This document shows, in pieces, positions 1 through 58,798 of a stretch of DNA of 58,798 bases. Source of the DNA: Opitutaceae bacterium (GTDB lineage Bacteria > Verrucomicrobiota > Verrucomicrobiia > Opitutales > Opitutaceae); the NCBI GenBank assembly GCA_035299125.1, contig DATGXA010000350.1, forward strand, positions 1 through 58,798, written 5' to 3'. The notes beneath the pieces are model-generated. The model had not been told where the DNA came from. It ran no database searches and saw only the letters and a list, made by a program, of their open reading frames with translations. Numbering within the stretch: the first letter of the stretch is position 1; each line of letters starts with the position of its first letter. The position numbers and the translations under genes were made by a program.

Positions 1-301
1 CTGCTCGGCTGCGTCGTGATCGAGGGCGCGGTGGCGGCGGCGTTGACGGTGAGCGTGGCGCCGTTGGAGGTGGCGGAACCGGCGGAGTTGCTGACGACGA
101 CCGTGTAGGTTCCGGCGTCGCCGGTGGCGGCGGAGGCGATCGAATACGTCGCGGAGGTGGCACCAGAGATGTCAGCGCCGCCCTTCTTCCACTGGTAGCT
201 CAGCGGGGCCGTACCGGAGGCTGCGACCGAGAAGGAAACGGAGCTGCCAACGGTGACGGTCTGGCTGCTCGGCTGCGTCGTGATCGAGGGCGCGGTGGCG
301 G
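1..301. repeat. Coding tandem repeat of the Ig-like module (264-bp, 88-codon period)
   Basis: Exact 37-nt match between 1-37 and 265-301 (ctgctcggctgcgtcgtgatcgagggcgcggtggcgg). It encodes the APSITTQPS domain boundary on the minus strand. Confidence 0.8.
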
Positions 302-824
302 TGGCGCCGCCAGTGACGTTGATGGTGTAGCTGTACGAGACGCTCTTCCCGGTGGCGCTCGCCTTTTCCCAGGCTTTGATCGAGACGGAATAATTGCCGG
401 CGGTGGTCGGCGTACCGGAGATCGTGCCCGTGCTCGCGTTGAGGAGGAGACTGGTGCCACTGACGGTGGCACTGGTGACGCTCAGACCGGGAGGCAGGTT
501 CGTGATCGTGTAGGATTTCACGGTCGACGGTGCACCGGTGACCGCGAATGCGGCGGTAAAGGCGGTGCCGGTTGTCGCCGAGGCCGGGCTGGCCGGCGTG
601 ACGCTAAATGTTGTCGCACCCGCAAGCGTGTCCACGGCGCCGACGGCGGCGGCGAGAAGCGCGGTGCTGCGCAAGACCGCGCCTTGCGAGCCGGGCGTGA
701 CGACGGATTCCGCGCACATCACCCAGCGAACGATGGGCGTGCGTTGCAACAGCGCCATCAGCGCTAGCACAGGAAGTTGGATACGACGAAATTTCCAGAA
801 AATAGAAAATGCGAGTGTGTGCAT
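1..824 (-). CDS. Secreted Ig-like domain repeat protein, 5' part only (continues past the window start)
   Basis: Not in the ORF track because it runs off the edge. Manual reverse translation from the ATG at 824-822 gives MHTLAFSIFWKFRRIQLPVLALMALL... (hydrophobic leader). This is followed by 'TAFTAAFAVTGAPSTVKSYTITNLPPGLS...GTISGTPTTAGNYSVSIKAWE' (putative-Ig style) and '...APSITTQPSSQTVTVGSSVSFSVAASGTAPLSYQWKKGGADISGATSATYSIASAATGDAGTYTVVVSNSAGSATSNGATLTV' (I-set-like Ig module). The frame stays open to base 1. Confidence 0.75.
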   Translation of the reverse strand, partial: MHTLAFSIFWKFRRIQLPVLALMALLQRTPIVRWVMCAESVVTPGSQGAVLRSTALLAAAVGAVDTLAGATTFSVTPASPASATTGTAFTAAFAVTGAPSTVKSYTITNLPPGLSVTSATVSGTSLLLNASTGTISGTPTTAGNYSVSIKAWEKASATGKSVSYSYTINVTGGATATAPSITTQPSSQTVTVGSSVSFSVAASGTAPLSYQWKKGGADISGATSATYSIASAATGDAGTYTVVVSNSAGSATSNGATLTVNAAATAPSITTQPS

Positions 825-1034
825 GAGTAGGCGTGGCTCCACACGGCGGAGCCGGAAATGGTGGGCGAGATTGAGGGAGCCGCGGGCGGACTCAGCCGCG
901 AGCAGCCTGTCGAGAGGTCGAGAGGCGAGTGCCGGAAACCGGAGGCGGCGCTTGGTCACGCGAACAGCCGATTCCAACATACCGATCGTTTGGCGTTCGG
1001 CCCGCGACGCTCGTCGCTCGACCGAGCCGTTGGT

Positions 1035-1274
1035 TCAGTTGCAGCCGCAGCCGCTACCGCCGACACCGCGTCCGCCGGAGGAGGCTTCGCGGGAAAAGTA
1101 GATGTGCTCGGTCATCGCGTTTTGCAGCGGATCACGATCCGGGCGCATCGTGTAGTCGGCGAGCGTCGCGCGCTCCCAGGGCTGGACGTGCGCGGTGGTG
1201 CAGCCGGTAGCGAGCATCGCCGTGGCGACGGCGCCGGCGGCGAGAACGATTCGGAAAGGGAGCGAGTTTTTCAT
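1035..1274 (-). CDS. DUF4266 family lipoprotein
   Basis: 79 aa. Lipobox-like LATGC, then 'VQPWERATLA...' and the family-typical C-terminus 'SREASSGGRGVGGSGCGCN'. The start overlaps the upstream stop by 4 nt (1271-1274). Confidence 0.85.
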   Translation of the reverse strand: MKNSLPFRIVLAAGAVATAMLATGCTTAHVQPWERATLADYTMRPDRDPLQNAMTEHIYFSREASSGGRGVGGSGCGCN

Positions 1275-1783
1275 GAAGCGGGAGATTCGGCGAGGGCTTG
1301 GTCGAGGGCGGCGCGGATAGATTTCTCCGTCTCTTCGCCATGGTAGCCGCTGAAGATCGCGCGCACGCGACCGTCGCGACCGACGACAACCGAGGTCGGC
1401 ATCGCGGGAACTTTCACGGCGCCGGCGAGCTTGTGCGCGGCATCGCGCACGGTGGCGAACGGCGGCGCGTATTTCTTGAGGAACGCGGCGTAGTCCTTCG
1501 CCTTGTCGTCCTCACTCACGCCGAGGATCGTGACGCCGCGCGCGCCGTAGTCGGCGTGCAGCTGGCCGAGCGCGGGGAACGACGCCTTGCACGGCGCGCA
1601 CCACGAGGCCCAGAAGTCGACGAGGACGACCTGCCCCTTGGTGTCGGGCAATGTGCCTTCGAGCTGGGCCTCGGCGAGGCTCGGGAAAGCGGCGCCGCAA
1701 GCGAGTTCGGCCCGCGCGGGAGCAGAAGCCACACCGAGCAGGAGCCCGGCGGCGAGTAGGACGCTGAGTTTACGTGACAACAT
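1271..1783 (-). CDS. TlpA-like thiol:disulfide oxidoreductase (thioredoxin fold)
   Basis: 170 aa with a signal peptide (MLSRKLSVLLAAGLLLGVASAPARA) and the 'VLVDFWASWCAPCKASFP' CxxC motif. Confidence 0.9.
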   Translation of the reverse strand: MLSRKLSVLLAAGLLLGVASAPARAELACGAAFPSLAEAQLEGTLPDTKGQVVLVDFWASWCAPCKASFPALGQLHADYGARGVTILGVSEDDKAKDYAAFLKKYAPPFATVRDAAHKLAGAVKVPAMPTSVVVGRDGRVRAIFSGYHGEETEKSIRAALDQALAESPAS

Positions 1784-2750
1784 AATTCCAGAAACCGCGG
1801 GTTTGCGCGCGGTCGTTTGTGGTGACGAGCAGGCCCTCGGCGCCGGGGAAGCGCTGGATGAATTCCAGTCCCAGACGCGGGCCGAGCACGAAGGCCGTCG
1901 TGGAGAGCACGCCGGCCATGAAACAGTTTTCGGCGATCACGGTGACCTGTTGCAGGCCGTGCGACACCGGGTATCCGTCGCGTGGATCGACGATGTGGCC
2001 GTAGCGGCGGCCGCCGAAAGTGAATTGGCGGATATAGTCGCCGGACGAAGCGATGCCTTTGCCACCCCACGCGGCGATGCTGCCGCGGTGTTGGCCGGGC
2101 GCGGAGGGATCTTCCAAACCGATGTGCCACGCCGGGCGGCCGGGCGGCGCGCCGAGCACGCGGATATCGTGCCCGAAATCAATCAACGCGTCGGCGATGC
2201 CGGCACGGCGCGCGAGCTGAGCGACGGCGTCGACGGCCCACTCCTTGCCCCAGCCGCCGAAATCGAGCGCCATCCCGGTTTGCAGACGCACGCGCCCGCG
2301 CACGCGCTCCACACGGGGCCAGCCGATGAGCCCGCGGGCGGCGGCCACGCGCGCCGCGGTCGGCAGCTGTGCGGGCGGGTTGCGGTAATCCCAGAGCTGC
2401 AACAGCGGCCCCGCCGTGGCGTCGAGGATGCCGCCGGTGAGCGCGTGCAGCGAGGCGCAGAGGTCGAGCATCTCGTCCGTCTCGGCATCGACCTCGACCC
2501 ACGAGCCCGCGGCGGAGTTGATGCGCGAGACGATGCTGGTAGGACGGAAACGCGAGTAGCGGTCCTCGAAGCTCTCAACCCAAGCGCGGGCGTCGCGCTC
2601 GAACTGCATCGCCGCACCGAGCGAAGGGGCGACGTAGCGCACCTCGCAGTTCGTGCCGAGCGCACGAAACGCCAGGCTCCGCAGCGGAGCGGCGCCGCCC
2701 GCCGTTGAGGGCGGGAGCGTGGCGGACGAGGCGCTGGCGGCGGCAGTCAC
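1770..2750 (-). CDS. apbE: FAD:protein FMN transferase (ApbE family)
   Basis: 326 aa. ApbE-like motifs 'ALGTNCEV', 'LDFGGWGKEWAVD', 'ALIDFGHDIRVLG' and 'GIASSGDYIRQF...GRRYGHIVDPRDGYP'. Confidence 0.9.
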   Translation of the reverse strand: MTAAASASSATLPPSTAGGAAPLRSLAFRALGTNCEVRYVAPSLGAAMQFERDARAWVESFEDRYSRFRPTSIVSRINSAAGSWVEVDAETDEMLDLCASLHALTGGILDATAGPLLQLWDYRNPPAQLPTAARVAAARGLIGWPRVERVRGRVRLQTGMALDFGGWGKEWAVDAVAQLARRAGIADALIDFGHDIRVLGAPPGRPAWHIGLEDPSAPGQHRGSIAAWGGKGIASSGDYIRQFTFGGRRYGHIVDPRDGYPVSHGLQQVTVIAENCFMAGVLSTTAFVLGPRLGLEFIQRFPGAEGLLVTTNDRAQTRGFWNYVVT

Positions 2751-2772
2751 GACGAGGGAGCGCGTGTGTGGT

Positions 2773-3933
2773 TTACCAAGTGATGCCGATGCCGGCAGTG
2801 ACGATGTTGGCGTCGGGATAGGCGCTGGCGGAGGTGAGGTCGTCGAGGCCGGTCATGTCGTAGCGGTCGACCGCGAGATCGAGGTGCACGTGCTCGGTGG
2901 GGTTCCACACGAGTTTGAGGCCGTAGTTCACGCTGCGCATTTTCGAGAGGCGGTAATCGGCCGAGAAGAACGGGCCGGAGGGGTTCGGCAGGTCGCCAGG
3001 CACGATGTCGGTGCCGGTGAGGGAAACGTGGTAGAAATCCGCCTGGCCCTGCTGGTAGAAGCGCAGGCTGGGGATCAGCACGAAATGCGTGCCGAGTTTC
3101 TGGAGCCAAGCGAGAGTGATCGTGTGGCTCGTGGTGCCGAAGGAGTCGTGGTATAGGCGGTAGCTCGCGTCGATGGCGCCGTGCGCGGCCTCGACGGCGT
3201 GGTTCAGCCCCGCGAAGACGATCCACTTGTTGCGCTTGTCAGGGCGGTTTTCCGGGAAGGTGAGCGGGAGGAAGAGGCCCGGGGCCAGCTCGGTTTCCTT
3301 GGTGATAATCTTGTAGGGGTCGCTCTGGTACCCGGAGACATGGCCGAAGCTGAAGTTGAGCGAGACGGAGGTCTGCGGATTGAGGAGCTGGTTGACCCCG
3401 ATGACGGCATCCCACGCGCGCTTCTTCACGCGCTCGGACTGGTAGAACACGCGGATGGTGTCGTCGGTCGCGCTGACGCCGAGGAGGAGCGAGGTGTTCT
3501 TGTCGTTGAAATCGGTGAGCGTGTTCAGCGACGCGCCGTTGGAGACGTAGTCGCTCTCGCGCGAGTTGGCGATGCCGACGCCGAGGTTCACGCGGCTGAA
3601 CTGGCGCGAGAAGTCGGCGGTCCAGGCCTTGCGGCGCTCGTGCATCTGCGTGAGCGGTACATCGCCGCCGGGCGTGGTCGGAGCCTCGCCGGTGGGCGTC
3701 GCGCCAGCGATGGAATCGATGACGCCGGTGAGCTTGAGTTTCGCATCGGTGCCGAGCGACTGCTCGATCAGCGCGTATTGCGCCTGCACGCCCACGCGAC
3801 CGCCGGACTCCTGATAGTCCTCGAATCTGTAGGTGACGGTCGACTCCGCGCGCGCGCTGCGCGGCTGCAGAAGGAAGAGCACGCCGGCGCAGAGCAGGGC
3901 CGGCGTGAAGACGGTGCGTTGTGAGTGCGACAT
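2773..3933 (-). CDS. DUF3570 family protein (predicted outer-membrane beta-barrel)
   Basis: The track ORF is 2773..4131. I place the start at the internal ATG at 3933 (MSHSQRTVFTPALLCAGVLFLLQPRSARA is a signal peptide), since the upstream 66 codons look like junk. The sequence has alternating beta-strand character and ends in ...GIGITW (aromatic C-terminus). It sits in the DUF4266/ApbE/thioredoxin neighbourhood I remember for this family. Confidence 0.75.
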   Translation of the reverse strand: MSHSQRTVFTPALLCAGVLFLLQPRSARAESTVTYRFEDYQESGGRVGVQAQYALIEQSLGTDAKLKLTGVIDSIAGATPTGEAPTTPGGDVPLTQMHERRKAWTADFSRQFSRVNLGVGIANSRESDYVSNGASLNTLTDFNDKNTSLLLGVSATDDTIRVFYQSERVKKRAWDAVIGVNQLLNPQTSVSLNFSFGHVSGYQSDPYKIITKETELAPGLFLPLTFPENRPDKRNKWIVFAGLNHAVEAAHGAIDASYRLYHDSFGTTSHTITLAWLQKLGTHFVLIPSLRFYQQGQADFYHVSLTGTDIVPGDLPNPSGPFFSADYRLSKMRSVNYGLKLVWNPTEHVHLDLAVDRYDMTGLDDLTSASAYPDANIVTAGIGITW

Positions 3934-4135
3934 GGGAAGTTGGGTCCGGTGGTTGTCGCGGGGCTGAGCGGCATTCCTCTGCTGCGGCGCGCCAGCCGAA
4001 ACCGTGGCGTGGTTCGAATGAACCACGGCGAAACGACGGGTGGCGGAGCGTGGAGAGGTGTGGAGCATGCCGTTCGGCCCGTGACGAGGGAACGGTCGGG
4101 GCTTTAGCTCCACTCCGCGGTGGGCCAACAAGTTT

Positions 4136-4157
4136 AAGGTAACCGCGCCGTTACCTT
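4136..4157 (-). terminator. Hairpin downstream of the histidine kinase gene (possible terminator)
   Basis: AAGGTAAC-cgcgcc-GTTACCTT, a perfect 8-bp stem 29 nt after the HK stop. It has no clean U-tract. Confidence 0.35.
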
Positions 4158-4185
4158 TGCGCCGCCGCCAGCGGCCACGTGCCGC

Positions 4186-5958
4186 TCAATCGGCCGCGAC
4201 GAGGCGCACGACGAACTCCGTCCACTCCTTGTCGGAACGCAGCAGTTCGAGTTCGCCGCGATGCAAGCGGGCGAGCTCACGCGCGAGGTTCAATCCCAGT
4301 CCGTAGCCGGGAATGTTTTCCCCCACGTCGCCACGGCTGAAACGATCGAAAATCCGCGGCTGCTCGGCCGGCGGAATCGGCTGACGCGCGGTGTTGCCGA
4401 CCACGAGTTCGACCCATTGACCACGCCTCACCGCATGCAGCCGAATGACGCCGCCGGGGCGATTGTATTTTACGGCGTTTTCGAGGAGGTTCTCGACCAC
4501 GAGCGTCACGTAGCGTGCGTCCCCCTGCACCGGCAAGCGGGGCGGCAGATCGACCTCCATCTGCAAGCGAAACGGGTCGGGGCGCACGCTTTGGTCGTCG
4601 ATCACGCCCTCGATGAGCCGCACGAGATCGAAGACGCCGAGTTGGATTTCCAACCGTCCGGCGTCCATGCGCGAGAGGAGCAGCAGATCGTCGATCAACG
4701 ACGACAAACGTGAGGTCTGCGCGATCAAGGCCCGTACCTCCCGCGTCGCATGTTTCGAAAGACGCTCCTTCGCCTGCAACTCCTCCAACCCGGCGCGCAG
4801 CACCGCCACCGGGGTCTTCAGTTGGTGCGAAGCATCCGCCGAGAAACGCGCCGCGCGGCGCAGCCCCTCGGTGGTCAACGCCAGCGCCTCCTCCGCCTCC
4901 CGGCGCCGCGCGCGGTTCTCGGCGGAGAACTGCACCAGTTGCGCCACCGGCCGGGCGAACCGCACGGCCATCAGATGGCTGATCCACATCGCCAGCATCA
5001 GCACGAGCCCGCCCGTGCCGAGCACCTGCCAGTGCAACTGCCGCTGCAACGCCTGCAGCTTGGTGAGCGAATAGAGCCCGATTTCATAAGCCGGCGGGTA
5101 CGCGGAACCAACATTCAGGCACTCCATCAACAGCATGCGCGGCACGCCGCCGATCGTCACCTCCAGCGGCCGCGCCGGCGCGGCGCCGCTGGCGAGCGCA
5201 CGTGTCAGCACATCGGCGACGCGCTGCTCCGCCGGTGGCGGCAATCCAAGCAGAAACACCCGGCCCTGCGTCCACAGCCCCGTGAGAGCGTCGTCCGAGG
5301 GCAGCTTCGTTTGCATGACATGCTCGGCCGGCTCGAAGCCGAGCACGAGTGTCGCCACCACCCGACCATCCTGCGCGCCCACCATCGGCAGCGCGATCAC
5401 GTCCAGAATCGGGCCATCGTGCCCTTTCCGCTCACGGTGCAGGTAGCCAAGCTGGAGCTCGGCCCCGGAGACACTGCCCAATGGCAACTGCGCCTCCTCC
5501 CCGGGCGTCAGCCTGCCGACCGGCGCGCCCGCGGGCGGCTCGATCAAACGGCCGTTCGGATCCAGGAAGCGCATGAACTCGGCGTGGAACTGCCGCCGTT
5601 CGTATGCTTCGTGTTCTTCGTCGCGCTCGATCGTCTCGCCCAACACCTCCACGCCATGCGCGTAGAGCCGTTGCCGAAAATCCTGCCCGGAGGGAACGCC
5701 CAGGCGCTCCACCAATTCGAGACAGCGCTCGACCAACGCAGCGCGCCGCATCTGCTGCACATCCCGCAGGGACTCGAAGGTTTGCTGAAACTCCCGCGTG
5801 AACCCCCGCGTAACCGTCTCCTCCACCCGCCGGTGCGCGATCCAGAGCACGCCCACCGTGATGAGCGACACCACGGCCATGATCGTGAGCTGAAGGCGCC
5901 AGCGGAAGCGGACCGTGGTGTTGGCCGGAAACGGCGGCGCGATGTTTTCAGGTGTCAT
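4186..5958 (-). CDS. Sensor histidine kinase (HisKA + HATPase_c)
   Basis: H-box 'FSADASHQLKTPVAVLRAGLEEL', N/G boxes 'LLENAVKYNRPGG' and 'GYGLGLNLAREL', and an N-terminal TM segment. I set the start at ATG 5958 (MTPENIAPP...), which overlaps the regulator stop as ATGA. Confidence 0.85.
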   Translation of the reverse strand: MTPENIAPPFPANTTVRFRWRLQLTIMAVVSLITVGVLWIAHRRVEETVTRGFTREFQQTFESLRDVQQMRRAALVERCLELVERLGVPSGQDFRQRLYAHGVEVLGETIERDEEHEAYERRQFHAEFMRFLDPNGRLIEPPAGAPVGRLTPGEEAQLPLGSVSGAELQLGYLHRERKGHDGPILDVIALPMVGAQDGRVVATLVLGFEPAEHVMQTKLPSDDALTGLWTQGRVFLLGLPPPAEQRVADVLTRALASGAAPARPLEVTIGGVPRMLLMECLNVGSAYPPAYEIGLYSLTKLQALQRQLHWQVLGTGGLVLMLAMWISHLMAVRFARPVAQLVQFSAENRARRREAEEALALTTEGLRRAARFSADASHQLKTPVAVLRAGLEELQAKERLSKHATREVRALIAQTSRLSSLIDDLLLLSRMDAGRLEIQLGVFDLVRLIEGVIDDQSVRPDPFRLQMEVDLPPRLPVQGDARYVTLVVENLLENAVKYNRPGGVIRLHAVRRGQWVELVVGNTARQPIPPAEQPRIFDRFSRGDVGENIPGYGLGLNLARELARLHRGELELLRSDKEWTEFVVRLVAAD

Positions 5959-6635
5959 CCGCGGGACGGCGCGCGCAAGGTGTAACCGACCGAGCGGACG
6001 GTGTGGATCAGCTCCGGGCCGTTTGCATCGATCTTCTTGCGCAAGCGGCCGATGAAAATCTCCACCGTGCGAGTGTGGCACTCGTGCTCGCGCTGCCAGA
6101 CGCGCTCACAAATCTCGCCGCGCGAAAACACGCGGCCGGGCTCCTGCATCAGGACGAGCAGCAGATCGAACTCGCGCGGCGACAACTCGATCGACACGCC
6201 GTCGCGCGTGACGGTGCGCCGATGGGCGTCGACCCGCAGGTCCGCGACCGCAAGCAAGTCTTCCGCTGTCGGCGCCATGCCGCGGCGACCGAGCGCCTCG
6301 ATTCGCGCGAGCAGTTCGTCCATCGCGAACGGCTTCGCCACGTAGTCATCCGCCCCGGCGCGCAATCCCGCCACACGATGCTCCACCTCGCCCCGGGCCG
6401 TGAGCATCAACACCCGCGCCGCGCAGCCGGAAGCGCGCACCTGCGCGAGCACGCCGAAGCCGTCGATCCCGGGCAGGTTCAGATCGAGCACGATCAGGTC
6501 GGGGCGATCCGCGAGCACGCGCCGCACTCCGGCGTTCCCGTCGTGTTCGGCGCTGGCCACATGGCCGTGGCGAGTGAGCGCGCTCACGATATGGCGCGCG
6601 AGTTGTTGCTCGTCTTCCAGCACCAGGATTCGCAT
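5955..6635 (-). CDS. OmpR-family response regulator
   Basis: Receiver domain 'MRILVLEDEQQLA...DLIVLDLNLPGIDG...' and a winged-helix C-terminus '...TVEIFIGRLRKKI...IHTVRSVGYTL'. I set the start at 6635; the track extension (to 6809) is Arg-rich junk. Confidence 0.9.
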   Translation of the reverse strand: MRILVLEDEQQLARHIVSALTRHGHVASAEHDGNAGVRRVLADRPDLIVLDLNLPGIDGFGVLAQVRASGCAARVLMLTARGEVEHRVAGLRAGADDYVAKPFAMDELLARIEALGRRGMAPTAEDLLAVADLRVDAHRRTVTRDGVSIELSPREFDLLLVLMQEPGRVFSRGEICERVWQREHECHTRTVEIFIGRLRKKIDANGPELIHTVRSVGYTLRAPSRG

Positions 6636-6755
6636 CGCCGTATCACTGCCCCCGGCGCGCCGCGCATGGCAAGTGCGCAAACGGGCGCGCGCAGGGGCGT
6701 TGCGTCGCCGCCGCCCTCCGCTCCCGCCTGAACACAGGTTGACGTACCGTCCGAT

Positions 6756-6775
6756 GGGCGTCGCGAGCGACGCCC
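6756..6775 (-). terminator. GC-rich hairpin about 60 nt downstream of the nikR-like gene
   Basis: GGGCGTCGC-ga-GCGACGCCC with no U-tract. It is flanked by direct GGTTGAC copies at 6737-6743 and 6780-6786. Confidence 0.3.
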
Positions 6776-6834
6776 CTACGGTTGACCCGGCCTCGGCGCG
6801 GCCGGCCACAGCGGGAATGGCGCGCCCTGCCCTG

Positions 6835-7290
6835 CTACTGCAACGGCGGGATGGCAGCGGCCATGAGGTTGAGGCGGCCGTTTTTCACGCCCTTGCAGGT
6901 CACGAGCTCGTCGGTGAGTTTGCGCAACTCATCGGCCCGGCCCTGCACGAGCAGCACCTCGAGGTAGTTGTGGTGCTCGAGATGGACGTGCATCGAGGAG
7001 ACGATCAGCAGGTAGTAGCGGTGCTGGATCTCGGCGAGTTTTGCCTGCAGGTCACGCTTCCGGTAGTCGTAGACGAGCGAGATGGTGCCGCCGACGGAGC
7101 CCGACTCAGTCTGGCTGGCGAACTCGACCAAGCCGTCGCGCGCGAGTGCGGCGATCGCCTGCGAGCGGCTCTGGAAACCGCGCTTGGTCACCATCGCGTC
7201 GAGTTCGTCGAGCAGGCTCTCGGGCAACGAGACGCTGAAGCGGGCGACCTTGTCGGGTTTGCGCGGCGCGCGGAGCATGGCGTCGTCCAT
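6835..7290 (-). CDS. nikR: NikR-like ribbon-helix-helix metalloregulator (atypical metal site)
   Basis: This is the C-terminal 151 codons of track ORF 6835..7677. RHH domain 'ARFSVSLPESLLDELDAMVTKRGFQSRSQAIAALAR'. The ACT-like domain 'SLVYDYRKRDLQAKLAEIQHRYY...MHVHLEHHNYLEVLLVQG' aligns without gaps to my recollection of E. coli NikR ('[22 protein letters not shown]...[18 protein letters not shown]'). The start is ATG 7290 (or 7278). Confidence 0.8.
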   Translation of the reverse strand: MDDAMLRAPRKPDKVARFSVSLPESLLDELDAMVTKRGFQSRSQAIAALARDGLVEFASQTESGSVGGTISLVYDYRKRDLQAKLAEIQHRYYLLIVSSMHVHLEHHNYLEVLLVQGRADELRKLTDELVTCKGVKNGRLNLMAAAIPPLQ

Positions 7291-7348
7291 GCCAGAATCC
7301 GCGCCGGTCGTCGAGGCCGGCGCGGAGGAGGAAACGGTGGAGGTCGTA

Positions 7349-8710
7349 TCAGAAGAGCCGGGCATACCGGTCGACTTCCCATTGGCTGACCGTGAGGTGG
7401 TAGGCGCGCCACTCGTCGGTCTTGTAGGTGATGAACTCGTCGCGCAGCTCCTGGCCGAGCACCTTCGTGACGAAGGGATCAGCAGCGAACTGTTCCACGG
7501 CTTCCTCGAGATCGCGCGGCAGGTAGCGGATCCCGCGCTTCGCCAACTCGACGTCGGAGAGTTCGTAGAGGTTCTCCTCCTGTGGATGGCCGGGATCGAG
7601 TTTCTCGCGAATGCCCTCGAGGCCGGCGGCGAGCAGGAGCGTGGCGCCGAGGTACGGGTTGCAGGCGGAGTCGGCATTGCGGCTCTCGCAGCGGCCGCCG
7701 CCCATCGGCACGCGGATGGAATTGGTGCGGTTGTTGGTGCCGAAGCTGTTGAAGACCGGCGCCCACGAGTAGTAGCTCATCGCGCCGCGGCGGATGAGGC
7801 GCTTGTAGCTGTTCACCGTCGGCGCGAGCGCGGCGCAGATCGCCGGGCCGTGGCGGATGATGCCCGCGATGAATGAATACGCCAGCGGCGTGAGCCCGAG
7901 GCCGCGGGGGTCGTCGTTCGGATCGCACTTGAAGGCGTTCACCCCCGAGGCGAGTTCGTAGAGCGACATGTTGAAGTGCGCGCCGTTGCCCGTCTTGTCG
8001 GCGAAAGGCTTGGGCATGAACGTCGCGAGCAGGCCCTCCTCAGCGGCGTAGTGTTTCGCCATCATCCGGAAGAAGACGTAGCGGTCGCACATCGTGAGCG
8101 CGTCGGCGTACTTGAAGTCGAATTCGAACTGCGAATGCGCGTCCTCGTGGTCGAGCGAGTAGAGGTCCCAGCCGAGCTGGTTGATCGCGGTGGAGACCTT
8201 GTCGAGCCAGGTGTAGCGGTCGAGGAAGCGCTTCACGTCGTAGCAGCTCTTCACGAGGTTGTCGTCGGAGTTGGGGATCGAGAGCTTCCCGTCCTCGGCC
8301 TGCTTCACGACGAAGACCTCGCACTCGATGCCGAGGTTGAAGCCGAGGCCGAGCGTGGCGGCGTCGGCGAGGACGTTCTTCAGGGCGACGCGTGTATTGA
8401 TGCCGTAGGGCTGGCCGTGGAAGGTGTTGTCGGCCGGGAACCAAGCGACCTCGGGCTTCCACGGGAGCTGGAAGCCGCGGTCGAGGTCAGGCAACGAGGC
8501 GATCTCGTCGTCGTTGGGGCGCTGGCCGAGGCCGTCGAGCGCGTAGCCGGTGTAGAGTTCAGAGCCGTGCGCGAAGTGGAGGAAGTGGTCGATCGGGACG
8601 AACTTGCCCTTGGGGATGCCGTGGATGTCGGTGTAGGCGCCGACGCAGTATTTGACGCCCTTGGCTCTGAGCTCGGCCTGAAGTTTGAGAATCTCGGAAT
8701 CGGGTTTCAT
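7349..8710 (-). CDS. Glutamine synthetase family protein (GlnT / gamma-glutamyl-amine ligase-like)
   Basis: 453 aa. GS catalytic-domain motifs '[15 protein letters not shown]'-like ([18 protein letters not shown]), '[20 protein letters not shown]', 'NSYKRL' and 'NRTNSIRVP...[13 protein letters not shown]'. Confidence 0.9.
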
Positions 8711-8723
8711 CGGACGGAGGGAA

Positions 8724-8833
8724 GAAGTTGGAAATTTGAAGTTGGAAGTTGGTGCGGAGTACGGACGGACGGTCGGCCTTCGCGCTGGCGGTTCGCCTCC
8801 GGGATCAATCCCAACTGCAAACTGCCAACTACC
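8724..8833. repeat. REP-like imperfect palindromic intergenic element (copy A)
   Basis: Left arm GAAGTTGGAAATTTGAAGTTGGAAGTTGG (8724-8752). Right arm CCCAACTGCAAACTGCCAACTACC (8810-8833). The arms match at about 18/22 positions when one is reverse-complemented. It shares an exact 14-mer, GGTAGTTGGCAGTT (reverse complement of 8820-8833), with copy B at 11674-11687. Confidence 0.7.
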
Positions 8834-9695
8834 CGGCCGCGTGAGCGGCCGATGGCGACTGTCCGCTGGAGCTCGGGAAGTAGGAGAAATTGAGCGGCGA
8901 GCGTTCGTGCAGGCCGTTGGTCACCAACTTCGCTAGATCCTCGACGAGCCAGCGCATGAGCCGGCGGCCCTGCGCCTTTGTCGCGCGGCTCGGAAAACCG
9001 GTGACGCCGTTTTTGCTCGTGCGGTTGACCGGATGCGCGAAGACAAGGCCGCCGGTGCGGTCGGGATCGTCGGCGTTTTTCACGAGACCGTGGCGAACAA
9101 GCTCCGGCGCGTGCGAGAGCATGAGCGCGGTTTCGGCGGCGTTGGCGTGCCAGTCGGCGGCGTCGGCGAAGAACTCGCGGTGCACGCGCGGGCTGGCGTC
9201 GGCGGAGTTGAGCAATGCGACCATGAAACCGTCGTGTCTGCTGCGCAGGATCTCCAGCGCGCAGCGCAGCGGGGCGAAATTGGTCACGTGGGTGTTGAGC
9301 AAGAAGAGGCGGCGGAAACCCGCGGCGAAGAGCCAGTCGCCGAGGTCGGTCACGAGCGCGATGAGCGTCTGCGGTTGGGGCGCGAGCGTGCCGGGCCAGC
9401 GGTGCGAGTGTCCGAGCGAGCAGCCGTAGGCGAGTGTTGGGAGCACAGGTACGCCGGTGGCGGCGGAGACGGCGTCGCCGAGGAGCGTGGCAAGGCAGGC
9501 GTCCATGCCGGTGCCGAGGTGCGGGCCGTGTTGCTCGGTGGCACCGCAGGGCAGGATGACGGCGTCCATGCCCTGCGCCGGCAGCGCGGCGATCTCGGGC
9601 CAGGCCAGACGCGACCACACGACCGGGCCGGCGGCTCGGGAGCGCGCGCGGCGACGCGGTTTCGCGGAGCTGGAGACGGCGCGCGGCATGGTCAT
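8829..9695 (-). CDS. Creatininase-family metallo-amidohydrolase
   Basis: C-terminal 288 codons of track ORF 8829..10733. '[22 protein letters not shown]' (metal-binding EQHGPHL motif), 'LLNTHVTN' and '[13 protein letters not shown]'. The start at ATG 9695 overlaps the ATPase stop as ATGA. Confidence 0.85.
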
Positions 9696-10609
9696 TCGAC
9701 GTCGTCGCCGACCTGGGTGAGGCGAACGATGGGAAGTTTCTCCGCCTCCGCCGAGGCGTGTTCGCGGCGAGGGTGGATGAGTTCGTCGAGGCGGCGGCGC
9801 GTGGCGAGGAACTCGGGCGAGTTGACCTGCCCGAGACTGCGCGGTCGCGGCACGGGCACCTCGATGAGCTCGGCCACCTCGCCGGGATTTGCCTTCAGGA
9901 CGAGGATACGGTCGGCGAGCAGGATGGCCTCGTCGAGGTCGTGGGTGATGAAGAGGATGGTGACGTCGACATTGCGCCAGATCTCGAGCAGGTGGGTCTG
10001 CATCTGCGCGCGGGTCTGCGCGTCGAGCGCGCCGAATGGCTCGTCCATGAGCAGTATCCGCGGATTGGCGGCAAGGGCTCGCGCGATGGCGGTGCGTTGC
10101 TTCATGCCGCCGGAGAGTTGCGCCGGGTAGGCCTTCTCGAAGCGCGAGAGGCCGACGAGGTCGATCCACTGGCGCGCCTCGGCCTCGGCGCGGCTGCGGT
10201 CCATGCCCTGCATCTCGAGGCCGAACATCACGTTGCGGGTGACGTTGAGCCACGGGAATAGCGTATAGCCCTGGAAGACCATGCCGCGGTCGGGGCCGGG
10301 ACCGCTCACCTCGCGGCCGTCGAGCAGCATGCGGCCGGACGTCGGGTAATCGAGGCCGGCGACCATGCGGATGAGCGTCGACTTGCCGCAGCCGGACGGA
10401 CCGATCACGCAGAGAAACTCGCGGCGGTGCACCTGGAAGGAGACGTCGCGCAGCGCGGTGACGGGGCCATGCTCGCTGTCGAACTGACGGCCGAGGTTCT
10501 CGACGGAGAGCACGACCGGGCGTTCGCGGAGTTTGCGGAAACGGTCGGCCACGGCGCGCGACTGCTCGCGGTAGTCGGGCAAGGCGGCGGCGGAAACGAC
10601 AGGGCTCAT
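9692..10609 (-). CDS. ABC transporter ATP-binding protein (NitT/TauT family type)
   Basis: Walker A 'GPSGCGKST', signature 'LSGGMKQR' and Walker B '[12 protein letters not shown]'. Confidence 0.92.
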
Positions 10610-11655
10610 GCGGTGTTTCCCTTCGTTTCCGGCTCGTCGGGGAAGAGCACGGTGTAGCGGTCGGCGAAGAGGCGGACGAGGAGCGTGCGCAGGCGGCTAG
10701 GGCGTTGGCTGCGCCACGGGAAAAGGCGCGCACCGGCGAATGCTAGCACCTGGTCGGTCGCGAGGCCGATCACGCCGATGATGACGATGGCGGCGTAAAC
10801 GTTGTCGAAGTTCCGATACTTCGCCTGCTGGTTGATGAAAAAGGTGATCCCGGAACTCACGCCGACGACCTCGGCGACGATCAGATACGTCCACGCCCAA
10901 CCGAGGAGGATGCGCAGGTCGTTGTAGAGATCGGGCAGGCTCGCGGGCAAGAGCACGCGCAGGAGCAGATGACGGCGTTTGGCACCGAGCGTCTGCGCGG
11001 CCTCGATCAGACCGAGCTCGGCCTTGCGCACGGTGTTCGCGACGACGAGGACCTGCTGGAAGAATGTGCCGATGACGATAATCGCGATCTTCGGTTCGAG
11101 GTGGATGCCGAACACGGCGACCATGAGTGCGCCGAAGGCCGGTGCCGGCATGTAGCGGACGAAGTCGACGAACGGCTCGGTGGTGCGCGCGACCGAGGTG
11201 TACGCACCGCAGAGGACTCCGAGCGGCACACCCACGGCCGACGAGATGAGGAAGCCCCAAAAGATCGTCTGGATGCTCATCCAGAGGCTTTCGTGCAGCC
11301 AGAGGTCGCCGCGCAAAACTGGCGCGGTGGTGAACGCAGTGTAGAGAGCGCGGCACACGGCGTGCGGCGCGGGCAGGTAGATCGGGTTGGCGCGTTCGCC
11401 GGTGGGCACCACCCCACCCTCCGCGGTCACGCGGGCGACCTGGGTTTCGAAGTCGGCCCGCGGGATGAGCTGGTCGACGCGGAACCACGAGACCGCGCCG
11501 GGGTTCTCCACCTTGATCATCGGGTGCCATACGAAAGGTACGTAACTGACGATGCACCACACCACCACCGGCAGGAGGAACGCGAGCACGCCGAGGAGCG
11601 TCCGCCGGCGCGGCGGCAGATCCTGACGGACGGCGAACCATTGGTGGCGTGGCAT
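10606..11655 (-). CDS. ABC transporter permease (BPD_transp_1 type)
   Basis: Multi-TM protein with an EAA-like loop '[26 protein letters not shown]'. I set the start at ATG 11655 (MPRHQWFAV...). The stop overlaps the ATPase start by 4 nt. Confidence 0.88.
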
Positions 11656-11667
11656 GGTGGGACGGAA

Positions 11668-11776
11668 GGAGGAGGTAGTTGGCAGTTGGAATCTGGTAGT
11701 TGGGCGCAGGCGGACCCTCGGTGGCGCAGAGCGGCGTCCGGCCACCAACTTCCAATCTCCAACTACCGACTCCTCC
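11668..11776. repeat. REP-like imperfect palindromic intergenic element (copy B)
   Basis: Left arm GGAGGAGGTAGTTGGCAGTTGGAATCTGGTAGTTGG (11668-11703). Right arm CCACCAACTTCCAATCTCCAACTACCGACTCCTCC (11742-11776). It belongs to the same AGTTGG-rich motif family as copy A. Confidence 0.7.
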
Positions 11777-11799
11777 GAATCCGCGGCATCCGCGGATTC
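11777..11799 (-). terminator. Perfect 10-bp hairpin immediately after the SBP gene stop (intra-operon attenuator or mRNA stabiliser)
   Basis: GAATCCGCGG-cat-CCGCGGATTC, 4 nt from the TAA at 11803-11805. Confidence 0.5.
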
Positions 11800-11802
11800 G
11801 GC

Positions 11803-12798
11803 TTACTTCTTGAGCGCTTCGACGGTGACCTTGGCGTCGATGTACGAGGTCACGTCCTGCGATTCCTTGTAGACGCCGTTGGCCACGTTGAACTCGTTGG
11901 CGATTTTCGAGGAGCCGAGCAGTGAGTCGAAGCCATCGGACTTGGCGGCGAGAACCTTGGCGCCCTCGGTGAGCGAGAGGAAGCGGGTGCCGGGCATGAA
12001 GGCGGCATACTCCTTCGGGTCGACGCCAGCGCGGGCGGCCATGATGGCAATGCCGTCCTTCTGTGTCTCCGGATCGCGGAGATAGGCGACAACCTTGTCC
12101 CAGACGCGGACGAACTTCACCCAGTCGGCGCGGCGCGTGGCGAGGCTCTGCGGGGAGACGACGACGGCGTCGTAGATCAGGCCGGGCTCGTTGGCGGAGG
12201 TGTAGATGGCTTTCGAGCCGGGCACGGCTTTGAGTGCGGCGCCGGAGTTCGGCTGCCAGGCGCCGATCGCATCAACTTGGCCGGAGGCGAGGACCTGCGG
12301 GGTCTGGTTCGTCGGCGTGGGGATGAGTTCGACGTCCTTCTCGGTCAGGCCGGCCTTCTTGAGGCCATTGAGGAGGAGCAGGTGTTCGACGAAGCCGATC
12401 TCGATGCCGATCTTCTTGCCCTTGAGCTCGGCGATGGAGCCGATGCCGGGCTTGGCGACGATCATGTCGTTGCCGTTGGAGTAGTCGGTCATGAGGACCA
12501 TGACGTTCTTCGCACCGTTGGCGCCGGTGACGAGCGCGTCGCCGTTGGTGACGGTGACCGCGTCGCACTTTCCGGCGGTGAACGCCTCCATCGACGGACC
12601 GTACTCGAACCAGAGCAGCTCGACCTCGACGCCGGCTTCCTTGAACCAACCCTTCTGAGCAGCGATTTCGAGGGCGGTCCAGCCGGGCCAGTCGGAGAAC
12701 GCCACCTTCAACGGCTCCGCGCCGAGCGGAGCCGAGAGGGCGAGGAGCAGGCCGGAAGCCGCGGCCAGACGGCGGAGAGAAGCGGAAAGTGAGATCAT
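11803..12798 (-). CDS. ABC transporter periplasmic substrate-binding protein (NMT1/SsuA/TauA-like)
   Basis: Start set at ATG 12798 (MISLSASLRRLAAASGLLLALSAPLGA is a signal peptide). 'LKVAFSDWPGWTALEIAAQKGWFKEAGVEVEL' is typical of NitT/TauT-family binding proteins. Confidence 0.85.
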   Translation of the reverse strand: MISLSASLRRLAAASGLLLALSAPLGAEPLKVAFSDWPGWTALEIAAQKGWFKEAGVEVELLWFEYGPSMEAFTAGKCDAVTVTNGDALVTGANGAKNVMVLMTDYSNGNDMIVAKPGIGSIAELKGKKIGIEIGFVEHLLLLNGLKKAGLTEKDVELIPTPTNQTPQVLASGQVDAIGAWQPNSGAALKAVPGSKAIYTSANEPGLIYDAVVVSPQSLATRRADWVKFVRVWDKVVAYLRDPETQKDGIAIMAARAGVDPKEYAAFMPGTRFLSLTEGAKVLAAKSDGFDSLLGSSKIANEFNVANGVYKESQDVTSYIDAKVTVEALKK

Positions 12799-12851
12799 GG
12801 CAGGAATGTGGAGTGCTACTTTTTGCTCAGAAGGTGTTACCCATTCCTTTG

Positions 12852-12867
12852 AGCAGGGCATGTGCCA
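12852..12867 (-). promoter_or_regulatory. Candidate sigma-54 (-24/-12) promoter upstream of the ABC importer genes
   Basis: The minus strand reads TGGCACATGCCCTGCT, that is TGGCAC-N5-cTGC with the exact GG-N10-GC spacing. It lies about 55 nt upstream of the SBP ATG. Confidence 0.4.
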
Positions 12868-12908
12868 CGGCGCACGACGGCCCTCGATTCGGCGCCCCAC
12901 CTCGCGCG

Positions 12909-13748
12909 TCAAAGCTTGCGCAGATCCGCCTGCAGACCGGGCAAAACGGCGGCTAGCGCCGTGCGCACGGCCACGAAGGTGTCGCGCAAAACGAGTCCGT
13001 TGGCGGCGATCAAACGCACGATCCACAGGCCGGGCGCGAGTGTCGTCACACCGCAAAGGCAGTCAATGTGGTGCAATGCGCGGAGCTGCTCCCATACCGG
13101 CGCATCGAGATGGAGCGCGGGCGCGGCGATCACCGCGGTGCCGAACCACGCTTCGCGCATGCCGTGGAAGCTCGCGAGGCGCGCAAGCTCCGCGCCGCTG
13201 GCGTTGAGGTGTTCGCGCAGGAGCAGCCGGCCATCGGACTTCACCTCAAGCCCGATCCGCAACCGCCGCCAAGCCCAGCACTCCCCTCGCCCGACGCGCC
13301 CGGGGGCAAGCTGATCGGTGAAGAACGCCGCCGCACCGGGGGCGAGTTCGAGGGATGTGTGCTGCGCGTAGTCGGTTCCCCGGTGCGGATAGAGGGCCTC
13401 GGGCGAGTACTCGAGCCAGGCGCCCGCGCCGACGGCGAACCGCTGCCGGCAGCGCGCCACGCCGCGCTGCATCATGAACGCGCGGGCCGCCGCGGGCGTG
13501 GTCACGGCGAGCGAGGCGCCGGGCTGGACGGTGATGTCGAGCTCGAGTTCGTCGCCGGCAAGGATGCCCGCTGTCGAGTTCACGGGCTGGGCGTGCAGGA
13601 CATGGCCGTCCCAATACGGCTTGCTGAGGTGAAACGGGGCACGGAACGACTGGCGCGCGAGATACGTCTCGCCGGTGGGGCGCGCGGCGGCGGTGAGGTG
13701 CAGATGTCCGCGCAGCGCGGGCGCCTCGACTGGAGCGGTGGCGCTCAC
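12909..13748 (-). CDS. ureD: Urease accessory protein UreD (UreH)
   Basis: 279 aa. '[15 protein letters not shown]...[18 protein letters not shown]' and the overall UreD pattern. The start overlaps the ureG stop by 4 nt. Confidence 0.85.
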
Positions 13749-14368
13749 GCGGTCTTCGGCTTGATGGCGAAGAGCACCTCGCGCTCGATCCAGGCGATCA
13801 CGGCGTCGAGGCCCTGCTCGCTCTTGAGGTCGCAGAAGAGAAACGGCCGTGCGCCGCGCTGCGCCGTGGCGTCGCGCTCCATCACGGCGAGATCGGCGCC
13901 CACGTGCGGTGCGAGTGTGATTTTGTTGATGATGAGCAGATCGCTGAAACGGATCGCGGGGCCGCCCTTGCGGGGGATCTTGTCGCCCTCGGCGACGTCG
14001 ATCACGTAGATGAACGAATCAACCAGCTCGGGGGAGAAGGTGGCGGAGAGGTTGTCGCCGCCGCTCTCGACAAGCACGAGCTGCAGATCGGGGAACAACA
14101 CCTCGAGGCCGCGCACGGCCTGCTCGTTCATAGTGGTGTCGTCGCGAATCGCCGTGTGCGGGCAGCCACCCGTCTCCACGCCGACGATGCGCTCTGGCGC
14201 GAGCGCGCTGTGGCGGCGGAGGAACTGCGCGTCCTCGAGCGTGTAGATGTCATTCGTGACGACAGCCATCGAGTAGCGCTCGCGCAGCTTCTGGCAGAGC
14301 CGCAGGCAGAGCATGGTTTTGCCGGAGCCGACAGGGCCGCCGACGCCGATGCGAGGAGGACGGGACAT
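13745..14368 (-). CDS. ureG: Urease accessory GTPase UreG
   Basis: P-loop 'GGPVGSGKT', metal motif '[13 protein letters not shown]' and '[11 protein letters not shown]'. Confidence 0.95.
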
Positions 14369-14437
14369 TTTCGATTTTGGTTTTTCGATTGCGGATTACG
14401 GAAGGCGCGCAGGCGCGTGAGCGAAACCCAACTGCGG

Positions 14438-15154
14438 TCAGGAGATGAAGAGCCGGAAGTCGGCGGACTCGTGGCGGGCGGAGGCGATGTCCCACCACGG
14501 GTTGAACGTGCCGAGCTCCTCGAAAGGGCGAGCAGGTGCGGCGGCGACTTCGGCTTCGCCCGCGGCGAGCGCTTCGGCGAGCAGCGTGTGGCTGGCGTTC
14601 TGGCCGAGGCGGAGAAGTTTCACCGCTGCAGCGACGAGCGCCGAGATCGTGCCGTAGAGCACGGCGGCGAGCACGGCTTCGCGTGGCACGCCGAGCGCAC
14701 GGCCCTCGATCGCTGCGGCCACGCACGACGGACGCGGCCAACCGCCCGCGGCGGCGCGGCGGTTGAATTCGGCCGCGGGTCCACTGTCGCCATGGACAGT
14801 CACCGCGAAATCGAGACGTTGCGCGCCGATGGCGGCCGAAGCGGAGCGGAGCTCGCGTGTGCCGCGCAGCGCGGCGCCGAGTGAGCAAAGTGTGTGTAGC
14901 GTCTCCCAGTCGGGCGACGCGCCGGCGGCATCCCACGCGCGCGCGGCGATCGGCAAATCCGTGCGGCCGAGCTGCGGCACGGCCTGCCCGAGCAGAAACT
15001 CACGCAACGTGCCGCGATCGCGCACCGCGCCGGACTGCACAAGCCCCTCGAGGCCGAAGGAGTGTGCGTAGGTGCCGGTCGGGTAGAACGAGTCGGTCGT
15101 CTGCAGCAGCCGCGCTATCCACGAGACGGAGACAGAGGCGGTGAGCTCGCTCAT
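14438..15154 (-). CDS. ureF: Urease accessory protein UreF
   Basis: 'LLQTTDSFYPTGTYAHSFGLEGLV' and the C-terminal 'DFRLFIS'. The start overlaps the ureE stop by 4 nt. Confidence 0.88.
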   Translation of the reverse strand: MSELTASVSVSWIARLLQTTDSFYPTGTYAHSFGLEGLVQSGAVRDRGTLREFLLGQAVPQLGRTDLPIAARAWDAAGASPDWETLHTLCSLGAALRGTRELRSASAAIGAQRLDFAVTVHGDSGPAAEFNRRAAAGGWPRPSCVAAAIEGRALGVPREAVLAAVLYGTISALVAAAVKLLRLGQNASHTLLAEALAAGEAEVAAAPARPFEELGTFNPWWDIASARHESADFRLFIS

Positions 15155-15642
15155 GCGCGATTGGCGACGGGTTTGAAGAGGAACGGATGAGCTTCCGGGC
15201 CGGCCGCGTGGCTGTGCGGCGCGGCACCGGCGGCGAATCGATGCGGACGGAAGACTTCCGCGATCGCGCGGTAGGCTATGCCGAGGCGATCGAGAGACTG
15301 GCGCAGAGCGGTGTCATCGGGCGCGAGCAGGCGAGCGGGTTGTGCCTCGATCGGAAAATGAAGATTGCCAACAGCCCAGCCGGTGACCGCCGCGGCGTCG
15401 GATGCGGTTGGCAGAGGGATTTCGAGCACGGGTTCGGGCTGTTGGCGTATCACGTAGCGCGCGGCTGCGTCAGCGAAAACGGCGTCGCCGTGTGTGAGCG
15501 GCCCCGAGAGCTCGAAACCGAATTCGGCACCATCGGCGGCAACGGCGCGCCAGAGGCGTTTCGCGAGCTGGCGCCGCTCGACGGGGATCGAGATCTCCGG
15601 CAGCGCGGAATCGGCGGTGATCGCGGCGTGGACAAGTATCAT
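15151..15642 (-). CDS. ureE: Urease accessory metallochaperone UreE
   Basis: 163 aa. 'LTHGDAVF', 'AVGNLHFPIE' (compare the GNRH motif) and a His-containing tail 'AAPHSHAAGPEAHP'. Its position heads the ureFGD genes. Confidence 0.75.
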   Translation of the reverse strand: MILVHAAITADSALPEISIPVERRQLAKRLWRAVAADGAEFGFELSGPLTHGDAVFADAAARYVIRQQPEPVLEIPLPTASDAAAVTGWAVGNLHFPIEAQPARLLAPDDTALRQSLDRLGIAYRAIAEVFRPHRFAAGAAPHSHAAGPEAHPFLFKPVANRA

Positions 15643-15840
15643 GGGCGAAAACGCGCAGCGTTAGCATCTCGTCCGGGTGTGCGGCATCGAGGGACAGAAT
15701 AGTCGTGGAGCGGGCGCGGCATGAATTCTATTCAAGCAAGCCGCGGGCCAGAGTCGGCGGCAGCGCGGGGGCCAGCTTCGGACAGGAAACGATTTCCGAC
15801 GGTGAGTTGACCAGATGCGAATGCCGGCGAAGTACGGCGC

Positions 15841-16140
15841 GTGAATTCGCGTGCGATGAACAATGTCATAACCCGTCGACCGGCCGAACGGCGTTTTGAA
15901 ACCATCGTCGATGGTCTCACGGCGATGCTCGAATACGAAGAGCGGGGCGATACACTCGTGTTCACCCACACGTTCGTGCCGGATGCGTTGCGCGGTGGCG
16001 GGATCGCGGCGCAACTAACGGAAGCCGCACTTCGGTTTGCGCGTGCACACGGGAAGCGGGTCGTGCCGGCGTGCAGCTACGCGGCGGCGTACCTGCGAAA
16101 GCACCGCGAGTACGCCGATCTCGTGGCTCCGGAGAGTTAA
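15841..16140 (+). CDS. Small GNAT-like acetyltransferase (YjdJ / Acetyltransf_CG type)
   Basis: 'LVFTHTFVPDALRGGGIAAQLTEAALRFARAHGKRVVPACSYAAAYLRKHREYADL'. The true start may be the downstream ATG (MNNVI...). Confidence 0.75.
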   Translation: MNSRAMNNVITRRPAERRFETIVDGLTAMLEYEERGDTLVFTHTFVPDALRGGGIAAQLTEAALRFARAHGKRVVPACSYAAAYLRKHREYADLVAPES

Positions 16141-16706
16141 TCGATGCCGGCAGCTGTTGTCGGTCGGAGCACCGCGCAGCGGTTCCAAGAACTCAGTTGG
16201 ACCAACGTGAGCGCGTAACACACGACGACGGCGGCGGAGATGGCGGCCAGGCGATGCTCCCCGCCGAACGCGTACGCCGCGGTGCACGCGGCCGTGCGCG
16301 CGATCGCGTGGATGAGTCCCAGAGGCATCTGGATGATCCAGCCGAAGACGATCCAGTGCAGCCCGAGACCGATCGCGAGTGAGAGTGGAGCGAGCGCCGG
16401 TTTCTGCAGAATGAGCGCGAAGTGAAGAGCCCAGAGCAGGTTCACCATGAGCACCGATTGCCCCATCAGTGTCGCAAACGCGTTGCCCTTCTGGAAAATC
16501 TGCTGGCCGGTCAGCGCGGCGATTCCGAGCGCAAGCGGGAAAATCGCCCCGGTCGCAAACAACATCACGTAGAGCGAAGTGGACGGCGTCACGAACCAGC
16601 TCGCGATGCCGACAGCTGCCCACGTCACCAAGCCCGCGAGCGGAAACGCGCGGAATCCGGCACTGCGACGAATGAATTCGAGACGTTGCTGCTCGAGTGA
16701 AGCCAT
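16137..16706 (-). CDS. Integral membrane protein, function unknown
   Basis: 189 aa with about 5 hydrophobic helices. Its stop shares a TTAA with the convergent GNAT gene stop (16137-16140). Confidence 0.6.
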   Translation of the reverse strand: MASLEQQRLEFIRRSAGFRAFPLAGLVTWAAVGIASWFVTPSTSLYVMLFATGAIFPLALGIAALTGQQIFQKGNAFATLMGQSVLMVNLLWALHFALILQKPALAPLSLAIGLGLHWIVFGWIIQMPLGLIHAIARTAACTAAYAFGGEHRLAAISAAVVVCYALTLVQLSSWNRCAVLRPTTAAGID

Positions 16707-16893
16707 GGGACGAGATGCGATACGAGCCCGAGCGCCACGGCTACCTCAAAGAAATCGCAAAGTGGGTGTAGTGGCGCGACCGCCGTTCGCCGGAGCGGAT
16801 GCATGTGTCGCGCTGACGAGGTGGCGGTGGGGAGCGCACCCCAGGAGCAGCTGAGTTGGCTGCGGGATTGTTTTCGCGGCGCCGGCGTGCAAC

Positions 16894-18267
16894 GTGGCGG
16901 AAATGTCCACTGCTTGGCCGCATGAAGAGACCATCGTCGCATTGGCGACTCCCTCCGGGGAGTCGGCCATCGCGCTCGTGCGGCTCTCGGGTGGGGAGTG
17001 CGCACGGTTGGCGCGGGAGATTTTCGGGCGCGTTCCCCCACCCCGCACTGCGAGCCATGCCGATTACCGCGATGGCGCGGGGGCGGTTGTCGATGATGTG
17101 CTGTTCACGTATTTCGCTGGGCCGGCCTCATACACGGGCGAGGACGTGCTTGAGATCGGCTGCCATGGCAGTCCGTACATCGCGGAACGAGTCCTGGAGG
17201 ACTTGGTCGGCCGCGGCGTGCGAATGGCTGAGCCTGGGGAGTTCACGAAACGCGCCTTTCTCAACGGGCGCATGGACCTGAGTCAGGCCGAGGCGGTGAT
17301 GGATCTCATCCACGCGCGCAGCGAACGCGCGCTCGAGGCGGCAAATCGGCAACTGCGCGGCGCGCTCGGCAAGCAAATCGCGACGTCGATCGAGCGACTG
17401 GTCGGCGTGGTCGCGCAGGTCGAGGCGTACATCGATTTTCCCGAGGAGGATCTGCCGACCGAGGATCGCGGGAGGTTGCGCGACGACGTGGCGGCGCTCC
17501 GCGCAGAACTCGGGCGACTGCTCGCCACAGCTCATTACGGCGCGCTGCTGCGGGACGGCGTGCGCGCGGTGATCGTGGGCGAACCCAATGCCGGCAAGAG
17601 CAGCCTGCTCAACCGGCTGGTCGGCTGGGATCGCGCGCTGGTGAGCCCGGAGCCGGGCACCACGCGCGACTACCTCGAGGAAGCCAGGGTGCTGGGCGCG
17701 CATAAGGTCCGGTTTGTGGATACCGCTGGACTGAATGCTGCACCCGGAGCGCTCGAGGCCCGCGGCATCGAACGCACGCTCGAACGCGCGGCCGAGGCGG
17801 ACCTCTTTCTGGTGGTCTTGGACGCGACTCGCCCCTACCCCACCCTGCCCGCTGCGATCACCGATCGGCTGACCGTCGCGAACACGATTTTCGTTTGGAA
17901 CAAGCGCGATCTCGCCGGACCCGGGACTCCGCCGGTGGAATGGGCGCACTTCCCCCGAGTGGGAGTGTCGGCACTCACTGGTGGCGGAGTGGGAGACCTC
18001 GAATCGACTATTTCTGGTCTCATTGACAATCAACGTGTTACATTTGACGGCGACGTGATTGCCATCAATGCGCGACATGCGGGAGATCTGGTGGAAGCGA
18101 CCCAGGGTTTGGCGCAGGCAGAGGCCAAGCTCGTCGATGGTGGCGCGGATGAATTGATGGCATCGGATCTGCGCGGCGCGCTCGAAGCGCTCGGTCGAAT
18201 CGGTGGCCGCGTCGACCACGAGCGAATCTTGGACAAGCTGTTTGCAAGCTTCTGCATCGGCAAATAA
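16894..18267 (+). CDS. mnmE: tRNA modification GTPase MnmE (TrmE)
   Basis: 'TIVALATPSGESAIALVRLSG', G-domain 'GEPNAGKSSLLN' and the C-terminal 'FCIGK' motif. Confidence 0.95.
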   Translation: MAEMSTAWPHEETIVALATPSGESAIALVRLSGGECARLAREIFGRVPPPRTASHADYRDGAGAVVDDVLFTYFAGPASYTGEDVLEIGCHGSPYIAERVLEDLVGRGVRMAEPGEFTKRAFLNGRMDLSQAEAVMDLIHARSERALEAANRQLRGALGKQIATSIERLVGVVAQVEAYIDFPEEDLPTEDRGRLRDDVAALRAELGRLLATAHYGALLRDGVRAVIVGEPNAGKSSLLNRLVGWDRALVSPEPGTTRDYLEEARVLGAHKVRFVDTAGLNAAPGALEARGIERTLERAAEADLFLVVLDATRPYPTLPAAITDRLTVANTIFVWNKRDLAGPGTPPVEWAHFPRVGVSALTGGGVGDLESTISGLIDNQRVTFDGDVIAINARHAGDLVEATQGLAQAEAKLVDGGADELMASDLRGALEALGRIGGRVDHERILDKLFASFCIGK

Positions 18268-18318
18268 CGCGGCACACTTCCCTATCCCATCAAACACGCG
18301 CTGTCGTTCGGATTTCCA

Positions 18319-20193
18319 ATGGCGTACGTCTTCCAAGGCAAGGTATTCGATGTGATCGTCTGCGGCGCTGGCCATGCCGGCTGCGAGGCGGCGTTATCGG
18401 CGGCCCGTCTCGGCGCCGATACCCTGCTGCTCACCGGCAATCTCGACACGATTGCGCAGATGAGCTGCAACCCGGCGATTGGCGGCCAAGCCAAGGGGCA
18501 CATCGTGCGCGAAATCGACGCGCTCGGCGGAGAGATGGCGATGAACACCGATGCCACCGGCATCCAGTTCCGCCTGCTGAACGAATCGAAAGGCCCGGCG
18601 GTGCAATCTCCTCGCGCCCAGTGCGACAAGAAGGCCTATCAGTTGCGGATGAAGCAAACATTGGAGGCGCAGCCTAACCTGCTCGTGTTCCAAGCGACTG
18701 TCACCGGACTCCTCCGGGACGGAAGACGCGTATTGGGGTGTCAGACGAACCTCGATATCGACTTCCACGGGCGAACCGTGGTGGTCACAACCGGCACCTT
18801 CCTCCGCGGGCTGCTGCACATCGGGAAGAACAAGAACGAAGGCGGCCGGCTGGGCGATTTCAGCGCCCGCACTCTTTCCGCGAGCCTCCTGGAAGCCGGT
18901 ATAGAGCTTCGACGGCTAAAGACCGGCACTCCCCCACGCGTGCTCGGGCGCAGCATCGATTTTGGCCGAATGGAGGAACAAAGGGGCGACACGCGCCCGA
19001 CTTTCTTCGCGTTCCACGATACTAGAGAGAACGACGAGTTGTTCCACGTGGAACACTCCCGTGGACAACAACGCCTCGGTTGGGCTCCAGGCACTGACCA
19101 GATCTCTTGCTGGATTACGTATACCACGGATCGCTCCGCCGAGATCGTGAGGCGGAACCTACATACCTCCGCCATGTATTCCGGCGAGATCGAAGGCGTG
19201 GGGCCTCGGTACTGCCCAAGTATCGAAGACAAGTTCGTTCGTTTCGCGGATAAGCCACGCCATCTGCTCTTTCTGGAGCCGGAAGGACGGCACACCGACG
19301 AGTACTACATCAACGGGTTGTCGACCAGCATGTCGCTCGAGGTGCAGATCGAACTCGTGCGGAGCGTTCCGGGATTGGAGCACGCGGAGTTGGTGCGCCC
19401 CGCCTATGCCGTGGAGTACGATTTCGCCCCACCGACACAGCTTTGGCCGAGCCTAGAATCACGGAAGATGGACGGACTCTTCTTCGCGGGACAGATCAAT
19501 GGGACATCGGGCTATGAGGAGGCCGCGGGGCAGGGGACGATTGCCGGAATCAACGCCGCGCTGAAAGTTCGCAGCACCGAACCGTTGGTGCTCGGGCGAC
19601 ACGAGGCGTACCTTGGTGTCCTGATCGACGACCTCGTGACCAAAGGCACCAATGAACCCTACCGGATGTTCACCAGTCGCGCGGAATACCGCCTCCTACT
19701 AAACCACGCCTCGGCGGAGCTTCGCCTCCTCACTCATCTCCGACGTATCGGTCTCGTACCAGCCGTCCGGCTTGCGCGAATCGAAGCCAAAGCAGCGCGG
19801 GTATGGCGCTGGCTGGAAACATTGGAGCGCGAACGCAACGCGGGAATCACTTGGGGCGACCACGTACGGCGCGAAACGCCCGAACTCCAGCTCCCATCAG
19901 AGTTTGTGGCCGAGAGCGAGTCGGTCCGTGACGAGGTGCTCTATCGCATCCGCTACCGCGGGTACCTCGAACGCGAACGACGGAACATTGAGCGATTGAC
20001 CAACCTCGAACATGTGAAGATCCCCGCCTCCCTGGATTTCAAGACGGTCAGGGGCCTGCGGAAAGAGTGCGCTCTCAAGCTCGCGGAGTTCCGGCCCGCC
20101 ACACTGGGACAGGCGAGCCGCATCAGTGGCGTGAGCCCCGCGGACTTGAGCGTGCTTCTCGTCCTGATCGAATCCGGTCGCTCCGGAACTTGA
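18319..20193 (+). CDS. mnmG: tRNA uridine 5-carboxymethylaminomethyl modification enzyme MnmG (GidA)
   Basis: 'FDVIVCGAGHAGCEAA', 'MSCNPAIGGQAKGHIVREIDALGG' and 'GPRYCPSIEDK'. Confidence 0.95.
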   Translation: MAYVFQGKVFDVIVCGAGHAGCEAALSAARLGADTLLLTGNLDTIAQMSCNPAIGGQAKGHIVREIDALGGEMAMNTDATGIQFRLLNESKGPAVQSPRAQCDKKAYQLRMKQTLEAQPNLLVFQATVTGLLRDGRRVLGCQTNLDIDFHGRTVVVTTGTFLRGLLHIGKNKNEGGRLGDFSARTLSASLLEAGIELRRLKTGTPPRVLGRSIDFGRMEEQRGDTRPTFFAFHDTRENDELFHVEHSRGQQRLGWAPGTDQISCWITYTTDRSAEIVRRNLHTSAMYSGEIEGVGPRYCPSIEDKFVRFADKPRHLLFLEPEGRHTDEYYINGLSTSMSLEVQIELVRSVPGLEHAELVRPAYAVEYDFAPPTQLWPSLESRKMDGLFFAGQINGTSGYEEAAGQGTIAGINAALKVRSTEPLVLGRHEAYLGVLIDDLVTKGTNEPYRMFTSRAEYRLLLNHASAELRLLTHLRRIGLVPAVRLARIEAKAARVWRWLETLERERNAGITWGDHVRRETPELQLPSEFVAESESVRDEVLYRIRYRGYLERERRNIERLTNLEHVKIPASLDFKTVRGLRKECALKLAEFRPATLGQASRISGVSPADLSVLLVLIESGRSGT

Positions 20194-20311
20194 ACGGCCG
20201 CCAGGTGCTCCGCAGGGCGGCGCATACACAAACACCGCCACCGCAAGTAACATTCCAGTGACGATAGGCTTTTCTCTGGAAAGCCCTCCTCTCGACACTA
20301 GCCTCCGCAGC

Positions 20312-21031
20312 ATGGCCGATTCACGGGCAAAACGAATCCTCATCGTCGATGACGAGCCAGATGTGACCGAACTCGTCGGGTACCAGCTTCGCGCGAAAGG
20401 CTACGCCGTCGAAGCGCTCAACAACCCGACACAGAGCATCGCCAAGATCCGCTCCTTCCAGCCCGACCTCGTGATTCTCGATGTGATGATGCCGGACATC
20501 AGCGGGATTCAGATCTGCCGGATGCTACGAGCCGATCCGAAGACCAAAGACGTACCCGTGGTCTTCCTCACTGCCCGCGCAGAGGAAGCGGATCGGGTGC
20601 TTGGACTCGAAGTCGGAGGTGATGACTATATTTGCAAGCCATTCAGCTCCAAGGAGTTACTCCTTCGAATACAAGGCTTGCTTCGTCGCTCCGTCGCACC
20701 TGAAGAGGAGCGACCGAAGCGACTGGAGATCGGCTCCATCGTTTTGGACAACGAACGCCACGAGGCCACGGTGAACGGCCTGCCCATCGAACTCACCGCC
20801 ACCGAATTCCGCCTCCTGCGACTCCTGATGGAGCGAAAGGGCCGGGTGCAGACACGCGAACACCTCCTGCTCAACGTCTGGAATTACGAAACCGAGATCG
20901 AGACCCGGACCGTCGATACCCACATCCGGCGGTTGCGCGAGAAACTCGGCGACCAAGCTGACCTGATCGAGACCCTCCGCGGGGTAGGGTACCGAATGAT
21001 TGATCCGCAGGCGAATCCGCGCGCATGTTGA
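20312..21031 (+). CDS. OmpR/PhoB-family response regulator
   Basis: Start set at ATG 20312 (MADSRAKRILIVDDEPD...). 'DLVILDVMMPDISG' and the winged helix '...VDTHIRRLREKL...IETLRGVGYRM'. Confidence 0.9.
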   Translation: MADSRAKRILIVDDEPDVTELVGYQLRAKGYAVEALNNPTQSIAKIRSFQPDLVILDVMMPDISGIQICRMLRADPKTKDVPVVFLTARAEEADRVLGLEVGGDDYICKPFSSKELLLRIQGLLRRSVAPEEERPKRLEIGSIVLDNERHEATVNGLPIELTATEFRLLRLLMERKGRVQTREHLLLNVWNYETEIETRTVDTHIRRLREKLGDQADLIETLRGVGYRMIDPQANPRAC

Positions 21032-22329
21032 TTCTGTTCATCGGCTTCGAGACAGCGGCGATTCTCATTTTGGTGAAGCTGCTCTGGGATTCGCGGCGGC
21101 GCCAACGCGACCTCCGGGCTGCCTTGCGAAACCGCACACCGTACTTGATCGACGACGCCTCGGGACCATTCCTCGCCGATTGGCGGGAGACCGTTGCAAC
21201 CGCAAACGAGGTACTGGAGTCCCTCAAAGCCGCGGAAGCCGCCCGCACTGGCCGTATCGACCAACTTGAAGCCACGCTCGGCAGCCTGCGCGAAGGTGTT
21301 TTGGCCGTCGACGACTCAAATACGATAGTCTTGTCCAACAATGCCTTAGCCGCGATTTTCCCGAAAGCGACGCAGATCCTCGGCGAACGCATCGAGACAG
21401 TTGTGCGAAGTAGCACGTTTTCGGCGTTTCTCGACGATGTGCGGCGCGGCATCGCCGCCAACCGGGTGGAGCACGAGTTGTTAACCGAGAGCGGCAGCAT
21501 CTGGATCGAGGCAACCGGCGCGGTGGTGCGACCCTGGGACGGCAGCCGCGGGAGCTGGGTGCTCTGCGTTCTCCACGAGATCACCCGGCAAAAGCAGCTC
21601 GAGTCCATGCGTAAGGAGTTCGTAGCCAACGTCTCGCACGAACTGCGCACCCCCCTGAGCGTTATCAAGGGTTTCATCGAGACGCTCGTCGATGATCATC
21701 GCGCGATGCCGGAAGCCGACCGCGATCGGTTCTTGCGCACGGTTCAGCGCCATGCCGAGCGCCTGCATGTGATTCTCGAGGATCTACTCACGCTCTCCCG
21801 TCTCGAATCCCGCAACCCGGGCCTGCAACTGGAATCGACCGATCTCGGTGGTCTGATCCGCGAACTCGCCGCCGACTATCGGCAACGCGCCGGCAACTCC
21901 GGGCATCGCATCGAAATCCAGATCCCAGCTGAAATGCCGCGCGTCGCACTCGACGCCGTGCGGATCCGACAGGTTTTCGACAACCTTCTCGATAACGCCC
22001 TGAAGTACACGCCACCGCAGTCGTTCATCGCGATCCGCGTCGTAAAAACGGGCGCTGATCTAGAGGTGCGAATCGAGGACAACGGCCCGGGCATTCCGGC
22101 GAAAGACCTTCCGCACATCTTCGAGCGCTTCTATCGCGTGGACAAAGGCCGCTCGCGGGAAAAAGGCGGCACCGGACTCGGGCTCAGCATCGTCAAACAC
22201 ATCGTCCAACTCCACGGCGGCCGCATCTGGGCTGAAAGCGTGCTAGGGAAGGGGACGACGATCGTTTTCGTTCTCCCCGAGGGAATCACCGCGCCCGCCG
22301 CAGCCACTCCGTCCGCGGAACTGGCCTGA
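21025..22329 (+). CDS. PhoR-like sensor histidine kinase (TM + PAS + HisKA + HATPase_c)
   Basis: 'EFVANVSHELRTPLSVIKGFIETL', 'DNALKYTPP', 'DNGPGIPAKDLPHIFERFYRVD' and 'GTGLGLSIVKHIV'. It overlaps the regulator gene by 7 nt. Confidence 0.9.
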   Translation: MLILFIGFETAAILILVKLLWDSRRRQRDLRAALRNRTPYLIDDASGPFLADWRETVATANEVLESLKAAEAARTGRIDQLEATLGSLREGVLAVDDSNTIVLSNNALAAIFPKATQILGERIETVVRSSTFSAFLDDVRRGIAANRVEHELLTESGSIWIEATGAVVRPWDGSRGSWVLCVLHEITRQKQLESMRKEFVANVSHELRTPLSVIKGFIETLVDDHRAMPEADRDRFLRTVQRHAERLHVILEDLLTLSRLESRNPGLQLESTDLGGLIRELAADYRQRAGNSGHRIEIQIPAEMPRVALDAVRIRQVFDNLLDNALKYTPPQSFIAIRVVKTGADLEVRIEDNGPGIPAKDLPHIFERFYRVDKGRSREKGGTGLGLSIVKHIVQLHGGRIWAESVLGKGTTIVFVLPEGITAPAAATPSAELA

Positions 22330-22428
22330 TCGAGCCACTTGCGAGTCGTGCCCGCGCCCGGGGGGGTGCTCGCACAGCTCCGTTTTTCGGTTGTCAGCCG
22401 GGGGCGCGCACAGGTGCGATTTGGCGCC

Positions 22429-23043
22429 ATGCGTTTTCATCCAGGCGCCAAGCCTGAGTTCGTCCGTCATGTCGAGTCGCGCCTCGCCTCGCTTCGCGAC
22501 GAGCTCTCGCGTGTGTTCTCCGGCAGCGCGGCACCCGTCGTACTCGAGATCGGCTGCGGGCACGGACATTTCCTCTCCCGTTACGCACACGACTTTCCCG
22601 CCCACTTCTGCTTGGGGATCGATCTGCTGAAGGACCGGCTTGATCGCGCCACCAGGAAGCGCGATCGCGCCAAGCTGGTGAACCTCCACTTTGTCAAAAC
22701 AGAGGCCGCCGAATTCCTCGAATGCCTTCCGGCGGGCCTCTCGTTCCACAGCGTGTTTCTGCTGTTTCCCGATCCGTGGCCCAAAAAACGGCACCACAAA
22801 AACCGCCTCGTGCGCGCCGATTTCATGGCTGCGCTCGCAGCCCGCATGGCTCCGGGTGGCCAGTTCTATTTCCGCACCGACCACGCCGAGTATTTCGAAG
22901 CTGGTCGCGCCATACTGGCCGAACACCCCGATTGGCACATCGAGCCCGAGAGCGCTTGGCCCTGCGAAGAAGCGACCGTCTTCCAGCTAAAGGCGGAGGC
23001 CTACCATAGCTTGGTAGCCACAGTCGTCGCTCGCCACCGCTGA
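22429..23043 (+). CDS. trmB: tRNA (guanine-N7)-methyltransferase TrmB
   Basis: SAM motif 'VLEIGCGHGHFLSRYA' and 'LLFPDPWPKKRHHKNRL'. I prefer the start at 22429 over the track start at 22339 (Arg/Val-rich extension). Confidence 0.85.
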   Translation: MRFHPGAKPEFVRHVESRLASLRDELSRVFSGSAAPVVLEIGCGHGHFLSRYAHDFPAHFCLGIDLLKDRLDRATRKRDRAKLVNLHFVKTEAAEFLECLPAGLSFHSVFLLFPDPWPKKRHHKNRLVRADFMAALAARMAPGGQFYFRTDHAEYFEAGRAILAEHPDWHIEPESAWPCEEATVFQLKAEAYHSLVATVVARHR

Positions 23044-23401
23044 TCGGCCCTTATCCCGCCCAGTCATGGCCCCCGCCACGCGTTGGCGCCACCACACCCG
23101 AGCCTTCCGTTTCCATACGCTCGCGGCATCAGGGAGAGACAAACGAAGCCTTTCCCACTCGCGGGTTTTGCGGGCATGATCCTCGTCCGCCAAATCTCCG
23201 CCAACCCGCAGTCGTCCTAATCCGCATCGCTTCTCTAATGAGTGAGCATTGTAGCTCGTTTCGATTAGGGTTTAGGATTTGCCGAGACGCGTCGGCTAAT
23301 AGTTCTCGTCGCCCTCTGCTTTTCTATCAGCAACTTCGAAGTTTGACCCGATAGAACACCTTCCCATTTCCTCCCTGTCTCTGCCTCGCGCCTCCTCCCA
23401 C

Positions 23402-24265
23402 ATGACTGGTCGAGTTATCCTTTGCGCCTTGTTTGCCCCCGTGGCGGCCGCCGTTGCCCGGGCTGAAGACGGGGTCGCCCCAGCGGCGACGAAGCTCTTC
23501 GAGATCCCAGGCTTGGGTTTGCCGGTAACCAACAGCGTGGTCACGAGTTGGGTCGTCTCGCTGCTTATTTTGATCGGGCTCCGCTTGATGGTGAGAAAAC
23601 CGCGGCTGATCCCGTCGCGCGGCCAAGCGATCGTCGAGAGCGCACTCGAGGCGCTCCGCGGTCTCTATCAACCGATCATCGGGAAGAAGGCCTTCCCTGC
23701 GGCCTTCCCGATTTTGGTCTGCCTCTTTCTCTATATTCTGCTCCAAAACTGGAGCGGGCTGATCCCCGGCGTCGGCAGCATCGGGTTCGGCCATGTGGTC
23801 GCAGGCCATTTCCACGTCACCGAGCCGTTCATCCGCCCCGCCAACGCCGACTGGAACGGCACCGTCGCGCTCGCCATCGTCGCCATGGTCGCCTGGGTCT
23901 ATCTCATCCTGCGCTACGCCGGACCGAAGATGGTGCTCTACGACCTCTTCGGTAACAAGGCCGACAAGAGCGAACTCGCCGCCTATATCTATTATCCGCT
24001 CTCGTTAATCTTCCTGCTCGTCGGATTCATCGAGGTCGTCTCGATCGCCATCCGGCCGTTCACGCTCTCCGTCCGTCTCTTCGGCAACGTCTTCGGTGGC
24101 GAGAACCTCCTGCACTCCACCGGGTTTCTTTTTCCGTTCTACTTCCTTGAGACGCTCGTCGGCTTCGTCCAGGCGCTCGTTTTCACGCTCCTCCTGAGCG
24201 TCTACATCGGCCTGATCTGCAACCACGGCGACGACGAACACGGCCACGTCGAAGCCCACCACTGA
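23402..24265 (+). CDS. atpB: F0F1 ATP synthase subunit a
   Basis: 'SLSVRLFGNVFGGENL' (essential Arg region) in a multi-TM protein. First gene of the atp operon. Confidence 0.92.
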   Translation: MTGRVILCALFAPVAAAVARAEDGVAPAATKLFEIPGLGLPVTNSVVTSWVVSLLILIGLRLMVRKPRLIPSRGQAIVESALEALRGLYQPIIGKKAFPAAFPILVCLFLYILLQNWSGLIPGVGSIGFGHVVAGHFHVTEPFIRPANADWNGTVALAIVAMVAWVYLILRYAGPKMVLYDLFGNKADKSELAAYIYYPLSLIFLLVGFIEVVSIAIRPFTLSVRLFGNVFGGENLLHSTGFLFPFYFLETLVGFVQALVFTLLLSVYIGLICNHGDDEHGHVEAHH

Positions 24266-24341
24266 TCCCTTTTCCCGCCGGGACCGTGCCACACAGATGC
24301 GCGGACGGCAGGACGCAACAACCCAAAGCAACCACCACCAA

Positions 24342-24557
24342 ATGACCACCATCCTCGCAGAAATCTCGGGTAATCTCGCCAGCGCCGCTGGTGTCTTCGG
24401 CGCCGCCATCGGCGTGGGCCTGATCGGCTTCCGCGCTTGCGAATCCGTGGGCCGCAACCCCGGCGCTTCCGGCAAGATCCTCGTCCAATCGATCCTGGCC
24501 ATGGCGCTCGCCGAAGGCCTCGGCTTGCTCGCGCTGCTCATCGCCAAGCCGGTCTGA
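24342..24557 (+). CDS. atpE: F0F1 ATP synthase subunit c
   Basis: Start set at ATG 24342 (MTTILAEISG...). Hairpin proteolipid with 'GRNPGASG' and the carboxylate in 'MALAEGLGL'. Confidence 0.9.
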   Translation: MTTILAEISGNLASAAGVFGAAIGVGLIGFRACESVGRNPGASGKILVQSILAMALAEGLGLLALLIAKPV

Positions 24558-24619
24558 TCCGGTTTCCGCCCCCTTGGATGCACCGCCTCCGCGGTGCATC
24601 AGTCTCTTTTCCTCCTACC

Positions 24620-25180
24620 ATGCTTCCCATTCTCCTCGCCTCGGCCGACGCCCATGCAGTCGTCGAGCACGCCGCGTCCGGCGGGCTGGTCGAGCAGTTC
24701 GGCCTCTCGCTGAACTACGTCGTGATGCAGGTGATCAGCTTCGCGATCCTTGCGTTCGTGCTCTACCGCTGGGGCATCAAGCCCGTGCTCGCCACGATGG
24801 ACGAGCGCCAGCATAAGATCGAATCCGGCCTCAAGTACGCCGAGGAGATGAAGACGCGCCTCGAGCAGGCCAACCAGCAGAGCGAGGAGATTCTGCGCAA
24901 GTCTGCCGTCGAGGCTCAGGCCATCGTCAACGACGCCCGCAAGACCGCAAAGGAACTCGCCGATCGCCAGACGCAGGATACCGCCGCCCAGACCGCCGCG
25001 ATGCTCGCCAAGGCGCAACAGGCCATCGAGCTCGAGCGAGGCAAGATGCTCGCCGAAGTCCGCGGCGAGATCGCGCGCCTCGTCACTCTCACCGCCGGCA
25101 AGGTCCTCACCAAGGAGCTCTCGCCCGAGGAGAAGTCGCGTTACACGCAGACCGCTACCCGCGAACTCACCGGCGTCTGA
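24620..25180 (+). CDS. atpF: F0F1 ATP synthase subunit b
   Basis: Start set at ATG 24620 (MLPILLASADAH...). One TM segment followed by a long charged helix ('LATMDERQHKIESGLKYAEEMKTRLEQANQQSEEIL'). Confidence 0.85.
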   Translation: MLPILLASADAHAVVEHAASGGLVEQFGLSLNYVVMQVISFAILAFVLYRWGIKPVLATMDERQHKIESGLKYAEEMKTRLEQANQQSEEILRKSAVEAQAIVNDARKTAKELADRQTQDTAAQTAAMLAKAQQAIELERGKMLAEVRGEIARLVTLTAGKVLTKELSPEEKSRYTQTATRELTGV

Positions 25181-25207
25181 TCGCCCGTCCTCTTTTCTCC
25201 GCGCTCG

Positions 25208-25603
25208 ATGTCCGCCACCAAACAGATTCGCGCCACCGCCAAGCAGCTCCTCGCGCTCAGCCTCGAAAACGGCCAGCTCTCGGAGCCCAAGGTGCGCGCC
25301 GTGCTCGCGTGGTTCGAACAGAAGCCACCGGCGCATGCTGCCGCCACGCTCCGCGAATACCACCGCCTCGCTCTGCGCGAGGTCGGCCGAAGCCGCGCGC
25401 GCATCGAGTTCGCCGGCACGCTCGCCAGCGGGGCGGTCGCCTCGATCATCACCGAGCTGTCGCGGATCTACCACCGCCCGATCTCGGCCACCACCATTGA
25501 GAATTCTTCGCTCATCGCCGGCGTGCGCGTGAGCATCGGCGACGACGTTTTCGAGCGCTCCGTCGCCGGCCAGCTCGAGAAGCTTGCCGCCACCACCGCC
25601 TGA
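25208..25603 (+). CDS. atpH: F0F1 ATP synthase subunit delta (short OSCP-like)
   Basis: It sits between b and alpha. The C-terminal '[25 protein letters not shown]' is OSCP-like. At 131 aa it is short for this family. Confidence 0.7.
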
Positions 25604-25649
25604 TCCCGGTCCCGTTTTCCTGTCCGACGCCCAACCCCTTCCTTTCCTG

Positions 25650-27185
25650 ATGAGCTCCGTCATCGAACAAATCGAGCAACAGATCGCCAAACTGCAGACG
25701 CAGACGATCAAGAAGAACGTCGGCCACATCCGCACCCTCGCCGACGGCGTCGCCAAAGTCGACGGCCTCTCCGAGGTCATGTACAACGAGATGGTGCAGT
25801 TCCCCGGCGATGTCATCGGCATCGCGCTCAACCTCGAAGAGGATGAGGTCGGCTGCGTCCTCCTCGGCGATGTCGCGAAGCTCAAGGAAGGCGACGAGTG
25901 CCAGACCACCGGCCGCCTGCTCTCCGTGCCCGTCGGCAAGGCGCTCCTCGGCCGCGTTGTCGATGCACTCGGCCGCCCGCTCGACGGCAAGGGCCCGATC
26001 GATGCCAAGGAGTTCAACCCCGTCGAGAAGATCGCGCCCGGCATTATCGCCCGTCGCTCCGTCAACCAGCCGCTGCTCACGGGCATCATGTCGATCGACT
26101 CCATGATTCCGATCGGCCGCGGCCAACGTGAGCTGATCATCGGCGACCGTGGCACCGGCAAGACCGCCATCGCGATCGACACGATCATCAACCAGTCGCG
26201 CATCAACAAGGCCGGCCTCGCCTCCGGCGACCCGAAATTCCGCCCGGTCTATTCCATCTACGTCGTCATCGGCCAGAAGAACGCCAACGTCGCCCGCACC
26301 ATCGGCGTGCTCGAGGAAGCCGGCGCGATGGAACACACCATCATCGTCTCCGCTCCGGCGTCCGACAACCCCGCCAACCAGTACCTCGCCCCGTACTCCG
26401 GCGCCGCGATCGGCGAGTGGTTCATGGCCAACGGCATGGATGCGCTCGTCGTCTACGACGATCTCTCGAAGCACGCCGTCGCCTACCGCCAGATTTCGCT
26501 CGTGCTCAAGCGCCCGTCCGGCCGCGAAGCGTACCCGGGCGATGTGTTCTATCTCCACTCGCGCCTGCTCGAACGTTCCGCCCGCCTCAACGACGAGAAC
26601 GGCGGTGGCTCGCTCACCGCGCTACCCATCATCGAGACGCAGGCCGGCGACGTCTCCGCGTACATCCCGACCAACGTCATCTCGATCACCGACGGCCAGA
26701 TCTTCCTCGAGACCGATCTCTTCAACCAGGGCCAGCGTCCCGCGATTTCCGTCGGTCTCTCCGTCTCGCGCGTCGGTTCGTCCGCGCAGCTGAAGATGAC
26801 CAAACAGGTCGCCGGCAAGCTGAAGGGCGAGCTCGCGCAGTTCCGCGAGTTGGCCGCCTTCGCGCAGTTCGGCTCCGATCTCGACGCCCGCACGAAAGCC
26901 CAGCTCGACCGCGGCGCGCGCATCACCGAGCTCTTCAAGCAGCCGCAGTTCCAGCCGCAGCCGATCGAGCTGCAGGCCGCAGTGCTCTGGGCGATGCAGA
27001 ACAACTTCTTCGATACGATTCCGGTCGCGAAGATGGTCGAGGCCGCGAACAGCCTGCGCGACTTCCTCACCGCCCGGAAGGCCGCCTTCCTCGTCACCTT
27101 GGCCAAGGAAAAGGTCTTCAGCGACGCGCTCGCCGCCGAGCTGAAACCCTCCATCGAGGAGTGGAAGAAAACCTTCGCCGTCTGA
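25650..27185 (+). CDS. atpA: F0F1 ATP synthase subunit alpha
   Basis: Start set at ATG 25650. '[22 protein letters not shown]', '[42 protein letters not shown]'. Confidence 0.95.
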
Positions 27186-27231
27186 AGCGCGCCGCGCCCC
27201 GCCGCTTCGCCAACGCCGAACTATCCTTACC

Positions 27232-28107
27232 GTGGCCTCCACCCGCGACATCCGCCGCCGCATCAAGTCCGTCAAGAACACTCGCCAGATCACGAAGGCG
27301 ATGGAGCTTGTCGCGGCCTCGAAGATGAAGAAGGCGCAGCAGGCCGCGCTCGCCGGTCGGCCGTACACCCAGCTGCTCGCCGACATGCTCGCCGCCGTCG
27401 CCCCGCGGGTCGACGAGTCGATGCACCCGTTCCTCGCCGTCCGCCCCGTGCAGACCCGCGGAATCCTGCTCGTCACGACGAACATGGGCCTGTGCGGCGC
27501 GCTCAACGGCAACCTCTTCAAGATCGTCTCCGAGATCCGCACACCGGCGAAGTTCGTCGCGATCGGTCGCAAGGGCACGCAGTTCCTCGCCCGCACCAAG
27601 CGCGATCTGCTCGCCGATTTCACCGTGGGCGATCCCGTGCCGTTCGCGCAGGTCCGCCCGGTCGTCGAGTTCATGGTGCAGCAGTACCTCGAGGGGACGA
27701 TCGACACGATCGAGGTCGTGTACCCGCGCTTCAAGAACACCCTCGTGCAGGAGCCGACCGTGCGCCCGGTGCTGCCGCTCGCCAACGTGCAGGAGTTCCT
27801 CGCCCACCTGCACGCCGAGACCGGCGTCGTCGCCCGCGCCGACGACCGCGAGATGCTCTTCGAACCTGATCCGCGGCAGGTGCTCGAGGCGTTGCTCCCG
27901 TTCTACGTGAACCGCCTCATCTACCAGCTTGTGCTATCCGCCCGCGCCTCTGAGTACAGCGCCCGCATGGTCGCGATGAAGACGGCCAAGGACAACGCCT
28001 CGAAGCTCCTCGACGACCTCACTCTCCAGTTCAACAAGGCCCGCCAGGCCGGCATCACCGCCGAGATCCTCGAGATCTCCGCCTCGCAAATGGCCCAGTC
28101 CGCGTGA
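27232..28107 (+). CDS. atpG: F0F1 ATP synthase subunit gamma
   Basis: 'MASTRDIRRRIKSVKNTRQITKAMELVAASKMKKAQ' and the C-terminal 'ITAEILEISA'. Confidence 0.93.
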   Translation: MASTRDIRRRIKSVKNTRQITKAMELVAASKMKKAQQAALAGRPYTQLLADMLAAVAPRVDESMHPFLAVRPVQTRGILLVTTNMGLCGALNGNLFKIVSEIRTPAKFVAIGRKGTQFLARTKRDLLADFTVGDPVPFAQVRPVVEFMVQQYLEGTIDTIEVVYPRFKNTLVQEPTVRPVLPLANVQEFLAHLHAETGVVARADDREMLFEPDPRQVLEALLPFYVNRLIYQLVLSARASEYSARMVAMKTAKDNASKLLDDLTLQFNKARQAGITAEILEISASQMAQSA

Positions 28108-28132
28108 GCCGCGCCACGCCCACCGTTTTTAG

Positions 28133-29575
<1,443 letters not shown>

Positions 29576-29578
29576 GCC

Positions 29579-29989
29579 ATGCCTCTCACGCTCGAGATCG
29601 TCACGCCCGAAGGCCGCGTCTATTCCGACACGGTCGATACCGTCGTCCTGCCGACGACCCAAGGCGAGATCGGCATCCTGCCCGGCCATATCCCGCTGCT
29701 CACCCAGCTCGAGGATGGCGAATTGCGCGTGCAAAAGGGCCAGGTCACCGAATCGCTCGCCTGCGGCCGCGGTTTCGCCGAGATCGCAGCCGACAAGATC
29801 AGCGTCCTCGCCGAGCAGGCGATCGACATCGCCAAGATCGACGAAGCCGCCGTGGAAAACGCCTGCCGCCGCGCCGAAGAGGCGCTCGCGCAGAAACAAT
29901 CCCTCTCCGCCGAGGAGGCCGAACGTCTCGAAAGCGTCGTGCGGTTCGCCTACGCGCAGCTCGACCTCAAGCGCCGCCGTCGCGGCTGA
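29579..29989 (+). CDS. atpC: F0F1 ATP synthase subunit epsilon
   Basis: 'LTLEIVTPEGRVYSDTVDTVVLPTTQGEIGILPGHIPLLTQL'. Confidence 0.9.
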   Translation: MPLTLEIVTPEGRVYSDTVDTVVLPTTQGEIGILPGHIPLLTQLEDGELRVQKGQVTESLACGRGFAEIAADKISVLAEQAIDIAKIDEAAVENACRRAEEALAQKQSLSAEEAERLESVVRFAYAQLDLKRRRRG

Positions 29990-30410
29990 GTTTCGCCCGC
30001 TCGGCGCCCAACGCGGCGAAGAGCAACGCGCTCGCCATCCATCCGGCGAGCACGCCCGTTGCCAACCGCGTCGCGTGCCGAATCGGCATCGCACCGGTCG
30101 CCTGCAAGATCACGTCGGCCAAGAGCGGCACCGCCGCGACACAGAGCAACGTCCGCGCGTGCGGCACCCAGCGCCGCGGCACCGGGATCAGCGCACCGAG
30201 CACCACCCCGGCGTAGATGCCGGCGCAGCGGCTGCACACCAGCATCGCCACGCCGGAGAAGCACGCCGTGCGCTCCGGAAGTTGGTGACACAGCCCGTGA
30301 AACAGCGCGATCGCAGCCGCGGGTCTCGCGTGCACCGCGGCAAAGAGCCACGGGATGAGACCCGCCGCCGCCACGAGCGCGCGCAATAGCCAGAGCAGCC
30401 GGCCGCTCAC
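29967..30410 (-). CDS. DUF2085 family membrane protein
   Basis: 'GLCHQLPERT...VCSRCAGIYAGV' signature. Its 3' end is convergent with and overlaps atpC. Confidence 0.8.
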   Translation of the reverse strand: MSGRLLWLLRALVAAAGLIPWLFAAVHARPAAAIALFHGLCHQLPERTACFSGVAMLVCSRCAGIYAGVVLGALIPVPRRWVPHARTLLCVAAVPLLADVILQATGAMPIRHATRLATGVLAGWMASALLFAALGAERAKLSRDGGA

Positions 30411-30411
30411 C

Positions 30412-30987
30412 TCACGTGCGCTGCTTGTCCTTGAAGAAAAGGATCAGCGCGAGGAACCCGCCGAGCGCACCGAAGCCGGCGAAAAGGATGACCTGAACCG
30501 GAATCATGATCAGGTTCGCAGCTCCCTGCATTGCCATCTGCTGAGAAAACTGCGGCGGCAAATTCTCCGCCAGCGAAGCCATCATCTTCGCCATCACGCC
30601 CGCAAAGAGGATACCGATCAACCAACCGAGGATACCGGCGATCAGCCCCGCTCCGGCGCCAGCGAGCGTGCCAAAGAGCGCCGCCTCACCGTTGGTCACG
30701 CGATCGTTCGGGTTCTCCTTGAAATACATCATCAGCGCCAGCGCGATGCCCGCCATGTTGAGCAGGCAGAAAAAGAGGTTCAGGCAGCTCAACAGCGGGA
30801 TGCTCGAGAGTACGCCGCCGAAGACGGCGCCGAGCACGATGTGTTTTTTGAAACGGCCCAGACCGGCGGGCGGAGCGGAGGGCGACGGAACAGGGGAGGA
30901 GAAGGCTTCGTTCACGGGTACCTTTACGTGCGAGGGTTGATGCAGAGGGGGACGGCGCGATCCTCTCGCGCGGGCAAACCGAGTCAA
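30412..30987 (-). CDS. Hypothetical membrane protein
   Basis: Proline-rich N-terminus followed by about 4 hydrophobic/Gly-rich helices. I recognise no family. The start is uncertain. Confidence 0.55.
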   Translation of the reverse strand: MTRFARARGSRRPPLHQPSHVKVPVNEAFSSPVPSPSAPPAGLGRFKKHIVLGAVFGGVLSSIPLLSCLNLFFCLLNMAGIALALMMYFKENPNDRVTNGEAALFGTLAGAGAGLIAGILGWLIGILFAGVMAKMMASLAENLPPQFSQQMAMQGAANLIMIPVQVILFAGFGALGGFLALILFFKDKQRT

Positions 30988-31027
30988 ACGGCATTCGGCC
31001 GGCCCGCTCGTGCGCTTCGTATCCGCA

Positions 31028-32251
31028 TCACACCCATGCGATCCATGCCACGCCCAGGAGCAGCGTGAGGATCGCGACCGGCATGCCCGCCTTCAGGTAT
31101 TCCACGAAGCCGAGGTGCACACCGCGCCGCCGCGCGGTCTCGGCGACGATCAGATTCGCCACGGAGCCGAGCAGCGTCAGGTTACCCGCGAGCGTCGTCG
31201 CCATCGCGAGCGTGAGCCACGCTTGGTGCGGCTCGGTGAGTCCGGGTACGACGGGCCGGAAGAGCATCACCGCGGGCACGTTCGAGACGACGTTGCTGAG
31301 AATCAGCGAAACGATCGTGAGCGGCCCCGGCCCTGCGTCAGCATACGGCCGTAACAAAGCGAAGAGCCGTGCGCCGAGTCCGCTGTGCTCGATCGCGCCC
31401 GTCACGACGAACAACCCGCAGAAGAACACCAGCAACGCCCAGTCGATCTCTTGAAACACCTTCTCCGACTCGAGCCGTCGCGTGATCAGCAACAGCGCAG
31501 CAGCAGCAGCAGCGGCGACCGGTACCGGCGCACCGGCGACGAGCGCGACCAGCATGAGCCCTGTGGCGAGCATCGATTTTCGGAGCAACGGCCGGTAGTG
31601 CTGCGGCGGAAGCTCGAGCTGCTCCGCGAAGCGCTCCGCACGGAATTCGCGCCGATAGACCAGCACCACCACCGCCCAATCGACAACCAAGCCGAGCAGT
31701 GCGATCGGGCCCAGCGCCCGGGTGAAGTCGACGAAGCCGATCCCGGAGGAAATGCCGACGAGCATGTTTTGCGGGTTGCCGGTGATCGTCGCCACCGAAC
31801 CGATGTTCGCGGCGGTCACGAGGCCGACGAGGTAGGGCAGGGGATTGCGCTTCAACGAAGCCGTGAGGTCGAGTACCAGCGGCGTGAACACGAGCACGAT
31901 CGTGTCGTTCAGGAAGATCGCCGAAAGCGCGCCCGAGACGAAGACGATCAACGCCAACAGACGACGAGGCGTGCGCGCGAAGCGGATGACGTGCGAGTTG
32001 ACCAGGTGGAAGAAGCCCGCGATCCGCAGGTTCACGTTCAACACCATCATCCCGAAAAGCAGCAGGATCGTGTTCCAGTCGACAGCGCGGTACGCGGCTT
32101 CGAGCGGCATGAGTCCGCAAGCGACGAAAAGCACCGCGCCCACCAGCGCGATCGTCGCGCGGTTCATCTTCAGCGCGGGGTACCGCCCGATGGCGACACC
32201 CACGAGCGTGACGGTCGCGAGCGCTGCGACGGCGATCTGGTTCCAGTTCAT
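31028..32251 (-). CDS. ArsB/NhaD-superfamily anion permease
   Basis: Start set at ATG 32251 (MNWNQIAVAALATV...). Polytopic protein with 'SVATITGNPQNMLVG' and 'LAGNLTLLGSVANLIV'. The track extension to 32560 is junk. Confidence 0.85.
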   Translation of the reverse strand: MNWNQIAVAALATVTLVGVAIGRYPALKMNRATIALVGAVLFVACGLMPLEAAYRAVDWNTILLLFGMMVLNVNLRIAGFFHLVNSHVIRFARTPRRLLALIVFVSGALSAIFLNDTIVLVFTPLVLDLTASLKRNPLPYLVGLVTAANIGSVATITGNPQNMLVGISSGIGFVDFTRALGPIALLGLVVDWAVVVLVYRREFRAERFAEQLELPPQHYRPLLRKSMLATGLMLVALVAGAPVPVAAAAAAALLLITRRLESEKVFQEIDWALLVFFCGLFVVTGAIEHSGLGARLFALLRPYADAGPGPLTIVSLILSNVVSNVPAVMLFRPVVPGLTEPHQAWLTLAMATTLAGNLTLLGSVANLIVAETARRRGVHLGFVEYLKAGMPVAILTLLLGVAWIAWV

Positions 32252-32465
32252 TCCGGCCCGAAACTGCGACCGCCCAGAGCGCCGTGCAAACCGGCAATGC
32301 CGCGCGGGAAGCGTGGTCGGCCGAGAAAAACGCTGGCTCCGCTCGACCGAGCACGGGAATCGGGCGCGTCGCGGGCTTATGCCGGAAAACGACCGAAGGC
32401 CGACACCATCACGGCGCCGACACGCCGTCCGGCCTTCGGCTCGAAACCCCACGCGGAGATCCGCC

Positions 32466-33596
32466 ATGAGCTCGATACCCACCATCGCTCCGAAACGCGT
32501 TCGCCTCACCGCCATTTTCCGCCACCTGCTGTGCGCCACGTTGATCGCCACCGGCCCCACGCTGCTCCGCGGATCCGTCGGCGCGGACGAACCCGCCAGT
32601 CCCCCCGCCGCTCCGACCTATAGCCTGCCCGACGACCCGCGCGAGATGCTGCAGCTCACGCCCGAGATGCTCGCGTTCTTCGATGCCCGTGTGCACCGTC
32701 ACGCATCCCTGGAGACACGCCTCGACGAGATCTCCGACGCGATCCTCGGTGAACGCGGACTGCACTTCCGCTACGTGGCCGACGGCGTGTGGGATGTGCG
32801 CGAGACGTTCCGCCGGCGCGCCGGAAACTGCGTCGCCTATTCGATGCTGATCGTCGCCGTCGCCCGCGCGTATGGCATCCCGGCGAAGTTCAACGAGGTG
32901 CAAATCGATCCTCGCTGGAGCCGACTCGGCTCGATCGTGCTCGAGAGCCGGCACCTCAACGTCCGCGTCGAGAGCGGCGACGGCGGTTACGAACTCGACC
33001 TGATCATGCCGGACGACCTGCGCACATCCCGGCGGTCTTCGACAGTCGTGAGCGACGAACGCGCCTGGGCCAGCGCCTACACCAACGCCGGAGTGTACCG
33101 CCTCGCCGCCGGCGATCGCAGGGGGGCGTTCACACTGCTCGAACGCGCCGTGGCGATCGATCCCACCTTCGGCGGCGCCTGGACCAACCTCGGTTGCGCA
33201 CATCTGCTTTCCGGCGAGCGGGAGCTCGCCAGCCTCTGCTTCAAACGCGCGCTCGCCAACGACCCGCGGACGATGTCGGCGCTGAGTGGCTTGGCGCGCC
33301 TCGAACGCCGCGCTGGCCGCATTGCCGAAGCCGAGCGCCTCGAGCGCCGCGTTCGGAACTACCGCGAGCGCAATCCGTATTACCTTCTCGCCGTCGCCCG
33401 CGACGAACTCGAGAGCGGCCGTCCCGAAGCCGCCCGCCGTTACCTCGCCCGCGCGATCTGGTTGAAGCGCGACGAGCCCGAATTCTACGAGACGATGATC
33501 GAGGTCTCGCGTCAGCTCGGCGCGGAACGCGAGGCGAACCGCTGGGCCCGCCGGCTGAACGACGCGCGCGACGCCATCGCCGCGGTCGCGCGCTGA
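32466..33596 (+). CDS. Secreted transglutaminase-like (Cys/His/Asp) + TPR protein, paralog 1
   Basis: Start set at ATG 32466 with a signal/TM segment. 'RRRAGNCVAYSMLIVAVARAYGIPAKFN...SRHLNVRVESGDGGYELDL', then TPR-like 'AYTNAGVYRLAAGDRRGAFTLLERAVAIDPTFGGAWTNLGCAHLLSGE...'. Confidence 0.75.
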   Translation: MSSIPTIAPKRVRLTAIFRHLLCATLIATGPTLLRGSVGADEPASPPAAPTYSLPDDPREMLQLTPEMLAFFDARVHRHASLETRLDEISDAILGERGLHFRYVADGVWDVRETFRRRAGNCVAYSMLIVAVARAYGIPAKFNEVQIDPRWSRLGSIVLESRHLNVRVESGDGGYELDLIMPDDLRTSRRSSTVVSDERAWASAYTNAGVYRLAAGDRRGAFTLLERAVAIDPTFGGAWTNLGCAHLLSGERELASLCFKRALANDPRTMSALSGLARLERRAGRIAEAERLERRVRNYRERNPYYLLAVARDELESGRPEAARRYLARAIWLKRDEPEFYETMIEVSRQLGAEREANRWARRLNDARDAIAAVAR

Positions 33597-33664
33597 GACC
33601 TCCCCGCGCCGAGGTTTGCCGCCTGCGGTCCCGTGCGGCACATTGTCGCCGGAAACACCCCTCC

Positions 33665-34798
33665 ATGTCGCGTCCCATTGCGCTTCCCCGCCACGGACTC
33701 CTCGTTTGTCGCGCCGTGCTGATCGTCGTCTCGTGCGTGCTGGCGGCCACGTGGGTGCGGGCAGACGAGCGGGCGCAGCCGGCCGCGCCCGCCGAAGTGC
33801 CCGCCGACTGGCGCGACCTGTTGCGGCTCGACGACGATGTGCGCCGATTCTTCGCGTCACGCGTGCCCCGCAACACCTCCGAGGCGGAGCGCGTCGATGC
33901 GATTGTCGCCGCGATCCTGGATCCGGGTGAACTCGGCTTCACCTACCGCGAGGACGGCACGTTCGCCGCGCGCGAGACATTCCGCCGGCGGCAGGGTAAC
34001 TGCGTGGCGTTTTCGATCCTCGTCGTGGCGGTGGCCCGTGAATACGGGCTCGTCGCGCGGTTCAACGAGGTCCGCACCGAGCCGCACTGGGACCGCGTGG
34101 GCCAGGTGGTCGCGGAGTTCCGGCACCTCAACGTCGTCGTGCGCACGGAGACCGGCAACGTGATGCTCGACCTCCTGCCGACGCCCGGTGCCGGCGGCGC
34201 GCTCACGGTGGCGCGGCCGGTGAGCGACGCCCACGCGTTCGCGATGTTCTACAGCAACATCGGCGTGCAGCGGCTCGGCGCGGGCGACCCCGCCGGGGCG
34301 CAGCCGCTCCTGGAACTGGCGACGCGCATCGCGCCGGGCTACGCCGTCGGCTGGGTGAACCTCGGCAGCTTGCATTCGCTCCGTGGCGACACCGCGGCCG
34401 CGCGTGAGTGCTACGAACGAGCGCTGCGCGAGGAGCCGCGCGAGTTGAAGGCGATCGCGAGCCTCGTCCCGCTCTACCGCGCGGCTGGCGAGCCCGCGCG
34501 CGCGGAAGCGCTCGAGCGCAGGACCGAGCGTTATCGCGAACGCAATCCGTACTATCTGGCGTCGCTCGCGCGGCGCGAATTGGCGGCGGGCGAGGTCGCG
34601 GCGGCGGAGAAACGGCTGCGCCGCGCGCTCGCGCTCAAGAACGACGAACCGGAGTTTCTCGAGCTCGCCGTGGCCGCGGCCCGCCGGCTCGGTCACGAGC
34701 GCGACGCGGCAACGTGGTCGGCGCGGCTGGAGCAGCTGCGGGCGGAAGCACGCGCGCCCGCACCGCCTCAGGCCGGTTCGGCGCCGGTCGGGCCGTAG
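33665..34798 (+). CDS. Secreted transglutaminase-like (Cys/His/Asp) + TPR protein, paralog 2
   Basis: Start set at ATG 33665. It is collinear with paralog 1: 'RRRQGNCVAFSILVVAVAREYGLVARFN...FRHLNVVVRTETGNVMLDL', 'RNPYYLASLARRELAAGE' and 'KNDEPEF'. Confidence 0.75.
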   Translation: MSRPIALPRHGLLVCRAVLIVVSCVLAATWVRADERAQPAAPAEVPADWRDLLRLDDDVRRFFASRVPRNTSEAERVDAIVAAILDPGELGFTYREDGTFAARETFRRRQGNCVAFSILVVAVAREYGLVARFNEVRTEPHWDRVGQVVAEFRHLNVVVRTETGNVMLDLLPTPGAGGALTVARPVSDAHAFAMFYSNIGVQRLGAGDPAGAQPLLELATRIAPGYAVGWVNLGSLHSLRGDTAAARECYERALREEPRELKAIASLVPLYRAAGEPARAEALERRTERYRERNPYYLASLARRELAAGEVAAAEKRLRRALALKNDEPEFLELAVAAARRLGHERDAATWSARLEQLRAEARAPAPPQAGSAPVGP

Positions 34799-35793
34799 TA
34801 TTCACGAACCCACTCGACGAGCTGGCGCAGGCCCTCCTCGAGCGGCGTCTTCGGCGCGTAGCCTACGGCGGCCTGGATGCGCGAGAGATCGGCGCAGGTT
34901 TCCGGCATCTCGGTGGGCTGGGGCGGGAGCAGCTCGACCTTGGCCTTCTTGCCGAGGAGCGACTCGAGCATCTGCACGAAGAGCAGCATCTCGACCGGGC
35001 GGTTGTTGCCGATGTTGAAGACATCGTACGGCGCGGCGGGCGGCTTCGCCTCGGCTCCCGGTTCGACCGCGGGCGCCGGCGGGCGAGGGGAGTGCGTGAG
35101 CTTCAGGACGCCGGAGACGATGTCGTCGACGAACGTGAAGTCGCGGCGGTATTTGCCGTAGTTCCAGAGCTTGATCGTCTCGCCGGCGAGGATGGCGCGG
35201 GCGAACATGATCGGGCTCATGTCGGGCCGGCCCCACGGGCCGTAGACGGTGAAGAACCGCAGGCCGGTGCAGCGCAGGCCATGCACGTGGGCGTAGCTGT
35301 ACGCCATGTGCTCGTTGGCGCGCTTGGTGGCGGCGTAGAAGGAGAGTGGCTCGCTCACGGCATCCTCGCGGAAGGGCGTGGGTACGCCGGCGCCGTAGAC
35401 GCTCGACGAGGAGGCGAACACGAGGTGCTTCGGCGGGTGGCGGCGCGCGGCCTCGAGAATGTTGCCGAAACCGACGAGGTTGCTGTGCACGTAGGCCTCG
35501 GGATGGGTGAGGCTGTAGCGCACGCCGGCTTGGGCGCCGAGGTGGATGATGTAGTCGGGCTTGAAGCTGGCGACGAGCGAGTGCAACGCAGGCGCGTCGG
35601 CGAAATCGGTTTGGACGAAACGGAAGCCCTCGCGGCCCTCGAGCCGGGCGAGGCGGGCGCGCTTGAGGGCGACCGAGTAGTAGTCGTTGACGTTGTCGAT
35701 GCCGAGCACCTCGGGTTGACCGGGCGAGGCGAGTAGGCGGTGGCAGACGTGCGAGCCGACAAACCCGGCCGCGCCGGTCACGAGTAGCTTCAT
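34768..35793 (-). CDS. NAD-dependent nucleotide-sugar epimerase (UDP-glucuronate 4-epimerase-like SDR)
   Basis: 'MKLLVTGAAGFVGSH' Rossmann motif, 'YAATKRANE' (YxxxK) and 'RFFTVYGPWGRPDM'. Confidence 0.9.
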   Translation of the reverse strand: MKLLVTGAAGFVGSHVCHRLLASPGQPEVLGIDNVNDYYSVALKRARLARLEGREGFRFVQTDFADAPALHSLVASFKPDYIIHLGAQAGVRYSLTHPEAYVHSNLVGFGNILEAARRHPPKHLVFASSSSVYGAGVPTPFREDAVSEPLSFYAATKRANEHMAYSYAHVHGLRCTGLRFFTVYGPWGRPDMSPIMFARAILAGETIKLWNYGKYRRDFTFVDDIVSGVLKLTHSPRPPAPAVEPGAEAKPPAAPYDVFNIGNNRPVEMLLFVQMLESLLGKKAKVELLPPQPTEMPETCADLSRIQAAVGYAPKTPLEEGLRQLVEWVREYYGPTGAEPA

Positions 35794-35956
35794 GTCGGCG
35801 GGTTTAGGCGATGCGGTGCGGGCCGGCTAGAAAATTTGCCGTGGCCGCGCGCGGACGGAACGGTTGCGCTTGGAAAACTATGTGTAAGGTTCCGCTTGAA
35901 GGCGTCGCCGCCGCCGCCTTTCCCTACTCGAACCGAACCCCCACACACCGCCTGGT

Positions 35957-36295
35957 ATGAACATCAAAGCCTATCTGAAGCCGCACTGCGGCTGGAGCAA
36001 TGGCGTCCGCGCGATCCTGCGGAAATACGATCTTCCTTTCGAGGACTGCGACATCTTCAACAACCCCGATCTCTACGCCGAGATGGTGCGCCGGTCCGGC
36101 CAGCCGCTCTCGCCCTGTGTGGAGATCGATGGCGTGATGCTCGCGGACGTGAGCGGCGAGGAGGTCGAGAACTACCTTTTGGCGAACAATCTCGTGCAGC
36201 CGAACTCCACAGCGCCCGAGGCGCCGATCTCGAGCGGTTGCTCACATGACGAAGAGCAGGCGCGGCTCGCAAGCGAGCCGATCCGCTTCTTCTGA
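35957..36295 (+). CDS. Glutaredoxin-like small protein (CxxS variant)
   Basis: 'IKAYLKPHCGWSNGVRAILRKYDLPFEDCDI...SPCVEIDGVMLADVSGEEVENYL' has a thioredoxin-fold pattern with CGWS in place of CPYC. Confidence 0.65.
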   Translation: MNIKAYLKPHCGWSNGVRAILRKYDLPFEDCDIFNNPDLYAEMVRRSGQPLSPCVEIDGVMLADVSGEEVENYLLANNLVQPNSTAPEAPISSGCSHDEEQARLASEPIRFF

Positions 36296-36299
36296 GCCG

Positions 36300-36318
36300 C
36301 GGCCCCGCGTCGGGGCCG
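36300..36318 (+). terminator. GC hairpin just after the glutaredoxin-like gene
   Basis: CGGCCCCG-cgt-CGGGGCCG, 5 nt after the TGA. No U-tract. Confidence 0.35.
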
Positions 36319-36392
36319 AGACGACAGACCTCCGTGTCGCCTTCAGGCCGTTCCCACGGCACTGGAAAAAGCACGGCTGCGCGCCGTTCACG

Positions 36393-36420
36393 AAAAAACG
36401 CGGCCTACCGCGTATTTTTT
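36393..36420 (+). terminator. Intrinsic-terminator-like hairpin with flanking A/U tracts in the gltB leader
   Basis: AAAAAA-CGCGG-ccta-CCGCG-ta-TTTTTT, 65 nt upstream of the gltB ATG at 36485. Confidence 0.45.
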
Positions 36421-36484
36421 GGTGACTATTTTCCTCTGCGCCTCCCAAAGTCACCCTCCGTCCCTCTCGACCACACTTCACGGA

Positions 36485-41107
<4,623 letters not shown>

Positions 41108-41164
41108 GGCGCTTCGCGCATCTCAAATCCGAAATTTCAAATCGCAGATCCCGCCTCCTCTCCC

Positions 41165-42649
41165 ATGGGCAAGCCAACCGGATTCATCGAGTATCTCCGC
41201 GAAATTCCCGTCGACCGTCCGCCGCTCGAGCGCGTGCGCGACTGGAAGGAATTTCACCTCCACATGGAGGAGAAGAAACTCCGCAACCAAGGCGCGCGCT
41301 GCATGGATTGCGGCATCCCGTTCTGCCATACCGGCAAGCTCATCAGCGGCATGGCCTCGGGTTGCCCCGTCCACAACCTGATCCCCGAGTGGAACGACCT
41401 CGTCTTCCGCGGCCAGTGGCAGGAAGCGCTCCGCCGCCTCCACCGCACGAACAACTTCCCGGAGTTCACCGGCCGCGTCTGCCCGGCTCCCTGCGAAGGC
41501 TCCTGCACGCTCGGCATCATCAGCCCGCCCGTCACGATCAAGAACATCGAGTGCGCGATCATCGACAAGGGCTGGGATGAAGGCTGGGTCCTCCCCGAGG
41601 CGCCGAAAACCCGCACCGGCAAGAAAGTCGCCGTCGTCGGTTCCGGCCCGTCCGGTCTCGCCGCCGCCGCCCAGCTCAACAAGGTCGGCCACACCGTCAC
41701 CGTCTTCGAACGCGCCGACCGCCCCGGCGGCCTCCTCATGTACGGCATCCCGAACATGAAGCTCGACAAGCAGGAGGTCGTCCTCCGCCGCGTCCAGCTG
41801 CTTGAGCAGGAAGGCGTGAAGTTCATCTGCAACGCCACCGTCGGCGACAACGTCGAGGCCGAGGCCCTCCTCAAGGAGTTCGACGCCGTCGTGCTCTGCA
41901 CCGGCGCCACCCAGCCGCGCGATCTCCCCGTCGAAGGCCGCGCCCTCAAGGGCGTGCACTTCGCGATGGAGTACCTCACCGCCAACACCAAGGCCGTGCT
42001 CGGCGGCGACGGCTCCAAGTCCGCCATCTCCGCCGCGGGCAAGGATGTCATCATCATCGGCGGCGGCGACACCGGCACCGACTGCGTCGGTTCCTCCATC
42101 CGCCAAGGCTGCAAGACCGTCCGCCAGATCGAGATCCTCCCGAAGCCGCCGCTCGAGCGCCAGCCCGATAACCCTTGGCCCGAGTGGCCGAAGACCCTCA
42201 AGGTCGACTACGGCCAGGAGGAAGCCGCCGCCAAATTCGGCGCCGATCCGCGCACGTACCTCACGACCGTGAAGAAGTTCGTCGGCGACGAGGCGGGCAA
42301 CGTGAAGGAAGTCCACACCGTCGAGGTGAAGTGGACCAAGAACGACAAGGGCCAGTTCATCCCGCAGGAGCAGGCCGGCACCGAGAAGGTCCTGCCCGCG
42401 CAGCTCGTCTTCCTCGCCATGGGCTTCCTCGGGCCGGAGCAAGCGCTCCTCAAGGACCTCAAGCTCGAGACCGACCCGCGCTCCAACATCAAGGCCGAGT
42501 ACGGCAAGTTCGGCACCAGCGTGAAGGGTGTCTTCGCCGCCGGCGACTGCCGCCGCGGCCAGAGCCTCGTCGTCTGGGCCATCAACGAGGGCCGCGCCGT
42601 CGCTCGCGAGTGCGACCGCTACCTCATGGGCTCGTCCGACCTGCCCTGA
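41165..42649 (+). CDS. gltD: Glutamate synthase small subunit (NADPH)
   Basis: '[12 protein letters not shown]', 'CPAPCEGSC', '[14 protein letters not shown]' and '[18 protein letters not shown]'. Confidence 0.95.
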
Positions 42650-42697
42650 AGCAGCCCGGGCCTCGCGCCCGACAGTCTCTGGTTTCGTTTTCCAACG

Positions 42698-42733
42698 ACG
42701 GCCGCGGCTCCCACCGCGGCCGTTCTGTTTCTC
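42698..42733 (+). terminator. Intrinsic terminator after gltD
   Basis: ACGGCCGCGG-ctccca-CCGCGGCCGT (10-bp stem) followed by TCTGTTTCTC. Confidence 0.7.
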
Positions 42734-42824
42734 GCCCTCGGGTTGTCCATCGATCCAGCAAAATTCGCCGTCGGACAAAATTCCGAAACTTTTTCACGCC
42801 CTCCGAGTTATCGTTGGCGTGAAA

Positions 42825-43571
42825 ATGCTCCGCGCTCTCCGCGTCGTCGTCCTCCTCCTGATCGGCCTCCCCGTCGCCCTCGGTGAAGTCGCTCCCGCCG
42901 CGCTCTCCCACCTGCTGCGCGCCCGCGCCGAACTCGGCGATTCACACTGGTCCGCGATCCTCCGCCTCGCCGGCAACGACCCCGCCCGGCCCGCCGACAC
43001 CGCCCTCGTCTTCGAGTTCGCCAACGCCCTCTGGTTCTATCGTCCGCTCGACGGCACGCAGAGCCTCTCCCGCCACTGGAACAACGTCGCCGCCGAGCGT
43101 CGCGATCTCCTCCCGCTCCTCCAGCGCATCGACGCCGACTACACCAGCTTCAGCGAATACGACCCCGTCGCGCTCGCGGCCGGCGCCCCCAGCACCGGCG
43201 AACTCCCCAACGGCTGCTTCATCCAGAGCGTCGCCGAAGCCCGCCGCCTCGAGCGCGAAGCCGCCATCACCGACGGCTGCCTGCTCTCGTACTACGCCGA
43301 CACCGCCGAGGGCCTGCGCGGCCACACCGTATTGGTCTATCATGACGCCAACGGCTCGCATGTCTTCGATCCCGCCGAGGGTCGCACCACCGACACCCCG
43401 AAGACTTCGCTCTACGACGAGGCGCTCAACCTCGCCCGCCGCATCACACCCTTCGCGCTCGCCACCCGGCTCACCAAGGCCGCAAAGATCACGCTCTTCA
43501 AACGCGACGGCGACACCGCACCGCACAAGGCCTCCGCGCGCTCAAGCAACCGTCGCCCGGTGCTCCGCTGA
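42825..43571 (+). CDS. Secreted hypothetical protein with a possible Cys/His/Asp (transglutaminase/papain-like) triad
   Basis: Start set at ATG 42825 (MLRALRVVVLLLIGLPVALGE is a signal peptide). 'PNGCFIQSVAEARRL...GHTVLVYHDANGSHVFDP'. I recognise no family with confidence. Confidence 0.6.
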   Translation: MLRALRVVVLLLIGLPVALGEVAPAALSHLLRARAELGDSHWSAILRLAGNDPARPADTALVFEFANALWFYRPLDGTQSLSRHWNNVAAERRDLLPLLQRIDADYTSFSEYDPVALAAGAPSTGELPNGCFIQSVAEARRLEREAAITDGCLLSYYADTAEGLRGHTVLVYHDANGSHVFDPAEGRTTDTPKTSLYDEALNLARRITPFALATRLTKAAKITLFKRDGDTAPHKASARSSNRRPVLR

Positions 43572-43677
43572 ACACCGTCCTCCAGCTGCCCGCTGCGCCG
43601 TAACGGTTGATTCGAGCGCGACGGGCGCCGCAAATCCGAGCCGGGCCCGCGCCTCGGTGTTCGTCACGCGTCCGAAC

Positions 43678-43692
43678 TGGCACCTCTTTCGC
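43678..43692 (+). promoter_or_regulatory. Candidate sigma-54 (-24/-12) promoter upstream of the giant repeat gene
   Basis: TGGCACCTCTTTCGC, that is TGGCAC-N5-TcGC with the exact GG-N10-GC spacing. It lies about 118 nt upstream of the ATG at 43810. Confidence 0.35.
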
Positions 43693-43809
43693 GCCCGTTC
43701 CTCACGGTGTATCCGCCGTTCGTCGCGGCGGCGTTGCGCCGCCATTGCGTGCGACCTGAAACTTCGCGTATAGATTTCGTGTCTCGCTCACTCCGGGTCG
43801 CGCGCTCCT

Positions 43810-46800
43810 ATGTCCATCCCCTCAATCTCGACCTATTCGCGCCAGGCGATCGCGAATCTGACCACCACCGAGCTGCAGGGCCTCACGTCGACGGAGTTCG
43901 CTTCGTTGCTCGCCTCGCAGATCAAGTCGCTCACTACCACCCAGGTCGAGAGCCTCACCGAGACCGCGCTCGCCGCGATGACGGCGACCCAGATCAAGGC
44001 GCTCAGCGCCGCGCAGGCCACCGCGCTCACGTCGAGCCAACTCATCGTCTTCAGCGCGACCCAGTTCTCCACCTTCAGCTCGGCGCAGCTCGCCGGTATG
44101 TTGCCCGCCGAGATCGCCGCGCTCACCACGACCCAGCTCGCCGGCCTCGCCGCCAATGATTTCGGCGAACTCTCCGCCGCGCAGGCGGCCGCTCTCACGA
44201 CCGAGCAACTGGCTGTCCTCACCCGGTCGCAGTTTTCCGGTTTCAGCGGCGCAAGCCTCGGCAGCTTCACCACGACACAGCTGCAATCGCTCGCACCCAC
44301 GCAGTTCGCCAACCTCAGCACCACCGCCCTCAGGGGCCTCAAGGCCACGCAAATCACCGAGCTCACGCCCGAACAGCTCGGCGTCCTCACCGCCACGCAA
44401 CTCGGCGCACTCGCCGCCGCGACCGTGGGCGCACTCACCGGCGAGCAGGTGGCCGCGCTCACCACCACCCAGCTCGGCGGCCTCCTGCCCACGCAACTCG
44501 CCGCGCTCGGCGCGCCGCAGCTCGAGGCGTTGGGCGCCACACAGCTCGCTTCGTTCGACATCGCGCAGCTGCGCAATCTCACCTCCACCGCGCTCAGCCT
44601 GCTCACCGCCACGCAACTCGCCGCGCTTTCCGACACGCAGCTCGCCGCCCTGGCCACGACTCAGCTCAGAGGGCTCACCGCGACCGATGTCGCCGAGCTC
44701 ACGCTCACGCAACTCGCCGCCCTCACCGACACGCAACTCGCCGCCCTCTCGCTCACCGCGCTCTCCGGCCTCACGACCACCCAGATCGCCGCGCTCTCCG
44801 TCTCGGAACTCTCCCATCTCAGCGCTTGGGCGGTCGGCTCGTTCTCCGCGGCCCAGATCGCCGCGCTCTCCCCGACGCAACTCGCCGGTCTCGCGACCAC
44901 CCAGGTGCGCAACCTCTCCTGGAGCTTCATCGCAGCGTTGTCGGCCAACCAATTCGCCGCGCTCGGCACCGCCCAGATCGCCGCGCTTTCCACCGCGACC
45001 ATCAAAGGCCTCGAGATCACCACGCTCGCCGCGCTTTCCGCCTCCCAGCTGCGGGCCCTCACCTCGTACCAACTCGCCGCGCTTTCCTCCACGCAGGTCG
45101 CTTCGCTCTCCACCACGCAGCTCGGCGTGCTCACCCCCACTCAGCTCGCGACCTTCACGAGCACCGACATCGCCGCGCTCGCCACCACCCAACTGGCCGC
45201 GCTCTCGGGCACGCAGTTCGCCGCCCTCTCCATCTCCGCCATCAAAGGCCTCTCCGGCTCCCACCTCGCCGCATTGACCGAGACGCAGTTTGCCGCCCTC
45301 ACGAGCACCCAGGCCGCCGCGCTCACCACCACCCAGGCGGACCAGCTCAGCACCACGCAATTTGCCGCGCTCACCACCACCCAGCTCCGCGCGCTCAACG
45401 CCGCCGTGCTCGGCTCGCTCGCCGACGAACAGATCGCCCTCCTCACCACCACGCAGATCGCCGCCCTCTCGCCCGCCCAGCTCGGCCGTTTCACGCCCAC
45501 CAGCCTCGCCGCCTTCACCACCACACAGATCGCGGCGTTCTCGGCCGCGCAGTTGGCCGGGCTCTCCGCCGCGGCGTTCACCGGTCTCGCGGAGACCCAG
45601 ATCGCCAGCCTCGCACCGTCGCAGCTCGGCGCGCTCTCCTCGAATCACCTCAAGGCACTTTCAAGCACGCAGATCTCGCAGTTCAGCCCCGCGCAACTCG
45701 CCGCTCTCTCCGCCGCCCAGTTGCGCGGCCTCACCGCGTCAAACGTAAGCGCGCTTGAGGCCACCCAACTCGCCGCGTTCTCCGCCGAGCAGATCGCCGG
45801 CATCACCGTCACCCAGATCCAAGGGCTCAACAGCACCGATCTCGGCGAGTTCACCACCACGCAACTCGCCGCTCTCACCACCACCCAGTTCGCCGCCCTG
45901 CGCACCGCCATCGTCGCCGGTCTCACCACCACCCAGATCGCCGCGCTCTCCACCACCCAGCTGAACGCCCTCGCCGGGCGCACCTTCGGCTTCCTCACCG
46001 AGACCCAGCTCGCCGCCCTCTCCGCCACTCAGCTCGCCGCGCTCACCACCACCAAGCTCCGCAACCTCACCACCACCCAAGCCGCCGCGCTCGACGTCAC
46101 CCAGCTCGCCCGTTTCTCCAGCACCCAGCTCGGCGCCATCGCCCCCGCCGCTTTCGCCAGCCTCGGGGAAACGCAGATGGCCGGTCTCACCACCACCCAA
46201 CTCCGCGGCCTCACCACGGCCCAGATCGCGGCGCTCAGCACCACCGGCGTCGATGCCCTCGGCGCCATGCAACTCGTCGCGCTCTCCACCACCCAGATCG
46301 CCGCCCTCGGCGCCACCCACCTCGGCTCGCTCACCGACACGCAGCTCGCCGCCTTCACCACCACTCAAATCGCCGCCCTTTCCACCGCCGCGATCAAAGG
46401 CCTCACCGAAGCCCAACTCACCGCGCTCGACGCCGCCCACCTCGCGGCGCTCACCTCGACCGCGCTCTCCGGCCTCACCGCCACCCAGCTCGCACAGCTC
46501 CCCGTCGCGCAGCTCCTCGCCCTCGCCACCCACCAGCTCCGCGGCTTCACCAGCGCGCAACTCGCCGCCCTCAACGAGACCCAGCTCGCCGCGCTCGCCT
46601 CCACGCAACTTTCCGCCCTCGCGAGCACCCAGCTCCGCGGCCTCACCGCCACCGCGCTCACCCAGCTCACCACCGCGCAACTCCAGGCGTTGACTTCCGC
46701 CCAGCTCGCCGGCTTCGCCACCACCGCGATCCCCGGGCTCACCGAGGAGCAGCTCGCCACCCTCTCCATCACCCAGCTCCGCGGCCTCACCAGCACCCAG

Positions 46801-49800
46801 CTCGCCGCTCTCACCACCACCCAAGCCGGCCACCTTGCCGAGACGCAGCTCGCCGCCCTCTCCACCACCCAACTCCGCGGCCTCTCGAGCACCGCCGCCA
46901 GCGCGCTCACATCGACGCAGCTCGCCGCCCTCAGCTCCACCCAGCTCGCCGCGCTCACCACCGCGCAACTCGCCGGCCTCACCAGTACCGACATCAACGA
47001 GCTCAGCCTCACCGAACTCGCCGCGTTCGCCTCCACTCAGCTCGCCGCCCTCTCCACCGGCGCTCTCGCCGGTTTCACGACCACGCAGCTCGCCGCCCTC
47101 TCCACCACCCAGCTGAAGGGCTTCACCGCCGCGCAGCTCGCTGCGTTCTCCGCCGACCAACTCGACACGTTCGCCACCTCGCAACTGGCCGCCCTCACCA
47201 CCACCCAGCTCGGCGGCCTTTCCGCCACCCAGCTCGGCGAACTCTCGCTCACCCAACTCGCCGTCCTCTCTCCCGCCCAGTTCGGCGCGCTTTCCTCCGC
47301 CGCCGTGCGCGGCCTCGCGGAAACGCAGCTCGCCGCTCTCACGCTCACGCAACTCGACGGCCTCACCGCCACCCAGTTCGCCGCCCTTTCCGCCACCCAG
47401 ATCGGCCAGCTCGCGAGCACCCAGCTCGCCTCGCTCTCCATCACCCAGCTCAAAGGCCTCACCGCCACCGGCCTCGCCGCCCTCGGCACCACGCTGCTCG
47501 AAGCACTCTCCTCCACCCAGCTCGCCGCCCTGCCGGCCACCGCGATCACCGGTCTCACCGAGGAACAGCTCGCCGCTCTCTCGACGACGCAGTTCGCCGT
47601 CCTCACCTCCACCGAACTCGCCGCGCTCACCGCCACCCAGATCGGCCTCCTCAGCGCCACCCAACTCGCCGCCCTTTCCACCCTGCAAATCCGCGGCTTC
47701 ACCGCCACCCAGCTCGCCGCACTCTCCGAAACGCAGCTCGCGACCTTCGCCACCACCCAGATCGCCGCCCTCTCCACCACCCAGGTCGCCGGCCTCAACC
47801 ACACCGAACTCGCCGCCCTGAGCCCCGCGCAACTCGCCGCGCTCTCCTCACTCCAGCTCGGCGCGCTCGCCACCGGCGCCGTCTCCGGTCTCACCACCGC
47901 GCAATTCGCGTCGCTCTCCGTCACCCAGCTCGCCGGTTTCTCCAGCACGCAACTCGGCGCCCTCACGACGACCCAAGTGAGCGAGCTCTCCGTCACCCAG
48001 CTCTCCGCCCTTTCCGCCCACCAACTCCGCGGCCTCACCAGCACCGGCGTGAGCACGCTCACCTCCGCGCAGTTCGCCGCGTTGAGCACCACGCAGCTCG
48101 CCGCACTCACCACCGCACAGATCCAAGGCCTCACCGCCGCCGACACCGCCGAGCTCAGCCTCACCGAACTCGCCCGTCTCACCTCCACCCAGCTCGCCGC
48201 CCTCACCACCACCGCGCTCTCCGGCCTCGACACCACCCAACTCGCCGCCCTCGCCACCACCCAGGTCGCCGCCTTCGTCGCCGCGCAACTTGCCGCGTTT
48301 TCCACCGCGCAGTTCGCCGCGTTGAGCACCACGCAGCTCGCCGCCCTTTCCACCTCCGGCGTCGCCGGCCTCACCTCGACCAATCTCGCCGGGCTCGACG
48401 CCACCCAACTCGGCGCGCTCTCCGCCGCGCAGCTCGGCGCCCTCGCCACGACCGCGCTCTCCGGCCTCACCATCACCCAACTCGGCGAACTCTCGACCAC
48501 GCGCCTCAACGCCCTCCGGCCCACCCAGCTCGCCGCACTCGCCACCACGCAGCTCGCCGCCTTCAGCACGACTCAGTTCGCCGCCCTCTCCACCACCAAC
48601 CTCGCCGGCCTCGTCGACACCCAGCTCGCCGCTCTCTCGCTCGACCAACTCGCCGCACTCTCCACGCGCCAGCTCGCCGCTCTCTCCGCCACCGGCATCG
48701 ACGGCCTCACGACCGACGCCGTCGCCGCCCTCTCCGCCACCCAGCTCGCCGCGCTCACCACCGCACAACTCGCCGGCCTCACCGCCGCCCAATTGCGCGC
48801 GTTCACGACCACGCAACTCGCCGCGCTCTCCGCCGTCCAACTCCACGGCCTCCCTGCGACCCAGCTCGCCGCCTTCGCCGCCGAGCAGATCGCCACGTTC
48901 TCCACCGCGCAACTCGCCGAACTCTCCAGCACCGCACTCGGCGGCTTCACCGCCGCGCAGCTCGCCGCGCTCTCACCCGACCAGCTCGCCGCGTTCGCCT
49001 CCACGCAGCTCGCCGCACTCTCCAACACCGCGTTGGCCGGGTTCACCGCCACCACGCTCGCCGGCCTCACCACCCGCCAGCTCGCCGCGCTTTCGAGCAA
49101 CCAACTCGCCGCGCTCTCCACCGGCCAGCTCGCACAGCTCGCCGCCACCCAAGTCGCCGCGCTCTCCACCACCGGCGTCACCGGCCTCACCGAGACGCAG
49201 CTCGGCGCCTTCAACGCCACCCAGCTCGCCGCACTCACCGCCGCGCAATTCGCGCACCTCACCGCCACCGCCCTCGAAGGTCTGAGCGGGGCCGACATGG
49301 CGGCGCTTTCCGTGACCCAACTCCGGGCGCTCAGCGCCACCAGCCTCGCCGCCCTCGGGTCCCACCAGCTCGCCGGCCTCGCTGCCACTCAGGTAGCTTC
49401 GCTCACCACCACACAGCTCGCCGCCCTCGCGCCCGACGCCCTCACCGGTCTCGCCGTCGAGGATTTCGCCGCGCTCTCCCACACCCAGCTCACCGCGTTC
49501 ACTGCCGCGCAGTTCGGCGCGTTCACCGAAACACAGGTCGCCGCCCTCGCGCCCACGCAGATCGCCGCGCTCTCCGCCACCCAACTCGCCGGCCTCGACA
49601 GCACGCAGGTGGCCGCGCTCTCCGCCACCCAGCTCGCCCAGCTTTCGCCCGAACAACTCACGCTGCTCTCGCTCGCCGGCCTCGACGGCTTCACACCCGC
49701 CAAGATCGCCGCACTCTCCACCGCACAGCTCGGGGCGCTCACCGCCGCGCACCTCGCCAGCCTCGCCGCCACCCAAGTCGCGGCCCTCACCGCGACCCAG

Positions 49801-52638
49801 CTTGCCGCGCTCACGACCACGCAGCTCAACCAGCTTTCGGAGACGGGCCTCGCAGCATTCACCGCCGCCCAGATCGCCACGCTCTCCACGACTCAGGTCG
49901 CCGGCCTTTCCACCATCCAATTCGCCGGCCTCACCTCGACCGAGGTCGCCGCGCTCGGCGCCACGCAACTCGCCGCACTCTCCACCCGCCAGCTCGCCGC
50001 CCTCGACACCACCGCAGTGGTCGGTCTCGGCGCCACGAGCTTCGCCGCACTCTCGGCCACGCAGCTCGCCGCATTCACCTCCACCCAGTTCGGCGCGCTC
50101 ACCAACGCGCAACTCGCCGCGTTCGACACCACGCAGCTCGCCACCTTCTCCGCCACCGAATTGCGCGGCCTCACCGAAACCCAGGCCGCCGCCTTCTCCA
50201 CCACGCAGCTCGCCGCGTTGTCAGCCACGCAGTTCGCCGCGCTCTCCACCCTCGCGATCGCCGGCCTCACCGCCACGCAACTTGCCGCCCTTTCCACCAC
50301 GCAAGTGAAGGGCCTCGCCGTCACCGGCCTCGCTGCGCTCACCACCCGCCAACTCGACGCCCTCAGCGGCACCCAGCTCGCCGCGCTCTCCACCACGCAG
50401 CTTCGCGGACTAACGAGCACCCAGATCGGCGCGCTCGGCGCCCCACAACTCGCCGCGTTGGCCACGACGCACATCGCCGCGCTCGCCGCCACCCAGCTGC
50501 AAGGTCTCTCGAGCACCGGCGTCGCCGCCCTCGCGCCCACGCAGCTCGCCACGCTCTCCGCCGCTCAGATCGCCGCGCTCTCCACGACCGGCATGGCCGG
50601 GCTCACCACCACCGAACTCTCGGCCCTCTCCACGCGCCAACTCGCGTCGTTCACCGCCACGCAGATCGGCGCCTTCTCCGCCGAACAACTCGCCACCCTC
50701 ACCACCACCCAGGTGCGCGTGCTCACCGCCGCCGAGATCGGCGGCCTCACCTCGACCCAGGTCGCGGGCCTCTCCGCCGCGCAACTCGCCGCCTTCTCCA
50801 CCACGCAGCTCGCCGCCCTCTCCGCCACCGGCGTCAAGGGCCTCACCGCCACGCAGCTCGCCGCCTTCACCGGCACCCAGCTCGGCGCCCTAACCGCAGC
50901 CGAGTTCGCCGCCCTCACCACCACTCAGGTCGCAAATCTCGCCACGACTCAGCTCGCCGCGCTCACCTCAACCCAACTCCGCGGCCTGACCACCACCGGG
51001 CTCGGCGCGCTCTCCGCCGAACAATTCGCCGCGCTCTCCACCACGCAGCTCGCGAACCTGTCGCTCGCGCAATTCCAGGGGCTCACGAGTTCCGCCATCG
51101 CCGCACTGTCCACGACCCAACTCGCAGCGCTCTCGACGACCCAGCTGGCCAACCTCTCGACCACCGCCGTCACCGGCCTCGCCGCGAGCGATTTCGCGGC
51201 GCTCACCGCGCGCCAGCTCGGCGCGTTCACCGCCACGCAGCTCGGCGCGCTCACAACCACGCAGGTTGCCGCGCTCGACGCCGAGCTGCTCGCCGCGTTC
51301 ACCACCACGCAGGTGCGCGGCCTCGCCGACACGCAGGTCGGCGCGTTCTCCACGACCCAGCTCGCCTCTCTCTCCACCGCGCAGCTCGCTTCACTCTCCA
51401 CCGGCGGCGCCTCCGGCCTCACCGCCACCCAACTCGCTTCGCTCAGCACCACGCAGCTCGGCGCCCTCGCCGCCACCGAGATCGAAGCGCTCGCCACCAC
51501 TGCGCTCGCCGGCCTCTCGGCCACCACGCTCGCCGCGCTCACCACAACGCAGCTCGCCAGCCTCGCCGCCACCGGTCTCGCCGCGCTCACGACCACGCAG
51601 CTCGCCAGCCTCGGCACCGCCCAGCTCGAGGCGCTCTCCGCCACCGGTCTCGCCGGCCTCACCTCGCGCCAAGTCTCCGCACTCTCCGCCACGCAGCTCG
51701 CCACGCTCGGCGCCAACCAACTCGCCTCGCTTTCCACCACCGGCCTGCGCGGTCTCACCGCCGCCCAGCTCGCCACGCTCACGACCGCGCAGCTCGTCGC
51801 GCTCGGCGCCGAAGGTGCGGCCGCGCTCTCCGCCACCGCCGTATCCGGACTCTCCACCACGCAGCTCGCCGCCCTCACCACCGCGCAATTCGCCAGCCTC
51901 TCGGCCGAGGGCATCTCCGGTCTCGGCACCGCGCAGTTCGCCGGCCTCAGCGCCACCCAGCTCGGCATGCTCAACGCCACCGAGCTCGGCGGTCTCACGG
52001 CCGCGCAGCTCGCCGCCCTCTCTGCGGCCAAGTTCGAGACGTTCTCCACCGCGCAGCTCGCCGCCCTCTCGACCTCCGCGATCTCCGGCCTCACCGCCGC
52101 CCAGCTCGCCGCCCTCGACGAGACCCGCCTCGACGTCCTCACCTCGACTCAGCTCGCCGCCCTCACCACGACCCAGATCGGCCAGCTCTCGACGACGCAG
52201 ATCACCGATCTCTCCACCACGCAGATCGCCGGCCTCGTGCGCCCGCAACTCCGCGCGCTCAATGCCGAGCAGTTTGCCGCGCTCGCCCCCGCGCAGATCG
52301 CGGCCCTCGGCGGCGCGCAATTCGCAAACCTCACCGCCACCGAACTCCGCGCCCTCAGCCCCGCCCAGCTAGGCGCCGTCACCGCGGCGCAGCTCGGCGC
52401 GCTCGCCGGCCCGCAGTTCGGCGCCTTCAGCACCACGCAGTTCGACCAGCTCGCCGCCACCCAGCTCACCGAGCTCACCACAACCACGATCCAGGCGCTC
52501 GAAACGACGACCGTCGCCGCCCTCACCGTGCACCTGATCGAGTCGCTCACCGCCACACAGCTCGCCGCCCTCACCGGCGAACAGCTTGCGCTGTTCTCGC
52601 CCGCCCAGCTCGCCGCCTACCAAAGCGCGCGCGTCTGA
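43810..52638 (+). CDS. Giant (2,942 aa) octapeptide-repeat protein, consensus L-[ST]-[TSA]-[TA]-Q-[LIFV]-[AG]-[AG]
   Basis: A single uninterrupted 8,829-nt ORF, by far the longest of the six frames here. Codon choice (ctc/gcc/acc/cag) matches the neighbouring genes. It has no N-terminal signal peptide (MSIPSISTYSRQAIANL...). Confidence 0.8.
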   Translation: MSIPSISTYSRQAIANLTTTELQGLTSTEFASLLASQIKSLTTTQVESLTETALAAMTATQIKALSAAQATALTSSQLIVFSATQFSTFSSAQLAGMLPAEIAALTTTQLAGLAANDFGELSAAQAAALTTEQLAVLTRSQFSGFSGASLGSFTTTQLQSLAPTQFANLSTTALRGLKATQITELTPEQLGVLTATQLGALAAATVGALTGEQVAALTTTQLGGLLPTQLAALGAPQLEALGATQLASFDIAQLRNLTSTALSLLTATQLAALSDTQLAALATTQLRGLTATDVAELTLTQLAALTDTQLAALSLTALSGLTTTQIAALSVSELSHLSAWAVGSFSAAQIAALSPTQLAGLATTQVRNLSWSFIAALSANQFAALGTAQIAALSTATIKGLEITTLAALSASQLRALTSYQLAALSSTQVASLSTTQLGVLTPTQLATFTSTDIAALATTQLAALSGTQFAALSISAIKGLSGSHLAALTETQFAALTSTQAAALTTTQADQLSTTQFAALTTTQLRALNAAVLGSLADEQIALLTTTQIAALSPAQLGRFTPTSLAAFTTTQIAAFSAAQLAGLSAAAFTGLAETQIASLAPSQLGALSSNHLKALSSTQISQFSPAQLAALSAAQLRGLTASNVSALEATQLAAFSAEQIAGITVTQIQGLNSTDLGEFTTTQLAALTTTQFAALRTAIVAGLTTTQIAALSTTQLNALAGRTFGFLTETQLAALSATQLAALTTTKLRNLTTTQAAALDVTQLARFSSTQLGAIAPAAFASLGETQMAGLTTTQLRGLTTAQIAALSTTGVDALGAMQLVALSTTQIAALGATHLGSLTDTQLAAFTTTQIAALSTAAIKGLTEAQLTALDAAHLAALTSTALSGLTATQLAQLPVAQLLALATHQLRGFTSAQLAALNETQLAALASTQLSALASTQLRGLTATALTQLTTAQLQALTSAQLAGFATTAIPGLTEEQLATLSITQLRGLTSTQLAALTTTQAGHLAETQLAALSTTQLRGLSSTAASALTSTQLAALSSTQLAALTTAQLAGLTSTDINELSLTELAAFASTQLAALSTGALAGFTTTQLAALSTTQLKGFTAAQLAAFSADQLDTFATSQLAALTTTQLGGLSATQLGELSLTQLAVLSPAQFGALSSAAVRGLAETQLAALTLTQLDGLTATQFAALSATQIGQLASTQLASLSITQLKGLTATGLAALGTTLLEALSSTQLAALPATAITGLTEEQLAALSTTQFAVLTSTELAALTATQIGLLSATQLAALSTLQIRGFTATQLAALSETQLATFATTQIAALSTTQVAGLNHTELAALSPAQLAALSSLQLGALATGAVSGLTTAQFASLSVTQLAGFSSTQLGALTTTQVSELSVTQLSALSAHQLRGLTSTGVSTLTSAQFAALSTTQLAALTTAQIQGLTAADTAELSLTELARLTSTQLAALTTTALSGLDTTQLAALATTQVAAFVAAQLAAFSTAQFAALSTTQLAALSTSGVAGLTSTNLAGLDATQLGALSAAQLGALATTALSGLTITQLGELSTTRLNALRPTQLAALATTQLAAFSTTQFAALSTTNLAGLVDTQLAALSLDQLAALSTRQLAALSATGIDGLTTDAVAALSATQLAALTTAQLAGLTAAQLRAFTTTQLAALSAVQLHGLPATQLAAFAAEQIATFSTAQLAELSSTALGGFTAAQLAALSPDQLAAFASTQLAALSNTALAGFTATTLAGLTTRQLAALSSNQLAALSTGQLAQLAATQVAALSTTGVTGLTETQLGAFNATQLAALTAAQFAHLTATALEGLSGADMAALSVTQLRALSATSLAALGSHQLAGLAATQVASLTTTQLAALAPDALTGLAVEDFAALSHTQLTAFTAAQFGAFTETQVAALAPTQIAALSATQLAGLDSTQVAALSATQLAQLSPEQLTLLSLAGLDGFTPAKIAALSTAQLGALTAAHLASLAATQVAALTATQLAALTTTQLNQLSETGLAAFTAAQIATLSTTQVAGLSTIQFAGLTSTEVAALGATQLAALSTRQLAALDTTAVVGLGATSFAALSATQLAAFTSTQFGALTNAQLAAFDTTQLATFSATELRGLTETQAAAFSTTQLAALSATQFAALSTLAIAGLTATQLAALSTTQVKGLAVTGLAALTTRQLDALSGTQLAALSTTQLRGLTSTQIGALGAPQLAALATTHIAALAATQLQGLSSTGVAALAPTQLATLSAAQIAALSTTGMAGLTTTELSALSTRQLASFTATQIGAFSAEQLATLTTTQVRVLTAAEIGGLTSTQVAGLSAAQLAAFSTTQLAALSATGVKGLTATQLAAFTGTQLGALTAAEFAALTTTQVANLATTQLAALTSTQLRGLTTTGLGALSAEQFAALSTTQLANLSLAQFQGLTSSAIAALSTTQLAALSTTQLANLSTTAVTGLAASDFAALTARQLGAFTATQLGALTTTQVAALDAELLAAFTTTQVRGLADTQVGAFSTTQLASLSTAQLASLSTGGASGLTATQLASLSTTQLGALAATEIEALATTALAGLSATTLAALTTTQLASLAATGLAALTTTQLASLGTAQLEALSATGLAGLTSRQVSALSATQLATLGANQLASLSTTGLRGLTAAQLATLTTAQLVALGAEGAAALSATAVSGLSTTQLAALTTAQFASLSAEGISGLGTAQFAGLSATQLGMLNATELGGLTAAQLAALSAAKFETFSTAQLAALSTSAISGLTAAQLAALDETRLDVLTSTQLAALTTTQIGQLSTTQITDLSTTQIAGLVRPQLRALNAEQFAALAPAQIAALGGAQFANLTATELRALSPAQLGAVTAAQLGALAGPQFGAFSTTQFDQLAATQLTELTTTTIQALETTTVAALTVHLIESLTATQLAALTGEQLALFSPAQLAAYQSARV
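43858..52620 (+). repeat. 24-bp-periodic coding tandem repeat array (about 365 units)
   Basis: The period-8 amino-acid pattern stays in the same register at residues 17, 2385 and 2937 (all 1 mod 8). There are local higher-order duplications, for example an exact 40-nt match between 48065-48104 and 48305-48344 (offset 240 nt, 10 octads). Confidence 0.9.
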
Positions 52639-52694
52639 GAAACGTGTCTCCGTTTTCCTGAGCCAGCCCGGCCGCCGCGCGCCCACCTTCCGCC

Positions 52695-54707
52695 ATGTCG
52701 CCCGTTCCACCGCCCTCCGATCCCCTCCAGTCGATGGCCCCCGGCTTCAGCGTCACCGAGCTCATCCGCACCGCCGAGACGCTCAAGCAGACCGGCCAGA
52801 CCGCCGCCATCGAGCCGCTCTACGCCACCTGGATCGCGCGCAACTCCACGCACCCGCTGCTCTACGCCGTTCTCTTCAACTACTCCGTCACGCTCTCCGA
52901 CGCCGGCAAACTCGACGCCGCCCGCACCGCCCTCGAGCGCGCCCTCGCGCTCAACGCCGACTTCATGCCCGCCCACATCAACCTCGGGCGGCTCTACGAG
53001 CGTCTCGGCATGGTCGGCCTCGCCCTCGTCCAGTGGTCCGCCGTCAGCACCAAACTCGCCGCCGTCAACGGCTCCGCCATCGCGCACAAGACGATGGCGC
53101 TCAACCAAAGCGCGCGCGCCCTCGAGGCCGCCGCCCAAGACGAGCCCGCCGAGGATCTCCTCCGCCAGAGCCTCGAGATCGACCCGCGCCAGCACGAGGT
53201 CGCGCAACACTTCCTCGCCCTCCGCCAGCGCCAGTGCAAATGGCCCGTCGTCGTTCCCTGGGAACGCGTCGATCGAGAGACGCTCCTGCGCGGCATGTCG
53301 CCGCTCTCGCTCGCCGCCTACACCGACGACCCGCTGCTCCAGCTCGCCGCCGCCGCGCACTACAACCGCACCGAGATCGGCGCTCCCGCCTCGCCGCTGC
53401 CCGCGCTCGATCGCGCTCGTGCCGGTGGCGAGCGCCTGCGCATCGGTTACGTCTGCTCCGATTTCCGCGCCCACGCGCTCGGCTACCTCCTCACCGAGGT
53501 GCTCGGCCTCCACGACCGCGCGCGCGTCGAGGTCTTCGCCTATTACTGCGGCCCCGAGGCCAACGACCCGCTCCACGCGCAGTTCCAGGCCACCGCCGAT
53601 CACTGGCTGCCCATCACCGCGCTCGACGATGCCGCCGCCGCCGCGCGCATCGCGGCCGACGGCATCCAGATCCTCGTCGATCTCAACGGCTACACCCGTG
53701 ACGCCCGCGTGAAACTCTTCGCGCTGCGCCCCGCGCCGGTCCTCGTCAACTGGCTCGGCTACCCGGGCACCATGGCGAGCCCGTATCACCACTACGTCAT
53801 CGCCGACGACTGGATCGTCCCGCCCGAGCACGAGCAGTACTTCTCCGAACGCGTGCTCCGCCTCCCGTGCTACCAGCCCAGCGCACGCACCCGCGCCGTC
53901 GCGCCCGAGCCACCCACCCGCGCCGCCGCCGGCCTGCCCGAGGACGCGGTCGTCTACTGCTGCTTCAACGGCGCGCACAAGATCACCCGTTTCACATTCG
54001 ACCGTTGGCTCTCCATCCTCGAACGCGTGCCGCGCAGCGTGCTCTGGCTGCTCGGCAGCTCCGACGCCGCGCAGGACCGCCTCCGCGAACACACCACGCG
54101 CCGCGGCCTCGACCCGCAACGCCTCGTCTTCGCCCCCAAGCTCGCCAACCCGCACCACCTCGCGCGCTACCCGCTCGCCGATCTCTTCCTCGACACCACG
54201 CCCTACGGCGCGCACACGACCGCCTCCGACGCGCTCTGGATGGGCGTGCCCGTGCTCACGCTCAGCGGCCGCTCCTTCGCCTCGCGCGTCTGCGGCAGCC
54301 TCGTGCGCGCCGCCGGCCTGCCCGAACTCGCCTGCACCAGCGCGCTCGCCTTTCTCGCCACCGCGGTCGACCTCGGCCTGCATCCGGAAAAACTCCGCGC
54401 GCTCCGCGCCCGCCTCGCCGCGAACCGCGACACCTGCGTCCTCTTCGACATGCCGCAGCTCGTCGCCCGCCTCGAGGATCTCTACGCCGAGATGTGGGCC
54501 GATCTGGAAGCCGGCCGCCTCCCACAGCCCGATCTCGCCAACCTCGACGTTTACCTCGAGGTCGGCGCGCCGCTCGACCACGAGGAGATCGAAGTGCAGG
54601 CGATCGACGATTACCACGAGTTCTGGCGCGAACGCCTCCTGCGCCGCCACGCCCACCGCCCGATCCCGACCGACCGCCGCCTGATCGACGCCCCACGCTT
54701 CGGCTGA
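52695..54707 (+). CDS. TPR-repeat + GT41-family glycosyltransferase (O-GlcNAc transferase / SPINDLY-like)
   Basis: N-terminal TPR-like helices ('ALERALALNADFMPAHINLGRLYERLG'). The C-terminal GT41 pattern is 'LRIGYVCSDFRAHALGYL', 'ILVDLNGYTRDARVKLFALRPAPVLVNWLGYPGTM', 'VVYCCFNGAHKIT' and 'DLFLDTTPYGAHTTASDALWMGVPVLTLSG'. No signal peptide. Confidence 0.88.
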   Translation: MSPVPPPSDPLQSMAPGFSVTELIRTAETLKQTGQTAAIEPLYATWIARNSTHPLLYAVLFNYSVTLSDAGKLDAARTALERALALNADFMPAHINLGRLYERLGMVGLALVQWSAVSTKLAAVNGSAIAHKTMALNQSARALEAAAQDEPAEDLLRQSLEIDPRQHEVAQHFLALRQRQCKWPVVVPWERVDRETLLRGMSPLSLAAYTDDPLLQLAAAAHYNRTEIGAPASPLPALDRARAGGERLRIGYVCSDFRAHALGYLLTEVLGLHDRARVEVFAYYCGPEANDPLHAQFQATADHWLPITALDDAAAAARIAADGIQILVDLNGYTRDARVKLFALRPAPVLVNWLGYPGTMASPYHHYVIADDWIVPPEHEQYFSERVLRLPCYQPSARTRAVAPEPPTRAAAGLPEDAVVYCCFNGAHKITRFTFDRWLSILERVPRSVLWLLGSSDAAQDRLREHTTRRGLDPQRLVFAPKLANPHHLARYPLADLFLDTTPYGAHTTASDALWMGVPVLTLSGRSFASRVCGSLVRAAGLPELACTSALAFLATAVDLGLHPEKLRALRARLAANRDTCVLFDMPQLVARLEDLYAEMWADLEAGRLPQPDLANLDVYLEVGAPLDHEEIEVQAIDDYHEFWRERLLRRHAHRPIPTDRRLIDAPRFG

Positions 54708-54724
54708 TCCGGATGGTTCACACG

Positions 54725-54739
54725 TGGCGAAAATCGCCA
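54725..54739 (+). terminator. Weak hairpin after the GT41 gene
   Basis: TGGCGA-aaa-TCGCCA, 18 nt after the stop. The downstream U-tract is poor (aaggctttcg). Confidence 0.3.
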
Positions 54740-55436
54740 AGGCTTTCGACCCGGCCGAGCGCAGATCGAAACTCTCGCGAATTTCGTTACAGCGCCTCGT
54801 TTCCACCTCCATCGGAAGTGTGAAACTTGCGGGCTGACGTCCCGCCCGCCACCGCTCCCCGGCATCATCTCCCCCACATCGCGTCCCTCCCGCCCCCGGG
54901 GGCAACATGTCAACTATTGGTTGACGCAGCCATGCGCCCGCATCCGAGCGCGACCCGGCGCGCGCCCTCGGTCGCACCGCTCGTTGCAGCGCGCCACCCG
55001 CCAGCAGTGGCACCATCGGCGCATCCCGCTTGGTCGGATGCGCCGTCCGCGGGCAACGACCACGCCAGCCAACGCAGTTCGCACAGTGGCTGCAGCGAAG
55101 GCCGGAGCGCTCAAGGAGCTCGGACCCGAGGCATCGGAAAGCCACTCGCCTTCGGGTGCGTGCCTCGAGGCACGCCTCCACGACGCAATTCTCCGTGATC
55201 TCCTTCCCGCTCCCTTTCGATTCTGTGACCTGCCTGCATTGCCGTTCCCAAGCCGGATCGCTGCATCGGACCCGGCGACGTGCCGAAAATCCCTAAGAAA
55301 TCCGCGGCTCGCGTGTCTTCATCGGGTGGAGCCTCCACGGCTCCGATTCCCGTTGCCCATGCGCGCCCCGGCCATCGCCCAAGTTTTCTCGCCACCCTCC
55401 AGTATTTCCGGTCTGGTGGCGCGATCAACCCCGCGC

Positions 55437-55943
55437 ATGGATCCGGAGCCACCCACCTTGGCTGCGTTGTTCGAAGAAGAGGAATCCGGCCTGCTGCGCT
55501 ACGCGCTCGGGCTCACGGGTCGCCGGCCCGTCGCCGAGGAGCTGGTGCAGGAGGCGTTTCTCCGTCTCCACCAGTCCTGGGCCGAGGTGGAAAACCCGCG
55601 CGCCTGGCTCTACCGCACCGTCCGCAACCTCGCGCTCAACCACCTCCGCGACCACCCGCTCGAGACCGAGCTCGCCGCCGACACCGCATCGACCAACGAC
55701 CGCTCCGCCGCCGAGCGCCTCGGCCGGGACGAAGCCGTCGGCACCGTGCGGCTCCTCCTCGCCGAGCTCCCCGCAGACGACCGCCGCCTCATCCACCTCA
55801 AGTACCACGAGGAGCTTCAGTATCAGGAGATCGGACGCCGCACCGGCCTCACCTCCGGCAACGTCGGCTATCGTCTGCACCACCTCCTCAAAACGCTGGC
55901 CGATGGTCTCCGCCGCGCCGGCATCGAAGGAAGCGAGGGCTGA
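55437..55943 (+). CDS. ECF (sigma-70 family group IV) sigma factor
   Basis: Start set at ATG 55437. Region 2 'LLRYALGLTGRRPVAEELVQEAFLRL...NPRAWLYRTVRNLALNHLR'. Region 4 'LPADDRRLIHLKYHEELQYQEIGRRTGLTSGNVGYRLHHLLKTL'. Confidence 0.88.
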   Translation: MDPEPPTLAALFEEEESGLLRYALGLTGRRPVAEELVQEAFLRLHQSWAEVENPRAWLYRTVRNLALNHLRDHPLETELAADTASTNDRSAAERLGRDEAVGTVRLLLAELPADDRRLIHLKYHEELQYQEIGRRTGLTSGNVGYRLHHLLKTLADGLRRAGIEGSEG

Positions 55944-55945
55944 AC

Positions 55946-58720
55946 ATGACACAGGAAAACACGCCGCCCGCCCCGCACCGCCCCACCGACACCGAGCTCG
56001 AGGAACGCATCGTCGCCTGGGTTCTCGGCGAAGCCTCCGCGTTCGAGATCGCCGCGCTGGAAGCGGTGGTCGCCGCCCGTCCCGAATTCGCCGTCTTCAA
56101 ACGCCGCATCGAGGCCGTCCACGGCCTCGTCGCCGCAGCCGCGCGCGAGAATGCCGCTCCGCTCCGCCTCTCTCCTGATCGCCGCGCCAGACTCCTTGCC
56201 GTGATCGGCTCCGCCCCTGCAGTAGCCGGGGGCGCCGCCCCCGGCAAAACCGCCGCGCAATCCAAGTCCGCCGCCCCCACCAAACCCTCCGTCGTGCGCC
56301 TGCCACGACCGCCCGAGCGCCCGTGGTGGCGCAACGAGTGGTTCTACTCCGCCGCCGCCTGCGTGGTCATCAGCATCGGTGGCTTCTGGATGCTCGGCAC
56401 CGTCTCTCCGAACAAACCGCAGAGACCAGATCCGGATGCCATGCTCGAGTGCATTCAACCTTCAGCTGAAGAAGAAGCGCCAGACAGTTTCCCGGAGCCA
56501 CCGGGCGACGTCCCGCACTTCGAACTCACAGTACCGACGAGGAGCATGGCACCGATTGCTGCGAACTATTCGTGGTCTGCTCCGAAAGCCGCAACAGCGC
56601 CACGAGTCGCGCCGAAACCGAACCTCGTGTTCGGCACGTTCGGTACGACGGATCTCGACAGGAAAAAGGAGGTGGTGGTCAGTGGTTTCTCCCAGTTCTC
56701 CGAACAGACCGGTGAATCCGATGCTTCCAGCGCCGCCGGTTACGCCAGTAAGACTGTCGCCGAATCGAGCGGGGTGCTGGATAAGTTCGAAGTCAATGAA
56801 ACGGAGTCCCGCGGTTACACGGCGACTAATACGCTCGGAGGCACACGTCTTCGCACCGAACTCAAGGACATCAGCTCGTCGATATCGGTCGTCACGAAGC
56901 AGTTCATGAAAGACGTCGGGGCGACCAATAAAGAGTCGGTGCTCGGCTACAGCGGAAATGCTGAAGTCGGCGGTCTAGAAGGAAATTTCGCGGGGAAACC
57001 CGCCGCCCCCCGCGACAACTTCCTCTCCAAGCGCAAGACCGAGCGCATCGGTGGAAAGGGTGGGGCGCCGGCTCCGGCCGCGCCTGCGGTCGGCGGCGAA
57101 GCGGAGGAAGTCGTGGTGCTCTCGCCGTTCTCTGTCGCGAGCTCGCAGGACTCCGGCTACCTCCGGAGCAATCGCGCACCGAAGCTGCCGAAGCGTCCGG
57201 CCCCCTCCGCGACCACCGCCGGCATGGGCCCCGGCGGACTTCAACCAACCGACGTCGATCTCAATCTCCAAGCAGCCGCGTCCACCACGTCCACGCCGTC
57301 CACTCAGTCCACTCCTTTCGCCCTCGCCGAGTCCGCCACCGACCACCCTCTCCCGCGCCCCGCCCAAAAGCTCGCCGCCCCACCGCCCTCCACCGACGAA
57401 ACCAGCGCCGCGCATGAGCCCGTCTCCACGTTCTCCCTCCACGTGAGCGACGCCTCGTTCAAGCTCGCGCTGACCGCGCTCGCCGCCGGCCGCCTGCCCG
57501 ACGCCGCTTCGATCCGCCCCGAGGAATTCTACAACGCCTTCGACTACGGCGATCCCGCGCCCGGCGCCGGCGAAAAAGTCTCCTGCCGCCTCGAGCAGGC
57601 CGCGCATCCGTTCGCGCAGCAGCGCAACCTCGTGCGCATCGCCGTGCGCGTGCCGGCCACCGGCCGCGGCTCCGGCACGCCGCTCAACCTCACCGTCCTC
57701 CTCGACACCTCCGGTTCGATGGAGCGGCCCGACCGCCGCGCCGCAGTGCGCGCCGCGCTCCGCACGCTCGTCGGCCTGCTCGGCCCCGCCGACCGCCTGA
57801 CGCTCGTCGGGTTCGCGCGCCAACCGCGCCTGCTCGCCGAGGCGTTGGATGGCAACCACGCCAACCAAGCGCTCGATTTCCTCGACCGCACTCCCGCCGA
57901 GGGCGGCACGAACCTCGAGGAGGCGCTCAAGCTCGGTGGCGAGCTCGCCCGCCGCCATTTCGCCGAGGCCGCGCAGAACCGCATCGTCCTCCTCACCGAC
58001 GGCGCCGCCAACCTCGGCAACGCCGACCCCGAGCGCCTTGCCGCCGCCATCGAGACGCTGCGGAGCCAGCGCATCGCGTTCGACGCGTGCGGCGTCGGCC
58101 TCGAGGGCGTCGACGACGACATGCTCGAGGCGCTCACCCGCAAGGGCGACGGCCGCTACTACGTGCTCGATTCGCCCGAGGCGGCCGACGCCGGCTTCGC
58201 CCGCCAGCTCGCCGGCGCGTTTCGCCCCGCCGCCGAGAACGTGAAACTCCAGGTGCGTTTCAACCCCGCGCGCGTCGGCCGCTACCGGCTCGTCGGCTTC
58301 GAGAAACACCGCCTGCGCGAGGAGGATTTCCGCAACGACGCCGTCGATGCCGCCGAACTCGCCGCCGAGGAGGCCGCGGTCGCGCTCTACGAGGTCGAGG
58401 TGTTGCCGCAGGGCGAGGGCGAGGTCGCCGAAGTGCTGGTCCGCTTCCGCGACACCGGTTCGAAGGAGATGGTCGAGCGCGGCTGGACGGTGCCCTACGA
58501 GCCGCGCGCCGCGGCGTTCGACCGCGCCTCGTCGAGTCTCCAGCTCGCGGGCACAGCGGCCGCGCTCGCCGAGAAACTCCGCGGCGGCGCCGCCGGCGAC
58601 CGCGTCGATCTCGATGCCCTCGCGCCGTTCGTCGCCGCCCAACGCGCCCGCCGTCCCGACGACAAGCGGCTCCAGGAGCTCGCGACGTTGTTCGAGCAAC
58701 TCCGGAGGATGAAGCGATGA
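55946..58720 (+). CDS. Anti-sigma-like N-terminus + TM + TonB-receptor-plug-like segment + vWA/YfbK-like domain fusion protein
   Basis: The start at ATG 55946 lies 3 nt after the sigma gene stop. N-terminal 'EERIVAWVLGEASAFEIAALEAVVAARPEF', TM segment 'WFYSAAACVVISIGGFWMLGTV', MIDAS 'VLLDTSGSMERPDR...GGTNLEEAL...IVLLTDGAANLG', then 'VRFNPARVGRYRLVGFEKHRL' (DUF3520-like). Confidence 0.8.
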   Translation: MTQENTPPAPHRPTDTELEERIVAWVLGEASAFEIAALEAVVAARPEFAVFKRRIEAVHGLVAAAARENAAPLRLSPDRRARLLAVIGSAPAVAGGAAPGKTAAQSKSAAPTKPSVVRLPRPPERPWWRNEWFYSAAACVVISIGGFWMLGTVSPNKPQRPDPDAMLECIQPSAEEEAPDSFPEPPGDVPHFELTVPTRSMAPIAANYSWSAPKAATAPRVAPKPNLVFGTFGTTDLDRKKEVVVSGFSQFSEQTGESDASSAAGYASKTVAESSGVLDKFEVNETESRGYTATNTLGGTRLRTELKDISSSISVVTKQFMKDVGATNKESVLGYSGNAEVGGLEGNFAGKPAAPRDNFLSKRKTERIGGKGGAPAPAAPAVGGEAEEVVVLSPFSVASSQDSGYLRSNRAPKLPKRPAPSATTAGMGPGGLQPTDVDLNLQAAASTTSTPSTQSTPFALAESATDHPLPRPAQKLAAPPPSTDETSAAHEPVSTFSLHVSDASFKLALTALAAGRLPDAASIRPEEFYNAFDYGDPAPGAGEKVSCRLEQAAHPFAQQRNLVRIAVRVPATGRGSGTPLNLTVLLDTSGSMERPDRRAAVRAALRTLVGLLGPADRLTLVGFARQPRLLAEALDGNHANQALDFLDRTPAEGGTNLEEALKLGGELARRHFAEAAQNRIVLLTDGAANLGNADPERLAAAIETLRSQRIAFDACGVGLEGVDDDMLEALTRKGDGRYYVLDSPEAADAGFARQLAGAFRPAAENVKLQVRFNPARVGRYRLVGFEKHRLREEDFRNDAVDAAELAAEEAAVALYEVEVLPQGEGEVAEVLVRFRDTGSKEMVERGWTVPYEPRAAAFDRASSSLQLAGTAAALAEKLRGGAAGDRVDLDALAPFVAAQRARRPDDKRLQELATLFEQLRRMKR

Positions 58721-58798
58721 TGTCCGGAACTGTAGCCGCGGGCGCCACCCCCGGCAGCCGGCCTCACCGCAGCCGGCAACATCCCGCCCTGACAATTC
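58717..58798 (+). CDS. Possible start of a further gene (runs off the window end)
   Basis: The ATG at 58717 overlaps the preceding TGA (ATGA). It reads MMSGTVAAGATPGSRPHRSRQHPALTI... and is too short to judge. Confidence 0.2.
   Translation, partial: MMSGTVAAGATPGSRPHRSRQHPALTI

Follow-up and report, generated by a model that had tools for sequence, protein, structure and literature searches.

The window, a 58.8-kb contig of an Opitutaceae metagenome-assembled genome (MAG) analysed over its full 58,798 nucleotides, contains a gene encoding a protein of 2,942 amino acids that is built of in-register octapeptides and that, on the strength of profile matching, belongs to the ALTTAQ repeats (PF20080). 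The gene is followed on the same strand by one encoding a TPR-containing glycosyltransferase of family GT41. This pairing is conserved in other genomes, and the octads of the GT41-linked subfamily are enriched in Ser and Thr at two positions. The GT41 partner located 57 bp downstream, its conserved pairing and the Ser/Thr enrichment of the linked subfamily are new here, PF20080 itself being already known as an uncharacterised Pfam family. In our preferred reading, to which we attach an even chance, the protein is an ALTTAQ helical-screw rod that would be O-glycosylated by the adjacent GT41 enzyme and exported via a type I system, to serve as a fibre on the surface, as an adhesin or as part of a matrix. 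The region is organised as follows:

42697..42724, + strand: strong terminator-like hairpin after gltD, with 11 pairs, 9 of them G-C (hairpin scan)
43810..52638, + strand: repeat-protein gene with ATG start, encoding 2,942 aa, 291.8 kDa, pI 4.62 (open reading frame and translation, Pfam PF20080)
43810..43857, + strand: N-terminal 16 residues, MSIPSISTYSRQAIAN, forming two degenerate octads without a signal peptide (translation)
43858..52617, + strand: 365 canonical octads of consensus L-S/T-T-T-Q-L-A-A in a single register (position statistics and phase tracking)
52618..52638, + strand: C-terminal tail YQSARV and stop codon (compared with homologue C-termini)
52629..52647, + strand: weak hairpin and T-run over the stop codon (five terminator-like sites found vs 4.4 expected, which is not significant against shuffles)
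52695..54707, + strand: TPR and GT41 (OGT-like) glycosyltransferase of 670 aa without signal peptide, 57 bp downstream of the repeat gene (Pfam)

The hairpin after gltD sets the cassette apart from the glutamate synthase operon, and the weak hairpin over the stop codon could act as an attenuator of read-through into the GT41 gene.

Analysis of the octads revealed a strongly biased residue use: counted from residue 1, position 0 is Leu or Phe in 97% of the units, position 1 is Ser or Thr in 74% (Asp or Asn in another 5%), position 4 is Gln in 70% and position 5 is Leu, Ile, Val or Phe in 96%, while positions 6 and 7 are mostly Ala or Gly. The Gly residues at position 7 are mostly spaced by 4 octads (32 aa), and at times by 2 or 6. 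Self-identity of the protein was 0.39 when the lag was 8 or a multiple of 8, as compared to 0.06-0.14 at other lags, and 366 of the 367 octads are hydrophobic at both positions 0 and 5 (maximum of 71 in 1,000 shuffles). The strict octad pattern proposed in an earlier note on this DNA was matched by 109 units when its hydrophobic positions were widened to L/F/M/I/V. That note had described uninterrupted octads with no net indel across 8.8 kb, and the sliding phase tracker bore this out and extended it: all 363 windows were in one phase, indicating that there is no indel anywhere in the array. Homologues longer than 3,300 aa (L008, L009, L005 and L007) likewise hold a single phase. The N-terminal 16 residues resemble the conserved start M-S-I-S-S-L-S-x-x-Q-I-A-x-L-S of the homologues (34 full-length N-termini). 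The absence of Cys, RTX GGxGxD and LPXTG motifs, read earlier by eye, was reproduced by counting (0 for each), and Ser and Thr together make up 26% of the residues.

The Pfam profile PF20080 (ALTTAQ_rpt) matched the repeat protein with 1058 bits (E = 0; gathering threshold 26.4 bits) in 112 stretches, and the octads that the earlier note could not assign to a known repeat family thus have one. By these matches, the protein is an ALTTAQ member carrying no other domain. The family is a described one, with no solved natural structure found for it. The octad motif A-L-T-T-A-Q is common to the family and to the repeat protein, where it was matched along the whole length. Most of the ALTTAQ members found carry TPS, ESPR, RTX, Ig-like or Calx-beta modules fused to the ALTTAQ array, modules of a kind typical of secreted adhesins, whereas the protein studied here consists of octads from Met to stop. 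It also differs from other members in having more Thr at positions 2 and 3, and it belongs to the GT41-linked subfamily. An NCBIfam scan of the protein returned no family, and searches of the literature for "ALTTAQ" or "PF20080" found no relevant paper. A link to the LTXXQ motif of CpxP/Spy had also been suggested; Pfam listed no such profile for the protein up to an E-value of 10, and the shared five-residue motif is regarded as coincidence. A profile search of cluster representatives yielded 561 at E <= 1e-30. The exhaustive representative search and the word-indexed search both missed the window protein and all GT41-linked homologues, although locally that profile gives these proteins 2,300-3,400 bits, and library counts therefore underestimate the family.

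In the proposed architecture, each octad would form one short alpha-helix, with the Ser/Thr of position 1 as N-cap and the Gln of position 4 completing the capping box, and the Leu of position 0 would pack with the Leu, Ile, Val or Phe of position 5 into a continuous apolar core. With such a core of short helices, the 366 octads would wind into one uninterrupted alpha-helical screw, that is, a thin stiff rod, of which a length of several tens of nanometres is a rough guess. Since any indel would interrupt such a superhelix, the fold would account for the constant register along 8.8 kb.

The main functional clue at the locus is the adjacent TPR-GT41 gene, which the earlier note had overlooked. 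Its product matched Pfam PF13844 with an E-value of 9.9e-84 (281.9 bits; cut-off 25), and the TPR matches were at or slightly under their cut-offs. In the PDB, it matched XcOGT (2.8e-87), human OGT (about 6e-81), SPINDLY (5e-51) and HMW1C (4e-5). The alignment with XcOGT (XCC0866, PDB 2JLB) covered residues 72-586 and showed that the catalytic His218 and Lys388 and the HTT...D donor motif are kept. A search with the GT41 protein gave 80 loci (47-68% identity), 77 of them informative, whose genomic context was surveyed. A giant ALTTAQ open reading frame was located within 10 kb of the GT41 relative in 71 of the 77 informative loci (71/80 overall); in 65 of the 80 loci it ends 17-370 bp upstream, mostly on the same strand. 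This same-strand adjacency holds across distant lineages, and the Opitutaceae copy has its nearest relatives among proteobacterial ones. Cultured bacteria that carry the cassette include Asticcacaulis sp. YBE204 (L012), Insolitispirillum peregrinum CCUG 13795 (L005), Siculibacillus lacustris SA-279 (L007), Roseomonas sp. HF4 (L068) and Methylobacterium carpenticola (L058). Clustering of the flanking open reading frames at the homologous loci revealed no third universally conserved gene; the clusters obtained were lineage-specific ABC/HlyD genes and several without a Pfam match. No description of a GT41-repeat protein pairing in bacterial operons was found in the literature.

XcOGT was also considered as an ALTTAQ partner. 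Its Xanthomonas context, located in the cluster after rebuilding the sequence from the alignment, is hemA-prfA-OGT with no ALTTAQ gene nearby, which ruled it out and indicates that the ALTTAQ-linked enzymes are a separate GT41 branch. A term search of the EMBO 2008 paper on XcOGT found no statement on native substrates. Two observations speak against the preferred reading: the lack of an ALTTAQ neighbour beside XcOGT, which is structurally the closest enzyme, and the giant ALTTAQ gene P0004 of Verrucomicrobiota, which has no GT41 gene within 10 kb.

Residue use differs between the ALTTAQ classes at specific octad positions. Ser or Thr at the N-cap position occurs at similar frequencies in all classes (0.62-0.74). 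At position 3, its frequency is 0.76 in the GT41-linked proteins (12,630 octads) as compared to 0.20-0.34 in the TPS-, RTX- and other-type ALTTAQ proteins, and at position 2 the respective values are 0.55 and 0.15-0.43. Positions 2 and 3, mostly Thr or Ser, would face outward on the first helical turn. The cytoplasmic TPR-GT41 enzyme would O-glycosylate these Thr and Ser residues, probably before the chain folds, giving a rod coated with sugars in the manner of a mucin; the pairing and the enrichment make the repeat protein the putative substrate of its neighbour. OGT-type enzymes act on extended peptides, and a chain that folds so readily would have to be kept unfolded, which counts against this proposal. 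A further ALTTAQ gene, P0017, adjoins six tandem GT41 genes, which favours the coupling of the two gene types. It has a giant open reading frame on either side, and its Ser/Thr frequency at position 3 is only 0.13, an observation that also runs against the glycosylation proposal.

It is possible, though unlikely, that the GT41 enzyme does not modify the repeat protein at all, and that the rod instead binds or regulates the TPR domain, or that the two share some other target, for example a polysaccharide or another protein. The P0017 locus favours this alternative, since the two giant open reading frames that flank it could be the real targets of its six transferases. It accords poorly with the tight same-strand adjacency in distant lineages, and with extra Ser/Thr at positions 2 and 3 that is limited to the linked subfamily. 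The coupling of adhesin genes with a dedicated transferase is moreover a known pattern, represented by HMW1A with HMW1C (GT41) and HMW1B in Haemophilus influenzae and by the serine-rich repeat adhesins with GtfAB in Gram-positive bacteria. The ALTTAQ-GT41 loci would follow the same logic, with a huge repetitive surface protein encoded beside a cytoplasmic glycosyltransferase dedicated to it and, in some family members, beside its exporter. They differ in that their transferase, which has TPRs, resembles OGT/XcOGT (E = 2.8e-87) and not HMW1C (E = 4e-5), in that the HMW1A substrate is a beta-helix whereas a helical screw is predicted here, and in that the exporters of HMW1 and of the serine-rich repeat proteins are two-partner and accessory Sec systems, respectively, whereas the exporter linked to the ALTTAQ-GT41 pair is of type I.

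Evidence on export comes from the homologous loci. Nine of them (L017, L018, L042, L045, L061, L064, L065, L068 and L075) carry genes for an ABC transporter (PF00664 and PF00005) and an HlyD protein immediately upstream of the ALTTAQ-GT41 pair. The contig analysed here contains no type I secretion genes, and many homologous loci likewise have none within reach; as the contig spans only 58.8 kb, another part of the genome could encode them. The repeat protein has no N-terminal hydrophobic leader, no Cys and a pI of 4.62. These features, together with the ABC transporter and membrane fusion protein found in part of the family, suggest type I export as the most likely fate. RTX repeats are usual in large type I substrates, and the repeat protein has none. 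The C-termini of the homologues carry a similar short tail, rich in Tyr, Ala and hydrophobic residues and loosely conserved, and the YQSARV tail may belong to a type I secretion signal of the uncleaved, C-terminal kind. Once exported, the protein would probably serve as a fibre on the cell surface, as an adhesin or in a matrix.

The same fold and the same modification would also be compatible with an intracellular protein, either a cytoplasmic or envelope-associated scaffold or a cytoskeleton-like rod whose assembly is tuned by glycosylation. GT41/OGT enzymes are cytoplasmic and their classic targets are intracellular proteins, which, along with the lack of a signal peptide and of secretion genes in the window and at many homologous loci, counts for this possibility. 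It has nevertheless a low probability: the ABC-HlyD-ALTTAQ-GT41 operons at nine loci, the occurrence of ALTTAQ arrays within secreted giants of the TPS, RTX and Ig types, and a Cys-free, acidic composition that matches type I substrates all argue against it.

A very improbable alternative is that the bare Thr/Ser/Ala surface is itself the functional face, binding ice, a mineral or a polysaccharide, with no need of a glycan. Ice-binding proteins typically display rows of Thr on a solenoid, and the surface of the repeat protein is nearly uncharged, hydroxyl-rich and strictly periodic. This proposal leaves the conserved GT41 partner unexplained, and no similarity to known ice-binding families was detected with Pfam, NCBIfam or Foldseek against the PDB.

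Structure prediction was consistent with the octads forming one continuous rod of tiny capped helices. The AlphaFold2 model of a 40-octad slice (320 aa) showed 40 helices of 4-6 residues joined by linkers of 2-4 residues (pLDDT 93.3, pTM 0.81), and that of a 15-octad slice (120 aa) showed 15 helices in the same pattern (pLDDT 90.8); neither model contained a beta-strand. The best PDB sequence match of the repeats was HeliScrew4 (9ZEM), with E-values of 1.3e-11 for a single slice and 2.4e-26 for the profile. HeliScrew4 is a de novo designed and crystallised 8-mer alpha-helical screw, whose design combines S/T/D/N N-caps with an apolar core in a tight, clockwise superhelix of 2.5-4 units per turn (bioRxiv 10.64898/2025.12.04.691947). 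On the side of the repeat protein, only the sequence match to 9ZEM and the 4-octad spacing of Gly bear on such a geometry. The natural octads resemble it in the 8-residue unit (e.g., L-T-P-E-Q-I-A-A), the S/T N-cap, the same two apolar positions and one short helix per unit. The two proteins differ in that HeliScrew4 has 120 aa, a charged surface and Pro at N1, whereas the natural protein has 2,942 aa, is nearly uncharged and carries Thr, Ser or Ala at the sites of Pro-Glu/Asp in the design. The designers thought the helix-initiating Pro at N1 important, and asked why nature rarely uses the fold (same preprint). Pro occurs at octad position 2 in only 23 of the 367 units of the repeat protein, Thr, Ala or Ser being found instead, and it is common at this position in TPS-type ALTTAQ proteins (consensus LSPAQLAA). 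The resemblance to HeliScrew4 is one of convergence and not of homology. The only natural PDB example of a helical screw named by the same authors is 7QLR (bioRxiv 10.64898/2025.12.04.691947), for which the CCP4 paper gives the UniProt accession A0A487D782; it was not among the best 60 of the 98 sequence matches (E <= 1) of the repeat profile, and neither 9ZEM nor 7QLR was among the Foldseek PDB matches of the 320-aa and 120-aa models.

The top Foldseek match of the 120-aa model in the PDB was mesothelin (8CX3), with a query-normalised TM-score of 0.61 over 121 columns, an rmsd of 4.4 A, an E-value of only 0.03 and 14% identity; with the 320-aa model, the TM-score dropped to about 0.3. The ALTTAQ protein P0004 also has a faint Pfam Mesothelin match. 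Mesothelin, too, is built as a solenoid from short helices, which makes the match a point in favour of the predicted fold, but its repeats are longer, irregular and ARM-like. The slice modelling proposed in the earlier note, which had suggested a solenoid of very short N-capped helices, thus agreed with that suggestion by predicting one helix per octad, as did the sequence match to 9ZEM, whereas the proposed Foldseek comparison gave in the PDB only mesothelin, at weak E-values.

A divergent LRR, in which three octads would make a 24-residue unit of a beta/alpha solenoid, was rejected as highly unlikely. The Pfam LRR_EndoS profile did match over its cut-off (80.8 bits), and the repeat profile matched LRR proteins of the PDB down to an E-value of 3e-12. 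Periodic Leu spacing alone would yield such matches, and the scores of PF20080 (1058 bits) and 9ZEM (2.4e-26) are far stronger. In addition, AlphaFold2 predicted no strand at pLDDT values above 90, the protein has no LxL or Asn-ladder motif, and all eight positions recur at a period of 8 and not of 24.

At the nucleotide level, the units share on average 60% identity, and codons differ between units that are identical in amino acids. The divergence of the DNA copies with synonymous variation, described earlier from reading the letters, was thereby confirmed, and together with the phase tracking it supports the view of an old array under selection on its register. The longest exact repeat within the gene is 40 bp, no 41-mer recurs, and an independent contig from SRR5823601 matches positions 51817-56115 of the window at 99.5% identity, with the last 822 nt of the gene at 100%. 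Exact look-up did not find the repeat protein in a collection of 15 billion proteins; the neighbouring GT41 protein is present in the cluster table of the same collection, and exact look-up found no contigs encoding it. The source of the open reading frame in a MAG contig and the absence of its product from that collection might suggest a misassembly or a runaway repeat devoid of function, but either is hardly credible given the lack of a repeated 41-mer, the exact reproduction of its 3' end by the independent assembly, the synonymous variation among identical units, and the intact homologous open reading frames of 1,058 to >3,314 aa in more than 70 genomes.

More broadly, the GT41-linked ALTTAQ proteins may constitute an unrecognised class of bacterial mucin-like fibres, that is, screw rods of 130 to >400 octads, heavily O-glycosylated by a dedicated GT41 enzyme and exported by type I systems, a proposal that we advance tentatively and with the balance somewhat against it. 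If it is true, a native substrate would be defined for this branch of bacterial OGT homologues, and the helical-screw fold would be used in nature at the megadalton scale. The strict pairing already nominates a concrete substrate class for one bacterial OGT-like branch. In 2025 the helical screw was still regarded as nearly missing from nature, and the repeat protein and the ALTTAQ family suggest its natural use, the predicted fold extending over hundreds of units in one array and dispensing with the Pro deemed important by the designers. A rod whose length depends on the number of octads, and its surface on two positions in each of them, would be an attractive natural scaffold, and ALTTAQ rods may be an unnoticed cell-surface component in Alphaproteobacteria, Magnetococcales and Verrucomicrobiota.

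Sequence analysis confirmed the open reading frame at 43810..52638 (+), whose product has 2,942 amino acids, a mass of 291.8 kDa, a pI of 4.62 and 771 Ser and Thr residues. When octads are counted from residue 1 (positions 0 to 7), position 0 is Leu or Phe in 97% of units, position 1 Ser or Thr in 74%, position 3 Thr in 61%, position 4 Gln in 70%, position 5 Leu, Ile, Val or Phe in 96%, and positions 6 and 7 mostly Ala or Gly; Gly at position 7 is spaced mostly four octads apart, giving a loose 32-residue super-repeat. Self-identity was about 0.39-0.45 at all multiples of eight compared to 0.06-0.14 at other lags, and 366 of 367 octads are hydrophobic at both positions 0 and 5 (maximum of 71 in 1,000 shuffles). 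The unbroken register claimed in the earlier note was borne out by a phase tracker (single register in 363/363 sliding windows); the absence of Cys, RTX and LPXTG was confirmed too (0 of each). The array is old and was assembled correctly: units share on average 60% nucleotide and 41% amino-acid identity, those with the same peptide differ in the codons used, agreeing with the divergence and synonymous variation first noticed by eye, and the longest exact DNA repeat in the gene is 40 bp, with no recurring 41-mers. An independent assembly from SRR5823601 matches window 51817-56115 at 99.5% identity, the final 822 nt of the repeat gene being identical; since this contig breaks within the array, the full array length rests on a single assembly.

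The protein had been described as unassignable to a known repeat family, but its family is already in Pfam: PF20080 (ALTTAQ_rpt) matches it with 1058 bits over 112 stretches. NCBIfam gave no match for the protein, and no paper mentioning PF20080 or the ALTTAQ family was found. A leucine-rich repeat reading was rejected, its Pfam and PDB matches being weaker, as expected from 8-residue Leu spacing against 24-residue LRRs, and the suggested link to LTXXQ (CpxP/Spy) found no match in the Pfam scan. A search of 5.8 billion proteins showed ALTTAQ arrays in giants with TPS, ESPR, RTX, Ig-like, Calx-beta, FG-GAP or DUF4347 modules, which are typical secreted adhesin architectures, and 1.84 billion representatives, searched exhaustively with a profile, yielded 4,905, 2,057 and 561 matches at E ≤ 1e-3, 1e-10 and 1e-30, respectively. 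The window protein and its GT41-linked homologues (L001-L080) are absent from the results of both searches, in which the top-scoring library protein reached 991 bits compared to 2,300-3,400 bits obtained locally for these proteins with the same profile. The exact window protein is also absent from a 15-billion-sequence collection that holds its GT41 neighbour; gene calling, start-codon choice or low-complexity filtering may be the cause.

AlphaFold2 predicted exactly 40 helices of 4-6 residues, joined by linkers of 2-4 residues, in a 40-octad slice (pLDDT 93.3, pTM 0.81; the alignment consisted of other slices of the window protein itself), and the same helix pattern in a 15-octad slice (pLDDT 90.8). 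The top PDB sequence match was 9ZEM, HeliScrew4 (E 1.3e-11 for a single slice as query, 2.4e-26 for the repeat profile), a designed protein of 120 amino acids with units such as LTPEQIAA. Its “alpha-helical screw” is a new fold found among random 8-mer repeats; S/T/D/N N-caps together with an apolar core stabilize it, and crystallography at 2.2 A confirmed it. Its authors located only one natural PDB example, 7QLR, called the fold “dark matter” and asked why it is so rare in nature (bioRxiv 10.64898/2025.12.04.691947). Neither 9ZEM nor 7QLR was among the Foldseek matches of the repeat models in PDB, where mesothelin ranked first (TM 0.61 for the 120-aa model, weak E-values). Prediction and analogy to the crystal-validated design support the solenoid of very short capped helices proposed earlier, and an alpha-helical-screw fold is very probable for the window protein. 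The earlier finding is real and its structural intuition was good.

The window is a complete contig from a MAG of Opitutaceae (Verrucomicrobiota), and its AtpD shares 98% identity with the AtpD of an Opitutaceae MAG. The region is ordinary chromosome that carries genes for urease accessory proteins and nitrogen metabolism, mnmE-mnmG, the atp operon and gltBD, the latter followed by a strong terminator after gltD. GC skew flips at ~20 kb (positive before, negative after; window 16000-24000), from which gene orientation looks divergent there, and GC content drops to ~0.61 between 18 and 24 kb, near mnmE-mnmG and the atp operon start. Other features of the contig are:

32789-34798 (+), TPR and transglutaminase-core protein, upstream of gltB
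34768-35793 (-), NAD-dependent sugar epimerase/dehydratase, upstream of gltB; could be a nucleotide sugar source; other genomes show no linkage of it to the cassette
42825-43571 (+), 248-aa ORF between gltD and the repeat gene, whose N-terminus is a hydrophobic leader, MLRALRVVVLLLIGLPVALG..., and which has motifs containing Cys...His...Asp (NGCF, GHTVLVYHD); no Pfam match; not kept beside the cassette in other genomes
52695..54707 (+), GT41 gene
54921-58720 (+), ECF sigma factor gene (~55437-55943, by comparison with the independent contig L086), then a large VWA/YfbK_C protein, directly downstream of GT41; order shared with L086, not with alphaproteobacterial loci

The GT41 gene starts 57 bp past the end of the repeat gene, in the same orientation, and encodes a 670-aa TPR and GT41 protein (PF13844, 9.9e-84) that aligns with XcOGT of Xanthomonas (2.8e-87), human OGT (~6e-81), SPINDLY (5e-51) and, weakly, HMW1C (4e-5). 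The alignment showed that XcOGT His218, Lys388 and the HTT...D donor motif are kept; no signal peptide was found in this protein.

With the GT41 protein as query, 185,579 species-representative genomes yielded 80 loci (47-68% identity), mostly from Alphaproteobacteria (Caulobacterales, Rhodospirillales, Hyphomonadaceae, Acetobacteraceae), the others being from Magnetococcales and a few MAGs with other labels. According to an HMM of the window's repeats, 65 of these have a giant ALTTAQ ORF directly upstream on the same strand (gap of 17-370 bp in most) and 71 have any ALTTAQ ORF; three of the remaining nine have nearly no upstream sequence. The homologues span 1,058 to >3,314 amino acids, repeats running from start to stop, with a common N-terminus, M-S-I-S-S-L-S-x-x-Q-I-A-x-L-S (MSIPSISTYSRQAIANLT in the window), and end in a short tail rich in Tyr and Ala. 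In most of them the register never changes, and a few show regular slips: L037 gains one residue (+1) per 30 octads, L072, L022 and L077 shift at intervals of 13-16 octads, and L070 also loses single register periodically. Such strictly periodic slips suggest recently amplified higher-order units, each with one irregular repeat. No further gene conserved across the GT41 loci was found.

Another ALTTAQ gene, that of P0017, has six GT41 genes in tandem beside it. In this region (L081:1-9531 and 18812-28745) the GT41 genes are divergent TPR-GT41 paralogues, and two more giant ORFs without a Pfam match, of 1,428 and 3,179 amino acids, the latter extending beyond the locus end, are found downstream. 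As negative controls, XcOGT follows hemA-prfA without an ALTTAQ gene, and P0004, a Verrucomicrobiota ALTTAQ giant, has no GT41 nearby, indicating that the pairing is a property of a single branch of GT41 and a single subfamily of ALTTAQ proteins. In Xanthomonas campestris (L084:8919-11707; order hemA-prfA-OGT) the gene for XcOGT, an enzyme of known structure, overlaps prfA (release factor 1) at the latter's end, a hint that its partner is related to translation and is not an adhesin.

All ALTTAQ classes were alike in their Ser/Thr fraction at the N-cap (0.62-0.74), as expected of a structural role. The fractions at positions 3 and 2 were as follows.

Ser/Thr fraction at octad positions 3 and 2 of ALTTAQ proteins
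GT41-linked class (12,630 octads): position 3, 0.76; position 2, 0.55
Window protein: position 3, 0.65; position 2, 0.46
TPS-, RTX- and other-type proteins: position 3, 0.20-0.34; position 2, 0.15-0.43

Position 3 is often charged in classes other than the GT41-linked one, and Pro is the consensus residue at position 2 of the TPS type and of P0017, which is an exception to the signature despite its GT41 neighbours. Because the water-soluble HeliScrew design carries Pro and Glu/Asp at positions 2 and 3, these are presumably solvent-facing. The signature, an indirect indication from sequence, fits use of the position 2/3 hydroxyls by the linked GT41, and the window protein is somewhat likely to be its substrate.

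Regarding export, nine homologous loci have an ABC transporter (PF00664 and PF00005, ~730-780 aa) and an HlyD-family gene directly upstream, resulting in ABC-HlyD-ALTTAQ-GT41 operons; this is a lower bound, since the giant gene occupies the fetched flank in many other loci. The window holds no ABC/HlyD export genes, and the chances that its protein in particular is exported are evenly balanced. The favored mechanism would be a secreted helical-screw rod, heavily O-glycosylated, a reading that, taken whole, we hold at about even odds. New here are the match of the ALTTAQ family to the alpha-helical-screw architecture, the domain-free, Thr-rich ALTTAQ subfamily tied to an OGT-like GT41, and the link of this subfamily to type I secretion.

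What the first reader, a model, noticed from the sequence alone, without database searches (positions are those of the whole stretch)
43810..54707. The Thr/Ser-rich giant repeat protein is followed 56 bp downstream by a TPR-GT41 (O-GlcNAc-transferase family) enzyme, a candidate dedicated substrate/glycosyltransferase pair
The GT41 gene starts 56 bp after the giant gene stop on the same strand, with no terminator visible between them. Nearly every octad presents 1-3 Ser/Thr residues at fixed positions, giving several hundred potential acceptor sites. Neither protein has a signal peptide, which fits cytoplasmic modification as for GT41 enzymes. GT41 members are known to modify large repetitive bacterial proteins (HMW1C on the HMW1 adhesin) and Ser/Thr-rich substrates (OGT). 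TPR arrays in OGTs grip extended repetitive substrates. I know of no described octad-repeat substrate for a bacterial GT41.
Basis: inference. Interest (0 to 1): 0.75.

Follow-up and report, generated by a model that had tools for sequence, protein, structure and literature searches.

The report
Giant octad-repeat protein with dedicated glycosyltransferase
A 2,942-residue protein made only of 8-residue Thr-rich repeats sits directly upstream of an OGT-like sugar transferase, and the two genes stay together across several bacterial phyla, which gives a testable natural substrate for a group of bacterial enzymes whose targets are unknown.

Summary
An ORF at 43810-52638 encodes 2,942 aa made of 367 octads in one unbroken register. 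An ORF at 52695-54707, 56 bp downstream on the same strand, encodes an OGT-like GT41 enzyme. The repeat is already in Pfam as PF20080 (ALTTAQ repeat), but I found no paper on it.

- Of 75 evaluable genome loci found with the GT41, 59 have an ALTTAQ gene immediately upstream on the same strand, and 69 have one within 10 kb.
- Of 57 evaluable metagenome loci found with the repeat, 44 have the GT41 immediately downstream.
- Hosts include Alphaproteobacteria, deltaproteobacterial, Verrucomicrobia and Magnetococcales genomes.
- The solved relative XcOGT lies in a different context (hemA-prfA).

Best reading: the GT41 glycosylates the repeat protein in the cytoplasm, probably on the exposed Thr at octad position 3. 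Export by type I secretion is likely, because transporter genes are adjacent in a minority of loci.

The donor sugar is open. A UDP-xylose synthase is fused into the operon in 23 of 159 loci.

AlphaFold2 predicts one 5-residue helix per octad, a solenoid with no solved counterpart. Orthologues keep exactly the same length with no indels.

Glycosylation itself is untested.

The parts
43572..43809 (+). 238-bp non-coding leader upstream of the giant gene; presumed promoter region
   Evidence: It lies between the stop of the lineage-specific 250-aa gene (42819-43571) and the giant gene's ATG. The sigma-70 scan found no promoter-like site. The promoter role is inferred only.
43810..52638 (+). Gene for the giant ALTTAQ octad-repeat protein: 2,942 aa, 367 octads in one register, no separate N- or C-terminal domain
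   Evidence: ORF and translation. Pfam PF20080 scores 1058 bits in 109 stretches. TRF gives a 24-nt period over about 300 copies. Register and octad profile. AlphaFold2 on a 320-aa fragment gives pLDDT 92.7 and pTM 0.80, with one 5-residue helix per octad. Orthologues of identical length with no indels.
52639..52694 (+). 56-bp spacer between the two genes; no convincing terminator
   Evidence: Sequence. One weak pattern match at 52629-52647. Folding z-score is -0.29 against shuffles. The equivalent gaps in related loci run from -44 to +332 bp.
52695..54707 (+). Gene for the OGT-like GT41 glycosyltransferase (670 aa; alternative start at 52734)
   Evidence: Pfam PF13844, E = 1e-83. Best PDB sequence match is XcOGT 2JLB, E = 3e-87. 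AlphaFold2 model has pLDDT 86.6, and its best structural match is 2JLB with TM 0.85.
52719..53231 (+). N-terminal TPR-like helical domain of the GT41 (aa 9-179, ten helices)
   Evidence: DSSP on the AlphaFold2 model. TPR Pfam hits over about aa 50-115, each just below its cut-off. Aligns with the XcOGT TPR region.
53427..54509 (+). GT-B catalytic region of the GT41 (about aa 245-605), carrying the conserved His (DFRAH), Lys (FNGAHK, K429) and PYGAHTTASD motif
   Evidence: Alignments to XcOGT H218/K388 and human OGT H558/K842. N425, K429 and P503-Y-G-A-H-T-T509 are at least 95% conserved in 73 locus-derived relatives. In the closer 38-sequence set, F424, N425, G426, H428 and K429 are invariant.
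54510..54704 (+). C-terminal extension of about 65 aa, absent from XcOGT and moderately conserved in this clade
   Evidence: The XcOGT alignment ends near query aa 586. The model places helices at aa 617-624 and 640-654. Conserved columns such as P612, L617, Y640 and W644.

Best explanation
The two genes form one functional unit: a substrate and its own glycosyltransferase.

**The substrate.** The giant protein is a continuous array of 367 ALTTAQ-type octads. Each octad is predicted to fold into a 5-residue helix plus a 3-residue linker. The helices stack into a long solenoid.

**The enzyme.** The downstream GT41 is a cytoplasmic OGT/XcOGT-type retaining-fold (GT-B) transferase. It keeps its catalytic Lys and His and has a short TPR-like domain.

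**Proposed mechanism (inferred).**
1. The GT41 binds the still-unfolded or nascent repeat chain through its TPR-like domain.
2. It O-glycosylates Thr/Ser in most octads. The best acceptor candidate is the solvent-exposed Thr at octad position 3. The Ser/Thr at position 1 and the Gln at position 4 look structural, as a helix N-cap box.
3. The modified protein is then exported without a signal peptide, most likely by a type I secretion system, and forms a glycosylated surface fibre or matrix protein.

**What is shown and what is not.**
- Shown: gene order, repeat anatomy, enzyme family and catalytic residues, predicted folds, and conservation of the pair in both search directions.
- Inferred: that the GT41 acts on the repeat protein, which residues are acceptors, the timing, and export.
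- Open: the donor sugar. It could be UDP-GlcNAc or a smaller sugar. UDP-xylose is the lead in loci that carry a UDP-xylose synthase.
For: **Pair conservation in the giant class**
- GT41-seeded loci: 59 of 75 evaluable have an ALTTAQ gene immediately upstream on the same strand, and 69 of 75 have one within 10 kb.
- ALTTAQ-seeded loci: 44 of 57 evaluable have the GT41 immediately downstream.
- Partner proteins in L007, L035 and L083 are PF20080 by Pfam.
- No other neighbour is conserved. The largest other gene cluster appears in 25 of 82 loci.
- Two close relatives (GT41 at 93% and 87% identity) keep the same pair with a 2,942-aa partner, while the downstream genes differ.
- Intergenic gaps range from -44 to +332 bp, which fits an operon. 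The window's spacer has no significant hairpin.

**The link recurs outside the giant class**
- L162 has an ALTTAQ+SPM protein followed by a TPR-GT41. L165 has a TPR-GT41 followed by an ALTTAQ+DUF4347 protein.

**The enzyme looks active**
- The Lys, the His and the PYGAHTT motif are conserved.
- The model matches XcOGT at TM 0.85.

**Acceptor candidates**
- 342 of 367 octads have Ser/Thr at positions 1-3.
- Position 3 is Thr in about 60% of octads in giant proteins. In short multidomain ALTTAQ proteins it is Ala 29% and Thr 24%. Thr at this position is therefore not required by the fold.

**Cytoplasmic modification**
- Neither protein has a hydrophobic N-terminus.

**Export**
- HlyB-type ABC and HlyD adaptor genes lie collinear upstream of the ALTTAQ-GT41 pair in L019, L020, L044, L047, L063, L067 and L070.
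- T1SS genes also sit next to short ALTTAQ proteins in L163 and L166.

**Other sugar genes in the loci**
- A UXS1 orthologue is directly adjacent in 23 of 159 loci.
- A second GT41 paralogue is present in 21 loci.
- Loci without the GT41 carry a GT1-family transferase (L133) or an FkbM methyltransferase plus an epimerase (L130).
Against: - There is no biochemical or expression evidence of any kind.
- 13 of 57 repeat-seeded loci and 6 of 75 GT41-seeded loci show no partner in the DNA available.
- Giant proteins without an adjacent GT41 have the same Thr-rich profile as linked ones. The Thr enrichment therefore does not track the enzyme's presence in cis.
- OGT-type enzymes need an extended peptide, but the repeats are predicted to fold confidently. 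Modification would have to precede folding.
- The window has no T1SS genes. T1SS adjacency is a minority feature: 6 of 47 loci with enough upstream DNA, and 13 of 159 overall.
- The giant has no RTX motifs.
- XcOGT, the closest solved relative, showed no O-GlcNAc activity on bacterial lysates or short peptides (PMC9715652). Activity of this kind of enzyme cannot be taken for granted.
Confidence: 0.6

Rival explanations
1. The repeat protein stays inside the cell as a length-defined structural element, such as a filament, ruler or scaffold. The GT41 modifies it, or simply binds it through the TPR domain, in the cytoplasm. No export is involved.
For: - Neither protein has a signal peptide.
- OGT-type enzymes classically act on intracellular proteins (established knowledge).
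- The window has no T1SS, and most loci show none.
- Orthologues keep exactly the same length with no indels at 63-82% identity, as expected for a ruler or closed assembly.
- The giant has no RTX or other recognisable secretion module.
Against: - Collinear ABC-HlyD-ALTTAQ-GT41 operons exist in at least seven loci.
- T1SS genes lie next to short ALTTAQ proteins.
- ALTTAQ repeats occur fused to modules typical of extracellular proteins: Peptidase_S74, DUF4347, and Calx-beta (PF03160; listed's precomputed domains, not re-checked).
- The extreme C-terminal octads are similar in T1SS-linked and unlinked giants.
Confidence: 0.17
2. The GT41's real targets are other proteins, for example flagellin, pilin or many cytoplasmic proteins. 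The ALTTAQ protein is only a co-regulated neighbour, or an adaptor that presents other substrates.
For: - Bacterial GT41/OGT homologues have been linked to pilin glycosylation (bioRxiv 10.1101/2021.07.06.449578) and to multi-protein O-GlcNAcylation (PMC11329713). Both were seen in abstracts only.
- In L162 the ALTTAQ-GT41 pair lies inside a flagellar cluster, and in L164 a DUF1217-ALTTAQ protein follows flagellin and FlaF.
- 6 of 75 GT41 loci lack any ALTTAQ gene nearby.
Against: - The giant repeat gene is the only neighbour conserved across phyla, while all other neighbours vary.
- The window and most loci contain no flagellar or pilus genes.
- An adaptor role would not explain hundreds of exposed Thr per protein.
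Confidence: 0.15
3. The enzyme works like HMW1C: it N-glycosylates Asn residues of the giant protein with hexose.
For: HMW1C-type GT41 enzymes modify giant secreted adhesins encoded next to them (PMC3012730). HMW1C chains appear as weak PDB hits.
Against: - HMW1C matches at only E = 4e-5, against 3e-87 for XcOGT and 6e-81 for human OGT.
- The query has the TPR-like N-terminus of OGTs.
- The giant has only 30 Asn and 14 NxS/T sequons, against 771 Ser/Thr.
Confidence: 0.03
4. The adjacency has no functional meaning and is chance or hitch-hiking.
For: None beyond the absence of experimental data.
Against: Same-strand, immediately adjacent order is kept in 59 of 75 and 44 of 57 independent loci from several phyla, while flanking genes differ.
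Confidence: 0.02

Closest known systems
XcOGT (Xanthomonas campestris XCC0866; PDB 2JLB, 2VSN), a bacterial GT41 OGT homologue
   Same: - Best sequence match (E = 3e-87, about 39% identity) and best structural match (TM 0.85).
- Short TPR-like N-terminus plus a GT-B catalytic core.
- Same catalytic His (H218) and Lys (K388) equivalents.
- Same Tyr at the human OGT C917 position.
   Different: - XcOGT lies in a hemA-prfA-OGT context with no ALTTAQ gene, in both Xanthomonas and Stenotrophomonas.
- It lacks the roughly 65-aa C-terminal extension and the first two N-terminal helices.
- Its natural substrate is unknown (PMC9715652).
HMW1C-HMW1 of Haemophilus influenzae (GT41 N-glycosyltransferase plus giant adhesin)
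   Same: A cytoplasmic GT41-family enzyme, encoded beside a very large protein, modifies it at many sites before export (PMC3012730). The logic is the one proposed here.
   Different: - HMW1C lacks TPRs and makes N-linked hexose on NxS/T sequons.
- HMW1 uses two-partner secretion.
- Similarity to the window's enzyme is only E = 4e-5, and the giant has only 14 sequons.
Serine-rich repeat adhesins (Fap1, GspB, SraP) with GtfA/GtfB and the accessory Sec system in Gram-positive bacteria (own knowledge)
   Same: A giant Ser/Thr-rich repeat protein is O-glycosylated in the cytoplasm by dedicated transferases encoded in the same locus, then exported by a dedicated route.
   Different: - The enzymes are GT4-type, not GT41.
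- The substrate repeats are disordered dipeptide-like SASASAST runs, not a folded octad solenoid.
- They use SecA2/SecY2 export and an LPXTG anchor. None of these genes is present here.
Autotransporter heptosyltransferases TibC/AAH with TibA/AIDA-I (own knowledge)
   Same: A dedicated cytoplasmic transferase decorates Ser/Thr at a fixed position in each repeat of a solenoid adhesin encoded next to it.
   Different: Different enzyme family, a heptose donor, 19-residue beta-helix repeats and type V secretion.
Eukaryotic OGT and plant SPINDLY (GT41)
   Same: Same catalytic fold and key residues, and a TPR domain used for substrate selection.
   Different: - These enzymes have long TPR arrays of 11-13.5 repeats and thousands of substrates.
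- Human OGT has Cys at position 917, where this clade has an invariant Tyr as in the fucosyltransferase SPY.
Pfam PF20080, ALTTAQ repeat
   Same: The giant protein is a clear member: 1058 bits against a cut-off of 26.4.
   Different: - The family is a bare sequence model. No function, structure or paper was found for it.
- The family consensus has Ala at octad position 3, where the giants have Thr.

Membership tests
Glycosyltransferase family 41 (Pfam PF13844) | Score above the curated Pfam threshold | tested here: met
   281.9 bits against a cut-off of 25, E = 1e-83.
Glycosyltransferase family 41, OGT/XcOGT type | Catalytic Lys (human OGT K842 / XcOGT K388), His (H558 / H218) and the HTT-x-x-D phosphate-binding motif | tested here: met
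   The FNGAHK, DFRAH and PYGAHTTASD motifs align with these residues. They are conserved across 73 relatives and invariant in the closer set.
Glycosyltransferase family 41, OGT/XcOGT type | N-terminal TPR domain followed by a two-lobed GT-B catalytic domain | tested here: met
   The AlphaFold2 model (pLDDT 86.6) has ten N-terminal helices and then alternating strand/helix lobes. Foldseek gives TM 0.85 to 2JLB. Each single TPR Pfam model scores just below its own cut-off.
O-GlcNAc transferase (function: UDP-GlcNAc to Ser/Thr) | Uses UDP-GlcNAc as donor | not testable with these tools
   - The residue at human OGT C917 is an invariant Tyr here. PMC9715652 argues that this Tyr clashes with GlcNAc in SPY, and notes that XcOGT, which also has Tyr, shows little O-GlcNAc activity.
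- Against that, XcOGT crystals hold UDP-GlcNAc analogues (entries 2JLB and 2XGO).
- A UDP-xylose synthase is operon-linked in 23 of 159 loci.
HMW1C-like N-glycosyltransferase | HMW1C-type N-terminal all-alpha domain instead of TPRs; NxS/T sequons in the partner protein | tested here: not met
   E = 4e-5 to 3Q3E, against 3e-87 to XcOGT. The TPR-like N-terminus is present. The partner has only 14 sequons.
ALTTAQ repeat proteins (Pfam PF20080) | Score above the curated Pfam threshold; tandem octads with the L-T-T-x-Q pattern | tested here: met
   1058 bits against a cut-off of 26.4, in 109 stretches. Octad profile.
Dedicated glycosyltransferase-substrate gene pair | Adjacent, co-oriented genes whose pairing is conserved across distant genomes while other neighbours change | tested here: met
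   59 of 75 and 44 of 57 loci keep the pair. No other conserved neighbour was found.
Dedicated glycosyltransferase-substrate gene pair | Co-transcription | not testable with these tools
   The evidence is only consistent with it: the spacer has no significant hairpin, and related loci have overlapping or short gaps.
Dedicated glycosyltransferase-substrate gene pair | The enzyme glycosylates the partner protein | not testable with these tools
   Needs MS or an in-vitro transfer assay.
Type I secretion substrate | Adjacent ABC transporter and HlyD-type adaptor | tested here: not met
   The 58.8-kb window has none. They are present in 13 of 159 related loci, and in 6 of 47 with enough upstream DNA.
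Type I secretion substrate | RTX nonapeptide repeats (GGxGxD) near the C-terminus | tested here: not met
   The giant has no such motif, and its C-terminus is octads to the last few residues. Not all T1SS substrates carry RTX repeats (own knowledge).

The most novel reading that the evidence does not exclude
ALTTAQ repeats are the dedicated acceptor module of a widespread bacterial branch of OGT-like GT41 enzymes. These enzymes do not add GlcNAc but a smaller sugar, xylose in the loci that carry a UDP-xylose synthase. The sugar goes on the Thr at octad position 3. The product is a heavily glycosylated, length-locked fibre with a previously unseen fold, a solenoid of 5-residue helices, that is exported by type I secretion. 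This would be a new class of bacterial surface glycoprotein and the first native substrate and sugar assigned to XcOGT-like enzymes.
Probability: 0.22. Interest if true: 0.85.

Novelty: new variant of a known kind. Interest (0 to 1): 0.7.

Why it matters
- **Orphan enzymes.** Bacterial OGT homologues have been crystallised (XcOGT, TtOGT), but their natural substrates, and even their donor sugars, remain unknown (PMC9715652). A gene pair conserved across phyla gives a concrete, clonable candidate substrate with hundreds of identical acceptor contexts. That makes the question directly testable.
- **A function for the repeat family.** The pair gives a first functional handle on the ALTTAQ repeat family. 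It has about 2,400 representative clusters, many of 1,000-4,500 aa, and I found no literature on it.
- **A possible new fold.** A solenoid built from one short helix per 8 residues is predicted with high confidence and has no solved counterpart.
- **Unusual length constraint.** A 24-nt tandem array that keeps its exact length between diverged species points to an unusual structural constraint.
- **Possible new protein modification.** If the UDP-xylose lead holds, this would be bacterial protein O-xylosylation by a GT41 enzyme.

Tried and rejected
**Searches that failed or were uninformative**
- The first metagenome scan with the C-terminal 599 aa found no relatives, because the chosen peptide patterns were unique to this protein.
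A 3-row in-register alignment then worked.
- The search for homologous proteins with a giant fragment returned only proteins of 700 aa or less. It could not sample giant relatives, but it did reveal other ALTTAQ architectures.
- NCBIfam has no model for the GT41, the 250-aa upstream protein or the TPR+unknown protein.
- The PDB fold search with the repeat model gave nothing above TM 0.31. Mesothelin was the top, weak hit.
- The P0139 look-up was not on record.
- Literature searches for ALTTAQ, PF20080 or repeat strings found nothing relevant. The GT41 plus type I secretion and O-xylosylation searches gave no paper on this pair.

**Candidate parts of the system that I rejected**
- The window's epimerase/dehydratase at 34768-35793 (-) is not the UXS orthologue. 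It scores 109 bits against more than 450 for true orthologues, and gltBD separates it from the pair.
- The 250-aa signal-peptide protein at 42819-43571 occurs only in the two closest relatives.
- The ECF sigma and VWA genes downstream are separated from the pair by a 5-7 kb insert in the relatives.

**Readings that I rejected**
- HMW1C-type N-glycosylation.
- An RTX-type substrate.
- The weak terminator-like match at 52629-52647 as a real terminator.
- His at the human OGT Y841 position as a clade signature. It is invariant only in the close subclade and not across all 73 relatives.

Full report
**1. What is in the window**

The window is about 67% G+C. Its closest relative in the databases is an Opitutaceae (Verrucomicrobia) metagenome-assembled genome, GCA_047602505.1.

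The region of the finding holds two same-strand ORFs:
- 43810-52638, encoding 2,942 aa
- 52695-54707, encoding 670 aa

The stop of the first ORF and the ATG of the second are 56 bp apart. A second conserved Met (M14) could be the true start, which would make the gap 95 bp.

The flanking genes look unrelated to the pair.
- Upstream: gltB and gltD, then a strong terminator at 42697-42724 and a 250-aa signal-peptide protein at 42819-43571.
- Downstream: an ECF sigma factor and a VWA/YfbK_C protein.
- The rest of the window is housekeeping: mnmE, mnmG, a two-component system, ATP synthase genes and a CitMHS transporter.

**2. The giant protein**

Tandem Repeats Finder sees a 24-nt period over about 300 copies at only 61% matches.

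At the protein level the array is stricter.
- 258 of 278 Gln residues fall at the same position modulo 8 from residue 1 to 2,942. The 367 octads never lose register.
- The octad profile is L/F (97%) - S/T (74%) - T/A/S - T (61%) - Q (70%) - L/I/V/F (96%) - A/G/R - A/G.
- The commonest exact octad occurs only five times. The repeats are conserved in pattern but degenerate in sequence.
- There is no separate terminal domain. The protein starts 'MSIPSIS...' directly in octads and ends in octads.
- Homologues from other phyla share both features and a similar first octad, MSISSLSAAQIAALS.

Pfam recognises the protein as PF20080, the ALTTAQ repeat, at 1058 bits. The other Pfam hits (CAAP1, LRR_EndoS, Sigma70_r4_2) have no individually significant stretch and are repeat noise. 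I found no paper that mentions the family. About 2,400 representative protein clusters match the repeat, many of them 1,000-4,500 aa long.

**3. Predicted fold**

AlphaFold2 was run on a 320-aa fragment, with eight other non-overlapping fragments of the same protein as the alignment. It gave mean pLDDT 92.7 and pTM 0.80.
- Each octad forms one 5-residue helix (positions 2-6) plus a 3-residue linker (positions 7, 0, 1).
- Small irregularities occur where Gly sits at position 7. These often come every four octads.
- Read against the profile, the Ser/Thr at position 1 is the helix N-cap and the Gln at position 4 is the N3 residue. That is a classic capping box (my inference from established helix-capping rules).
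- Leu at position 0 and Leu/Ile at position 5 would be the buried residues.
- Positions 2 and 3 lie in the exposed first turn.

Foldseek found no solved structure above TM 0.31. The fold is a prediction only, and I could not inspect the coordinates.

**4. The enzyme**

- Pfam Glyco_transf_41 matches at E = 1e-83.
- The best PDB sequence matches are XcOGT (E = 3e-87) and then human OGT (6e-81). HMW1C-type enzymes reach only 4e-5.
- The residues aligned with XcOGT H218/K388 and human OGT H558/K842 are present, as is the PYGAHTTASD motif. They are conserved across 73 relatives taken from the related loci.
- An AlphaFold2 model built on 38 homologues (pLDDT 86.6) has ten N-terminal helices (aa 9-179), a two-lobed GT-B core and extra C-terminal helices that XcOGT lacks.
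- Its best structural match is XcOGT, at TM 0.85 and 35% identity.

'TPR-GT41' is therefore right, but the TPR part is short.

**5. The decisive test: is the pair conserved?**

*From the enzyme.* A scan of one genome per GTDB species returned 80 loci whose GT41 is 47-68% identical to the window's.
- 75 of them have enough upstream DNA to evaluate.
- 59 of those have an ALTTAQ ORF ending within 500 bp upstream on the same strand.
- 10 more have one elsewhere within 10 kb, and 6 have none.
- Hosts include Rhodospirillales, Caulobacterales, Hyphomonadaceae, Hyphomicrobiales, Acetobacteraceae, Magnetococcales, deltaproteobacterial MAGs, Verrucomicrobia and MAGs labelled Marinimicrobia.

*From the repeat.* A metagenome scan seeded on conserved octad patterns returned 77 loci.
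- 57 have a complete 3' end and at least 1 kb of downstream DNA.
- 44 of those have this GT41 starting within 700 bp downstream.

Supporting points:
- Three partner proteins checked with Pfam are PF20080, at 978-1114 bits.
- The two closest relatives (GT41 at 93% and 87% identity) carry the same pair, but a 5-7 kb nitrite/sulfite-reductase insert follows it that the window lacks.
- Clustering all other ORFs in the first 82 loci found no other conserved neighbour. The largest family, a mixed epimerase/dehydratase cluster, appears in 25 loci.
- Intergenic gaps range from -44 to +332 bp.
- In the window the spacer folds no better than shuffled sequence.

**6. The link reaches beyond giant proteins**

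Short ALTTAQ proteins fused to other modules (SPM, calpain, DUF1217, DUF4347, Peptidase_S74) were looked up in their contigs.
- In an Accumulibacter flagellar cluster, an ALTTAQ+SPM protein is followed by a TPR-GT41 that is 41% identical to the window's enzyme.
- In another contig, a TPR-GT41 (35% identical) directly precedes an ALTTAQ+DUF4347 protein.
- Two others sit beside C39-ABC/HlyD-type exporters.
- One follows flagellin and FlaF.

By contrast, XcOGT itself (39% identical) sits immediately after prfA in Xanthomonas and Stenotrophomonas, with no ALTTAQ gene within 10 kb.

**7. Accessory genes and what they suggest**

*Export.* HlyB-type ABC and HlyD adaptor genes lie collinear upstream of the ALTTAQ-GT41 pair in L019, L020, L044, L047, L063, L067 and L070. 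The HlyD adaptor passes its NCBIfam cut-off, TIGR01843 at 303 bits against 208.65.
- This is a minority pattern: 6 of 47 loci with at least 3.5 kb visible upstream, and 13 of 159 loci overall.
- The window has none.
- Taken with the T1SS genes next to short ALTTAQ proteins, it makes type I export the most likely route. It is not shown for this locus.

*Donor sugar.* A close orthologue of human UDP-glucuronate decarboxylase (UXS1, PDB 2B69, E = 3e-125; the next family scores 1e-42) is directly adjacent to the GT41 or the ALTTAQ gene in 23 of 159 loci. It is usually on the same strand and often abuts its neighbour.
- The residue at human OGT C917 is an invariant Tyr in this clade.
- PMC9715652 argues that this Tyr excludes GlcNAc in the fucosyltransferase SPY. 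It notes that XcOGT and TtOGT, which share the Tyr, show little or no O-GlcNAc activity.
- Against this, XcOGT crystals do hold UDP-GlcNAc analogues.
- No UXS lies in the window or next to the closest relatives.

The sugar is open, with UDP-xylose as a lead for part of the family.

*Other sugar genes.*
- A second GT41 paralogue is present in 21 loci.
- A TPR protein with an unknown C-terminal domain is present in 12-14 loci.
- Some loci without the GT41 carry a GT1-family transferase, or an FkbM methyltransferase plus an epimerase, after the giant gene.

**8. Which residues?**

- 342 of 367 octads have Ser/Thr at positions 1-3.
- Position 1 is probably structural, as the N-cap.
- Position 3 is Thr in about 60% of octads in giant proteins. 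In the short multidomain ALTTAQ proteins it is Ala 29% and Thr 24%, and the family name itself has Ala there. The fold therefore tolerates Ala at this position, and the giants' Thr is an added feature.
- This makes position 3 the best acceptor candidate.
- One weakness: giants without an adjacent GT41 show the same profile.
- N-glycosylation of the HMW1C kind is unlikely, with 14 sequons and 30 Asn.

**9. An unexplained feature**

- The giants of the window, L001 and L002 are all exactly 2,942 aa. They align without a single indel at 74-82% amino-acid identity (78-84% DNA identity). A shift-by-one-octad control gives 38%.
- Three Hyphomonadaceae/Terricaulis MAGs all have 2,104 aa at 71-74% identity.
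- Another pair has 2,133 aa at 63% identity.

Tandem arrays usually gain and lose units. Here the length seems fixed within lineages, although it differs between them (about 1,000 to 3,300 aa). That points to selection on total length, which fits a ruler-like or geometrically closed assembly. I have no tested explanation.

**10. Verdict**

- The interpretation as a dedicated substrate/transferase pair is supported by strong comparative evidence in both directions. No biochemical evidence exists yet.
- The system works like HMW1C-HMW1 or the serine-rich-repeat adhesin systems. It uses an OGT/XcOGT-type GT41 and a repeat family with no known function.
- I rate it a new variant of a known kind.
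- Its interest is fairly high, because it offers a natural substrate for orphan bacterial OGT homologues, a possible non-GlcNAc GT41 activity and a predicted new repeat fold.

Noticed in passing
window 43810-52638; L001 1123-9951; L002 1111-9939; L054, L055, L058; L051, L061: Orthologous giant repeat proteins keep exactly the same length with no indels: 2,942 aa at 74-82% identity, 2,104 aa at 71-74%, and 2,133 aa at 63%. This is unexpected for a 24-nt tandem array and suggests selection on total length.
   Followed up: partly
L014 12001-12939, L040 3069-3998, L048 12031-12954, L076 12046-12981, L149 13832-14758, L107 11898-12824 and 17 further loci: A close orthologue of UDP-glucuronate decarboxylase (UDP-xylose synthase; PDB 2B69, E = 3e-125) is directly adjacent to the GT41 or the ALTTAQ gene in 23 of 159 loci. 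It hints that xylose is the transferred sugar there. The window has none.
   Followed up: partly
L160 8919-11707 (Xanthomonas campestris); L161 8914-11701 (Stenotrophomonas maltophilia): The crystallised orphan enzyme XcOGT lies immediately after prfA (release factor 1) in a hemA-prfA-OGT arrangement. The genes overlap by 4 nt in Xanthomonas. The arrangement is conserved in Stenotrophomonas and is a possible clue to XcOGT's own substrate.
   Followed up: no
L162 6001-9668 (Candidatus Accumulibacter); L164 4257-7287: Short ALTTAQ proteins sit inside flagellar gene clusters. In L162 an ALTTAQ+SPM protein follows FliD/FliS/FliT/FliK and is itself followed by a TPR-GT41 and a methyltransferase. 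In L164 a DUF1217-ALTTAQ protein directly follows flagellin and FlaF.
   Followed up: no
L163 6001-11770; L166 1123-7682: ALTTAQ+calpain and ALTTAQ+SPM proteins lie beside C39-peptidase ABC exporters and HlyD/AprE-type adaptors. This suggests that ALTTAQ proteins in general are type I secretion substrates.
   Followed up: partly
window 54708-55400 versus L001 12158-18640 and L002 12145-16596: The two closest relatives carry a 5-7 kb insert between the GT41 and the ECF sigma gene that the window lacks. The insert holds a nitrite/sulfite reductase, a flavoprotein reductase, a formate/nitrite transporter and, in L001, an ABC exporter.
   Followed up: no
window 54921-55943 and 55280-58720: An ECF-type sigma factor gene is followed, with overlapping ORF calls, by a large protein carrying vWF_A, VWA and YfbK_C domains. 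This second pair is conserved in L001 and L002, and its function is unknown.
   Followed up: no
window 42819-43571: A 250-aa protein with an N-terminal signal peptide and no Pfam or NCBIfam match lies just upstream of the giant gene. It is found only in the two closest relatives (88% and 73% identity) and not in the other loci.
   Followed up: partly
window 44000-54000: GC skew is strongly negative (-0.28 to -0.41) across the giant gene and the GT41. Many long antisense and off-frame ORFs are also called there, for example 45739-47832 (-) at 697 aa. These ORFs are by-products of the G+C-rich repeat and not genes.
   Followed up: partly
window 18001-24000: G+C falls to 0.61-0.62, from about 0.67 elsewhere, over mnmG, an OmpR-type two-component system and the start of the ATP synthase operon.
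   Followed up: no
L025, L027, L028, L031-L033, L035, L037, L039, L041, L075, L078 (for example L032 5316-7220): A protein of about 650-900 aa, with N-terminal TPRs and a conserved C-terminal domain that matches nothing in Pfam, NCBIfam or PDB, follows the GT41 in 12-14 loci, mostly Phenylobacterium and Caulobacter types. It contains a 'VSDIDLL' motif that could be a DxD glycosyltransferase signature.
   Followed up: partly
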